A DNA stretch of 64,000 bases. Origin: Blasia pusilla. Its lineage: Eukaryota. A program made the translations under genes and the position numbers. Below are positions 1 to 64,000 of the stretch, in pieces. Location of the stretch: contig CM114271.1 of the NCBI GenBank assembly GCA_050084515.1, positions 41,292,001 to 41,356,000 on the forward strand, in the 5' to 3' direction. The stretch's first letter is position 1, and every line of letters starts with the position of its first letter. The notes beneath the pieces are model-generated. The model searched no databases and had not been told where the DNA came from. It saw only the letters and a program-made list of their open reading frames with translations.

Positions 1-2530
1 AGTCGTGTTCGTGCATTCATGGGATTGGCGAACTTCTATTGGCGGTACGTCAAGGGATTCAGTTTGATTGCAAAGCCGCTGACCTTGCTGACCAAGGTGG
101 ATCACGAGTGGCAGTGGGGGGATGAGCAAGAGCAAGCATTTCAATTGCTCAAGGGCAGGTTGACGTCTGCGCCCATCTTGAGGAGACCGAGATCAGGGGG
201 CGTCCTTTCCAGTTGCACACAGATTGGAGCATGTTGGGGCTTGGAGCGGTGCTCATCTAGCATGATGATGAGGGTAGAGAGTTTGTGATGGTTTACACTA
301 GCCGCTCGAACAACGATGCAGAGGCGAAGTACAACTCGTATGAGTGTGAGTGCTTGGCTGCAATGTGGGTTGTCGCGCATTTCAGGTGTTACTTATTCGA
401 CAACCCCTTTACCATCATCATTGATCATCAACCACTGAAGTGGTTGATGGAGTCTGACAAGCTTACAGGGAAGCTTGCGAGATGGGCTTTGTTGTTGCAG
501 GAATATGATTTTCAAGTGGTACATAGACCTGGGCCGCTCAACCAGGATGCAAATGGGTTGAGTCGTAACCCATGCACGAGTCAGCAAGATGCGACTAGAG
601 CTCGATGGCATGGAGAGAGTGATGAGGAGTCAGTGCCAGGATGGCACGCGTCAGCCTATTTAGGCATGTTGGCTATGGAGAGCCAGAGTGTGGAGACTTT
701 GACGGCGAGGTCTAGTGGAGAGTCCTTGGATCCCGAGGCCAGTGAGGAGACCACAGGCGGTCGAGATATTCATGATGATGGAGTAGTCTTGGAGTACCTT
801 CGAACTGATAGCGTTGCGAGCACCGTGGGTGCTAGAGAGCGGGATCGAATCCTACATCGGGCCAAACGGTTCTGTTGGGAGGGGACACATGTTTTGAGGG
901 TTTGGGAGGATGGTAGAGTACACAAAGTGCCGCATCAATTGTAGAGAGCATGACTAGTGCAACATGCCCACGAGGAGTTGGGTCACTTTGGGGTGAAGCG
1001 GATGTACAACTTGCTCCAGATTCAGTATTGGTGGCAAGGCATGCAGACCGATGTTTAGCAGTTTATTGCCAAGTGCATGGTGTGTGATCGGGTCTGAGGA
1101 TCGTTCAATGCTCCGACTTCACAGTTGCATCCATTACCGATCATAGGCTTAGGGTATATATGGAGTTTGGATTTTGCAAGACCTTTGCCTTTGACGGAGC
1201 GTCACAATCATTATGTGTTGGTAATGGTCGAGCACTTCTTGAAGTGGATTGAGTTGGTTGCATTGCCTGACAAAGCGAGTGAGGGAGTAGCTTATGCCTT
1301 CCTTGACAGAGTGTTGAGTCATTATGGCGCACCGGCTGAGGTGTTGACAGACTAGGGTACGGAGTTTCGCGGTGAGTTCCTGGCCTTGTGTGATTAGGCA
1401 CTGATCAACCACCGCACGACTTCGCGAGATCATCTCGAGGTGGATGGATTAGCGGAGAGAGTTGTGTAGACGGTGAAGAGGGGTTTACGCAAGTACGGCT
1501 TGCAGAGAGGTCACCTAGGAGATTGTGACCTCCAATTTCCATGGTTGGCGATGGGATACAGATTTAGAAGGCATGCATCCTAGGCGTCTTTTTCACCATT
1601 CTTGCTACTTTATGGCCAAGAGCCAGATTTACTTGCGGCCATTCATCGAGATGCTGGTGATGTGCTGGACCTTGATGACCCAGATGTATGGATGCGAGCA
1701 TGTTCTCAGAGGGTTGAGTTGTTTCGGAGAGTGATGCTCATGGCGTTCGAGAACTTGGCGATTGCGCAACATTGGGATACGTTGAGGTATGCGACTATTG
1801 AGGGTGGTGGTTATCGACCAATTATCCGGAGGTTTCATCAAGGAGATTATGTCTACTTGCAGCAGACGGCACCAACGACGTTGGATATGACTGCAAGGCG
1901 CACTATCTTGAGAGCGCGTGACGTTTTTCCATCAGGTGTTCTTTTGCTAGAGGGACGTGATCGTATGGTATGGAAGGAACATGTGCGTAATTGTACGCCA
2001 TGTCACCTTCCTACCATTGATGGTACAGTAGATCCAAGCTCAGCAGTAGTTCTTGCAGGCTTGCGTTGTATGTTGTGTGGTTCTGCTCGTGGTGCGGCCA
2101 CAGTGCTAGTCACTGATGGATGTTCGAGAGGTTGGCATATGGCATGTCTGACGCCACCTCTCACTAAGGTTCCTCGGGTACGATGGATGTGTCCCAGATG
2201 GACATAGAGGAGATACTAGGCAGGTTTTGATTCTGACTTTCTCTGTGACATGGATGATAGGAAGACGACTAACGATGGGGCCACATGAGCACTCGGCCTT
2301 TTTGCTCTTAGCGTCCTAGAGATGTATGTGGTGGTAGGTAGGGATAGATGGCTATATGGAGTTAGAGGGACCTAACCAGCAGCTAGGGGGGCGATTGGAG
2401 ATATTTTGGTACTTCTCGCCTCTGTGTTTGGATGCCATGAGTTAGCATGGGATCGTGCGTGTTTGTGTGTATGTGTTCGGTGACAATGATGTATGTTGTG
2501 TAGCGATGTGTATACGCACGACATTGTGCT
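1..2530 (+). mobile_element. Degenerate Ty3/Gypsy 3' half: RT thumb, RNase H, integrase, PHD finger, 3' UTR, PPT and start of LTR
   Basis: RNase H motifs ECECLAAMW, IDHQPLKWL and KLARWALLLQEYDF; integrase HEELGHFG and WSLDFARP...EVLTD; PHD CMLC...GWHMACLTPPL..VP..RWMCP at 2067-2207; purine tract AGCTAGGGGGGCGA at 2381-2394. Many stops and frameshifts. Confidence 0.92.
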
Positions 2531-2532
2531 GG

Positions 2533-3515
2533 CTATGATGCTAGTACGTAGGAGCTCTGATCCACAACCTCCACATTGTCATGGAAATCATGACTATCCC
2601 TCACCTCCTCATTGACCTCTGGATCTGGAGACTCATCATATGAGCCCACCACTAGAATCACCACTTGTTGCTGATCTGACATAGTCAACCAACAAAGAAA
2701 GGCAGATGCATGCCAATTGGGCACCATCTCCTCATCACTATCTCCATGCCATCGAGCTCCAATGTCGTCTCTCTAACTTGGGCATGGGTTGCGTCTCAAC
2801 CTATTTGTATCCTGGTTCACTCAATGTGGCCTATGAACCACCTCAAACTCATACTCATGTAGTAGTAGAGCCTACCTAGCAAGCTTCCTCGTAAGGTTTT
2901 CGGACTCCATCAACCACCTCAATGGCTGATGAGTGATAAGTGTGAAAGGGTTGTCGAATAGATAGCACCTGAAATGTGCCATGATCCACACTACAGCCAA
3001 GCACTCTCCCTTGTAGGAGCTATACTTTGCCCTTGGAATGTTATTCGATCGGCCCGCATAAGCGACAACAAACTTCCTCTCCACATCATCTCTCTAAGTG
3101 AGCACCACTCCTAGACCCAACATTCTCCAACTATATGTAACTTGAATGGAAGACCACTAATTGGTCTATGTAAAAGGGATGAGGACGTGAACCCATTCTT
3201 GAGCTCTTGAAATTCTTGCTCTTGGTCATCTTCCCAATGCCAAACTGGATCAAGTCTCATCAGGAAGGTTAAAGACTTTGCAATCGCACTAAAACCCTTG
3301 ACATACTATCGATAGAAGTTCGCCAGTCCCAAAAATTCTTGGACTTGACTTACATCTGTAGGGCGTGGAATTTACGCAATAACCTCCACCTTCATCTATT
3401 GAACACCCAACCCATCTGGGTATATGGTGTATCCTAAGTACTTTATCTGCTCCTGAAAAAACTTGCACTTGCCTGGATGTAACTTAAGTCCATGTAACTA
3501 CAATCGTCTAAAGAT
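2533..3515 (-). mobile_element. Inverted fragment of the same Ty3/Gypsy family (RT end and RNase H)
   Basis: Minus-strand ORFs FVVAYAGRSNN...YKGECLAVVW...HQPLRWLMES and MVPNWHASAFLCWL match the plus-strand copies. Confidence 0.88.
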
Positions 3516-4299
3516 TTACCCTCTTAGAAGAGTGACTTGGTTGAGTTCTATTCTTAGAGAGTTTCAAGAGTCTGATTTGAAATGGTTATTTGGGGAGACT
3601 TATCGTCTTAGGGGAGTTTTTTCATACTAGTGATAATGCATGATTTTGGTTTATTATTTTCCCAATGAGAGTGGATTACTCTTCTTGGGAGAGAAACTCC
3701 GACAAATTCCATTTTTGAGGAGAGTAGAGAATGTCCGTTAAGTATGGATAGGGATGGAGCATGAGTCGTACCCGATTTTCCTTAATTCGTACCACGTCAA
3801 GGTTCTCTTTGTAGATAGGCACTAGTTTACTCGCTATCTAATTTACCACTTTGGGGAGGCATTTATGAACCTGGTCATGCAATCCCCAACTCCGGTGATT
3901 CTTCTTATTAACACATATACAAGGATATGGGATTGTAGTTTGTATGTCCTTGTATAGCGATTCATGGATGTTAATAGGCCTGCTCAAGTAAGGTTTAACA
4001 CTAGTTGTGCTATTTTTCTTGTGAACAAGGGTAAAACAGTTTACAAGGATTTTATAATTAGCAATTTCAGGATTCTAGGTTATGAAGAAGTGATCACCTC
4101 GGCACTACCATTCGTGATTCTTGTGCTAAGAGAATTGAGAGTATATAATAATTATGTATTGAAAAAAGAGAACTTCTTAGAGAGTTCATCTGCATCAACC
4201 ACATCTACTACAACTAGAAGGTCCACCCTCACTTGAAGAAAATCTTTCGACACGACACCAAAGCCGAGAGAGTCAGGTGACAATCGAGCTTCGGGATTG

Positions 4300-7200
4300 G
4301 AGACGTTGCACCATTGGAAACCACACCCGTTGTGTGCAAGTGTCCAGATAAGGGTGCTAGAGTATTAGATCTCTTTGGAGGGATTAGCATGGGATTGGTT
4401 GCGGTGTTGCAGGTAGGCATACATATCCATCATTAACTTTATGTGGAGAGAGATGAGATCCCACGACGAGTCCCATGGGGTCACGTGCATGGCGAGGTTA
4501 ATCTAGAGATAAGCTTGATCTATTGCCGATATCTGCAATCTGGGATTACCGGCATACATTACCCATCGATATTTTGTTGTTTGGGGCATAGGACCTAGAT
4601 AGAGTTGGTACCATCCATTTGGTGATTTTTGGATGGCCATGTCAAGGTCATTTATTGGCTAGCCAAGGGTTTGGATTGCAGGATCCGAGGTTAGAGATAT
4701 TTTGGGAGACGTTGCGAGTGTTACGATACTTACGGGAGAATCAGACATATTTTTTGGCATACGCTCTAGAGAACGTGCCACTGTTGGGAGATACTCATGC
4801 ACGGGTGATGTTGAGTGTGCTTCAAGTGAGGTGGTGGTTGGGACCTACCGTATTCTTGGATGCGGTGAAAGTTGGATCTCATGCACACCATCCATAATTA
4901 TGGTGGTTAAACTTTCTACCATCAGAGGTACTAAGACGATGAGCTTATGATGGAGTTCAGAGAGCAACACACTTGACAGTGGAAGAGATCTTGAGTCCGG
5001 GTCGTCGGTCTTATGTGGTGACTCGGGATGATATACCATTATTGGCGATAGCCAATAGGGTGGGGAAGTTGAGGGCAGCCTTACCTACTTTGGGGAGCTT
5101 CCCTACATCCCATGCCTTTTGTCAAGGAGGGATTGGCCTGATTTGGGATGTAGAGACATGAGCATTAAAAGAGCCTACTATTGATGAGTGCAACCAAGCC
5201 ATAGGTTTTGCTATAGGTACTACGACGGTGCCAGATGTGACGGAGGCATGTATCGAGGTAGGCGATGGACCTCAACTATCTCACATGGATAGTCAGTCTA
5301 GGTATTTTTGCGTCGAGCGGATGCGAGTGTCATCCACGCCGTCACATCCACAAGTTAGCCCATTGCCTATAGGTTGTGTAGAGCCATTCGCTGGGGGTAA
5401 GAAGAGAAGAGACAAGTACCCATGGACTTCTTGGGACGTCATTTTGAGTAGAGAGTGTGTGCAGAGGTGTGCAGAGTAGCACATGTTCATTTTTCAGATA
5501 TAGATCGATCATGATGTGGGAGGTCAAAGTGGGGTGACTGTAATAAACATGGCTAGGTTTGCTACATAGCAACCAAAGCCGGAGGTTGCATCCTCTTTGA
5601 GTGAGGTCATGATGGAGACTTGGGAGCCTGTAATAGGTCTTGAATTGATAGGAGGAGAGAGATTGTGGATACATAGGTTTATGAGAGGCCATGTGGATTT
5701 TTTGCCTTCAATATGAAAGACTTGGGTACTTTCAAGGGTCCCGGAATACGGATAGATTTGGCTAGTGATACGCCAATCTTTCGTCGACCCTACAATTATT
5801 CAGATATGGAGCGAGCCTTGATTCAGAGTAGGAGTCAGGACTTGTGGGAGGTAACACAAGTGGAGTTATCACATGGGCAGTATGCATCTCCCACAATCAT
5901 GCATGCCGGAAAAGAAGGATATATATGGCAAGTGGACGTGTAATGTACAAGAGTTTCTATTTTATAGTCGTTTTAATAAGTTCGATCCCCAAGAGGATCA
6001 TTGTTTGATGAAAAGAGAGTTAAGAATTACAATTCTGTTGTAATAGTTGTATTACAACATGATGTGTGTGAGTTATATTCAATGTTTTATCAATATCTTC
6101 TGATCTTTCTTAGTACCAAAGGATCTTTCCTCGATTCTCTCTAGTGGAATTGACAGCATGTTTAGGTAGATTTTCCTCTCGACATCAAGAAACCTCACAG
6201 AGATCTCAACACAAAAGCTGGCTTCTCCTACTTTCGAAACTCAATCCGTCTCGGCAGGCTACTCTCTGTCAAACATATTTCCTACAACTCATGTTGATTA
6301 TTTCAGTGATGAGAAAGGTTCGCCTGATTCACTCTTCACTCTGCAGACCCAAAAAGGAGACTCAGACATAAGCATCGCACATCAGAATGAATGAATGATT
6401 GCTTTACTACTCCATCAAGAACGAGAAAGCTTCAAAGTGTATACAAGCTCGAGAGTGTACTACTCTCTTGCTCGGACCATTCCTACAACATAAGGACTTC
6501 GTAAGAGAATGATGATTATGGCTTCTGCCTTGCTTCTTAAATATTCGCTGGAGTGGAAGTGATCCAAAGATTCGAAACGTTCTTGATGAAGCTAGTGTCT
6601 CTTCACTATTTCTAACTACATAGATCTATGGTTCTCTTAGCTTTTCCAACGATCCTTGTGAATCCGCGGTACAAAATTGTCCTAACTACCAATTTGATAC
6701 AAAGGGTCACGCCCTTTCCTAGTCTAACTGTTCTAACTATGTGTCGCTTGAAATCACAGTCCTTCTTAGCTTCGCTTTGCTGGACTTTATGAGGACGAAG
6801 TACTCCATGCTTCGTTCTTACTTCCGGTGCTTCGTGCTTCGTGCAAGAGCGAAGTACTTCTTTCTTCTTTTCTTCGTGATGCTTCGTTATGTAGCAAAGC
6901 ACTTCAAAGATAGAGCTTCGTACATCTTCGTTTAACTTCGTTAAACTTCGTTCTGAGTCTTGAGACTTCGTTATTGTGTTTTCCTCTCCTCTAAGGCAAA
7001 TCCTTGATCTTCCATCTCTTTGCCTTGTCTCAGGAGCTTCGTGATTCACTCATTCTTCATAATAATAAAAAATAATCATAATCAAAATCATAATATACAA
7101 GAGTCTTCGTTGAATAAAAAGATATATTCTTCAAGAGTACAAAATTGTGGGTATCACAGGACGGATAGGCAGATGTGTGGAAATTACCATCCTATCAACC

Positions 7201-7548
7201 CACAGAGGAGGTTAGATCGGTACGCCATACCTATCCCCAAGGAGATCTTTGATGCAATAGGGCATGCAAAGATCTTCGCTACTTTAGATTTTCGTTTTGG
7301 CTATCATCAACTTTCTATTAGGATGGAGGACAGAAAGAAGATAACATTTGGGGGGATAGATCGATTTAGGAGAGATTCTTTATATCACTAGCAGTTCTTA
7401 CCATTTGATTTGAAGAACCCCTCTGCGGAGTTCTAGAAAGTGATGGATAGGATTTTGGTTGGCTTGGATTTTGTATGGTGTTACATAGATGATATTCTTA
7501 TCTTCACTTCCACGGTTGAGAAGCATGAGTGACGCTTAGAGGAGGTGC
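4300..7548 (+). mobile_element. Ty3/Gypsy fragment with C5 DNA methyltransferase domain followed by RT, interrupted by a solo LTR
   Basis: LDLFGGIS at about 4365, WPCQG at about 4634, ENV at 4769; RT start GIRIDLASDTPIFRRPY; RT resumes TDRQMCGNY at 7162 and reaches CYIDDILIF at about 7480. Confidence 0.88.
5939..7158. mobile_element. Solo LTR (1220 bp) of a different LTR family inserted into the RT
   Basis: Starts TGTAAT and ends ATCACA; flanked by a perfect 5-bp TSD GGACG (5934-5938 and 7159-7163); the RT reading GKWT/DRQMCG is continuous once it is removed. Confidence 0.9.
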
Positions 7549-8049
7549 TCTCATTGGAAGAGCAAGCAAGCAAATTCCATCCACTCAATAGCAACAAAGG
7601 AGACTCAAGAAATGAAGTAGAAGGTGATGAACCTTCCTTTTAATATTCTCACGGGATCCACAAGAATACAAAATAGGGCTAATGTTTTCTTGTGCCACAT
7701 GGCTTCCTCTCAAGGCTTAGCCAATCTCATTTTGACACAATTAGATTACATGTTATCTCCTCCAAAATATTTTCATCAACTTACTTCATATCCTCCAAAC
7801 TACCCCAACTACCCTATCCACTAACCAAGACTACTTTTTTTTTTCATTAATACACTAATCCCACTACTTTACTTTTATATTCACATGTCTCATTTATTAC
7901 CTCTTTTCCTAAAGTTGGGCCCGCATAAACGAGCCAACCTTAAGAGGTTTAAACATCTAAATTTCATTTTCCTAAGCTAATTTACTTACTAATAAAACTC
8001 TCTCTAACACATCATGAGAGAGAAGTATACATAGTAGGTGATTTTACTA

Positions 8050-9570
8050 TACGACACCAGAATAAAGGCACGACTCAATGCGTGCCTCACGAGGTCATTT
8101 GCACTCCTCTGCAACTCACGCCTCGTACCCCACAATGGTGAAGATGTCTCAAAAATATGGGAAGAGACATTGAGCATTGTGTGTCTCTCCTAGGGACTAT
8201 CCACTATTGGGATGTCCTTTGCATGTGTGTTCACCGTATCTCTCACTTATCAACCACCCCGTCCCACAAACTGTACAGATAATTGACTCATCCGACCATC
8301 ACCTAATCGACACCTTGGCCGATAGGCAACGATCTCCTCCCAAAAATCAAGGATGAAGCCTAAGGGATATAACACAGCACTCCCTACCAAAACATCGTAT
8401 GACTCATTTGATGTCATGATCACACGTGTGCCTACCATAGCACGATTCGTCGTGTGTTCTGGCTGGACTTTGACAATTATCTCCTGTCGAGTCATATACT
8501 ACGTGGGTGACACACCCCCACTAGAGGTATGTATCTGGAAGGGACAAGGCTTAATGTTGCCTTTTTGTAACCCCAACAAAAGACACGCCGTCAAGTGTCT
8601 TTGGAAGCGCAACATTAGGAGTTGCGCTTCCAAATCAAGTAGGACGCGTTGTGGGTGGTACACCATACCTGTGGGACTAACCAAATGAAAAACTCTAGCT
8701 TGGTTATCCAACAACATCATACTTGGTGTTACCATGGCTTGCTCTATTGCTAGCCTATCTAGCATATCTACCAACTTGGCCGTTGCAGCATGCCATAATT
8801 GAGTGGAGGATGTCCCAAGCACCTCCTCTGAGGGCAGGTCCACCACCTCATGAAGAACCACCTCTAAACGAGAGGCAATCACCTCACCTCACCACACTCA
8901 CATAATGTGGTGGGTAGCCAAAACACCTCCGCCAGTAAAACTCCTATAGTCTCCAACTTCATGGCAAAAAGCAAAAGAGCCTAGCTCATCCTAGTGGCCA
9001 TCTCCAACAACGTGGTTGACACTAGCTCCACCCAAGCCGGCATAGGAGTTGCCTCTCCAACCCACGTGACCTCCATGCACTTGCCTCACCTGTAGGCACT
9101 ATTGATTGTTGAGGCACCATTGATGCTAACTAAAGTGCCTCTGACAATGTAAAGGACTATGGAACCCTATCCTACTGCCCATCGGTCCCCTCTTGTGGAT
9201 CGATCTCCATCCCATCTCTTGGTGGCTCAGTCATTCTCGGAGCACCTTGAGTCACTACTCCAGCAACCTCTACCTAAGATGCACTACACATAAATTCCAT
9301 ACCAAAGAAATCCTCACCCGTATTGTGGTAAGAAGTGGAGGCCCTACCCAACGTAGATAATCTTGGGTTCGGCTCCATCCCTAGTTGTATTATTGTCACG
9401 ACCGCAATCCTATACTCCAACTGATCGATGCATGCACCTCCTATGCACGCGCTCCATCTCCTCTAGCAGTTGGTGGACCTCGACCACCTCGACCAAATCC
9501 TTTGTGACCCCCATCCAGACGACTGTTTCCAGCGGTGGGCCTACCTCTCGTCAACGTGCCTCGCGATGAA
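8050..9570 (-). mobile_element. Degenerate gag/aspartic-protease region of a Ty3/Gypsy element
   Basis: VYHPQRVLLDLEAQLLML resembles the retropepsin LLDSGA site, followed by ESYDVLVGSAVLYPLGFILDFW (DxLxG-type motif). Membership of the DNMT family is inferred, not shown by contiguity. Confidence 0.65.
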
Positions 9571-9599
9571 GATCGAAACACCAATTTTTAGTGTGACCA

Positions 9600-11410
9600 T
9601 TTTGATGGCAATAGTCACACTATAATTGGGGGGGCATTCTAGCTGGTTCCTGAGCAATCCGAGGCGTCCATGGCCCTCTACAATGCTATGGGTATTCCGT
9701 CTGCCTATGGGTCCCACCACACATCCAATAGAATATCATGTGTCCCTACTACCTAGGGTTCGATCATTGCCTTATGGGCTCACGATGCCCGCCCTGCTCT
9801 TTGAGCACATGGGCGCGCTTCTGTGGTACTGGTGTACGTTGGAGCACCTATGGATTACTGCGACTTGCAAACCTGTTGATTCTTGGGAAAATCTTGTGGT
9901 CACCACCTAATCCTCACTCATGTTGAGCTTAAGCCGATCAAAAAACTCAAACATCACCTTCAACGTGGGCTTCGCTGTGTGAAGCAACATTGCATCACGA
10001 ACTCTTCATAGTTCTCGGGAACTTCGTACTCATTCACTCCATATGTGGCAATGATTAGTCATCGGTGCATCCTAGGTGGCTCCCGAGCAATCAGAGGCGC
10101 CCATGGCCCTCTACCATGCTATGGGTTTACCTTCGGTCCCACCACACATCCAATAGGCCATCACCGATCCCTACTGGGCAACACACGTCGAAAGGGGTCG
10201 TTGCCTCATCGGCTCACAATACGTGCCTTGCTCTTTGAGCACACTGGCCCGCTCTTGTGGTACTAATACATGTTGGGGCACCTATGGGGTTATTGCAACT
10301 CGTAAACTTGTCAACTTTCGGGAAAATCTTGTGGTCAGCACTTGCTCCTCACTCATGTTGAGCTCAATCCGCTCAGAAAACTCGAAGACTACCTTCGGTG
10401 TGGGCTTTGCTATGTGAAGCAATATTGCATCTCGGACTCTTTATAGTTTGCGGTTGTCACATCTGGGTAGCCGATAGGCCGAGATCTATAGTGGATAGGG
10501 CGTAGGAGCCAGCGGACTATCTCGAGTGTAACTTTGTCCCAGTGTGTCGGATGAGGTTAAGGATAGGTCCATTGTGTCAAGAACGTTGTTTCTGATAACT
10601 TTCATGTTGAGGTCTTTCACATCCGGGTGACTTGTTGATGAGGTCACCCGCCTCTGGTAACCTGTGCGCGTAGGTTACCAAGGGGAGGGCTATTTTTAGG
10701 GGAAGAGCCAAAAGGCTCTTCCCAACCCTATATAAGAGAGGAAAATGGCTTTCCTAAGCCATCTTTCTCATGTTGGGCCATTGGAGCACCTCTCTTGTAT
10801 GTTTTTGAGATAGGACTAGGGTGCTAGCATCCGGATTCCTTGATAACACAGGGTGGACGAGGCTCGATATGCCGATGTAGATTGAGGAGTGGAGTTTTAG
10901 GCCGGATGTGCTGTTTTTACTACTCTTTATTTTTACATGAGAAAGATGTCAGGGGGTGGTGGGAATTCGTTGTTTGCACGTAGGCAAGCGAGTTGCCTTG
11001 GTCAGGAGCCCCTAGAGACGCGTGTGTTGCAGATGTTGGTCATTTTTTGTTTGGAAGGTCGTGGGCGGAAGCGCTGTCCATTTTTCTCAGATTTTTGGCA
11101 AGTGCGGATTGATAAGGGACATAAGCTAAGTGTAGCAGAAAGTGTGGCGTCGGGTGTACGCGAGTGAGGGTGTCGGAAAAGAGCAGGAGGCGGCCGAGTC
11201 GCGGGGGCGGCTAGAAATTAGGTCGCAAAGGCGGCCGGAGGTTACTCAGGGCGCGGACGATGGGCATGGACATGCGGTGATGGCCCCCCCCAAGTTGGGG
11301 AGGCCCATAGGGGTGCAGGCCAGCCCCCCCTCCGCATTTATATCTCCCACCCCCTTTTTTTGGACATGGTTGGCGCCTACCACGCAATGTGGTAACTGGG
11401 TCAGGCGTAA
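9600..11410 (+). mobile_element. Probable LTR/5' leader of the Gypsy family, with a ~430-bp tandem duplication (about 9600-10020 and 10040-10450)
   Basis: Two diverged copies of GAGCAATCMGAGGCGYCCATGGCCCTCTAC. 10021-10060 matches 17690-17730, and 17648-17680 matches the post-PPT sequence at 2490-2525. TATATAA at 10729. Homologous to the minus-strand copy at 19000-19490. Confidence 0.6.
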
Positions 11411-14400
11411 GTGGTAGCAATCAAGGAGGGTGTTAGGGTGTTAGATCTCTTTAGAGGGATTAGCATCGGATTGGCTGCAGTATTGCAAGCGGGCATGCGG
11501 GTGCATCAGTACCTTTATGTGGAGAGAGATGAGACCGCACGGCGAGTATCATTACGTCACGTGGCGAGATTGGTCCAGAGGTACCCTGAGTTGATGCCGG
11601 TTTTTGCAGTACGGGGATATCAGCATACACTTTCCGCCGACATCTCATTGGTGGGGGCGCAGGATCTGGATAGAGTTGGCACCATTCATTTGGTGATTGC
11701 TGTATGGCCATGTCAAGGTCATTCATCACCTGGCCGAGGATTTGGATTGCAGGATCCGAGGTCAGGGATGTTTAGGGAGATGCTGCGAGTAGTATGACAC
11801 TTGCAGGAGAGTCACACATGTTCTCCAACGTACATTTTGGAGAACGTGCCGTTGTGGGGAGACACTCATGCAGGTGTGATGACGAATGTGCATCATGTGA
11901 GGTCCTGGTTGGGACCTGTTGTGTTGTTAGATGCAGCGAGAGTTGGATCATGTGCCCATCGTCCACGAATGTGGTGGACGAACCTGATACCATTAGAGGT
12001 ACTCAGTCGAGCATACGATGGAGTCCACGGAGCACCACATCTCACAGTGGATGCTATTTTGGGCTCAAGGCGTCGATCTCAGGTGGTGACATGGGATGAT
12101 AGACCACCGTTGGCCATGGCCAATAGGGTGGGGAAGTTGAGGGCAGCCTTACCTACGTTGGTGAGCTTCCCATGCCTTTCATCAGGAAGGGCCTGGCATG
12201 ATTTGGGATGAGGTGACCAGAGCATTGGAGGAGCCTTCAGCAAATGAGCGCGAGCGCGCCATGGGGGTTTGCTGGCGGTGCCAAGAATGACTGAGGCATC
12301 GCGGAGACAGGTGTTGGGGCAAGCGATGGACCTCAACTATCTCACATGGATAGTCAGCCTAGGTATGGCTTAGCAGAGACAGATGCGAGTGTCATCCATG
12401 CCGTCATGTCCACAAGTTGGACCATTGCCTACAAGATCTGTACAGGCATTGGTTGGGGGCGAGAGGAGGAGAGATGGGCACCCATGGACTTCATGGGACG
12501 TCGTTCGAGCAGAGAGTGCGAAGGCGTCCAGAGTAGCACATGTTCATTTTTTGGATGTGCAGCATGGTATAGGAAGTCAGAGTGGAGTGGTTGTTGCGGA
12601 GGTGGCTAGGGTTGCTACATAGCAACCAAAGTCGGAGGTTGCGTCCTCTCCGAGTGAGGTCACGATGGAGACTTGGGAGCCTATGATAGGTCTCAAGTTG
12701 ATAGGAGGAGAGCGACGGCGAGTTCATAGGTTTCTCAGAGGGCATGTTAGTTGTTTTGTCTTCAGTATGAGAGACTTGGGTACGCTGAAGGGTCCCGGGA
12801 TACAGATTGAGTTGGCTAGTGATACTCCAATCTTTTGTCGACCCTACAAGTATTCCAATATGGGGCAAGCCTTGATTCAGAGCAGGAGTCAGGACTTGTT
12901 GGAGGCAAGGCTTGTGGAGTTATCACATGGGGAGTATGCATCTGCCACAGTCATGCCGGCGAAGAAGGATATGTATGGCAATTGGAAGGATAGGCGAATG
13001 TGTGGAGATTACCGTCCTATCAACCGACAGACGAGGTCAGATCGGTATGCCATGCCTATTCCTGAGGAGATCTTTGATGCGGTAGGGCATGCAAAGATCT
13101 TCAATACTTTAGATCTCCGTGCTCGCTATCATCAGCTTCCTATGAAGTTGAAGGACAGGGAGAAGACAGCATTCTGGGGGATAGATCGGTTCGGGAGAGA
13201 TTGCTTGTATCAATGGTGGTTCTTACCATTTGGGTTGAAGAATGCGCTTGCAGAGTTTCAGATAGTGATTGATAAGATTTTGGTTGGCTTGGATTTTGTA
13301 CGATGTTACATAGATGATATTCTTATCTTCAGTTCCACGTTTGAGGAGCATGAGCGACACCTGGAGGAGGTATTTCGGCGATTGCAGTTACATGGACTGA
13401 AGTTATATCTAGGAAAGTGCAGATTCTTTCAGGAGCAGATTGAGTATTTGGGACACACCATATACCCAAGTAGGTTAGGCGTTCAGCAGACGAAGGTAGA
13501 GGCTATTGCACAGATTCCACGGTATGTCAAGGTTTTTAGTGCGATCGCAAAGTCTTTGACCTTGTTGACGAGACTTGATCATGTTTGGTTGTGGGGAGAT
13601 GATCAGGAGCGAGCATTTTAGGAGTTCAAGGACAGGTTGATGTCCTTACCCATTTTTCTGAGAGACGGTTAGGGTCGCCCATTCCAGTTACATATGGATT
13701 GGAGCATGTTGGGTCTAGGAGCAATGCTTACCTAGAGGGATGAGGAGGAGAGGGAGTTCGTTGTGGCTTACGCAAGCCGATTGAACAACATTGCAGAGGC
13801 GAAGTAGAGTTCCTACAAGCAAGAAAGCTTGGCTACAGTCTGGGCCGTGGCACATTTCAGGTGCTATTTATTTGGCGACCCTTTCACACTTATCACTGAT
13901 CATCAGCCGTTGAGGTGGTTGATGGAGTCTGAAAAGCTTACGGGAAAGCTTGCTAGGTGGGCTCTATTACTACAGGAGTATGAGTTTGAGGTGGTTCATA
14001 GGCCAGGTTGGCTGAACCAGGATGCGGATGGGTTGAGTTGTAACCCATGTCCGAGTCAAAGAGATGACAGAGGAGCTCGATGGCACGGAGAGAGTGATGA
14101 GGAGATGGTGCCCGGTTGGCATGCATCTGCCTATCTTTGTTGGTTGACTATGGCAAGTCAGCCACAGTTGATGACTTCAATGGTGGGGTTGGATGATGAG
14201 TCTTTGGATCTGGAGGTCAGTGAGGAGGCGACAGGTGGTCGTGATATCCATGACGACGTGGAGGTTGTGGAGTTCTTGCGCACTGGGGTACAGCAGTTTG
14301 TGGCCATATGTATGGTATGTGACAAAGTGCGAGCATCCTTCAATGCTCACACTCTGCAGTTGCATCCTTTGCCGATTATGGGTTTAGGTTATCGGTGGAG

Positions 14401-15560
14401 TTTAGACTTTGCGGGACCTTTGCCATTGACGAGGCGTCATCATAGGTACGTGTTGGTCATGGTGAAGCATTTCTCCAAGTGGATAGAGTTGGTGGCACTA
14501 GCGGACAAGGTGAGCGAAGGAATAACTTATGCGTTTCTAGATCGTGTGCTTAGTCACTTTGGTGCACCGGCGGAGGTGTTGACTGACCAGGGTACCGAGT
14601 TCAGGGGAGAGTTTCAGGCCTTGTGTGATCAGGCGCTGATAGATCACCACACCACGTCCAGAGATCATCCTTAGGCGGATGGGTTGGCGGAGAGAGTGGT
14701 ACAGACGGTGAAGAGAAGATTGCGAAAGTATAGCTTGTAGCGGGGACAGTTGAGGGAGTGGGACCTACAGTTGCCATGGTTGGCTATGGGTTATTGCTTT
14801 AGTGTGCAAGCATCCTTGGCGTCATTTTCACCATACTTTTTGCTCTTTGGGAGAGAGCCAAATTTACCTGCAGCGATTCGACGTGACATGGCAGAGGTGT
14901 TAGATCTTGATGATCCAGATGTGTGGGTACAAGCATGTTCTCAGAGGGCGGAGGTTTGTTGTAGAGTTATGCCTATGACCTTTGAGAACTCAGCTATTGC
15001 TCAGCATAGAGATACATTGAGGTACGCGACCATTCGTGGAGGAGGTTATCGTCCAGGGATTAGGAGGTTTCATCCTGAAGATTACGTGTATTTACAGCAG
15101 GCGGCACCCACGACGCTAGATGTCACTGCAGGGCGCACGATCCTACGTGTGCGCGAGGTATTACCGACCGGAGTCCTCATGTTGGAGGAACGGGATGGTA
15201 TGGTTTGGAAGGATCATGTGCACAATTGTGCACCATGTAATCTTTGCAACGTAGATGGGACAGTGGATCCGAGCTTGGCAGTGGTACCTGCAGGCTTGAG
15301 GTGTATGTTGCGCGGATCTGTGAGGGATGCAACCATCATGTTGGTATGTGATGGTTGTTCTCGAGGGTGGCATATGTCATGTCTGACCTTCCCTCTTGAT
15401 GTGGTTCCCACCGGATGATGGATGTGTCCGAGATGTGTATAGGGTAGTAGGTCATGTCAGAGAGATGTGATATTTTCTATCTGGAGTTGGGGGGATCCAA
15501 CTGCGAGCTAGGGGGGCGGTTGTGTAATCTCCATGTATATGTATGAGTTGATTTTTTTAC
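11411..15560 (+). mobile_element. Most complete DNMT-RT-RNaseH-integrase-PHD Ty3/Gypsy copy (internally deleted pseudogene), with PPT
   Basis: DNMT motifs I, IV, VI, VIII, IX and X at 11441-12331; RT ORF 12665-13621 (RMCGDYRPIN, LDLRARYHQ, LPFGLKNA, YIDDILIFS); RNase H and integrase 13829-14674 (TDQGTEF); PHD 15302-15442; PPT at 15506-15519 then TG at 15521. Confidence 0.93.
11423..12380 (+). pseudogene. Retrotransposon-borne DNMT3-like C5 cytosine methyltransferase domain
   Basis: VRVLDLFRGIS (motif I), YLYVE (II), DI, VIAVWPCQGHS (IV, catalytic Cys), ILENV (VI), DAARVGSCAHRPRMWWTNL (VIII; compare DNMT3 AAHRARYFWGNL), ERERAMG (IX), RRQVLGQAMD (X). Confidence 0.9.
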
Positions 15561-15619
15561 ATGTGTGGATCAACCCATGTGTGGGGAAGATCGGTGTTGT
15601 ATGGTGTTGCGGTCTTGCA

Positions 15620-17740
15620 TTGGACCGGCGGTGTTGTTGGCTTGCGTGCACATCATCCACGCTTGTGGTGGACAAACTTGTTGCCTAGGGAGGTTCTACG
15701 TCGAGCATATGATACAGTGCAGCGGGATCCTTGCCTTACAATGGATAGTATCTTGGATACTGGGCAACTTTCTCAGGTGGTGAGGGTTATTGATCGGTCA
15801 CCCAAGGCAAGGGTGAACCGTCTGGGCCAGCCTAGGATGACACTATCCACATTTTTGAGTTTTCCCTTGTCACATGCCTATAGGGAAGGTGGTCCCGGGC
15901 TTGTATGGGATTCTCATGTGCGACAGTTGGTGGAGCCTAATGCTGATGAGAGAGAGCGTGTGATGGGATTTGCTACTGGTGTGATAGCGATTGCTTCCAT
16001 TTCTGAGGCTTCACGACGTCATGTGTTGGGTCAGGCCATGGACCTGAATTGTTTGACTTGGATTTTGAGTCTTGGTATGGCCGAGCAGCGTCGACTTCGG
16101 ACTATGTCTGTGGGTCTTCCACCCCTTGTAATGAGCTCGATGGCTACCATGACAGTAGAGGCATCGGTTGGGGGCGAGGAGAGTAGTATTTTGCATCCTT
16201 GGAGTAAATGGGATGTAATGGCTGGGCATGTGGAGTTGGTTGCTCATGCTGGTGGAGGAGTTATTTGCTCAGATGATGGTGTAGCTAAGGGTGTACCATC
16301 TTGTGAGGGGATTGCGTAGCAGCCAATGGCATCGTCCTCTCCCTCTAGTGTGCTAGTGGAGGAGACTTGGGAGCCATTACTTGGGCCCAAGCTTACGGGA
16401 GGTGAGAAACGACGCTTGACACAGTTCCTACATGCTTATAGGAGTTGTTTTGCCTTTAGCATGAAGGAGTTGGGTGCTCTGGTTGAACCCGGTATACGGA
16501 TTGATTTGGCTAGTGATACGCCAATCTTCCGTCATCCCTACCGATATAGTGATATGGAGAGGGACATGTTTCAAAGTAGGACGTTGGACCTTTTGGAGGC
16601 TAGATTAGTGGAGTTTTCGCATGGAGAGTATGCATCAGCCACTGTCATGCCTCCTAGAAAGGATATGCATGGCAACTACACGGATAGGCGAATGTGTGGA
16701 GATTACCGTCTTATCATTCGGCAAACCAAGGCCGATAGGTATGCCATGCCTTCACCTGAGGAGATCTTTGATGTGGTGGGACAGGCAAAGATTTTCAGTA
16801 CTTTGGATCTTCGGGCAGGATACCATCAATTGCCGATTCAAGAGAGTGACAAGGCCAAGACAGCATTTTGGGGTGTCAACTCTCATGGCAAGGATTGTTT
16901 GTACCAGTGGAAATTCTTATCCTTTGGATTGAAGAATGCACCTGCCGAGTTTCAGAGAGTGATGGACAGAGGCTTCACATACCTCCGATAGTATGTTCGC
17001 CAATCCCTTCATAGTACATACCTCCGATTAGTGCTATGGCAAAGCCTTTGAACCAATTGCTGAAATCAGATCAAGAGTGGCACTGGGAAGATGATCAGGA
17101 GAGAGCTTTTGTGGAGCTCAAGGCCCAATTGGTGGCGGTGCCTATGTTGAGGAGACCTATGAGAGGGCGCCCATTTCAGTTACACACTGATTGGAGTAGG
17201 TTGGGACTTGGAGCGGTGTTGACACAACATGATGATGAGCACATGGAGTTTGTGGTGGCATATGCAAGTCGTTTGAATTATGCAGCGGAGTCGCGCTATA
17301 ATTCATATGAGGGAGAGTGCTTGGCAGTAGTGTGGGTTGTGGCACACTTTAGGTGTTACTTTTTTGGCATACAATTTACCCTTGTTATTGATCACCAGCC
17401 GCTCAAGTGGTTGATGGAGTCTGACAAGCTTACAGGGAAGCTTGCACGGTGGGCTCTTATCTTACAGGAGTATGACTTCCAGGTGGTACATAGACTTGGA
17501 GTTGCCAACCTTGATGATGATGGGTTGAGTAGGAACCCATGTACTAGTGAAGAGAATGCAATTGGGGCTAGATGGCATGGCGAGGTTGATGAGGAGATGG
17601 TGCCAGGTTGGCATGCATCCGCCTTTTTATGTTGGTTAGGGGTGGATATATGTTGTGTAGCGATATGTATGTGCACGACACGGTCTAGAACTCCGCACTC
17701 AATCACTCCATATGTGGCAATGATCAGTTGCCACATGCGG
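15620..17740 (+). mobile_element. Diverged subfamily copy: DNMT C-terminal half, RT, RNase H, then an LTR fragment
   Basis: AHHPRLWWTNL, EPNADERERVMGF and RRHVLGQAMD in ORF 15561-16319; RT ORF 16326-16991 in the same frame; RNase H 17036-17640 (FQLHTDWS, EGECLAVVW). Confidence 0.9.
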
Positions 17741-18278
17741 TTGGACGCCTCTCTTAGACTTTTAACTAATCTCCACTGAAACTCCTATAAACTCTTCAGC
17801 TTGTTGGTTCCCACAACCTGGTAGCTCCAACCATGGATGGGAGTTGGAATGGTTCCTCATTCTAATTAAACCCCTCAATACATCACTCCACTTCGTGTCA
17901 CTCCACTACCACTGCTCGCACTATCCCGTTCTTTTGAACCGTGGAAGAATGCCGTGATGAAAACCTTGTCTCACACGCTCGAGCACTGAGACTCACCAAG
18001 AATCTCCCACACTCCTCACTAGTTCACTAATGCTAATGCTAATATTGTTATGACACACCCGGCCTCACGCACACTTAACACTTGGGCTTACCGTGAGCCT
18101 CTCCAAGAAGCTCACCTAAGCTATTGACACTCTCTCGGGTCAAACACGTGACCACTACTCGGGAAATCTCCATGTTTCCACAAACATGCTATACATGCAA
18201 GGATTCTACACTTGTCACCATCACTACACTTGGCTAACCTAAGCTCTACTCGATACCCAACACCCTCAATGACACTAG

Positions 18279-18336
18279 ACTTGAATGGGTAACTTGAATG
18301 GGTAACTTGAAAAGGGACTTGAATGGGTAACTTGAA
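18279..18336. repeat. Short tandem repeat, 13-bp unit ACTTGAATGGGTA, about 4.5 copies
   Basis: Directly visible; one related unit occurs at about 33941. Confidence 0.8.
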
Positions 18337-18349
18337 CACACATGCCATC

Positions 18350-19490
18350 CTTTGTGTTGCACGTTCAGCACTAACTACTCCATGTGGTACAACTACCTCT
18401 ACGACACGACAATCTCCTCGAGCAGCATATCGAATCTTTCCTCAACGGATGCAGACTACTCGTCGGCATTGGCACGTGAATTAGAGTGGGTGGGTCTATC
18501 AGGCCTGCGCAGCAATGCCCCTTAATTGCCCGCACTACCCAGGCACTCCTCTCGGTTGCGGCTTCCGTCCATCTGTTCCTTCTCTCCCAACTCGACTTCT
18601 CACGGTGCTCGTCTCGACTTTCGGCTTGGCTTGGCTTCAACTTACGGCCCGTAGGCCCATGCGTCCTTCATCATTTTGTCTACTCAACCACGTTAGACCT
18701 AAAATCTATGACCTAAAATGTGACAAGAGACCTAAACGACTACCAAGACCTAGCCGAGTTTACTCAATAGCCTCCCGACGCCTAGAAGACCTAAAGCTCC
18801 TTCTCTTCTCTTTCTCGACACTCGACATTCGCCACTCACCCGTCAATCCCACACTCTGCACTAAATTTGAGTGTCATTCCCCGACACTCTACTACAACCT
18901 TACGTTAGTTTGCACCAACAAAACATGAGAAAACAGAGAGCGCTTCCGTGCACGACCTTTGATTTAATGAAAAATGATAAACCCACACACCAACGAACGT
19001 CTCCTGGAGCTCCCCACTGAGGCAACTCACTTGCCTACCTGAATACAATGAATTTTCCCTTGCCCCTAGACATCTTTCTTACGTAAAATCAGAGTAAAAA
19101 TGACTCATCCAGCCTAAAACTCCATTCATGAATCTAGATGGGCATATCGAGCCACATCCATCCTCCGCTATGAGGGAATCCGGACGCTACCATCTCTCCC
19201 TCTCTTATAGCCTCTTTTGGGAGGAAGAGCCTTTTTGGCTCTTCCCCCCAAAAATAGCCTCCAAATGGTAACCAACGAGCACAAGTGACCATTGACTTGG
19301 TCAATGGGTCACATGGGCAGAAATAAAAAAGAAGGAGAATTGTCATAAATGACATTCTTGACGCAACACACCAGTCATCAATTAACCTCATCCGACACCT
19401 TAGGACGAAGTTATACCCAAACCTCCCTTTGACCCTCTATGCCGACGCGGTAGAACTTTACCTGTCGGCTAACTAAGTTGTGCCAGCCAA
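18350..19490 (-). mobile_element. Inverted LTR/leader fragment of the Gypsy family
   Basis: The reverse complement of 19000-19490 aligns by eye with 10470-11050 (GGAAGAGCCAAAAGGCTCTTCC, AGAAAGATGTC, GTAGGCAAGYGAGTTGCCT). Confidence 0.7.
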
Positions 19491-20415
19491 CATCTCTCTA
19501 CCATGAGTGTTGTAGACCAGATTTTCACTTGGTGTTTAGTGCCATAGACTTCGCACTAGCACTTTTGCTTACATTGCCAACAAATGCACAATTTTGAAGT
19601 ACTCTCATATTATCTAATGTGTTTTTCCAATGAATGGTATCTCCACTTACATTCTTTATGGACATTTAATTTCTACCCAACTTTCTCGTGTCTTATAAAT
19701 GGCCAACAATCCACCATTTAAATGGATCGTTCTAGGGCCGCACACTTGTTTCAAATTTGCGGGAGGAAAAATCAATGTTGGGAGATCTAGATGAGGACTA
19801 GTTTGACACCATGAGTGACATAGGTGTCACCTTTGGGAGGTAATCCTCCCAATAGATGGAATTTCTGCAAACATAAATAACTTCATGAAAGAACACAAGT
19901 TTTGATTTATGAAGAGCTTTATGTCATACTCTAAGTTGGTTCACAAATCTCTTCACACAAGTGGAAAATACATATGGATCTTATTAGACTCTTCAAAACC
20001 ACTTATAGGATGTCGATTTGTTAAATAGATAAAGAAAATTTTTTCATGGCCCAATATTTTAATGATGTTCGCAAATTGTTTTTAATGATGTAACTCACAT
20101 AGGAGCGCACGGAAGGATTTAAATTATTAAAACTAAAGGCATTTTCCACTAGAAGACAAAAGTATCAACGTGAAAAAAAATAATTTAAAAGAACCTCTCC
20201 ATACATATAAATGTGGGTAAGAATTAAATTAATTGGAGATCAGTAATGAGTGGGATCTTAAGAGGTGTTGCAAATCCAAGAATAAATACTTCAAATGGGC
20301 ACATTTTAAGTATTTATTCTTGGATTGTGGGTAGCTTGGGTTGGACTAGTTCTTTGTATTCACAATGCTCTGCGGGATATCATGTTGAGTATTACTTGAG
20401 AGAGTGGTTTCCACG

Positions 20416-20418
<3 letters not shown>

Positions 20419-20470
<52 letters not shown>
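20419..20470. repeat. (AG)26 microsatellite
   Basis: Directly visible. Confidence 0.97.
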
Positions 20471-20471
<1 letters not shown>

Positions 20472-21201
20472 CACTACTCCATGTGGGAGTCCCTTATCCA
20501 TGGTGATCTTTGTACGACACGAGAGACTGAGGTGATGGTAGCGGTCGTTGTAGTGACATATCCTACGCAAGGGCCTGTGCGAGCCCAGGTGGTGGCACAA
20601 GCGAGATTGCCACAAGGAGCTGCAACGAAATAGACCCATCTCTATAATCGACTTCATGATGGACATCGAAATGTCCCCCTAGCTAGAGATGTATGGGGCT
20701 ATGGGGGAGAGGTTTGACTCGTTCCTTATGGATTGCAATCATCATCTCTAATTGTTGTAATTCTTTGTTGCAAGCATCGGGTTTGAACGTACTAGGGGCT
20801 CACTTAGTGTCTCTCTAGGTGTTGCGGATAATGTCCATGGTGATGGGGAATTTAGCTGGATGGTGGATTTAGCCGGTAAGGAGGTGCCACCTTTCTTTTT
20901 CTGAGCCAGTTGTGTCTTTAGCCAACTCCACGTTTTGAAATCCCGCCTTTTTTAATTCTATGATGAGGTTTTCTTCTCTCAATTTCACCCGGGCAAACTT
21001 GTACCACACGACATAACTGGCCGACATAAGTAACTACTTGAGATGACAAAAGCCAGATACAAATCTCGGAGAATCTGATAAAAAATGCGGAAAAGTTGGG
21101 AAAATTTCACTCGCAAAATGTATGAAGCAATTGTACCCGATTCCAACGTCGGATACATTTCGTTGGGTTACATACAAAGAAATCACATTGTTTTTTCTTT
21201 A

Positions 21202-24200
21202 CTAAAGGGGAGGCACCGGACAACCGCAAGATGCATGTTCGGGCATGTTCCTCAAAGGACTATGGACTAACGCTTCCGAGGAACAAGAGGAGTGATCAGC
21301 TGATTTGCACCATGGCTTGTTGCAGTTGCCAGTCGCAAAAGTTTTGCCTTGAGGTTTGGCGAGGTGTGAATCTCCAGAGAATGCAATTACTACATCCGAG
21401 GGAGAACTTCCGCTCCCTTGATGTTGAGAGCTACTCGTTGCAGAGCAGGATGCTGGATTTCTCCGTACTAATCGCGATGAACTCCCAGAACTGCCCATCT
21501 CGCAGCAAGTCATCGACGAAGCACTCTGCGCAGAGCCGCACAAATGACCGATTGATGGCTCGAGAGTGCTCTTGAAGCCATGGTTCATATCCTGGGTACT
21601 GTGTTCTTGTTCATGATCAGATCTGTTGGCTTCTCCTGTACATTTCTTGCTCGAGCAGCACTTTTGCTCAGAGTTGGTCCCAGGGCAACTTTCATCGGCG
21701 TTTGGAGAATTTCCTACACTGATGAGGCGGTTGCACTTGGTAGTATCTGGAATGATTCCTGAAGTACATTTCTTGCTGACCTCTAGTGAAACTGAGCAAC
21801 ACTTCGTCTCTGGGCCTGCTTTTGAGCTGGGTGCCGGACAACACTTTTTGCCTGATATGCCCAAGTCTAAACCAGATTTTGAGCTGCAAGTAGGTCCCGA
21901 ACGACATTTCATCTCGGGAACTTTTGAATCTGGGGAACGCTCGGTCTCAAAACGAGGTTTGGATCCAGAACAACACTTTTTTTCAGTAACCTTGGAATCC
22001 GAGCAAAGTCTGCTCTCCACATCACTCGTTGAGAGGCAGGTGGTTGTTTTGCAACACTTTTTCTCAGGATTCCTAGGATCTGAGTGCTGCATCGTCTCTA
22101 AACTGGGTCTTAGGCAGCATTGAGTGCTCAGTCCCAGTTCTGATCCGGCGACCATTTTTCGGGGGACTTTAAACGAGCTTCCAATGTCTTGGTTTGCTAC
22201 TGTGCAACACTGTTTGCCTCGACATGACTCTGATCGTTCGTACTTTTCCCTCAAATCATGGCCATAGCTATTCTGTCGAAGCGGCCAGCAGGTAACCCTC
22301 ACTCTGTGATGATCGTGGTCTTCTCCATCATGCTTGTGGTCACTACTGCCATATTTTCCTGTCTCTTGGTCATTCTGACCGAGTTCGTGTTGATGAGTTT
22401 GCTGGCAATGATTATGACTATGACTGTGATGCGCATGTTGTTGGTGTTTCTTCGATTCGAATTTAGGCAAAACAACACCCACTTTCCTGTTGAGCAGACG
22501 CATACTGTTGAATATCACCACCAAGCACGTTCCAACGTCGGCCAGCACTGCCGCCCAAAGGGATGGGTATCCTGCTGCAGCAATAATGATGATGGCGATT
22601 TTCGTGAAGAAGGAGAAGGACACATTTTGTATTATCTTTCTTCTGCAATCCCTTCCCAATTCGATTGCCACAACCAGCTTCCGCAGATCGTTTGTCATTA
22701 GGGCTATGTCCGCTGTTTCCATAGCAACTGCGGACCCTGCAACGCCCATTGCAAGTCCAATATCGGCTACGGCCAAAGCTGGTGCATCGTTGATGCCATC
22801 TCCCACCATTGCTGTAACTCCGGTCGGCTTGAGATCCTTTACGAGATTAACCTTATCTTCGGGTAGGAGCTCAGCATGAACTTCTATGTCACCAAGCTGG
22901 AAACATATCACCAGAATGCCCGGTTAGGACTGAAAATACCATGCTACGACAGATTTTGCAACCTAAGGTTATTTGGTGAACGTGAGTAACTTGGTTATAA
23001 AGGAGGACTAGGCGCCCATACCTTGTTATGGACAGCTGTAGCCGCAAGTTCACTGTCACCCGTGAGCATGACAACACGCACCCCCATATTCTATCAACAA
23101 CAAATAGAACAATCAGAAATTTCTTTGAAGGAATGCGAAATCTTGCGCAGGACAAGGAGGCTTCATAATCACTGAACCTTAACAAATCCATGTGGACTTG
23201 ACTTCGCTCTTCTAATCACACATTATAGGGACCGTCAACTTACCTTAAGACTTGACACTGCCTCGGCTGCTTCAGGTCGAACTGAATCAGCTACTGCAAA
23301 AATGCCTATCGGTCGCCCGTCGACAGCAACCCAGCCAACGGTGGCGCCCTGACCACTCCACTGGTCCGAGATTCCAACGTTTATATCTACGATCCGAGAA
23401 GATACTGTGGTAAGTTTTCTAAATTGTGGGAGATCATCTCATCTGTTTGTAAGTTCCAATACCCACTGGTAAGTAGATATATACACTAGCCTCGACATCT
23501 GTTTACAAGTTACAGACACATTTGCCGGACCAGAGAACCCATGGATATGACAAATTACCACACTGAGTCCTTGTCTGTTCGTGAACGATGCTTTATCAAA
23601 CGAGAGAGCAAACTTTCAGCAATTCCACATCCTTTTTCTACTCGAGACAGAATGGCGTACCTTGAACACCTTTCAGGCGTGCAGCCAAACGAGCATTTCC
23701 TATCTCCACCTTTTGATCATCAACTACTGCAGATACTCCCTCTCCTGGTATGATCTCAAAATCTGTGGTATCGCCGTATGGTTCCACCCCATGAAGGCGT
23801 GCATATGAAACAAGTGCTGGTGCTAATGGGTGGCTAGATTTGTTTTCGACACACGCAATCCTGGAGACGTCACACATCAAAAGAGTCTTAGACAGTGATG
23901 TGTTTGATGTACACGTACACATTTGCTTCTCCCCTTAACCAGCGTCACTTTGGAAAGGTAGGAAACCAGGAACAGGGCATCATGGTTGGAGATGGAGTCA
24001 TCCATAATCCAATCATGTTCCGTTCAGGAGAAAATTCACAGACCTGGAAAAGCTGATAGTTAAATTTAAGTGGTAGATTACCGCATTATGCCCGACTTTC
24101 GTCACTTCTGGTCTCCGGCATCGTTAGACAAGTATAACTTTTCTTTAGTATGATATGTTTCATTCTCGAATTACATGAAACATACCAGTGTAAAATTTGT

Positions 24201-27200
24201 CGGTTATTCGTGGTGCCGTCGATTGCATGGACGTCTAAGACTCGGAAGTGACCCTCAGTCAAGGTTCCAGTCTTGTCCATCGCCACCACCTTCACCTTTC
24301 CTAGTGCTTCTAAGTAGCCACCTCCCCTGACAATTAGTCCTGCTCGAGCAGCCTGGGCAATTCCACATGTCGTTGTCACAGGGGTAGATATCACCAATGC
24401 GCAGGGGCAGGCCACCACAAGCAGAACGAGGGCTAAATACACCCAGTGCTTGGGATTATGAACACCCGAGGCCCATGGTATGACTGCTATTAGCACTGCT
24501 GAGGCCACAATGACTGCAAAACATAATTTAGAACATTAGAGTGGATTCTGCATGAGGGTAGCTGGGTAAGATTGGAGATGGATCATAAATGGAGCTACAA
24601 GTAGTCAACCTCTAAGTCTTGGAAGCAAGCACACCTCTCGGGGAATTTTAACCTAGGTCTATAGAATCTGCAGCCATTGCTTTCTTGGCCGAAACCTGAA
24701 TGCCAAGAGGCACGCAGGGCCATGCTTTTGAATGTCTTGACTTTCCACGTTATGCAGGGAAGGAGGACGTTGAAAGGATGCACAATGTTGACAAAATTTA
24801 GGGATATATGAGTAGTTGAACCCACTTGGAGTGTAAAATTTTGCGACTTTCTCAACCAGCTGCTCTGTAGGGGAGTGCTGATTTTGAGCCTCTTCAACGA
24901 GCCGCACCATCCTGGCAACGGCTGAGTCTTCAGCCAGAGCTGTAGTCCTGACTGTTATGTAACCTAAGAAAGACCACAGAGAGAAAGACTGGTAAGAACG
25001 GGTGGAAATTATTTGTTAGTTCATCCAATCATTCGCTTTGTATGTCATATTGTCCAACCATTCATAAGCTCATGCCAAATTTCCATATACCTGAAAGATT
25101 CATCGTGCCGGCCCACACCAAATCTCCAGCAGTTTTCTCTACAGGCTTTGATTCACCTGTTACATTGCTCTGATCTACGGAACTCTTGCCTGATATCACT
25201 TCCCCATCAATTGGAATGAGCTCTCCTGCTTTCACAGCGAGCGAAGTTCCAATACTAACATCCTCCACGGGAACTCTCTGACCATCCATCAGAACAGCGC
25301 TCTGGGGTGCGAGATCAGCCACACTTGATATTGCCTGACGAGCCTACAATAGAAGTAAGCGCAAACACAAAGAGATCAGATGAACCCATACGTCTTACTT
25401 ATATGGAGGACGAAGGCAGACTAGTTAGCTTAGCTCAACGTCACAAGAAGTCGTGAGGTTACTTCTACTTCTCTTTTGAAGTAAGTTCTGCCGATCTTAC
25501 AACAATCAAGGCAGCGCTTTACCTTATCACTAGACCTGGATTCTAACCAGTCTGCAAGGGTAAATAAGAAGGCGATAGAGCCTGCCTCCAGGTAGTCTCC
25601 TAATGCGATTGCGCCACCAACTGCACATGCACGTTGCAAGGCTCAGATTAAAGACCATAATCAATTTCACTGAATTTCTCTTATTCCCTCCTTAGCCTTG
25701 ACTCGCAACGAATCTATCAACTTTGTTAATGACAAACAACAACACTACACGTTTGGGCTGTCCTTGAAACTTGTCGATCTACAGAAAGCGATTAGTCGGT
25801 AAGTCTCATCTCATCGTTTAACCTCGACCAAAAAATAAAGCAATAGGTTGGTACTGTTAAGGTATTACTATCCATTAACCGAAGTAAGAGACTTCACACC
25901 CAATCAGGGGTTTTTCAAGACTCTTAGGATAATGCTGCCATGCGCATTTTAATACGGCGATGACGCTGTACCTTGTGCTGCTCCAACAAACGGATGGGAA
26001 CCCTACCCGAGATACACTTTAAGGAGATAATTTTGTTGACAGGGTGCCCCGGCCCATGATCTAGGTTCGTCAAAACAAACACAACTTCCAACTGAAATGA
26101 TTCAAATTTTCGTATCCCCACAATTGAACAAATCGAAGGTTGACGATTCCACTTGCCTGCTATAAGCATAAGGCAGTTGATGTCTAACACCAATCTGCGT
26201 AAAGCCACCAGACTACGGGCGATTATTGGAGGAGCACCAACAGCGACCGAGCCGAGAGCTACCCACTTCAAAGGCTCCCAAATATAATGAAAGAAAGCCA
26301 CACAAATCAGAAGTCCCGAGCCGATGGTCCATGGACTCGGCCATTTGTGCGTTGCCCTCCCTTTGCCACGCTGGTGAATAGAAGCATCCAACCTGGCTTC
26401 ATTCAAGATTTTGACTGGTACACGATCACAAATCCAATGAAGGTTAATAAAAAATTTTGATCTCTTCCCGAAGAAAAGTTTGCACAATGTTTCACTGAGC
26501 ATCAAAACATGCGATCCACTTTATGAAGGTTACTAACAGAGAAATTCTATGGTTCAAGCGCAGAGGTTGCCCACGCTTGCCCCTTCACCAATGGGCTACT
26601 AATAGGACTGAGTAGATTTGAGAGACGAACTCACCAATTTGTACATCGGACACAATTTTTGGATCGTGGACAACCATGACCGTCTTAGAGGTCGCATTAA
26701 CGTGTACTTCTTCGACACCAGGTAATGGCTCCAGGATCTTTTTTATGAGGGGAACCTCAGAGGGACAGCAAATTCCCATGACGTCGAAAGTTGTCTTAGC
26801 CACCCCCTGACCTTTGAAGCCCCTCGGTATGGTCATCTTCACCATTTCTTCCGGAGGTACCTGCGCCCTAGGAGAAGCCAAACTTACGCATCCATGAGAG
26901 GGCGAATTCCTGATAGCAATGATACTTTGGTCACTCGGTGTGTTCTCGTCTGTAGTCGGGAGACTTTCATAACCTTTCCTTTTCGGTACCTCGTAGGTGA
27001 ACAAATTAACTAGCTGCTTAGGCCTTCTCTTCAACTGGCCGAGAGACTCGCCAACTTTAACAAGCCTCCCATGTTCAATGAATTGGGAGCCGCCTTCAAC
27101 AGATTCCTGCGCATGACTCAAGACATACGACCCATCCTTTAGAGGTATGAGCCAGTCGTAGTGATCACCATGAGCTATCTTGTTGTGGCCACATCCATCC

Positions 27201-27777
27201 TGGTGTTCGTGATTTGACTCTTCACCGCTAGATATTGCTGTGAATGTGCTTCCGAGATCCCATGGCATGGGCAGAACGCAACCCGCTTCTTCCATACACT
27301 AGAAACATGGAACAACACAACCAAAAGAGAGTGAGCTGATAGGTAAATTCTAGCAAAGGTTTCGGTAGTAGCCATCCAGAATTCCAGATCAAACAAAAGT
27401 AGAATATTCTAATAAGCTTGAACAACCAATTTAGGAGTCAGAGAGTATACATTGGATTGAAACCCAATATCCTCTACTAAACAGATTTTATCGAATACTC
27501 AAAGACTCTAGCGCAGAATCCCCGTCTAACGCAGAAAGGAAATTACCTGTTCGAGGAGAACGTCTTCTGTGATTTCCCCATGGTGAACATGGGCATGCAC
27601 ATGACCGGCATCTCTCATGCAGCACATGTCGGACAGAGGATCCCATGCCTGCCTACGGTGGTCTAGAAAGCATAGTTTCTTTTCTGCCTCTGAAATTGAC
27701 AGAAGTGGAGGCACAGAAAGATATGCAAATCTACCATCTTCAAAAACCAGGAGATGTTCGCCTTCATTGTGCCGCCG
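21202..27777 (-). CDS. HMA2: P1B-2 type Zn/Cd-transporting heavy-metal ATPase (HMA2/3/4-like), exons 2-12
   Basis: Exons in transcription order: 27777-27547, 27298-26635, 26414-26157, 25620-25523, 25343-25091, 24963-24826, 24513-24186, 23860-23661, 23386-23244, 23090-23022, 22896-21202; splice phases agree throughout. Motifs: GICCPSE, TGES, CPCALVIS, DKTGTLT, SSHP, MLTGD, GDGINDAPAL, and a His/Cys-Cys-rich tail. The symbol denotes the HMA2/3/4 clade, not strict orthology. Confidence 0.93.
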
Positions 27778-29487
27778 CTGCAGCCAACATAGAATACGCC
27801 AATCAGTCCATATATAGTGATTAACGTGAGCTATCCTTGACAATCTTGCACTTCAGCAAAAGCGAAACAAATCGTTGTCCTTCACGTCTCCACTTGACGA
27901 ATCGATAGCTGAACTCTTGACAATCTACGACTTCACTTTCCAGAGCATGGTTGTGGCATGTATGTAGGACATACGAACAGAGCACTTGAATCTTAACGAG
28001 AAAACCAAACCAGACTCTCGCCAAGAAACTCGAGGGAGTCGTGAAAGGTTACGGTAGGCGGTACAATTATTCGCGACGCGCGAAGTCAAACATCTAATAG
28101 TCTAACAGTCTAATAGTCTCAGCTCAAAGATGAATCGATCACTCTAAGCTACATGAGCCACCGAGATTTGAATGGTGGTTTGGGCAGGATCGCGAATCCA
28201 ACGTTTCGACCACCGCACGCCCATGTTGTACAGAATGTGCCTACTGATTCACAAATTGGACGACTAGTACCATAAAAGATCATCGGTATGGGAATCTGAG
28301 GGCAAAGACAGCGACACCTGACATTAGTTTCCGCTCTTACAAAAGCGGGCGACATTTCTCAGCTCTACTCTGGGTGTGAGTTAAATACTTATCCTACACT
28401 CTCTGCATACGAGTACAAATCCAAGTCTAGCCTGCTACGCTTCGAATCATGTGGACTCTCAAACTGAGACAGGTTCCCTGAAGGATCGCAACTCTGTTGT
28501 AATGCCGGTGGAGACCATGCTAAGAGATGCTCGGGTTACAAGATACCAGTTACAAACGCCGAATGAATTGGCGAGACTTCACTAGAGAAAAACACCATCG
28601 CGCATGATACCTAGATAATCTACTACTGGGATACCATACACGTCCAGTATCGAGAGATCTGCTACGTCATACAGAGGTTGGCTGCGGGACGTGGAGATTC
28701 TGGACAAAAATATCCGCTATTCGAGGCATTACTACTTCCTACTATTTAAATAGGTACAGCCGATAGAAGGAAATTCAAACGAACTTGACCATGTGCACAC
28801 GAGTCAGCGGGCGATTTCAATGGATAGCGCTGTAGGATAAGATGGTGAAAGAACCATGCGAAATATTGAGCCCTCCAATTTAAATAGCTACAGCCGATAT
28901 CAGGTACCCGACCATATGTAGACGAGAAATCGAGCGATAAAAGATTAGATAGTAAAAGAATGATGTTATTGCTGAAGGATGGACACATCACCCGGGAGCT
29001 CATTGTTCCCCATAGCCCTCGTGATTTTCCAGGTCAGACGAGGCTGAGAGTCTTCTTCATGCGCGACAGCAATGGCTATGCTTGCATTTGGCAAGGTCTG
29101 GCTAAAAGTGCCACAGAATAACAACGAAGCAAGATACATATGCATGCAAGCTAGGATGACGAAAGGCTCATTATCACAGACAATGACCGTGAAAACCTAC
29201 TAAATTTCTTAATGCGGAACGAATGGCTCTGGCCTCAAGCAATCAATCTTCACAGCTGCGTTATTTCATGACTTCCAGGAAAATTCTACCGGTGTAGAGA
29301 GGAGTTAGACCCAGTCTTAGACCCCTAACTTCCAAGAACTCAAATCTCTTCGTCCTCATGTGGAATTGGTTGGAGACAAATCATTCGATTATTTCAAATG
29401 CCTATCAGAGCGTGGGTTTCTAATTCTCACACCCGCTTGTCTATGAACGACATACCACAATTGCAAAGGGAACGTTGAGGGATTTAC

Positions 29488-29592
29488 CTCTGGGGTAGAG
29501 TTGCCCATAGGGCTCTCAGTTTTTGGTGAGGACTTCGGGGGTGACAATGGAAGCTCCGTATGCTCCTGGTGGTCGAGAAATACCCCCGGCAT
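29488..29592 (-). CDS. Probable first coding exon of the HMA gene (MPGVFLDHQ...NSTPE)
   Basis: ATG-initiated 35 codons ending GAG|GTAAAT in phase 0, matching the phase-0 acceptor at 27778. Gives a 4182-nt CDS (1393 aa). Extra exons in the 1.7-kb intron cannot be excluded. Confidence 0.55.
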
Positions 29593-32500
29593 ATTTTCCT
29601 CGATTGGCTCTTGTTGCTGGCTGAAAAGATTGCGGTCTCAGTGCTGCGATTGTAAAAAAACTCCAACCGATTCGTTACTGGACGAAAGTCACCACTAGAT
29701 CCTCTACTCAGAATTGCCTTCAAATTATTCACTCATCACTCTCACCGAAGTATCGACAGAAATCAGAAGTGACTTCTCTTCTCTTGATCGCCCCAGTTCA
29801 TGACACACATGTGTCTTTGCATTGGACGACAATCACGACAAGACTCCTGAACGACATTGTCCGCGGAATTCTTCGGTTGCATCATTCACAACACTCATGC
29901 TATCCTTGGCCGGCTCTCCCCGTCTACCCTAGGCCTCGCTACCGATCACCCCCATCAAACTCATACCACAGACACGGTACCACAGTAGCTCTGGAGTCCT
30001 TTTCACACTATGAGATACAGGACACACGGGCAGAGATGCCAGACGCCAGAGATACTGCTGAGGTGCGAAGATGAACGATGAATTTATAGCCACTCCGGTA
30101 TCACTTTCGTCCCAAACAGCTACTACGCTCTCCAAATGCTTGTGGCGGTTAGCGTGCCAGTGCCCGAAAATGTTGTTTTTAAGGTAATGGTAACATTTCA
30201 CTCCTATAAATCATAAGGACCTGATATTCACTTCAAATTAACAAAATGAAATATTCTATTCTTCTAAATGATTTCATCTTTCCATAAAATAATTAAAATA
30301 AAATTATTTCTCTTCTATTTTTCTATCCCTCCTACCAAAATAATATCCAATAATTAAATCATTAATTAATTGCATTTTTCATTAAATTATATATATGAAT
30401 CCATAAAAATTACAAAATTATTATTATTTTATTGTTCATACAGAATCGCCAATGATACAGACATCGGGAAGACGACATCTGACTCGAAAACGAAATTCCC
30501 CTCACGCATGAAGACAAATAGGCCTCATACAACCTCCAGTAGGAAACGCCATAAGTTTCATACGTGCTTGCTAGGCGTCCACGGGAGATCAAATTCTGTC
30601 CATAGTCAGGTACGGGGTATCTCACTAGGTACCCGTTTAGCTTTCAAATTTCTACCCTGCCAGTCCTCCAAAAACGGTTACTCCGTGAGACGCCCTAGTA
30701 CTGCCCAGCTATGGGAAAGTAACTACAAAGTAACTTAGATTTTATTTTACGCAGTACTGCTAATTATCACTTTGTTAGACTCTCCCCCCTATGACTGTCG
30801 TTCCTGCGTTGCTGTGAACGGCTTTCCCTATCCGTCCGTCTTTCGCCACCTACGTAAGCCTATTTTCCTCCGCTTATGCCTCGAGGCTTCCACCGAATCC
30901 GGTCTGCGGTTGCCGTACCCGTAGCAAGGTTCCGAATTTTAAAGTTTTTGTGTTTTCATGGGTAGATATATTATCGGAGAGTATCTTCTTGGTTGTAAAC
31001 ATTCATGGCCAGAAATGTGGCAATGGGGAAAAAACAAATATTACCTTTTGCATGGGGCGGCGAATAAAGAAAAAGTTGTGTGTAATATGATTAATCCCTT
31101 CATTTGACGTGGATGGTACCGATTGGCCACTAGTACCACAATATTGTGCTTACCGGCGTAGTTCTAGCCTCTACCATACCACAACACTATGTTCAACATG
31201 GGAGCTAAATAATCTATCATACCCATTGACATTTGAAAATTTTATGGTCTTAATAGGCGTGTCACGTGTCATCCCATTGTATTTTTTTGTCCTTAGTAGG
31301 AAGAGATAGCTCAACTGAAATAAGGTCTTCTCAAAGAAGTCCATAGTTCAACTCTCCCTTTGGATGGTGGGGGTCTGTCTCAACCCTAGGGCTACGGCGT
31401 CCCCTATCTAAGACATGGATGGTCCATGTTCGAGAGAGCGTATGCCTTGTGCCTTTCATGTGTGTATGCCTTGACTATGCTCTCGGGTCAAGAATTTGGA
31501 AAAAAAAATTCCAGGCCTTCACTCCAAAACCAAATCTCCTTCATGGGAACCCCAAACACAAAATGTTTGAAATGTAGAGGTGAAGATCCCTGTCATATCG
31601 ATTTCAAGATCATATATGTGGAAGGGGCCCATAGGGCCATAAACCAAGTCGGCTTCAATGGACTAGAAATCACTTCTAGTAGTGGGAATTTCTATTAATA
31701 GAACCATTCTTGTTAAACGGAACTCAAATATGTTCCCTCCACACCTCAATATGAAAAAAATTGATACCTACTTATTTTTCCATGAGATATTGTATGACAT
31801 TCCCTACTACCTCTCCTTACTTCCTAAGACATAATTCCAGGTTGGAAGGAGAAAACTAATAATATGTCCTGTCCAAGTGATGCATGGTTTTTATGTAAGT
31901 TTTAAAAATAACAAAAATAAAATGTAGGAAATTATTTTTAAGGAAGAAAATTTTAACCTTCAAAAGATTAAGAGAAAAATGAAAAGGAAAGAAAAAGTAG
32001 AAATGCATAAAAAGTTATGGAATAACACTTTGTGATTGTTTTTTATTTTATACTTCTTATTTTGAAATGGAATTTCCCTACCCTAATAATGGTCAATTTT
32101 TTACATTTCCAAATTTGGAGGGAATTAAAAACTTAGGAAGAATCAATTTGGATGACTTTTTTTAAAACCTAATTGCCCTACTTTTTCGAGAAAGATAAAA
32201 AATAAAATTTAATGGAATAGAAAAAAATTTGAAAAAAAAGTCTCAACTCTTTAAAGGCCTGAAATATCAACTCCCGCAAGACACTCCCTAACCCTCTTGG
32301 AATACCCTCTCTTCTCTTAACTTAACTACCCCCTCATTGACTTTCATTCTTTTTTTTCCTTAAATGGACACATGTCACTTGCATACATGTATTGCAAGGA
32401 AACATGACACCCCAAGGAGGCACCTTGGGTAAGTTCATCCTCTATTAATAGTATAGCTTTTTAAAACTAAATATAAATGTATGATGTAGGTTATGATAAG

Positions 32501-33199
32501 AGGAAATGAGATATCCTCTAGTGTAATTGAGACATCCTTAATAAGGCAAGTCAAAAGAGGATAGAGAGGCCCTTTTAAAAAAGGGAATGTGATTTTCCAT
32601 GCTAATGTGATGCACAAGTTTAAATGATTGATGTGTAATTAACTCCCAAAATTATTATGTGACATTTTACATCAATTTTGAATAATCCCATTGGTTGAGA
32701 CATCAAGCGATCCTATTGGCTAAGAGGGCCACATGTGAAGAGTAGAAGAGTTTCAAAAATGAAATGACATTGTCCAATAGTAAAATAGATTACCTCATAT
32801 GTCTTCTCACAAGGACAATGGATTCAAAAAGAAATTTTGTAAACAAGACTAAAGAATTCATACTATCATAAGAAATTGCTTACATAGCTAGAATACCGAT
32901 ATAGTAATCACTTTCATTTTATGACCAATTTATATGCAAGATATCAGGAGGGGATTTCACCAAGAAGAAGGGAAATCTTTCCAATTTAAAAAGAAAGGGA
33001 TGGAGGATTGGAGTGGGATAAAGTAAGGAGTTTTTTTCTTTCCAAAAAAAGGAATTTCAAATGGGAATGATGAGGTAAGATTTTTTAAATTTAATCAAGA
33101 CAAGATCTATACATTGGTAGTTAAGAATGAGGCATGTTGATCAACCCCCATTGAGTGTGATGAATCGAGTGGATTTGCCGAGGGCACCATTTCTCACGC

Positions 33200-33590
33200 T
33201 CGTGATTTTTTTGCCTCATATGCTTATAGGGAGAGTGGCCCAAGCTTGATTTGGGATGATCTGACAAAGTAGTTAGTAGCACCCAATGCTAATGAGTAAG
33301 AGTATGCGATGGGATTTTCCACATAAGTGATGACAGTACCGTCATTGATAGAGTTGCCTTAACACAACGTGCTTTTCCAAGCTATAGATATGAAGTGTGT
33401 CACATGGATTATAAGTCTATGATTGGGTAAACAACATCAAATGTGATTGAGGCATATCACCTCAAAATCCTTAGAAAACCCTAGTTGTACTAAGATAGTA
33501 CAAGCCTTGGTGGGGAGCGAGGCAGGAGAAAACCCAAAGGTCCGAGTCGATTGCGAGAGATATCCTTGGAGATCCTGGGATACATAAGCT
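33200..33590 (+). mobile_element. Highly degraded Gypsy DNMT C-terminal fragment
   Basis: Translates ASYAYRESGPSLIWD...PNANE*EYAMGF...VLFQAIDMKCVTWI, homologous to motifs IX-X of the other copies. Confidence 0.75.
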
Positions 33591-34229
33591 ATTATAAACA
33601 CAAGTCTAAGATTCATCTATCTATGAATCCTAGCACATCTATACATAAACGACTGACAACCCAAATATAAAAATGTGACGTTGATAAAATCTGCAATCAA
33701 CTATGCCTCATCAAGCATTCACTCAATGATACACACTACGGTAGCAGTAAGAAATAGTTTGCAATGAACTCCCAATTAATATGTGTAATCTCCAATCAAT
33801 CCTAGCCCAATCTTCAAGGGAGAATCAAGGCTCAATACATGTAAGCTATATTGAATCACGGATCCCAACATAGGTCTGATCTAAGGAAGATGAGATTTGA
33901 ATGAACTTTATCCGAGGTATACACCTGTGGGCACCTCCATGGGTGACTTGAACACACATGTAACCTCCTTCTAGTAGATCATGAAAAACCTAGAGTAGAC
34001 AAGATACTAACTCCCTAACAGGTCATATATGAACTCTCAAAATAAGGAAGTACAAGATCCCTCTAAGGCCTCGATATTGTCTTGCCCTATGTCTCATATA
34101 CTATGACAACTTTCATGCGAATAGATATTTTTTCCGACATACATCACTTGTCATGCACACAAGTCTAAGATCCATGTAACTATAAATCCTAGGATATCTA
34201 CACATAAAAAATTAGGCAACCCCAATTTC

Positions 34230-36875
34230 TCCTAGCTAGTGGTTAGGTCCTCTAGCTCAAGATAGCCTATAAAATAAGTCTACATGCCATGCATCTTCTA
34301 GGCGCTAAGATCAGGAGGTGTGGTGTTATGTGGCCTCATCATTAGTCACCTTCTTGCAATCCATAACATCAATACTCCTATCCTCGTTCAAAAGATGACA
34401 TGGTACACAATTATGCATATGATCTTTCCAAACAATACCATCATGATCCTCTAAAATAAGGACTCTTGAAGGTAAAATCTCTCGTACTCATAAAATAGTG
34501 CATCCCAGCATCACATCCAATGTCATCAACGCCATATAATGTAGGTAGACATAATTTCTAAGATGGAATCATCATATCCTTGGTCAATAGCCTCCTCCAC
34601 GCTTGATCACGTAGCTTAGAGTATTAAAATTTTGAGCGATAATTAGATTCTAAAACACCATAGCCATGACTTTCTGGAAGAGGTCACCCGTGAAAATCAT
34701 CCATACGTCTGGATCATCAAGGTCAAGTACCTCAAACACATCTTGTCAAGTAGCTGATGGTAAATCTAATTCTTCCCCATAGAGCAAGAAATATGATGAA
34801 AATAATGCCTAGGATGCATACCGACTAAAGCGATAATCCATTCCTAACCACGATAATTGTAGGTCCCAATCTACTAAGTATCCTCTTTGCAGCCCATGCT
34901 TGCGCATTCACAATCCTCTCTTCATTGTTTGCATAACTCTCTTTGCCAAACCATCTCCCTCTAAATGATCTTGAGAAGAAGTACAATGATGTATTAGCGT
35001 CTGATCATAAAAGGCCTAAAATTCACCCCTAAACTTAGTACCTTGGTTTGTCAACACCTCCCCTAGTGTGCCCAAATGACCAAGCACTATATCAAGAAAT
35101 GCATAAGCCACTCCCTCACTTGTCCGGCAAAACTACCAACTCAATCCACTTGGAGAAGTGCTCCACCATGACCAAAGCATACCGACTATGGCGTCCTATC
35201 AATGGTAAAGGCGTTGCAATGATACCCTAATCCCATGATAAATAAAGGATGGAAGTGTGGTGTCGGAGCATTGAATGATGTCTGCATCCTATCACATACA
35301 ATGCATCTGGCTACAAATTTTTGAACATGAATTTGCATACCATGCCATCAATATTGAATCTGAAGCAAGCTATATATACATTAGACTACAAAATGACCAG
35401 AATCCTTGAGAACATGCCTCACGATTCGTGATTGCTATGAAGGATCCGACACCATCCGCACTCATCCATCCTCCTAAACTTGAAGCACATACGTTCTCTT
35501 CCACCTAAACCTCTTGACTCACTATGGAACTCAATCCCACTCTCTAGCACCCACCATGCTTGCTAAGAAACCATTGTGTAGGTACTCCAAGACCATCTCA
35601 TTATCATGGATGTCTAGGAGTCCTTGTCAATTCCTCACTAGCATCCGGATCTGAGGACTCACCATCCAATCTCCCTCTTCGAGTGGATGCCTCATGCTAA
35701 CATCACATAGCCAACCAAAAAAGAGAAAATACATGCCAACCGGACATCATCTCCTCATCACTCTCACCATGCCACCACGATCCAATTGCTCTAGCTCATT
35801 ACATGGGTTATGGCTCAACCCGTATCCATCTCGGTTCAGATATCTTGGACAATGGAATACTTGAAAAATCATCCTGCTAAAACAAGATTATCTATCTAGT
35901 AAGCTTACCTATACGCTTTTCAAGCTCCATCAACCATCTGAGTGGTTGATGATGAGTGATGAGCATGAAAGGGTTCCCGAACCAAAAACATCTGCAGTGG
36001 GCCACTGCCCACATTGTAGCTAAGCACTCCTTCTTATAGGAATTTTACTTTGCCTTCACAATGTTGTTTGAGTGGCTCGTATATGCCACTACAAAATCCT
36101 TCCCTCATCATCTCACTAAATAAGCACAACTCTGAACCCCAACATACTCTAGTCTATATATAACTAAAATAGACGACCAAGCATATGTCTCCTAATAATG
36201 GGCGAGGACGTCAACCTTTCCTTGAGCTCTTGAAATGATTTAATACTCATTCTTGATCATCTCCCTAAAACCATTGCTAGTCAAGCCTAACTAGCAAAGT
36301 CAATGCCTTTGCAATTGCACTAAAACCTTCCACATACAGTCACTAGTAGTTCATTAATCCCATAAAAGCTTGAAATCGACTCACATATGTAGGGATGGAA
36401 TCCATGCTATGGCCTCCATCTTTGTTTTCTGAACTCCAATCCACTGTAGATATTGGTATGTTAAAGGTACTCAATCTGGTCATGAAAGAACCTATATTTG
36501 TCTAGACGTAACTTCAACCCATGTAACCGCAATTGTTGAAACACCTCCTCCAAATGTCTCTCATGCTCCTAAACCATGGCATAAAACACAATAATTTCAT
36601 TGATGTTATATCTCAAGAAATCTAGACTAGCCAAAATCCTATCCATAACTCGTTGAAACTCTGCATGGGTGTTCCTCAACCCAAATGGTAAGAACCGCCA
36701 CCGATACAAACAATCCTTTTTAAAAGATCTATCCCCCAAAAATTTCTTCTCCTTGTCATCAACGTGAATGGGAAAGCGATGATAGCCAACATGTACGCCC
36801 GAAAATGAAAGATCTTTACATGCCCCATGCATCAAAGATCTACTCGGGAATAGACATAGCATAACGATCGGCATT
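34230..36875 (-). mobile_element. Degenerate Ty3/Gypsy RT-RNaseH-integrase with 3' UTR (PHD region deleted)
   Basis: YRWRFLPFGLRNTHAEFQRVMDR at 36569-36874; RNase H and integrase remnants downstream; 34230-34370 matches the 3' UTR at 2250-2390. Confidence 0.85.
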
Positions 36876-38939
36876 CATATCTTTGGTGGACCAGATTGGG
36901 GCATAAACTAACCTTGTTTTTCCAGGCTTGGAAAAACAAGTAGACCTAAGAAGACCACTTCAAACATGCCTCCATCACTCTCCACGTGAGCCCAATTTTT
37001 TTCACGTTGCTATTCTAAACCAGCTATAGAGTAAGCCATCTAGAGTGGGTCTTATTGTTGGAGGACCATCTGCATATAATTTTATCAGTACAAAAAATTC
37101 AAAAAAATGATAGGTGCTAATAAAGATTCTGACTACAGTATCAATAGACTACATTGCCCTTGAGGGTTTTACTTCTCAATAGATGAGAAAATTATGGACT
37201 GTTGATGTAGGACTCTCACCCTCACCATGTTGAGTAGGAGGGCCCTTGATGCATGAAGGCATGAAATATCCCATCCGATCGATACAGATCCATCAGATGG
37301 GATTTTCCACAACAAAACACTTGAAATCCGCTCAAAGTAAACTCTGACCATTTAGCGTAGCCGAAGACTTTCATGACAGTCTTGGATATTGAGAAAGTGG
37401 AGGGTTCCAAAAAACTCAGAGGCCACGATTCACTTAGATATGTTGGCTTATGAATGGGTACATGGAGTCTATAGGAGTTTGAATCAAACGGGTTACGAAC
37501 AACTCCAACCGAAGATTAGAGTCTATGAGAGCACGCACACCACACCAAAGGAATAGCAGGAAAAAAATTGGAAAAGGTTGTAGTGAAGATATTTTCAGGA
37601 AAATATTTGCAGTGAAAAGACATTCAAGCAACCCGTTGGTTTCTGAAGGTTTGCAACAACATAAAAGCCTGACTCCAATTTCTGACGGGTCATATCTAAA
37701 ATAACATCAAACCATGAGCGTGAAGAGAATTTGGTGCAAAACATTGATTTCTTTATTTAAAACCGTTTGCAAATCGGTTATTTACACTTGATTTCCTGAA
37801 CAAGAGAATCTAGTCTATGATCTCATCAGCCTCATCATCTACAAAAATGTTCCTAACTCTTGCGGGTTCCTCTACAAGTGACTTCTCCTGGGCTAGTCGG
37901 TGGCTTTTTCAGTAAGATTTTAGATTGGAATTGAGAAGAAAGGAGGATCCAAGAGCCTTGTACCCCTAGAAATCATGTATCGGTCCAATGTAATACAAGA
38001 AAAGTCCCAACACTTGCCCCGACATGTGATTTTGAAGGTTCTGCAAAGGTAAACCCATCGATATCAATATTTGCTCCTCCATGAGAACCATCATATGTCA
38101 ACTCTAAAATGCTTGAAATCCAAGACACCTATACTCACTTGTCATCATCGGAAGCTCCTCCATAATCACCGGTGGCCTTGCCCTTCTAGTTTTGGGATCA
38201 CCTTTGGTAGTGACGATGGCGTCACAACCACTAGCTCTAATACTGGTTCATTCATCCGTGGAGGCAACTTGTAAACGCCCATCAACGTCCAAATCTGACA
38301 ACTTGCAAGGCATAATGAGTGTGGAAAAACTTGCAAGATGTGACAAATCAAAAGGTAAGAAAAAAAATAATGAAATGAAAAGATAGAAAATCATGTAGAT
38401 ATGCATGCAACATGTTGAAATCCAACAAGTTGCATGACATGACAAGTGCAGAAAGAGTTGTAAGACATGATTCATCAGAGGAAAAAAAAATGAGAGGAAA
38501 AGAAAGACAATCATCTAAACATGCAATGTGTCAAAATCAAACAAGTTCCAAGACATGTGCATGACAAGTGCATAAATAGTTCTAAGACATGACAAATGAG
38601 TGGTAAGAGAAGAAAATGAAGGATAAAAGAGGAAAAGAGAGATTAACATTCAGACATGTAATTTGTCTGAATCCGATAGGTTGCAAGACATCACATCTTC
38701 AAAAAGCCATGAAACAATTTGTAAAACAAGATGATAGACATACAAATGAAGAAATGATAGGAAACAGACAAGTTCCATTCAGATATGAAACTTGTCGGAA
38801 TCAAACAGGTCGAAATCTGACAAGTAGCTAGTAGGCAGTGTCAAAAAGCATACTTGGTAGAGGGAAAAATCAATTTGCAACGTGTTAGAATCTGACAACT
38901 CCAAGAAAACACATGACCATCACAACCGTGAACCAAGTT

Positions 38940-40200
38940 GTTGAAGTGGGCTTATGATGGAGTTCAAAGACCATCGCTACATACATTGGAGGTGATCTTG
39001 GATGGAGGGCCACGATCTCAGACTGTTACTTGTGATGATATACCATTGTTGGTAGTGGCCAATTGGTCAGGCTACTAGAGGGCAATATGCGTTGCCTACA
39101 TTGGTGAGTTTTTCCGTCAGCTCATGCTTTTCTTCAAGGAGAACAAGGCATACTATGGGATGAGCGGGAAAATATATTGGTAGAGCCCAATGCCGAGGAG
39201 CGAGAGCAAGTTTTGGGATTCTCTACAAATATAATCGTAGAGGCATCACATAAATAGGTGTTGGGTTAGGCTTTGGACATAAATTATCGTACTTGGGTGA
39301 TTAATCTTGGTTTGGCTAAGCAAGGATAAATGCAAGAAGTATTTGTGACATTATGTCCATTTTGTAGCTCAATATCTATCGAAATGGATGAGACAAGAGT
39401 AGGGGGCATGATGGTGATGGAGAGGCATCCATGGACTTTATGGGACATGTTACAAGAGCAAAGAGAGATGGGAGTTCATTTTTTTGATGCGAGACATAGC
39501 AGAGTGCCTAGAGAGTTGGTGCTTGAGTTGGGAGAGTATGTTGTTACTACTCTAGAGGTTACTAGTTTGCTACCACCACTCTTCTATGCTATATATAGAG
39601 ATCATCAATGAGACTTAGAGCCCGATCCCATGGACATGCTTTGAGGTCACGAAGACCCTCATTTTTGCGTCCAAAACAAATCATTTACGAGTGGATAATG
39701 TAACAAAATTCCGAGTCCCTAATAACTACTTCTAGTCATTACTAGGTCAAGGTTGCTCAACATTGGGCCATTTTTATACCCAAAATTTTTGAGCGTAGAA
39801 AAATTGGCGACCCCCCTATGGTCTCCAACTTGGTGCGCATGGGATTTGGCCCATAATTGGGAGTTACTGATTCGTCCTAGATTGACAAGAGCCGAGAGGA
39901 GACAAGTGTTGCAATTCTTGTAGAGATGAGGGACTATTTTGCATAGAGAATCCATGATTTGGATACGTTGAAGGATCCAAGTATTTGGATCGAGTCGGAT
40001 AGTGATATATCCATCTTTCAAAAACCCTACAAGTATTTTGGCATGGAGTGAGCCTTGATTTAGAGCAAGAGTCAATATTTGGTTGACGTCAAATTGGTGG
40101 AGAGATTGTTTGGAGAGTATGCATCCACCATAATTATGCTAACAAAGAAGGACATGCATGGCCATTCGACCGATAGGCAAATGTGTGGGGATTACCGTCC
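38940..40200 (+). mobile_element. Degraded Gypsy fragment: DNMT motifs IX-X, linker and start of RT
   Basis: EPNAEEREQVLGF at about 39183, HPWTLWD linker, EYASTIIMLTKKDMHGHSTDRQMCGDYRP at 40115-40200. Confidence 0.8.
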
Positions 40201-40609
40201 GAGGCGCAGTAAGAGGAGAGGAAGAGAGGAAAGAGGAGAGAGGAAACTTCCTTCAACCCAAAGAGATACTTTTTTTTGAAGAGAGTTTCCTCTAAGTTGA
40301 AGAGAGATTTTGTTGGGTTGAAGAGAGGAGGTTTCTTATGTGAACTTATTTTTCAATTTTGTTTTGTGTGCTTAGTCACTTCCTCAAATTGGTTTCTCCT
40401 CTTTCCCATTTTGATAACCCGTCGAATCCAACGAAGTTGCAACTTGCAATCGGAAGTAGACAAACTAAAAAATCATTGGAACAAAACTTGTCAAACTAAT
40501 GCTTTTTCCATCCAAGGTCTGAAAAAGATTTATCATTTTTCCTCGGTGATTAGAGTTCAAGCTTATAGTGAACATTCTGGCACTGCAAAGTACACTCTAA
40601 CACCTCATG

Positions 40610-43186
40610 TTGCATCCTCAGAGTGGTTTGTTTAGGATACTTTGCACTTCTTTGAGGAACAAAATTGGTTGGTGGATTCCTACTCCCACCTCCAACTCTC
40701 TTAAAACTACAAGCAACACATAGTAAATGTGCTTACAAGGGAAATACTTTTTTCTCACTTGTCTCTCTTTGGACAAAGTCATCACAGGAACATGTGGGAA
40801 AACAACAGATGTGTACCACATATACCCCTGTCACACTTGGATTCATAGTGTTGTTCCCAACCCAATACATCCTTCCTATTCAATTGCCACTATGAACGTC
40901 TTTTGTAGCGATGATTTCCATGTTGGCCTCCCGAGTTGATGCGATTCGCTTTGCTCTCTCCACCGTTGGCCTACACATTTGCTTTTTCTTCATCCCATTT
41001 CTAAACTTGAGTATAAATAGTGGATTGATATCATCCACATTCTCCGGATACATGTTGACATCAATCTTGGGTTGGATCCAAAATGCAAAGATCTATGTAA
41101 TGCAAACATGCTCCGAACTCCCTCCGTCTATGAGTCTGAAACCAACACTTGTAAGATTGTTCACTTCCTCGTGAGTGCAATTGATCCCTACAGCAATACG
41201 CCTAATCGTGGGGGTATTCCCTGGAGCTCCAATGGTAGTTGGATAAGATGTTCCCAAAGCGCATGATTCATTTGGGCAGAATAAGTACTTCAATTGAACC
41301 CCGGTTCTCGTAAAATGATCAAAAGTTTTCAGCCCCAAGAAGCCTGGCACTGATCGTCCTGTCCTTGTAAAATTCTTATTTAGGATAGTGCCACATGCTC
41401 TCCTAAATCCATTTGATCCTGCTCTGCAAGTGGAGCCACGTCCAGGGTTGCTTCGAGAAATATGCCTCCGCTTGAGGTTGCAATCAACCTCAATGACCGA
41501 ATCCATACTTTTGAACTTCCACCGAGATGCCTTTGGGAAGTTCTAGCAAAAGAGGCATTTTGAAATAAAACATTCATTAATTTTGAAGGATTTCTTGAAT
41601 TTGGGAGCAATTAGGGTGTCTTGAATGGGCAGGCGGGGTAATTTCATCATCCGAATAAACCACCGGATTCTTTCCTTGATGTTGACGCTTGACTTGCTTG
41701 AAGTCAATATACTATTTTGGTCTCCAAGAGTCTCGCTAGATCGCTCTACCACCATTCAGATGGGACATCTCAAAACACATCCACGAATGTCCCCACCAAT
41801 GTGGACATCTTTCTCGAGAGGAGTTCCACCTACGCATCGGTTGAAGGCTTCCACATACGCTTTTTCATAGATCTTCAAAATGGGCTCTAACATAGAGCTC
41901 ATAAATTGAAGGGCCCTTTCCTTGGTTATGCCTTTTGTGAGGAAGATGTGGAATCTGCCAGATTGTAGGATTGCTCTTGCTTGGTCTTGTTGGCATGCCT
42001 CAACGAGAGATATTTTTTGACATGTTTGTGATGAACTCTAGGAGGAATGGACACTCTTGGCTCCATTTGTGCAAAGGCAGAGGGCATTTTTGTGAATGTT
42101 CGGCCCCCTGCATAGGAGAACTTGTCAATTGAAGGAGGGAACGCCTAAGTGTTCAACCCTTGCAACCGTTTAATCGACGGGTTGCAAGCAAGATACAACT
42201 ATAGGGACCAAAATCTAGCTGCAAGAAGCATTTAGTTGTAAACAACCAACCCGTCAATAAGAAGTATGAACAGAAATTGCAACCTCCATGTTGCTGACAA
42301 CTACCAACGCGGGAGTGGTTCGACGGGTTGCAAAAGATGTAATTTGCGGGACAAAGAATCCGTCGAATCGGACGGGTAGCAAGCGACTTTTTCGAAATGT
42401 TCTACTTGCAACCCATCCGAATGGAGACGGGTTGCAAGTTGAACTTTTTTCACAAAAAATTACTTGCAACCCATAAGATTGAAAGATGATTTTTTTTTGC
42501 AAAAAAGTTACTTGCAACCTGTCGGATTCCGATGGGTCGCACCTATATGTTTTTCGCAAAAAGTCTGCTTGCAACATGTTGGAATCTGACGGGTTGCAAC
42601 CCGTCGGATTCGACGGGTTTCTTAACTCTGATGCAACCTGTTGGTTCCGATGGGTTGCTTAACCTACCTATTTTTCAACCCATAGGATTCCGACGTATTG
42701 CAACCTCACACTTGGACTGCATACTTGGAGAAAATGGAGAAAACTCAACTGCCGCATGAAGTTTCCCCATTGCCTCATGCGAATGGTCCACCAACTAAGC
42801 CACAAACACAACTCTTTGTATTTTACCTCAATCGCATGCTTCCTCCACCACACATGAAGCTCTTCTTGGCACTCCATGGCTTGTTTCAAGATTTTGCTAT
42901 CCTTGCAATGTTGAAGTAGAGCTACATGCTCAGTTCTCTTAGTCTACTTGATGCAAGATTTTGTGTAGCGAGTCATGGATCACGCCAATGGCAAGCATCG
43001 AACTTCCCACCCCCCACCCCCTAAACACTTCCTTGATAGCGATCCATCCCGGTTGGGCATTGTCCGCCATGAAGCCATATATTTCAAGAGGAGGTTTTTT
43101 TTTTTTTTTTTTTTTTTTTTCCTTCACCACCTCCAATTAGAGTAACCATCACATCTTCAAGCTGTCAACATCTTCCGCTTTCACCT
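40610..43186 (-). pseudogene. C-terminal half of a MULE/Mutator-like transposase with a SWIM zinc finger
   Basis: EVKAEDVD...YGFMADNAQPGW (second catalytic Asp), WLSWWTIRMRQWGNFM, probable GT-AG intron 42724-42108, SWIM finger CSCDDF...FPCKHIYYV at about 40720-40800. Frameshifted. Confidence 0.72.
42160..42710. repeat. Array of about 11 degenerate palindromes, consensus TGCAACCCGTCGGA-N-TCCGACGGGTTGCA, in the transposase intron
   Basis: Examples at 42513 (TGCAACCTGTCGGATTCCGATGGGTCGCA), 42570, 42595 and 42632. Confidence 0.88.
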
Positions 43187-43671
43187 CTCGAGGGGGACAC
43201 TCTACGTATACCTCCTACATCACCTACGACGTTTTGGGGTCGGAAACCCCTAACTTATCAGTGAAAATTTTTTTTCCTCCCACTTACTTACTTTATGACC
43301 CCTACATTTTGTTAAGTAAATTTGTGTCCTTGATTTGTTTAGGGGTTTGAAAGTAAAGATAAGTACGCCTTCACGCGACGGTCTTGTATTTTTGCACTTG
43401 ATAATAGGCTATTAAAAGCTTTCAGAAATACCCAAGCCACTGCCAAACATAGTAATGATATGTAAGGTGGAATTATATGTATGTTTCCATTTAATCAATA
43501 TTTAGTGCAACTTCCACTTTCCCTGTTACTTTGACACGTATGACGGAGAGGAATTGAACCTCAGTATGGTTAGGATGCTCATATGGCCACGCCGTCATCC
43601 CCCTAACATATCCCCTCCCAAAACTAGCCTATCATAAACTCATAAAATGACTTCACACTATAACATGCACA

Positions 43672-45498
43672 TCACTTGGCAAAAGACGATACGCTGCGGA
43701 TATAATCATTGATCACTCGTAAATCACTGTTATCCAATTCATATATCCTGGATATAAGACTTGGCTTCATGGACAAGCTCACATTTGAAATCACCATTTC
43801 AATGCCAATATATTGGCCATCACATGCATCATATGTGAACAAGGTGTTGCTCTTACCAATTAAGGTATTGCTTTGTGCTTGCCGATACCAATTGCACAAT
43901 ATCCGACAAACTTATCATCCATCTTTTAGGAGAGGTCGGTCCAAAAGATCAATAGGAGATCTACATCTACCCCATTGACTACCATATTTTTTTTTTATGA
44001 ATAGAATGCGACCTAACCAAAACCCTTTTGTAGGGACTATTCTGTTCTCATCTAAGTCTTTTTTTTTTCTCTTCTTTGACTTACTTGATCTAGTAGAAGG
44101 TCCAACTTGTGTAGTAGACTCAAACAAAACACCTACATCACTTCCAATGTCAACATAAAAAGTTGGGCAATCTGGATTACTTGGTTCTTTTACCTTACCT
44201 GTAGTGTAATATGTTTTCTGTGACATCCGTGTTAGTCTATCTTTAGAAATGAAAGGATTGCAGGCCCAATCACTCACCAAAGTGGACTTGTAGTATATTC
44301 TGCCCTCAAATGTCACAGTAGGCACAACTTTATAAGGAACTCCATATGTGCACTCCTGCAAAATTGAACTGAAAACATGCCTTACCTCATGTCTCAATAT
44401 TTTTGTCTCTGTGGATGGATTATTATGTGCATCCTCAGCCAAGTCCTCACCAATCATCTAGACTCAAGAAAGGTTGGTGCATCACTTTCCCAAGCATCAA
44501 GACTATTGAAATCCCTCTGCATTGGGTCATCAATTTATGTTTCATCAACACTAGACTCCTCGGGTGGGCAAGGGCCTACTGTTGGTCTATGTTCAACAAA
44601 ATCCTCAAAGTCATCACATGCAACTGTCTCATTTATAACAGCAGAATCAGGCCACGTCTGTGCCTTCACATCTGATGGATGCAACCACCATTGCCTTTGA
44701 CCTGTAGGCAAAGAGGACCTAGGAGACATACTTAACCTACTCAATATAGATTTTGCTTCATCCAAACCCTCTTTAAGGGCATGAACTACTAGCTCATTAG
44801 TCTGAATTAATGAATATTCAAACAAGTTATGAGCATCTTCTCCTATACCTAACGGATGGAGAGTTCCCCACACATGATCTTGCTTTGGGTGAGACTGGTC
44901 AATCTTTAATCCTTCTGGTCCAAATTCCAAGCCAGCCAGTCTATTCAATCCCACCGCACTCTCCAACAAAGAACCAAAATCATAGTTCCGTTCATGGGCA
45001 CTCATTCCACCTATCTTGCTGAAGAAGATCTCACAACAATCAGATCCTAGGAGGTGAAATGGAACTTGCAAGTATGGATACTTGTCACGGAAAGTACACA
45101 TTAGTAATACAATAAAATGGCAAGACATGTTGATATCATGGAAAGCTTGCACTGATATCATGTTCTTCTTTGTCACAGATCCTACACTCCTTGTCATAGA
45201 ATGATCACCATATCTCAGCCAAAGTGTCTAGAGTCGAAAGAACCACGACACTTTAGATGCCAAAACTACACGACTCTTCAGGTCATACTTACATGAGAAG
45301 AAAATATCAATGTAATTACCACAAAACTCCAAGTATAGTTGGGTCCCGAGGCTTCTGTCATGGCGAACATCCATTCTCTCAAACATATCCTACAAACAAG
45401 ATAATATTCTCTTTGAAGAAATTCCTTGAGGCCCATCCCAATTATGTCTGCCAGTCCTATTCACATCATCCCACTTCAAGCCATGCTCATGGATTTTG
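43672..45498 (-). pseudogene. C-terminal half of the P-like transposase
   Basis: KIHEHGLKWDDVNRTGRHNW, GTQLYLEF, FFRL*TLWL, FHLLGSDCCEIFFSKIGG (compare the P-family QDxLExFFS catalytic Glu), then a C-terminal domain DIGSDVGVLF...FWLGRI...CNWY. Confidence 0.72.
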
Positions 45499-46986
45499 TC
45501 TATGTGCTTTGAATTTTGTACAGGAGACCAAGTAGGAGGAGGAGTTTTCAGATAGAGACTGTGTAGCTAATTGGGAGCGGCATGATAGTTGCCAAAGAGT
45601 AACTATCAAGGGAAGCTACTTCTATTGCTGCCTTAGAGCATGGATCCCGGAGCTACCAATGCATATGATTGTTTGGTAGCCACAGTATACCTCTACTGCA
45701 AGCCTCAATGAGATAAGGCTACCACTCTCAAGGAGCTGGTATTTCCCCCTAATGATACTTTTAGATGAATTCACTTGCAATAGTCTTTGTAATGATCACA
45801 AAGAGCTTTCATCCTAGATTTCCCTCTACAACAAAAAATTGAGTTGTAACATGTTATCGCCTCAAGCAAGGCTTTTGCTCACTCCTCTTCAATGTGGGGA
45901 AAATTTCTTCAAATACCCCGGAATCGAGCGACATGTCCTAGAGTTTTGGCCTGGAATTCTCCAATAACCGCATCTGATACTCTAGGGGTAATCGCATTTG
46001 AGATCCACACAAAATGTTTTAACACCTTTAGTAAACTATTCAAAATATATAATAGCATGGATAAGATTGTAAGATACAAATTGAGACCACTACGTTTCTG
46101 CTTGTGTTTGCACAAGCATAAACGTGGTTGATACAGTGCACAACCCTTATGTTGCTCCTGATGCACTCATCTTCTTGCATCACTATTGTGATGGATGCAA
46201 GGTATATCATGCTAGCATATACGACTTAGTGTAGTGTCGTAGATGTCCCTTGCTTGGTGTTATGTTCGGACCCAGGAGGCAAGAGACACTTGCACAAAGG
46301 TGTGATGATAATGGCGGGTGGAATTTTGGTGAGTGGCGACTTGTGTATTGCCGTCATCATACAATTCAAAGGGCTAGTGTGTGCCTACTCATGAGTGAAC
46401 CTACCATGGCACTAGCCCCTCAACCTTCTTTCTAAGATACTCCACTTGGGTAATAGATGAAAGTTAGGCCACTAGATTTTGGGATTTAGACCTGAGTATT
46501 TAAAAGAAAATGTTTGCCCCGTGGTGGCTTTAAACGGAATGTCTTAAATTAAGGAGATGACATGACTATATATACAAATTTATGCTAAGTGAGATTGAAT
46601 GCAAAGTAGCATTTAATTCTAGAATTGCTTTGAATCTTATCTATGGTGTTGTATTCTCTGTTGTGGTTTGTATAATAGGTTTATATGTGTATCCTCATAG
46701 TTTCCAAAGTTGACTTGTAGTAGAGCTAATTTCAGATTGGTTGAAAAGAGGGGTGAAGGAGAGAATGATGAGAGTATTTGTATTTTAGGTTACTTAGATG
46801 GGCAGACACTAGCAGACATGTGCTTGAAATGTTCTACAATTGTGGAATTTGATTTTGATTTCTGGGACTTCAAGCTCCCTTGTAGAACGCACAGGGATGC
46901 AGAGAAGGTCATTCTGCTGATGGAATTGGATGGTATAGTAGGCCTATGTTATTCAACAATTACCTGTAGGCCCTTGTGGGAGGACA

Positions 46987-49513
46987 ATGCAAGTGTCCTC
47001 CCAATCTTCTTCAACCACCTTGTCTATTATAGCCGAGACTGTAGCAGGTTCAGCTCCAGTGTCTAAGAACCATATTGAAATTGAGGCACATCCGGTGGGT
47101 TTAATTGATATCACAAACCAAGGTTCCGTCCGGACCTCATTTGAGTCGATGGTGATGGCGAGATCCACTGCAAAATGCTATAATGATGAGATAATGAGAT
47201 TAGGGAAGTGGGTTGAGAAGAATGGATACAAGGATCACAATTGGAGGGTGAGGACATGGGATGATGGAACATATGTCAGTGGACATCTAGAGTGTTTGGA
47301 GTGTAGAGTGAACTATGGGAATGCAGAGAATTCCCAAAATGTGAAAGCTATTGCAAATTGCTTTAGCAATTTTAGGACAAAGCATCTAGTTAACTCGAAA
47401 CATAAGGATAGCTTCTCTAAGAGAAGGAAATTTCCTACATCATTGATGCAGCCTAGTGACATTGTTCACAGATCTGAATTTGATCATGGTGAGGCCATTT
47501 CTAGAGGACTAGAGATTGTCTCCCACCTGAATGATGATGTTGGGGGTGATAGGGAGGTATTCTTTGTGACACCATCTCCCACAGATCCTCAGTATGCCAA
47601 TATGTCATACCTGTTTAAGGTCAGGTGTAGGGTGTGTGGAAAGTTGCATACAGACATGTGCCCAAAGAAATTGAATTTGGATCATAATTTGAGACAACAC
47701 ATGGTTAGTCGGGATCACTTGGATGCCTCTTACGTCAAGGAGGCTTCTGTGGAGATTGCATTGAGGTCTGGGAAGAGAGGCAGACCAAGGAAAGCAGATA
47801 CAAGGGATCAACACCTATCACAGGGATCAATCTTGAAGTTCTTCACAAGAGATAAGTCCAACGTTGGGAGCTCTTCTGAGAAAGGTGGGTGAGATCGAGC
47901 AATAGATCCAGGACTAAGTTTGCTTTGTTGGGGATTGTGGGATGAAATGGTGAAGTCGAGAGGAGATCGAATGGATGTCAACGCTGTTCTTGATGATCAA
48001 GAGGGAGGAGCCTTGTGGGATTTTCAGTTAACCTGTTGTGCACATGTTTACAATCCTACTCTAGAGTCTCTAGTGACCATTCAAGGTTGTTTTAGACACA
48101 AGCAATGTGAAAGGTTGTCTTACAATGGTGGCGGGTTTATGAACCTAACGTGTAGTAAATGTGAGTCAGTAAAGCGATTGGATGATTTCCGTGGTCAGGT
48201 GCACAGGGAAGCAGAAGCTTTAGTGCCAAGAGGAGCTAGAGATACCAGGGGGGGGATATGGTTGGATTGTCTCACCAAGATAGAGCACAAAATGCACGTT
48301 GCAAATGTGACTTCCAAATTCAGAAAGTAACGATGGCTTCTATCAGAGTATGCTGCCAAAGTAGTTGCCTTGAGTACTAGGCGGAGGAAACTAGAGGAAT
48401 TATTAGGAGTAGCTACAGATAGGAAGGATCTGAGACTGTTCCTTAGGAATATAGTGAATGGGCATAGGATTGGGGTATTTGGTGGCAAAGAAGGGTTATG
48501 GGATTTCATGACAGATGTTGCTAGAAATCTAACTAGGGCTGCCAAGGGTTTTAGGTATGGTAAAAGAACCATAGCCATAGCCCAAGCAATGCTACAATTT
48601 GGTGGTAGGCAAGTGGCCTACTGCTTTTAGAAGAACTTAGGTGGTCCAAGTCTAAAAACATTGAAGTGAGACAGAGCCAAGTTACCATCCTTCAGAGTTG
48701 GATTATGCAAAGAGATATTCATGGAGGTTGGCATAATTTTATCTGCATCAAAGCAAACTCTTGGAATTGAAGGAGATGTCCTTGTAATATTTGTAGAGGA
48801 TGAAACAAGGATTAAGGAGAGGCCTAGGTGAGTGTTTTGAGATTCAATACAACAAATTATAAGCCACTGAAGAATTTTCTGCTTGTGAATATAACCTAAC
48901 ATTACAAAGTCATGTCGGACATATGGGAGGCCAAGTATGATATCCTGATTGGGTTTTGTGGGCCCAAAGAGTCACACCAATGTTCATATGGAATGGAAGT
49001 ACTGGTCGGGGAGGGTGATGAGGACTACCATAAGATTGTAAGTACTTTCCAAGGTTACTGTAAAGGCATGTATGCTAGAGTTATCATTGTAAATCCTCTT
49101 CATGAGTCTATGCCTAAATTGGCCATCTGTGTTACTGCCACATGTAACAAGTTCACTGCAGATTGGGTGAGACAACATCGGGTGCAGCTGAAAGCAATGT
49201 GGGATGAGTATTGTCGAGGTGATGTCGGGCCTTTATTAGGACATGCCATTGATGGGGATGCTTGTCGTAGAAAACTAATGATGGAGGATTTTAGGGGTGT
49301 TAACTCTACTACACCTAGGTATAGTGTGGGGTGGGAAGGATGGCAGTATTCTGTCTCTATTCTTCCTAATGGTGATTTGTATGGCTTTGGAGACCAAGAT
49401 GCACCTCACAATGGGAAAAAAAAATTTAATCCGTCGGATAGATGCTCAGCTACTTGTGTCCTTGGAGATCAACAAGCATCTTTGTCATATGTGACAAATG
49501 TCTATAACCACTA
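46987..49513 (+). pseudogene. N-terminal half of the P-like transposase (inside the inverted segment)
   Basis: Two C2H2-like fingers (CLEC...HLVNSKH and CRVC...HMVSRDH); IFVEDETRIK (Asp1), WEAKYDILIGFCG, GHAIDGD (Asp2), DQDAPHNGKK (DxxH motif); intron 48828-48922 whose acceptor reads AT rather than AG. Confidence 0.75.
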
Positions 49514-50000
49514 GGAAGTGCAGATACGGACACAAGTAGTTCAACTGATCATTTGCCAGTTACAGCTATACAGTTACACAATTACACAGTTAAAAACTCA
49601 TCCCACTACTTGGTCTCCTACACAAAATTCACAACACAAAGCAAGAAAGGATTCTGATATTGCTAAGCTACTCACTTGCCATAATTGTTCCACATATTTA
49701 GTCCTCTTCATCAATTGCCCAGATCTATTGCACTGCTAAATAATGTCTATTGGAGATCCCAATCAGCTACACAGTCTCTATCTCTGGCTGAAAACTCCTC
49801 CCCCTACTTAGTCTCCTATAAAAAATTCACAGCACACAAAGGAAGAGCAGATGCGGACACAAGTGGTTCAGCTGGTCACTTGCCAGAATAGTTCAACACA
49901 TTCAGTCCTCTTGATTCATTGCCTCAATGTGTTGCACTGGTAAGTAATGTCTATTGGAGATCCCAATCAGTTGAAGTAGATGGTATGATGAAGAGTTATA
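49514..50000 (+). repeat. Degenerate tandem copies (about 190-200 bp unit) of the LINE 3' zinc-finger region
   Basis: TACTTGGTCTCCT..AAAATTCACA, CTGATATTGCTAAGCT and CACTGGTAAGTAATGTCTATTGG match 54935-55125; a displaced piece lies at 45499-45580 on the minus strand. Confidence 0.8.
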
Positions 50001-50351
50001 GCAAATCAACATCACCTACCCAACCACTACCCTGCTCTGAGCTTGAAACACAGACATAGCAAAGCTTCTCTAGCAGAAAATGTCTACTCCTTGATTGTAA
50101 ACGGATATGCAAGTGAAGTTCATTACTTTGCCTTTTCATTGTTCTCACAAAACAATGAAAAGAAGTGTGTTTTATACATACACAATATAAACACACTACT
50201 GTGTATTTATATTGTGTGTGTGTTTATATTATATACATACACTCAATGAGTGTGTGTATAAACATACTCCCCATGAGACGGTCTAATACATGTTGAAGAT
50301 GGACTATCATGTGCATCTGAGTTTGAAGAAGCCCCGCCCACTTCATTTGGA

Positions 50352-55423
<5,072 letters not shown>

Positions 55424-55752
55424 CTCGTATGTTGCATACTTTGTCTTGTTTCTCTCTGCCATGTTGGATCATGTTGCGCGATCATGTCTATTTGCATTTC
55501 ACTTATTATTCAAACGCATACGAGTGGCAGTCGAACATTCTGTCTCACGAGATCTTCTAATAATTAGGAGTGATAAATGTCGCTTGATCTTGATCTCTTC
55601 ATCTGAGTGTGAGAGAGAGAGAGGACAACGGAGGCACTCACCGTGATAAGAGATACATGAGCAGCGAAGACGGTAAAGATGAGCAGCTCCAAGCTCTTTC
55701 CTTTCTCGTTTGGAGGGGGATCAGCAGACTTTGGAAAAGATCATCGCCTGCG

Positions 55753-56012
55753 AGGGAGAGCAAGAGAGGGGCAGGTGAAGCTCAAAGTTTGCAACGAGGG
55801 AGAGAGCAGCAAAGAGAGGGCGGAGGGAGATGAGGGTTTAGGCGAGGGGGGTGGTAGTTTTCGAATCAAAACATCTTCCGTCTAGGGCAAGAGCAAGAGA
55901 GGGGCGGGTGAAGCTCGTTAGCAACGGCGAGGGAGACGAGAGAGCAGCAAAGCGGGAGAAAGACAAGGGTTTAGGCGAGGGGGGTGGCCATTTTTGAATT
56001 GAAATGTCTTCC
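55753..56012. repeat. ~130-bp direct duplication, GA-rich, with AGGGTTTAGG motifs
   Basis: AGAGCAAGAGAGGGGCRGGTGAAGCTC...AGGGTTTAGGCGAGGGGGGTGG occurs twice. Confidence 0.8.
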
Positions 56013-56454
56013 GATTTTCTGATCAGGCCAATCGTGTGCGATATTTCTAGGGAAAAGTGATACACTTCAATAAAAATGTTTGAGATTTCTAGGGCAGGGA
56101 GTGAAGACTTCGTGATCAGTCTCATTTTGAAAGTTTCAGGTCGATCATAGTGTCGTGCTAGCTCTCTCTATGTCTATGGGGAGTGACTTGGTAAGATTTC
56201 TTGAAAAGAGTTGAGGTGGGCAATATGGGTTTAGGGTTTAGGCGAGGAGGGGTGTGTCGTGAAAATGATTAAAAAATAAAACATACCACTCTCCAAAAAC
56301 AGTAAGTGCCCAAAGTCACATACCTTGCCAATTCAAATTCAACATAAGTTAGGATAAAAAATCATACTATTTTTTTGAACTGAAAAGTTAATGCTAGCCT
56401 AAATTTTTTTTTCCAAAAGAAGCAATCCAATCATACGAATATAGAGACTTCAAA

Positions 56455-57885
56455 TCCTGAACCCTAAAAATCGTCTCCCATTTCTTCTTTGACTATGGAA
56501 GCGATAATGGCAGATCTAAACCGTTGAAAATTGCAACGCATTTAATTCAAACACATGTTCCAAGTTTCAACACCATCCAATGGTTGGAACAAAACATACC
56601 TCAATGTCAACATGAAAATGAAACAAATACTTGAAACATTCCTACTCGGAGCCATCCTCTTCCGTCTTGACCCCTCATTTTCTTCCCTCCCCCTCAACCA
56701 GGGTTCCAAAAATCATGTAAATTTTCCCGAAGACGCACTCCAAGCCCAGTAACACAAGGGAAAAATCAAAACTTAAAATGATCATCCGCACATGAAAATA
56801 AACATCGTAAACCCTAGAAATGGTCTCTTAATTTTTATTTTAGTATAGAAGCCAATAAAGCAGATCTGAACCGTTGAAGTTTGCAAGAGATTTAATTCAA
56901 AGGCATGTGCCACGTTTCAACACCATCCAATGGTTGGGACAAAAGATACCTCAATATGAGCATGAAAATGAAACAAACACTTGAAACATTCCTACTCGAA
57001 GCCATCCTCTTTCGTCTTGACCCATTGTTTTCTTCCCTCCCCTCAACCAGGGTTCCAAAAATCATGAAACTTTTTCCAAAGAGGAAATCCAAGCCCAAGA
57101 ACACAAGGGAAAAATCAAAACTTAAAATGACCATCCACACATGAAAATAAAAATCGTAGACCCTAAAAATGGTCTCTTAATTTTTATTTAAGTATAGAAG
57201 CCAATAGAGCAGATCTAAATCGTTGAAATTTGCAAGAGATTTAATTCAAAGGCATGTGCCACGTTTCAACACCATCCAATGGTTGGGACAAAAGATACCA
57301 CAATATGAACATGAAAATGAAACAAACACTTGAAACATTCCTACTCGGAGCCATCCTCTTCTGTCTTGACCCCTCATTTTCTTCCCTTCCCCTCAACCAG
57401 GGTTCCAAAAATCATGTAATTTTTCCCGAAGACGCACTCCAAGCCCAGTAACACAAGGGAAAAATCAAAACTTAAAATGACCATCCGCACATGAAAATAA
57501 AAATCGTAAACCCTAGAAATGGTCTCTTAATTTTTATTTTAGTATAGAAGCCAATAAAGCAGATCTGAACCGTTGAAGTTTGCAAGAGATTTAATTCAAA
57601 GGCATGTGCCACGTTTCAACACCATCAAATGGTTGGGACAAAAGATACCTCAATATGAACATGAAATTGAAACAAACACTTGAAACATTCCTACTCGAAG
57701 CCATCCTCTCTCGTCTTGACCCCTCGTTTTCTTCCTTACCCCTCAACCAGGGTTCAAAAAATCATAAAGTTTTTTCCCAAAAAGGCACTCCAAGCCCAAG
57801 AACACAAGAGAAAAATCAAAACTTAAAATGACCACCCACACATGAAAATAAAAACCGTAAACCCTAAATTTGGTCTCCTATTTTT
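56455..57885. repeat. Subterminal tandem repeat, about 4 units of 349-350 bp, arranged A-B-A-B
   Basis: Equivalent positions at 56555, 56905, 57254 and 57604. Confidence 0.95.
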
Positions 57886-58089
57886 TTATCTGCCCCTTAC
57901 TTCCTTGAACATCTTCCATGAACAAACAAATAATTAATAATGCCCTTTTATTATTATAAGTGTTACCCTATATTAAAAAATACCCTTAAGTTCTTCCACA
58001 AAACTTTATAAGTCTTCCTGAAATCGAATTAAAAACCCTATACTTTGTAAATGACGTGATAGGTCTCTTCCGTGGAAGTGAGACCCCAG

Positions 58090-59541
58090 TTTCACCTCAC
58101 ACACAAAGATGGTTTTGAGACCCTTCTCCACATGGTCGTAAACGCGTGTGCACCCATGGTCAACCATCCATTTAACACCCTGTAGCAAATACCAAAGCTA
58201 ACCTAGCTCCCAAATAGATCTTCTCTCTCCCTCATTCTGTCAATAAGATCGAGGCCGCTAGACGGCCTTGTAATAGATATTTTGAAGATAAAATCTCTAG
58301 ATCCTCACCTCCTTGGCCCATGAACGCCATCTCTGAATGAATGGAAACAAAGTGAGTTGGCCTTGATCTTGGCAATGACATTCACCTTCGCGGTCTTTCC
58401 ATCAAGTATTCGTATTTGACGCAAAGAGTTCTTGAAGCTTTGAGGATCTGCCAAGAATGCTAGATTTTCCCACAGTTGTTTCTCCTCAACTGCCGTGATC
58501 TCCCCTTGGTCAGGAATACCCAATAATTGTTCATAAATTTGTGATGCAGTTGTCAATTTGATCACTCTGGGCTTTGATCGTGGAGAATATTTGTACACCT
58601 GGCCACTTTGTTTGCCACATCCTCCTTGATGTGGCTTTGAATTGCACCCGTGACAAGATGAGTTTGAGACCCAACATGAATTTCCAACCTTGTGTACTCG
58701 GACGTAGAACTGTAGTGGTGCATTATGAAAAAATATAATCTTGACACGCTCTAACACAAAAAGGGCAGGCTTGATAATGAGGACATCGATGGCTACCCGA
58801 CGGTATGGTCGTATCCACGGCGTAAAGAGTTTCTGAAATTTTGGGGGGGAATTATGACGTATTCACTACTCCGTTCCGCTCAAGGAAGGGGCATCCTGGA
58901 CTTCTATACTCTAAGGCTCCAATGCATTGGCGACGAGATACAATCCAAGGACCATCTGGGATTGAAGCGCTCGTCTGCTGTAGTCTGCACCATTGGTGAC
59001 AACCCGATTTTTGGTCCATACCCTTCAAGCGCCCTCCATCTTTCTTCTAAGCAGGACCCATAAGAGGAGGCAACTAAAAAATGCAGTTTCCATCATACCT
59101 TGCTTGAAGCTCATCCACGAGAATGTGCTTGAACAATTTCAAGTGAAGAGAAGAAAGCGAAGAATTCCCCGATACTCGAAGCAAGAATGAGTAAGCAGAT
59201 GTTGGGTCTAACAGGTTTCCAACAAATCCTATGAGATCGACGACATCCAAACTGTCCACATCTTCAACCGTATTGTTTGTAGCTTGTGAGTTTGGAGTTG
59301 ATGTTGGATCGGCCAAAGCAGCCGTGCCAAACGTGGAGCATGGAGCACTCAAAGTTTTCAGACCATCTTTATGAGTTGGAGAAGGCCTCAGAGGTAGGCC
59401 ATAATTAAACTCTGAATTGTCCATTGGAGTAGGGTAAGAGGTTCCACACTTTGGACCCTCCAATCTCTGGTTGGATAGTTTCATCAATGAGGTCATCCAT
59501 TCCATCAGCCTTGACATCCTTGGATACAAAGATGGATCCAA
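58090..59541 (-). pseudogene. N-terminal half of the MULE-like transposase
   Basis: YDGNCIF*LPP, RLKGMDQKSGCHQW, Cys/His-rich segment, then FIFKISITRPSSGLDLIDRMRE...GWLTMGAH.YDHVEKGLKTIFVCEVK ending exactly at the TSD. Confidence 0.72.
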
Positions 59542-59879
59542 TCTTGAGCAGAAATCGGAGTGTTCTTCAACAATTACATGAGTTTCACAAGGTTGGGCTC
59601 AAAATTATCTCCAATTGAGGAAGGGCCGCTACATGACTGCCACATGTGAGCTTCACATAATTGTCCATTTGGGTGAGAGACCACAGATATGATTCGCCGA
59701 GATAGGAGAATAAGAATAAGAATGTTGAATTTATAGTGAACAATGTCCTTTATACTCTAACAAAATATCTCTGACATACAATTGGTAGTTAGGTTGAACC
59801 ATCGCCAGTTGACTAGACTTGCCAGAAAGGAATATTTGGACATCCTTGCTCATGACATGGGAAAGATCTGCTAGGGGTC

Positions 59880-60560
59880 CTTCAACCCGTCAGAATCCGA
59901 CGGTTTGAATAGCTAGAGAGCCCGAAGGGCTGATTGTGGGAAATCTGCAACCCCTCTAAATTGGAAGGGTTGGAAGGGATAATTTAGGGAAATTGCAACC
60001 CGTTGAAGTCCGACGGGTTGGAAATCCTGAAGTAGGATGTCGATGGTATGACCCGTCAGAGTTGAATTGACGTGAGTTTGGCCCGTCGGATTTCGTCCGG
60101 TCATTTTGCAATCCGTCGGACTCTGACGGGTTGCCATTGCAAAGGTCCAAATGTCTTCAGGTCGGATTCTGAGGCTTCGTGGGAGCGGCACATGGAATCG
60201 TGCAACCCGTGGGGGTCCGACGGGTTGCAAAATGACCAGACGGTATTTCAAGATACTCTCGTGTAAGCCGTTGGAGTCTGAGGGGTTGCACAGGGACCAT
60301 TCTGCCTGACTCTTGCAACTCATCAAACTTCGACGCTTTGCAGGAGTTGGGTAGGATTGGCCCCCTGTCGGACTCCGATAGCTTGCACCAGTTTGGCAGG
60401 TTGGGTCCTGTACAACCCGTTGGAGTCCAAAGGGTTGCACGAACTAGGTAGGATGGACCTCGTGCAACCCTTCAGAGTCTGACGGGTTGCAAGTAGAGTC
60501 TCGAGCATATTGCCAAAGCGATGCTGTCGCAACCCGTCAAGCTCTGACGGGTTGCAGCCG
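59880..60560. repeat. Array of about 14 copies of the 29-bp palindrome between the two divergent genes
   Basis: Examples at 60201 (TGCAACCCGTGGGGGTCCGACGGGTTGCA), 60107, 60463 and 60528; roughly 50-60 bp periodicity. Confidence 0.9.
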
Positions 60561-60672
60561 GCCCACGTGAAACATGCACCGTAACGGTCCACTATCGTAC
60601 AACGGGTTGACGGTTGTTGTTACACCATCGGTTCACCGTCGCACCAACGGTCGAATCCAACGACTCCAAAAG

Positions 60673-60679
60673 TATATAA
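60673..60679 (+). promoter_or_regulatory. Candidate TATA box for the ParB/Srx-motif gene
   Basis: TATATAA followed by a pyrimidine-rich leader, about 250 bp upstream of the ATG at 60928. Confidence 0.4.
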
Positions 60680-60927
60680 GGACCAATTTCGAGGCTTTTC
60701 ATTTTTTTACATTCTATGGTTTTCAGCTCTGCTTTCAACTCCCTTGTTCAGGTGCCTACCAAAATTGACTTTCTAGTTCCTCAGACATTTTGATGGTTGG
60801 TCTTTGTCTCTTCATTTGCGGGCTACTACGGTTGGTGGCGATGGTTCGGATTGAATTGATTTCCTTTAGAGGTAATGACGATTCAAGACTAAACCACTCG
60901 CGCAATGTTCGATTATCGACTCTTTTC

Positions 60928-62118
60928 ATGATGACTCGCAAAAAATCCCAATCCAGCAAGGTTGGAAGCTTCTCTCCCAAGCCCGGTGGAACTCCCTCTT
61001 TAGGTGCGCGACGCTCAGCCACAGATATACGGTGCGAGGAAATCGAGGAGCGCGACAGGGAAATCGAGATGAGAAGTAGGAAATGGTAGTGAAGCAAGCT
61101 TTGTAGAAGCTCGGAAAGCAAGAGGCAAAGCGGGAAGCAAAAATTATGGAGGCGGAGAAGGCCGAGAAGAAACGCATGGAGGTTGAGATCAAGTAGAAGA
61201 AGAGGCAGGACGCGGCCTACCGAAAAGCCGAATTGGCAAAAGCTAGGAAGGAAAAGGTAGTGACTGTCAAAGAAGAACCCTCCCAACACCCATCGAGAGT
61301 GTCGAAATGGAGAATGTTTCATCCATGAGGTCGAGTGGTCCTATGCAAGAGACCAACACCGACGAGCTTCTAGAGATCAACAAGGAAGCTCTTAGAATCC
61401 CATGTGTTGAGATCATGGAGATCTCGGAAGGAGAAGGAGAAGAGTCTTTTGCGTCTCAAAACCTTGTTGAAGAATTTGAATTGCTCGCAATTGAAGAGTT
61501 TCCAATGGACTTGCCGGATGAGGCTCCAGAACAGCTCGCTGGACTTGACACATACCCAATTTTTGAGCGGGTAAGCATTGTTCTACAGTTCTCTTTGAAT
61601 TGCATTGCTTCCAATTGTAATGAAAATTAGAATTGACAATGGTGACATCCGCGTAGGTGATGAAGTAGATGGCAATGGTGGATGGCCCGAATGCCCCAAG
61701 GATTCCTCTCTGCTCACTCCAAACGATGGAATACGTTCAAGAAATCCAATCCGAGTAAGACATTGACAAGTTGAAGCAATATGTGGCAACTTCATATGTG
61801 GATAGCTTCCCACCTTTCTATGTTCAACCATATGATGAGCATGGAACCCAGGCTTTGGTAACCGAGGAAGACTTGGAGAGTCTGGATGCTTTTTGAAGAT
61901 TGAGGGTCGTGGATTTCTAGAAGGCAATAGCAAGAATGCAGTACAAGTGGATGCAAAACTTGTACTTCTTCATCTGGGATGGCAACCACAGATTCATGGC
62001 GTGGTCACAGTTTGTAGCCAAACTCCCTCGAGGCTCATTTTTGCGTGAGGAAGGTGGTCCTCCATCCCTACCCAAATCACATGGCCACGGTGGAAATGGG
62101 CATGCACTCAATGAACAT
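60928..62118 (+). pseudogene. Transposon accessory gene: K/E/R-rich coiled coil, acidic linker and ParB/Srx-like domain (3' part lost)
   Basis: GT-AG intron 61571-61656; exon 61657-62118 reads IPLCSLQTME...PFYVQP...YFFIWDGNHRFMAW (GxxRxxA box) with in-frame stops; donor GTAAGT at 62119. Confidence 0.6.
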
Positions 62119-62159
62119 GTAAGTATCTTGAAACTTTATTCCCGAATATATTACGGCTT

Positions 62160-62790
62160 CAACCCGTCGGACTCCCACGGGTTGATTCTTTAGTATTTAA
62201 AAAAAAAATCATTAGCGAGATCATGATCAGTAACCCGTCGGAATCCGACGGGTTGCAAGAGAAAGACTTCCCTGCCGTATTTGCAATCCGTCGGACTTCC
62301 ACGGATTGCATTTGACTTCCTTAATTGAGTTGTCTGGCAACTCGTCAGAGCCCAAAGGGTTGCACATACTCGAGTGGAGCCAACCCAATATGACTGCACC
62401 TGCAACCCGTTGGAGTCCGACGTGTTGCATATTTGGTGGGAAAGGCCCTCGTTTGAGTGGCCTTGCAACCCGTCAGAGTCCGACGGATTGCATGGCCACC
62501 CAAACAAGGAGTCATTCCTTAAAGATCATTCGAACCCGTCGGACTCTGACAGTTTGCAAAGCCCCTCAAACCAGCACCTTTCCTTCCCAATATGCAAGGT
62601 GTCCGACTCCAACGAGTTGCAAGGGTAGTCATAATGGGTTGGCTACACTCGAGTATGTGCAACCGGTCGGACTCCCACGAGTCGCAAGAGTGGGGATGTC
62701 TTGCAACCCGTCGGACTCCAACGGGTAACAAATCCATGCAAATCGGGACCTTTCGTACAGAATATGCAACCCGTCTGACTCCGACGGGAC
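62160..62790. repeat. Array of about 11 copies of the 29-bp palindrome, downstream of the donor site at 62119
   Basis: Examples at 62232 (AACCCGTCGGAATCCGACGGGTT, perfect), 62401, 62464 and 62702. Confidence 0.9.
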
Positions 62791-63469
62791 TTGGAAGAGA
62801 GGGTATAAATTTTGATTAGGCCAAAATATAAGGAGGAAATAACCATTTAGGGTTGGTAGAGTCTCATGAAGGAAATGAAAATTGAGGATGGAGTTGCCAA
62901 AATTAGTCTACGAAAATTGAAATGGACTTTGGTAAATAAGAGACCCTTAAAGTCATCCTTGAAACTCATTGGAGTCCCACACGTTGCAAGACATGAGAAG
63001 GGAAGCTAAGGCAAAGAAGCAACATCTCATGAAATCAGATCTTAATAAAGTATGGTTTGAATTCAATGGAGGAATGAGAGGGAACGCTTCTAATCTCATT
63101 TTTAGAAAGCAAGTGATCCATCTTTAGTATCCATTTATTATAGTTCTCCAATGAAGAAATTTCCTCCTTATGATACCTAAACCCTAAAATACCCTCATGC
63201 TTTAGTAAATCTGGCTTCCATAGAGAGTGATTTAAGCATGTCGAAATGGTCTTCACATTTTCAAATAAGTTTCTAGTCGGAAAAAATGATTATAGTTTGA
63301 GCCCCAACCCGGTTGACTAGTAACTCTCTTTTAAATATTTCTTCCATTTCAAGTATTGGAGAATATTAAAAAATAGAAGAAGGGTTTGAAGAGAGGTTAC
63401 GGATTTTTTCCTTTGCTTTGGAGAGAGACTCTACTCTCTTCATCTCTCCTACTAGAATACCAACCCCCG

Positions 63470-63850
63470 AGAGGCTGGCACATGGCATGTTTGACGCCAC
63501 CTCTTACTAGTGTTCCTCGATGACAATGGATGTGCCCCAGATGTATATAGATCAAGTGGATACTAGGTAGTGATAGATCCAGACTTGTGTTTGTGACATG
63601 GATGATAAGAAGGTAACTAACGATGAGGCCACATGAGCACCCGACCTTTTTGCTCTTAGCGTCCTCGAGATGTGTGTTATGATAGATAGAGAAAGATGGC
63701 TATCTTGAGTTTGAGGGATCTAACCAACAGCTAGGGGGGCGATGGGAGATATTTTATTACTCGATCATCTTGATGTTTGGATGCTATGAGTTAGTATGAT
63801 ATCTTGTCTGTTTCTGTGAGCATTTAGTGACGGTAATGTATGTTGTGCAT
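63470..63850 (+). mobile_element. Gypsy 3' fragment: PHD C-terminus, 3' UTR, PPT and LTR start
   Basis: GWHMACLTPPLTSVPR*QWMCPRCI*; 63590-63850 matches 2245-2500; AGCTAGGGGGGCGA at 63729-63742. Confidence 0.88.
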
Positions 63851-64000
63851 CATGTTAGGATTTAGAGTATGTGCACAATAATTGTCTCGTCTTTTATGAT
63901 GGATCAACGAGTTCACTGTAAGATGCGTTCAAGGATATTGGAGGACAACCTCAAAAGATCAAGGATAACCTATTTAGGCCTCCGTAATCTGAAAGAGCGA

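Follow-up and report, generated by a model that had tools for sequence, protein, structure and literature searches.

A 64,000-nucleotide stretch of the Blasia pusilla genome (contig CM114271.1; hereafter the window) very probably carries copies, decayed, truncated and in part rearranged, of a single Ty3/gypsy-type retrotransposon family whose coding sequence includes a DNMT3-like C5 cytosine methyltransferase. By sequence, the family appears to be another instance of the known Gypsy-DNMT3 kind (de Mendoza et al. 2018), with an enzyme of predicted function.

Results

Copies and fragments in the window

Copy A (11411-15442, plus strand) begins with an ORF1 remnant (11411-12619), delimited by tblastn, motifs and PF00145, that comprises the DNMT3-like domain with motifs I to X and a linker to the ORF1 stop. 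The tblastn query was P0057, a Marchantia gag-PR-DNMT protein of 1278 aa; the DNMT of copy A (11426-12568) is 58% identical to its residues 879-1261. The copy is truncated at its 5′ end and lacks gag-PR, and upstream of 11424 most genomic reads carry other sequence. The motif order described in the first-pass annotation is borne out by the coordinates: I (11441-11473), IV (WPCQGH, 11705-11722), VI (ILENVP, 11834-11851), VIII (11954-11983), IX (12146-12172) and X (12314-12337) follow one another without introns. Premature stops at 11795, 12209, 12245 and 12371 and an out-of-frame patch at approx. 12211-12290 disrupt the DNMT region, and further breaks lie at 13621-13808 and 14674-14741. The PF00145 profile recognises the domain when 11411-12340 is read through with X at the stops, at a score marginal against the gathering score of 22 (E = 4.6e-5, 23.4 bits), while single ORF pieces and copy 3 stay below the cut-off (18.3 and 18.8 bits). 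An intact relative, the metagenome locus L057, reaches 51.1 bits.

An in-frame TAG in the context TAG CAA CCA (12620-12622), a candidate leaky stop, marks the boundary between the DNMT and RT ORFs, which share one frame. The pol region of copy A (12623-15442) consists of RT (12623-13621), RNase H and integrase core (13808-14674), and integrase C-terminus with a PHD finger (14741-15442). Pfam finds RVT_1 (6.6e-26), RT_RNaseH (1.3e-17) and rve (4.6e-13) in that order. The PHD finger, interrupted by a stop at 15416, scores below the gathering score of 24 (1.2e-4, 22.5 bits), and the TAG closing the PHD region (15440-15442) probably represents the end of pol.

DNMT sequence had been proposed at five places in the window, and tblastn with P0057 places it at exactly those five sites, all on the plus strand. 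In copy 3 the DNMT (4293-5440) retains motifs I, IV (4634-4651), VI (4766-4780), VIII and IX but is interrupted by five stops and a change of frame; across 4351-5936 copy 3 matches copy A at 76.8% nucleotide identity. Its RT (5570-7583) is split into two pieces, 5570-5922 and 7161-7583, by approx. 1.2 kb of unrelated sequence. PCQ and ENV are kept in A and 3, the two copies spanning the catalytic site, as had been stated. Copy B starts 5′ truncated with the C-terminal half of the DNMT (motifs VIII-X) and the linker (15603-16316), free of internal stops; its tblastn match (15636-16262) is 67% identical to P0057 residues 1051-1258 with 0 stops, and upstream of 15636 both RNA and DNA reads extend as DNMT-coding sequence. 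An in-frame TAG in the context TAG CAG CCA, located by alignment column and motif map (16317-16319), precedes the RT and RNase H (16320-17779; tblastn; RVT_1 3.3e-11, RT_RNaseH 6.5e-33), which are truncated at the 3′ end, so that copy B is incomplete on either side. The two remaining pieces are C-terminal fragments of a distant subfamily: one at 33207-33581 has six stops and 39% identity to P0057 residues 1126-1242, and the other, found by tblastn at 38935-39479, is followed by an RT fragment at 39926-40195 (together 38935-40195). Four of the five DNMT pieces are thus followed by RT (5570-5922 plus 7161-7583, 12623-13621, 16320-16991 and 39926-40195), the exception being the 33207 piece. The suggestion of at least two subfamilies also held: identity to P0057 is 50-67% for copies A, 3 and B and 35-39% for the 33207 and 38935 pieces.

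Other parts of the element are scattered between these copies. On the plus strand, copy 1 (1-2207, tblastn), truncated by the window start, contains the RT C-terminus, RNase H, integrase and a PHD finger whose PF00628 score exceeds the cut-off (2.4e-7, 31.1 bits). Three fragments lie on the minus strand. One, RT C-terminus plus RNase H (2560-3515), was recognised by its nucleotide match to copy A and breaks at the same copy A point as copy 3 (2561-3512 corresponds to A:14271-13373, and 7159-7546 to A:12984-13371). Another (8037-10440) belongs to the same family and carries gag and aspartic protease sequence; it matches P0057 residues 208-853 by tblastn, with homology ending near residue 845. 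The idea that a simple inversion separated it from copy A was discarded: some 28 residues are absent between the two, nothing else supports the link, and copy 3 fits the gag-PR fragment better. The third (34368-36905, tblastn) comprises RT, RNase H and integrase and comes from a divergent member of the family. All copies in the window are dead, as had been claimed, each carrying stops, frame changes or truncations.

Flanking terminal or direct repeats were found neither around the truncated window copies nor in two intact metagenome contigs, L056 and L057 (approx. 1 kb of flank), so that the LTR part of the term LTR retrotransposon is putative for this family. Sequence conserved downstream of pol, at 2125-2500 and again at 63468-63847, may belong to a terminal region.

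Element anatomy and the in-frame stop

Intact relatives reveal the full anatomy, which the window copies match piecewise: an ORF1 of gag (CCHC), PR and DNMT, a stop, and a same-frame ORF2 of RT, RNase H, integrase (H2C2 and rve) and PHD finger. L057, for example, has an ORF1 of 1369 aa (Asp protease and PF00145), a TAG, and a same-frame ORF2 of 1047 aa with RVT_1, RT_RNaseH, Integrase_H2C2, rve and PHD. The Ty3/gypsy domain set with rve and PHD finger assigned in the first-pass annotation was recovered by Pfam in the window copies as well as in L057.

The start of RT was usable in 58 metagenome loci. In 49 of these, the nearest in-frame stop on its upstream side is a TAG (34 loci) or a TAA (15 loci) with CAA or CAG as the next codon; in window copies A, B and 3 the aligned column is invariably TAG. 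Gammaretrovirus-type gag-pol expression uses stop-codon read-through, and the strict read-through consensus of plant viruses is UAG-CAR-YYA. The family resembles both in having one in-frame UAG before RT with CAA or CAG directly after it. It departs from the plant-virus context at the third codon: since 42 of the 49 junctions read CAA CCC, they do not fit the strict CAR-YYA consensus, and the likeness is one of sequence only. A YYA third codon occurs in five of the 49 loci (L030, L033, L056, L057 and L060; two CAACCA, two CAGTTA, one CAATCA) and in window copies A and B.

Class of the domain and selection on it

Searched against PDB, the family profile ranked DNMT3A/3B/3C first (3.4e-16 to 3.5e-12), followed by DRM (2.5e-9 to 1e-6), HaeIII (7.5e-6), and DNMT2 and HhaI (both approx. 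1e-4). An AlphaFold model of the domain (pLDDT 88.7, pTM 0.88) gave the same picture: in Foldseek, DNMT3A/B/C occupied every listed PDB rank through 50 (E = 1e-20 to 7e-17), with target TM scores of 0.81-0.86 for methyltransferase-domain chains and 0.41-0.56 for longer multi-domain chains. The earlier assignment as DNMT3-like, rather than DRM or bacterial, is upheld by this profile and fold ranking; the predicted class reflects position among solved structures. The catalytic C and E and further residues are invariant in alignments of 11 to 24 diverse members. The N-terminal PWWP/ADD readers of animal DNMT3 do not define the DNMT3 catalytic class, and the DNMT3 domains of published TEs likewise occur in other contexts; a Pfam search of L057 ORF1 found no PWWP or ADD domain, only the protease and PF00145. 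In a protein atlas, the clusters for the protein P0001 carried the generic PF00145 label only, one being streptophyte and two viral.

Nei-Gojobori dN/dS between copies A and 3 was 0.38 and 0.45 for the DNMT, 0.48 for the following linker and 0.25-0.47 for RT; between A and B it was 0.18 for both DNMT and RT. Purifying selection on the DNMT is thus comparable to that on RT, which argues that the domain is a selected part of the element. Judged from these ratios, the DNMT was retained by selection to the same degree as RT during diversification of the family.

Relatives and host range

In a quick IQ-TREE analysis of 61 DNMT domains, copies A, 3 and B fall into a 19-row clade (SH-aLRT 100) together with Marchantia polymorpha, M. 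paleacea, Calypogeia and Sphagnum. The tree excluded the Symbiodinium protein and the short 33207 and 38935 pieces, and its distant part comprised 16 unnamed rows sampled at random plus three named ones, drawn from 124. A 169-row FastTree rooted on the Symbiodinium protein was dropped; its long-branch root was unreliable. The only named members of the clade of window copies are liverworts and Sphagnum, and the longer window copies A, 3 and B reach up to 77% identity to Calypogeia. Mesostigma has a related element placed outside the liverwort/Sphagnum clade. The DNMT is kept across a 42-row clade including Mesostigma and the bryophytes and, at another position in the element, in a sister clade.

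A search of sequence representatives with a profile of the family returned 662 clusters at E ≤ 1e-30, a count that mixes domains and does not imply a DNMT in each cluster, as the 1187 profile positions include flanking gag-PR and pol columns; for 150 of the 150 matches listed, the best-matched stretch lay in or overlapped the DNMT part. Word-filtered, length-limited searches yielded no Klebsormidium protein among their named matches.

About 20 annotated Marchantia polymorpha proteins carry the family in public databases, as do proteins of Calypogeia, Sphagnum, Riccia and M. paleacea. The Marchantia, Calypogeia, Riccia and Sphagnum proteins document the family in land plants irrespective of the window, and a streptophyte-algal source for the window, to which the related Mesostigma element might point, is improbable given the clade of the window copies. 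The first-pass annotation had proposed that an amplified family in a land plant would extend the algal system. Liverworts and Sphagnum as nearest named relatives support this, but the family is already present in other public bryophyte proteins and the extension is therefore modest. Later papers by the group of de Mendoza et al. (2018) use the term 'streptophytes' for Gypsy-DNMT3. Searches of open-access papers and bioRxiv preprints found no text that explicitly describes bryophyte retrotransposons bearing a DNMT; the supplements of PMC5890265 and PMC12344493 may list them.

Copy number and transcription

In reads from the source organism, DNA depth was 2005-2644 in DNMT bins and 2913-5263 in pol bins, while the lowest of the neighbouring bins reached 25. 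The family is highly repetitive in this organism. RNA reads from three runs were nearly all in one orientation, and the transcripts are apparently sense, assuming the usual stranded-library convention. In run X19, RNA values were 1.2-15.6 on the copy A DNMT, 14-53 on pol and 51-98 on the DNMT half of copy B, with the opposite orientation never exceeding 7.7. Per run, no more than 13-17 of 1617-1968 RNA reads were at least 99% alike to the window, so the RNA derives from other copies. The window copies themselves are inactive, and transcription in this organism comes from other members of the family. None of the indexed RNA runs was listed with this exact stretch.

Discussion

The closest described system is KnitGypsy-Dnmt3 from Klebsormidium nitens, a Gypsy-type element with a DNMT3-related domain (de Mendoza et al. 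2018, Nat Commun 9:1341, PMC5890265). Both families have an intronless, non-rearranged DNMT3-related domain in the coding region, both retain key catalytic residues, and both are under purifying selection, with Ka/Ks below 0.2 in KnitGypsy-Dnmt3 and 0.18-0.48 in the partly decayed copies here. They differ in several respects. The host clade of the window family is bryophyte-like, and the PMC5890265 text names no bryophyte element. In the window family the DNMT lies in the gag-PR ORF before an in-frame stop, whereas KnitGypsy-Dnmt3 is described as having a 'Pol polyprotein ORF', a comparison made by description. The PHD finger of the integrase has no mention for KnitGypsy-Dnmt3 in the same text.

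Chlorophyte-type elements carry a homologous DNMT and share the integrase-PHD module and the type of RT/RNase H. Their order is RT-RNaseH-DNMT-(G-patch)-integrase-PHD in one long ORF, as in the 'pol' of Scenedesmus sp. PABB004, a Haematococcus lacustris protein and many metagenome proteins. In contrast to the window type, their DNMT sits between RNase H and integrase and forms a separate clade (support 99), sister to that of the window copies. We found no description of them in open-access papers or bioRxiv preprints. SymbioDIRS-Dnmt3 of Symbiodinium likewise has a DNMT3-type domain within a retrotransposon and, according to the PMC5890265 text, is the only TE DNMT with demonstrated de novo CG activity. 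Unlike the window family, it belongs to the DIRS elements and has a tyrosine recombinase, and the match to a Skav-prefix Symbiodinium protein was weak (E = 2.3e-7). Host DNMT3A/3B/3C and plant DNMT3 (Yaari et al. 2019, PMC6453930) provide the best profile and fold match and have the motif VIII signature and linear motif order in common with the family. Compared with these host enzymes, the family domain is approx. 20-23% identical, lacks PWWP/ADD and is embedded in a retrotransposon polyprotein.

The DNMT pieces might be fragments of a host DNMT3 gene, or of a bacterial-type methylase, that adjoin retrotransposons by chance. A bacterial origin was raised by the relative P0028, which bears the label of an Obscuribacterales MAG, and was excluded by its near-identity to the L057 retrotransposon DNMT (branch lengths of 0.03 and 0.04), which makes a binning error the most likely source of the label. 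DNMT3 also ranks far above the bacterial methylases. The colinearity of DNMT and RT refutes chance adjacency, whose probability is close to nil: four window copies share the junction, as do 49 of the 58 loci. The specific scenario of neutral host DNMT3 fragments beside intact members free of the domain is contradicted by the observations. A DNMT captured from the host and carried along as a passenger of no use to the element has in its favour that retrotransposons do pick up host sequence, and that no Gypsy DNMT3 has been shown to be active in the PMC5890265 text. There, the only published activity test, of the Klebsormidium Gypsy domain in yeast, gave no methylation, a result the authors considered inconclusive. 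The passenger reading is very improbable in view of the similar dN/dS of DNMT and RT within the same copy pairs, the invariant catalytic residues, and the persistence of the domain throughout the 42-row clade and its differently arranged sister clade.

If the enzyme serves the element, its substrate has to be considered. We tentatively favour, at somewhat less than even probability, the following mechanism. A leaky stop would yield gag-PR-DNMT in excess and RT-RH-IN-PHD through occasional read-through. The methyltransferase would be released by the protease within the particle and could then act on new double-stranded cDNA or on insertion-site DNA, while the integrase PHD finger may anchor the integrating complex at chromatin bearing a given histone H3 state. 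Alternatively, the DNMT could target host chromatin, either near insertions or across the genome, where it might for example set up a methylated safe haven or imitate gene-body methylation, or it could act on RNA rather than on element cDNA. The location in ORF1 implies Gag-like amounts of DNMT, beyond the needs of a cDNA-bound enzyme, and the integrase always bears a chromatin reader; moreover, RNA methylation and effects on the host epigenome are among the options raised in the text of de Mendoza et al. (PMC5890265). Fold and motifs, on the other hand, match the DNA-acting DNMT3 and not DNMT2, and no result here separates the substrates. We regard such host or RNA targets as rather unlikely and retain cDNA or insertion-site methylation as the working model.

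A broader scenario appears doubtful in its entirety. A clade combining a writer (the DNMT3-like domain) with a reader (the integrase PHD finger) would predate the chlorophyte/streptophyte split or have spread between the two lineages, the writer having moved once. It would have persisted into land plants, with hundreds of transcribed copies in bryophytes, and the ORF1 enzyme, produced in Gag-like amounts, would measurably aid de novo methylation of the host and of its own copies.

DNA methylation is the main route by which plants silence transposons. The usual roles would be reversed in a transposon family equipped with a de novo methyltransferase of its own. Copies of the element may also distort DNMT gene counts in bryophyte annotations; several element proteins are named 'DNA (cytosine-5-)-methyltransferase' in public records. 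The DNMT ahead of a conserved in-frame stop, the constant integrase PHD finger and the sister type with a relocated domain provide handles on the mechanism. With abundant, transcribed elements in bryophytes, including the transformable Marchantia polymorpha, the function of such a methyltransferase would be testable outside hard-to-handle algae.

Results

The first-pass annotation had read copy A (11411-15442, plus strand) as a member of a Ty3/gypsy family that carries a DNMT3-like cytosine methyltransferase (DNMT) upstream of its reverse transcriptase (RT). This observation is confirmed in all particulars, and the reading was right too. The stop-to-stop ORFs of copy A follow one another in the order C5 methyltransferase, RT, RNase H with integrase core, and integrase C-terminus with PHD finger. 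The methyltransferase is made up of two ORF pieces in the same frame with one stop between them. With stops read as X, the stretch 11411-12340 matches PF00145, the profile proposed for this domain, at 23.4 bits, a slight margin over the gathering score of 22. Among the other profiles proposed at that stage (PF00078, PF00665 and PF00628), RVT_1 (6.6e-26) and rve (4.6e-13) are matched clearly, as is RT_RNaseH (1.3e-17), and the PHD finger of copy A falls under its cut-off of 24 (1.2e-4, 22.5 bits). A tblastn search with P0057, a 1278-aa Marchantia protein, located the DNMT domain at all five places claimed and RT after four of them. Both copies spanning the active site retain WPCQGH and (I)LENVP, which bears out the PCQ and ENV motifs noticed earlier. 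The copies had also been called dead, and mapping of stop positions found every one of them broken or truncated.

The term DNMT3-like, used from the start, agrees with both profile and fold. A profile built from 16 family members and searched against all PDB chain sequences ranked DNMT3A, 3B and 3C first (3.4e-16 to 3.5e-12), ahead of DRM of tobacco and Arabidopsis (2.5e-9 to 1e-6), M.HaeIII (7.5e-6), and DNMT2 and M.HhaI (about 1e-4). A 24-row alignment gave a confident AlphaFold model (pLDDT 88.7, pTM 0.88) of one family member of 368 aa. In a Foldseek comparison with the PDB all matches listed through rank 50 are DNMT3A, 3B or 3C; E lies between 1e-20 and 7e-17, and methyltransferase-domain chains reach a target TM of 0.81-0.86. 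The motif order of DRM differs, whereas the motifs of the window family stand in linear order. DNMT3-like here means nearest to DNMT3 among solved structures, which are what the comparison covers.

Database searches returned about 20 annotated proteins of Marchantia polymorpha and further relatives, sharing 50-65% identity with the window copy, in Calypogeia fissa, Sphagnum species, Riccia sorocarpa and Marchantia paleacea. P0057 is a single ORF composed of gag (CCHC), aspartic protease (PR) and DNMT, and the relative P0060 extends further, through RT and RNase H. Scanning metagenome contigs yielded 80 loci, two of them intact (L056 and L057). The first ORF of L057 has 1369 codons and contains the protease and a PF00145 match of 51.1 bits; the second, in the same frame past a TAG, has 1047 codons with RVT_1, RT_RNaseH, Integrase_H2C2, rve and PHD. 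The junction of L056 is the same.

A conserved in-frame stop occupies a fixed place between the DNMT ORF and RT. It is a single TAG in one frame at 12620-12622 in copy A and at 16317-16319 in copy B (15603-17779), both on the plus strand, and its alignment column is invariant across copies A, B and 3 (DNMT of copy 3 at 4293-5440, plus strand). Of the metagenome loci, 58 have an RT start that can be used; going upstream from RT, the first stop met in frame (TAG in 34, TAA in 15) is followed by CAA or CAG in 49 of these, and the remaining nine have another stop, nearer to RT. In 42 of the 49 loci the stop is followed by the hexamer CAACCC, and in five by CAACCA, CAGTTA or CAATCA; copy A has CAACCA and copy B CAGCCA after the TAG. 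The read-through context of the tobacco-mosaic-virus type is UAG-CAR-YYA. The minority hexamers (CAACCA, CAGTTA, CAATCA, CAGCCA) fit CAR-YYA exactly, whereas the majority form CAACCC fits CAR only. If the stop is leaky, as we infer, gag-PR-DNMT would be made in abundance and RT-RH-IN-PHD only rarely.

When 1.84 billion representatives were searched with a profile that also took in flanking gag-PR and pol columns, 662 clusters reached E<=1e-30; in all 150 matches listed, the best-matched stretch lay within or overlapped the DNMT part of that profile. Two trees, one made with FastTree from 169 domains and the other with IQ-TREE from 61, agree. The smaller one left out a long Symbiodinium row and two short window pieces, and its distant rows are 16 unnamed, randomly sampled and three named ones out of 124. 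Copies A, 3 and B fall with every named bryophyte sequence into a 19-row clade (SH-aLRT 100), which sits inside a 42-row group that includes a Mesostigma protein. The DNMT lies upstream of RT in this group, whose architectures are PR-DNMT, DNMT-RT and DNMT-RT-INT-PHD. A separate group (support 99), with Scenedesmus and Haematococcus among its members, has the architecture RT-DNMT-INT-PHD; Pfam found RT, RNase H, DNMT, sometimes G-patch, then integrase and PHD in four long members. P0028, a protein whose label assigns it to a Candidatus Obscuribacterales MAG, is almost identical in sequence to the DNMT encoded by the intact retrotransposon L057, and the MAG contig is probably a mis-binned eukaryotic fragment.

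A dN/dS comparison, a kind of test suggested in the first-pass annotation, was run between window copies by the Nei-Gojobori method and puts the DNMT on a par with RT. Copies A and B give 0.18 for both domains; copies A and 3 give 0.38 and 0.45 for the DNMT, 0.48 for the linker after it and 0.25-0.47 for RT. Values for RNase H and integrase pairs span 0.07 to 0.50. Constraint on the methyltransferase during lineage divergence was therefore as strong as that on RT, and this parity argues against the DNMT being a passenger fragment in the element. The higher ratios in the closer pair are consistent with neutral decay after insertion.

Raw reads under the species label of the window were mapped to 11000-16400 at a likeness of at least 85%, using about 1% of one Hi-C run for DNA and three runs for RNA. 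DNA depth, with both orientation columns summed, was 2005-2644 in DNMT bins and 2913-5263 in pol bins, compared with 25 in the lowest neighbouring bin. By relative depth, the family is therefore highly repeated in the source organism, and most pol-bearing members carry the DNMT as well. In all three runs RNA reads were almost wholly of a single orientation over DNMT and pol alike, which is the sense strand of the element under the usual library convention. Only 13-17 of the 1617-1968 reads mapped per run were at least 99% alike; the transcripts thus come from other copies. DNA and RNA reads run on beyond the truncated start of copy B into DNMT-coding sequence upstream of it, and DNA reads run on upstream of the start of copy A.

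Copy 3 (plus strand, ending at 7546 in this comparison) and an RT-RNase H fragment at 3512-2561 (minus strand) abut at copy A positions 13371 and 13373, and a minus-strand gag-PR (10440-8037) stops near P0057 residue 845, where copy 3 starts. The region 2561-11100 looks like one minus-strand element with an inverted DNMT-RT segment and, at each joint, some 0.5-0.7 kb of filler. At 5937-7158, about 1.2 kb of unrelated, AT-richer sequence interrupts the RT of copy 3. An inverted pair of 70-73% identity has its first arm (10526-11095) overlapping the place where the N-terminal part of gag would be expected in the minus-strand element, and its second (18920-19416) beyond copy B. A non-coding stretch conserved at 73-80% identity (2125-2500, 34231-34364 and 63468-63847) follows pol in copy 1 (1-2207) and in the minus-strand copy and stands alone near the end of the window; it may belong to the 3' terminal region or to an LTR of the element.

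Elsewhere, Pfam matches on the minus strand at 21202-27298, to an HMA domain (26585-27298) and to a haloacid-dehalogenase-like hydrolase end (21202-22923), mark exons of what is likely a host gene, a heavy-metal P-type ATPase. A LINE-like element (53272-55298, plus strand), with RVT_1 (5.5e-33) followed by zf-RVT, has no relation to the DNMT family. Dinucleotide microsatellites at 50354-50559 and 55315-55425 are a perfect match to one another. Units of about 350 nt with 84-92% identity form a tandem array at 56452-57886.

Discussion

A charophyte element of this type has been published before, and bryophyte members are present, unremarked, in public annotations. As given in the text of de Mendoza et al. 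2018, KnitGypsy-Dnmt3 of Klebsormidium nitens is a Gypsy element whose Pol ORF holds a DNMT3-related domain free of introns; Ka/Ks is below 0.2, the repeats are arranged DIRS-style, and a test of activity in yeast was inconclusive. No bryophyte element is named there. In later work, two papers from the same group, in the passages on Gypsy-DNMT3 elements, speak of streptophytes. In the open-access papers and bioRxiv preprints searched, we found no explicit report of such elements in bryophytes or of the RT-DNMT-INT-PHD type, to which chlorophyte sequences belong; supplements or figures may hold such data. PHD fingers are described as common accessory domains of Chlamydomonas transposons in PMC8557442.

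Tentatively, the role of the DNMT may be to methylate the cDNA of the element itself, as put forward in the text of de Mendoza et al. 2018, or its insertion site. Action of the enzyme on host chromatin or on RNA is a slightly less probable alternative.

The present analysis adds that the DNMT is placed in ORF1, before a conserved stop, and that a PHD finger is a constant feature of the integrase. It also adds the split of the family into two architectures, the equal selection on DNMT and RT, and read evidence for a high copy number and for transcription in the source organism. The combination of a writer (the DNMT) with a reader (the PHD finger) is therefore widespread in green lineages, and its two writer positions track the DNMT tree.

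Follow-up and report, generated by a model that had tools for sequence, protein, structure and literature searches.

Stop-codon suppression in a plant LTR retrotransposon is reportedly known from SIRE1 of soybean, in which Havecker and Voytas are said to have described it in 2003 at the boundary of pol and the env-like ORF, together with its context. According to the usual description, LTR retrotransposons of plants have a single ORF and are unable to use translational recoding (available portion of PMC5580714, citing Gao et al. 2003). SIRE1, a Ty1/copia element, has an in-frame stop between its ORFs (available text of PMC2194720). In plant viruses, UAG-CAR-YYA is an established readthrough motif, and UAG-CAR-NBA is the one established in yeast; the tobamovirus type I class comprises the TMV replicase and the coat-protein extensions of benyviruses and pomoviruses (accessible sections of PMC3159437). 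In gag-pol of MuLV, an in-frame UAG of type III lies between the abundant structural ORF and the RT ORF and depends on UAG-G and on a pseudoknot after a spacer of 8 nt (PMC3159437 and PMC2194720, in their available parts). KnitGypsy-Dnmt3 of Klebsormidium nitens is a streptophyte Gypsy-type retrotransposon that codes for a Dnmt3-like methyltransferase (de Mendoza et al. 2018; available text of PMC5890265). We found no description of readthrough in DNMT-bearing retrotransposons in the literature searched, including the text of PMC5890265, PMC11982613, PMC12344493, PMC3159437, PMC2194720 and PMC5580714 as far as it is available.

In this study, we describe a stop codon at the DNMT/RT boundary of a bryophyte Ty3/gypsy-like lineage. 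Comparison of its sequences suggests that this stop is probably a site of programmed, type-I-like UAG readthrough which splits Gag-PR-DNMT from RT-RH-IN-PHD.

The stop site in the window

The window, i.e. the whole stretch of 64,000 nucleotides of Blasia pusilla DNA that was analysed, contains three copies, B, C and D, of Ty3/gypsy-like elements; they are decayed, truncated and nested. A readthrough signal had been predicted at an equivalent position in each of them, and the three 9-mers are present there on the + strand, TAGCAACCA at 5567-5575 (copy B) and 12620-12628 (copy C) and TAGCAGCCA at 16317-16325 (copy D). In the stretch that links the C-terminus of the DNMT to the RT region, all three copies read A or T, stop, Q, P, and the RT region after the site starts with a conserved ETWEP...CFAFS. 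The site is significant because its position is homologous in three copies, not because of the motif count. The frequency of the 9-mer was rejected as evidence, since six matches to TAGCARYYA in the window against 3.89 expected are non-significant (at least six were obtained in 18 of 100 shuffles).

In copy C, the DNMT part of ORF1 (11426-12619, + strand) is 5'-truncated and has a few decay stops. By tblastn it matches residues 879-1261 of the Marchantia ORF1 protein P0128 with 58% identity, and also Calypogeia P0014; its match to PF00145 is weak (18.3 bits, under the 22-bit cut-off). Neither Gag nor protease was found upstream of it on the + strand. The proposed readthrough site, TAG at 12620-12622 followed by CAA CCA, forms the boundary to ORF2 (12623-15436, + strand), which lies in the frame of the DNMT part and gives a single tblastn HSP with residues 17-1030 of P0137 (55% identity, frame 2). 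Its Pfam domains RVT_1, RT_RNaseH, rve and PHD reveal the order RT, RNase H, integrase and PHD finger. From about 12383 up to the stop at 13619-13621, TAG 12620 is the sole in-frame stop.

The original prediction had also placed the DNMT part, the stop and the RT of copy D in a single frame, and this frame indeed runs from 15552 to 16991 with TAG 16317 as its sole stop, leaving 255 aa and 223 aa on either side. The C-terminal half of the DNMT ORF (15552-16316, + strand) consists of 255 open codons. After the TAG come CAG CCA and then ATG, and the region of RT and RNase H (16320-17780, + strand) keeps the DNMT frame for its first 223 codons and changes frame at about 17000. In copy B, the local frame is kept around TAG 5567, but there are many other stops. 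Its decayed DNMT part (4293-5566, + strand) contains many of them, and in the following region (5576-7547, + strand) the RT-region start at 5686-5922 is interrupted and resumes at 7161-7547.

Copy E (38935-40195, + strand), which belongs to a more distant subfamily, is what heavy decay has left of a DNMT-RT region. It was rejected as a fourth scored copy, as its junction is too decayed; TAG 39796 shares its frame with neither flank. A host gene at 21202-22923 (- strand) represents the C-terminal part of a heavy-metal P-type ATPase of the HMA2/3/4 type, whose best named relatives are from ferns (53-69% identity).

Conservation of the stop and its context among relatives

The stop was counted in 49 aligned metagenome copies of one subfamily (A); the window's own genome is represented separately, by the three decayed copies alone. 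The codon at the site is TAG in 37 copies, TAA in 11 and TAC in one, with no CAG or CAA, i.e. a stop in 48 of 49. At 12 codons of the same 373-codon stretch in which Gln is the majority, stops occur in 2/49 to 15/56 copies (4-27%). In line with the earlier caveat that CAG commonly decays to TAG, C-to-T decay is frequent in these copies, with stops in up to 27% of them at other Gln codons. Nevertheless, a maintained stop should stand out from other Gln codons in TAG frequency, and in the metagenome relatives it does. Because the stop is near-fixed at this site and ordinary Gln codons are stopped in only 4-27% of copies, the stop at the DNMT/RT site is, judged from the aligned sequences, ancestral rather than a product of decay.

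At the DNA level, five diverged subfamilies have a stop at the same site: TAG CAA CCA is found in window copies B and C and in L046, TAG CAG CCA in copy D, TAG CAA CCC in subfamily A and TAG CAG TTA in L047 and L050. The frame is common to DNMT and RT in 28 of the 40 subfamily-A loci with both anchors, in 2/2 loci of subfamily B and, as predicted, in window copies C and D. The 9-mer was further said to be kept while the linker varies. This was confirmed: the subfamilies have 67-83% DNA identity, and the linker is barely alignable on both sides of the stop. Since a MAFFT DNA alignment across subfamilies shifted subfamily B by a few columns, a stop-anchored comparison was used instead.

The original prediction had named UAG-CAR-YYA as the tobamovirus readthrough context, in agreement with the available text of PMC3159437, and had assigned it to this site; the second claim holds in part. 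A CAR codon directly follows the stop in all five DNA-level subfamilies (CAA in 47/49 subfamily-A copies). The next codon is CCA in the window copies and L046 and TTA in L047 and L050, but CCC in 47/49 copies of subfamily A, so that strict CAR-YYA is not universal. As read from these subfamilies, the conserved core is TAG-CAR-YYN, and strict CAR-YYA is not family-wide. With its CCC, subfamily A lacks the final A that CAR-YYA and CAR-NBA have in common.

No common RNA structure was found 3' of the stop in seven folds of 130 nt, whose z-scores range from -0.1 to -2.75 and whose shape differs by copy. The absence of a conserved 3' structure is compatible with a type I signal acting through six 3' nucleotides alone. 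Features of a type III (MuLV-like) signal, which has UAG-G and a purine-rich spacer before a pseudoknot about 8 nt downstream, were not seen, the next base being C in all copies and a common fold being absent in folds made without pseudoknot modelling. Copies B and C of the window are the only ones to have a small GCAACC/GGUUGC hairpin.

The split is also reflected in database proteins. Among 64 proteins in which 150 or more DNMT residues could be aligned, 34 terminate 0-75 residues past the domain; these come from Marchantia, Calypogeia, Sphagnum and metagenomes, among others, and have subfamily-specific C-terminal motifs in common. In ORF1 proteins, the DNMT is accompanied by a protease and a CCHC knuckle. 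ORF2 proteins that are intact measure 1033-1145 aa and start just past the site, and their largest cluster has 226 members. The order PR - RT - RNase H - integrase with the gypsy-type Pfam domains RT_RNaseH and Integrase_H2C2 is found in the window, L047, P0137, P0129 and P0161, and a C5 methyltransferase domain (PF00145) lies inside the element coding region in ORF1 of L047 and in many relatives.

Intact copies with CAG at the site would have spoken against the prediction; the intact relative L047 has TAG CAG TTA between two long in-frame ORFs. One frame comprises ORF1 (at least 1350 codons; protease at 689-744 and DNMT from 921, PF00145 with 51 bits), the stop, and ORF2 (at least 890 codons; RT, RNase H and integrase), and over at least 2240 codons the TAG at the site is the sole stop. 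ORF2 of L047 lacks an AUG start, since Met is first encountered at codon 117, already within the RT domain. Across the 116 codons without ATG, L047 and L050 differ by 17 synonymous and 8 non-synonymous changes, a pN/pS of 0.14 from two sequences only. On these sequences, ORF2 is intact and under purifying selection. An in-frame UAG between two coding regions, the downstream one conserved as protein, is what characterises a type I readthrough site, and this arrangement is found here.

A more distant clade, about 38% identical and present in the same metagenomes as the stop-bearing elements, has DNMT and RT fused without a stop. Only there does a single DNMT+RT ORF occur (P0129, 2358 aa), the stop-bearing lineage being split. 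In these fused relatives, the residue that BLASTP aligns with the stop is Gln (P0129) or Glu (P0130), in a weak linker alignment. The DNMT tree requires two changes for the stop-bearing rows; it is compatible with a single origin of the stop, because the fused pair P0129/P0130 shares a polytomy with them. In other proteins, e.g. P0142, P0148 and P0169, the DNMT comes after the RT, and these group apart with weak support (SH-aLRT 68).

Fused DNMT-RT gene models of Marchantia and Sphagnum fallax show a gap in the alignment precisely where the stop lies, and the stop region is skipped by gene models in Marchantia, Riccia and Sphagnum. This suggests that annotation software removed the stop from the fused models by splicing it out. 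Annotators should be warned that gene models of several bryophyte genomes appear to be spliced around the stop.

Proposed translation across the stop

Sense transcripts cross the site. Raw RNA reads from two runs labelled with the window's species cover 15552-16991 at a depth of about 50-190, in sense by the usual stranded-library convention, and are continuous over 16317 (depth 89/49 before versus 75/48 after). In these two runs, neither an RNA joint skipping stop 16317 nor a pile-up of read starts or RNA 5' ends near it was found. Of the 40 best-supported variant positions, beyond which there are 235 more, none lies in 16317-16325, and no well-supported T>C at 16317 is among them.

In the mechanism that we propose for this lineage, ORF1 (Gag with CCHC knuckle, aspartic protease and Dnmt-type C5 methyltransferase) would end naturally at the TAG, directly followed in the same frame by ORF2 (RT, RNase H, integrase and PHD finger). 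The majority of ribosomes would stop at the UAG and release Gag-PR-DNMT. A minority would decode it via a near-cognate tRNA, presumably aided by the 3' CAR-YYN in a tobamovirus-like, type I manner, and would produce the full Gag-PR-DNMT-RT-RH-IN-PHD fusion. By analogy with MuLV gag-pol, the UAG would thus set the ratio of structural to enzymatic products, and readthrough of the TAG is most likely the only route to the replication enzymes. The content of ORF1 fits the earlier proposal that DNMT levels resemble those of Gag, RT-RH-IN being made only by readthrough, which remains a prediction from sequence.

Readthrough has to be weighed against separate translation of ORF2 after a normal end of ORF1, be it from a subgenomic RNA, by reinitiation at a near AUG, or by initiation that is internal or uses a non-AUG codon. 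Termination-reinitiation is conceivable in subfamily A (45/48 copies) and in window copy D, where an ATG lies two codons past the stop, and gene callers put the ORF2 start at that nearby ATG or at GTG. However, this ATG is not conserved: in window copies B and C the first Met is about 15 codons downstream, and L047 has none for 116 selected codons. Separate translation would also leave the conserved CAR codon and the shared zero frame without a role, and RNA 5' ends do not pile up near the stop. Reinitiation after a long ORF is inefficient, which, ORF1 exceeding 1200 codons here, counts further against it. We regard separate translation as unlikely. That the stop-bearing elements are non-autonomous for ORF2, receiving RT-RH-IN in trans from the fused relatives with the stop as a true terminator, appears very unlikely. 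The stopless clade does share their metagenomes, but it is distant, and the ORF2 of stop-bearing elements is intact, in clusters of up to 226 members, and under purifying selection.

Removal of the stop from the mRNA by short-intron splicing or editing, yielding a fused polyprotein, merits slightly less credence still. It is suggested by the gene models that omit the stop region, and for Tca2 splicing was considered as a possible bypass of a stop (available text of PMC2194720); yet those models are software predictions, and the reads span the site at full depth with neither a joint nor the T>C named above. The least credible reading makes the TAG a shared, functionless decay mutation of methylated CAG. 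Frequent C-to-T decay in these copies speaks for it, but it would have to explain 48/49 stops at the site against at most 15/56 elsewhere, a stop common to five diverged subfamilies and three named bryophyte genera, and its persistence as the sole stop of intact L047.

Returning to readthrough, we favour, with somewhat less assurance than for the mechanism itself, a combined reading of these comparisons. A tobamovirus-type leaky UAG would have been maintained, possibly since before the moss-liverwort divergence, in a DNMT-carrying Ty3/gypsy lineage, with the methyltransferase in Gag-like excess and RT-RH-IN-PHD made only by readthrough; recoding at the PR-DNMT|RT boundary would have arisen when one sense codon of a fused polyprotein turned into a stop. 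If true, this widespread bryophyte family would clearly depart from the single-ORF picture through its conserved leaky stop, which would also offer a natural readthrough cassette for non-seed plants. A DNMT upstream of the stop would be made in amounts equal to Gag and far above reverse transcriptase, which argues against a minor accessory of Pol and for an abundant product that acts, for example, on the chromatin of the host or of the element.

Comparison with known systems

With the tobamovirus type I signals the site shares the UAG, the following CAA or CAG and the pyrimidine-pyrimidine codon after it, as well as a plant host and the lack of a conserved 3' structure. In contrast to them, it belongs to a retrotransposon and not to an RNA virus, its final A is not universal (CCA, UUA, CCC), the upstream A-rich context is not conserved, and readthrough is predicted from sequence. 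MuLV gag-pol resembles it in having an in-frame UAG between an abundant structural ORF and the RT ORF of a retroelement, for which the same stoichiometric role is proposed. Unlike in MuLV, the next base is C, no conserved structure follows, and protease and DNMT are located upstream of the stop. SIRE1 is likewise an LTR element of a plant whose ORFs are separated by an in-frame stop, but it belongs to another superfamily and has its stop between pol and env instead of DNMT and RT. KnitGypsy-Dnmt3 is alike as a streptophyte Gypsy-type element coding for a Dnmt3-like methyltransferase; in contrast to elements of this class, the DNMT described here ends ORF1 before a conserved stop and is not part of one Pol polyprotein ORF.

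A stop codon between methyltransferase and reverse transcriptase

The window holds three decayed copies (B, C and D) of an element in which a first frame, ORF1 (Gag-PR-DNMT), is separated by a stop codon from a second, ORF2 (RT-RH-IN-PHD). As originally predicted, the stop and its 3' context read TAGCAACCA at 5567-5575 (copy B) and 12620-12628 (copy C) and TAGCAGCCA at 16317-16325 (copy D), all on the + strand. As a bare pattern TAGCARYYA is unremarkable in the window, with 6 matches against 3.89 expected and at least 6 in 18 of 100 shuffles. The three sites are homologous: each has the C-terminal portion of a cytosine-C5 methyltransferase-like region on one side and the conserved RT start (...ETWEP...CFAFS...) on the other. 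A frame shared across the stop, claimed for two copies, was likewise found: copy D is open over 15552-16991 save for the TAG (255 + 223 codons), and in copy C no other stop occurs between about 12383 and 13619. Copy B has decayed heavily. The copies are old, have pairwise DNA identities of 67-83% and form part of a nest of fragments. One of these, an inverted Gag-PR piece of ORF1 from a related element (approximately 10440-8037, - strand), corresponds to residues 208-853 of database protein P0128 and immediately precedes the 5'-truncated copy C. The nest adjoins a host gene (21202-22923, - strand), a 573-codon open frame encoding the C-terminal part of an HMA2/3/4-type heavy-metal P-type ATPase whose best named relatives are from ferns (53-69% identity). 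Self-comparison also reveals a tandem array at 56452-57886, whose units recur about every 350 bases and are 84-92% identical to each other.

Downstream of the stop, Pfam detects RVT_1, RT_RNaseH, rve and a C-terminal PHD finger in the window; upstream, the sole match is a weak DNA_methylase below the cut-off. Searching with copy D, the TAG read as X, retrieved 126 proteins of similar length plus another 116 that are longer. Those with a named source come from Marchantia polymorpha, Riccia sorocarpa, Calypogeia fissa, several Sphagnum species and Closterium; many further matches are metagenome or assembly proteins. In full ORF1 proteins (1150-1440 aa) a CCHC knuckle and an aspartic protease accompany the DNMT domain, full ORF2 proteins (1033-1145 aa) carry RT, RNase H, integrase and a PHD finger, and the more distant relative P0129 has the identical domain order in a single 2358-aa polyprotein. 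Because of this domain content the element is classed as Ty3/gypsy-like, with the order Gag-PR-DNMT / RT-RH-IN-PHD. The integrase ends in a PHD finger (window 14741-15418 and 1584-2207; P0137 residues 986-1030) and not in a chromodomain as in chromoviruses, which suggests targeting via histone-tail reading. In a second architecture the DNMT domain follows RT-RH-IN (P0142, P0146, P0148, P0151, P0152, P0154, P0157, P0169, one of them from the green alga Cymbomonas); on the DNMT tree they group apart with weak support (SH-aLRT 68), suggesting separate capture or rearrangement.

Conservation of the stop among relatives

Decay of a glutamine codon could in principle produce a TAG at this place. The original prediction proposed counting TAG against CAG here and at other glutamine codons. 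A metagenome scan with the DNMT alignment matched 600 stretches; 330 of them proved to be relatives, and the 80 best served as loci. From the largest subfamily, A, 57 copies, mostly decayed relatives of undefined species and not of the window genome, were aligned to a 373-codon reference stretch. Among the 49 covering the site, 48 have a stop (37 TAG, 11 TAA), one has TAC and none CAG or CAA. At 12 other Gln-majority codons stops occur in 2/49 to 15/56 copies, and at CGA and TGG codons in 0/57 to 9/39. The first codon after the stop is CAA and the second CCC, each in 47/49. Locus L047, from a second subfamily, is intact around the stop: at least 1350 open codons, running off the 5' end and containing protease (689-744) and DNMT (from 921), precede TAG CAG TTA, and at least 890 codons follow without a change of frame, encode RT, RNase H and integrase and run off the 3' end; L050 is identical at the stop context. 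In a third subfamily, L046, whose DNMT is about 49% identical to the scan query, ORF1 ends in ...SPSIQ*, and the stop with its context reads TAG CAA CCA, matching the window 9-mer.

Protein ends tell the same story. Among 64 database proteins in which at least 150 DNMT residues align, 34 stop 0-75 residues after the DNMT domain, 13 are cut elsewhere, 7 are fused to a downstream RT, 5 have the DNMT after RT, and 5 are eukaryotic gene models that were set aside. The 34 have common subfamily-specific C-terminal motifs, e.g. ...PKVFA, ...PEVVA or ...SPGIQ; Marchantia ORF1 proteins end in ...PPLEQVS. Gene models from Marchantia, Riccia and Sphagnum fallax joining DNMT and RT (P0002, P0005, P0121-P0124) have a gap exactly at the conserved stop; P0121, P0123 and P0124, at 55-64% identity, align with the gap precisely at the stop region. 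A predicted intron avoiding the stop would explain this gap, and the fused models are probably prediction artefacts hiding it. The census, L047, L046, the protein ends and the gene-model gaps together exclude decay as the origin of the conserved TAG. The stop is almost certainly a conserved feature of this DNMT-bearing family.

No conserved stop separates DNMT from RT in a clade that is about 38% identical to the query (loci L062-L078; P0017, P0018, P0022, P0126, P0129, P0130, P0135; Closterium P0047). The linker is wholly open in 7 loci, and the remaining loci have scattered stops at differing places. L066 and L071 have a common stop about 20 codons downstream of the homologous site (...MGN*L, ...MGNQL elsewhere), which looks like ordinary Gln-to-stop decay, in contrast to the fixed site. 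In a quick maximum-likelihood DNMT-domain tree (47 rows, SH-aLRT support only) the stop-bearing rows are split between two starred clades, of 16 and 18 rows, and the single row P0159. A larger starred clade encloses them all and also holds the fused pair P0129/P0130, placed with them in a polytomy. The stop label needs 2 changes, of which the starred branches force just 1. A single origin of the stop from a fused ancestor is compatible with the tree. Opposite the stop, BLASTP places Gln in P0129 and Glu in P0130, in a weak linker alignment.

Expression of the downstream frame

ORF2 follows the stop directly, in frame 0, in copies C and D of the window, in 28 of 40 subfamily-A loci with both anchors (decay frameshifts affect the other 12) and in 2/2 subfamily-B loci. 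The first Met of L047 ORF2 is codon 117, within the RT domain. Between L047 and L050, two sequences only, the 116 codons after the stop differ by 17 synonymous and 8 non-synonymous changes (pN/pS 0.14); for the last 100 ORF1 codons of the same pair pN/pS is 0.57. A common RNA structure 3' of the stop was looked for across copies and none was found; type I readthrough signals need none. Copies B and C have a small hairpin, in which the G of TAG plus CAACC pairs with GGUUGC 9 nt downstream (12622-12642, 5569-5589); it is absent from other subfamilies. The predicted CAR-YYA context stands in part: CAR and then a pyrimidine-pyrimidine codon follow the stop in every subfamily covered at the DNA level, but the final A is broken by the CCC of subfamily A. 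PMC3159437 and PMC2194720 give UAG-CAR-YYA as the plant-virus readthrough consensus and UAG-CAR-NBA as that of yeast; CCC departs from the last position of these motifs, which counts against readthrough. Termination and reinitiation at a nearby start codon is possible in subfamily A and copy D, since an ATG lies two codons after their stop; the subfamilies do not have this ATG in common. Several of the observations favour readthrough over independent initiation of ORF2, and programmed readthrough, as proposed, is probably the best explanation of the conserved stop.

Sequencing runs carrying the window's species label, two of DNA contigs and two of raw RNA reads, were placed on 15552-16991 at 80% likeness or more. 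The RNA reads placed (1084 and 968) are mostly 90-99% alike to copy D and hence derive mainly from related copies. The first mate of nearly all pairs maps to the - strand, the orientation that + sense RNA gives in most stranded libraries. Coverage runs unbroken through the stop, with depths of 89 and 49 in the bin that closes at 16319 and of 75 and 48 in the next; over 15552-16991 neither RNA run showed a joint spanning the stop, and no pile-up of molecule beginnings or ends was found. None of the best-supported 40 of 275 variant positions on this stretch falls in 16317-16325, so a minority variant at the stop is possible; the adjoining position 16311 has a near-fixed A>G (75/76 and 47/47 reads). 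One DNA loose-end consensus reads TAG CGA CCA, with the stop retained.

Relation to known systems

The proposed mechanism would be of a known kind, type I readthrough, and the MuLV gag UAG is the same use of a readthrough stop in a retroelement. Among plants the precedent is the retrotransposon SIRE1, in which an in-frame stop separates ORFs (PMC2194720). Streptophyte retrotransposons with embedded DNMT3 members are mentioned in PMC12344493. The literature searched, covered as text passages, held no prior description of such a stop. Klebsormidium Gypsy elements are also DNMT-bearing, but there the DNMT is said to lie inside the Pol polyprotein ORF (PMC5890265, section 9). What appears to be new is the place of the stop, after PR and a captured DNMT and before RT, the host family, bryophyte DNMT-bearing Ty3/gypsy elements, and the breadth of occurrence, across liverworts, Sphagnum, the window's species and metagenomes.
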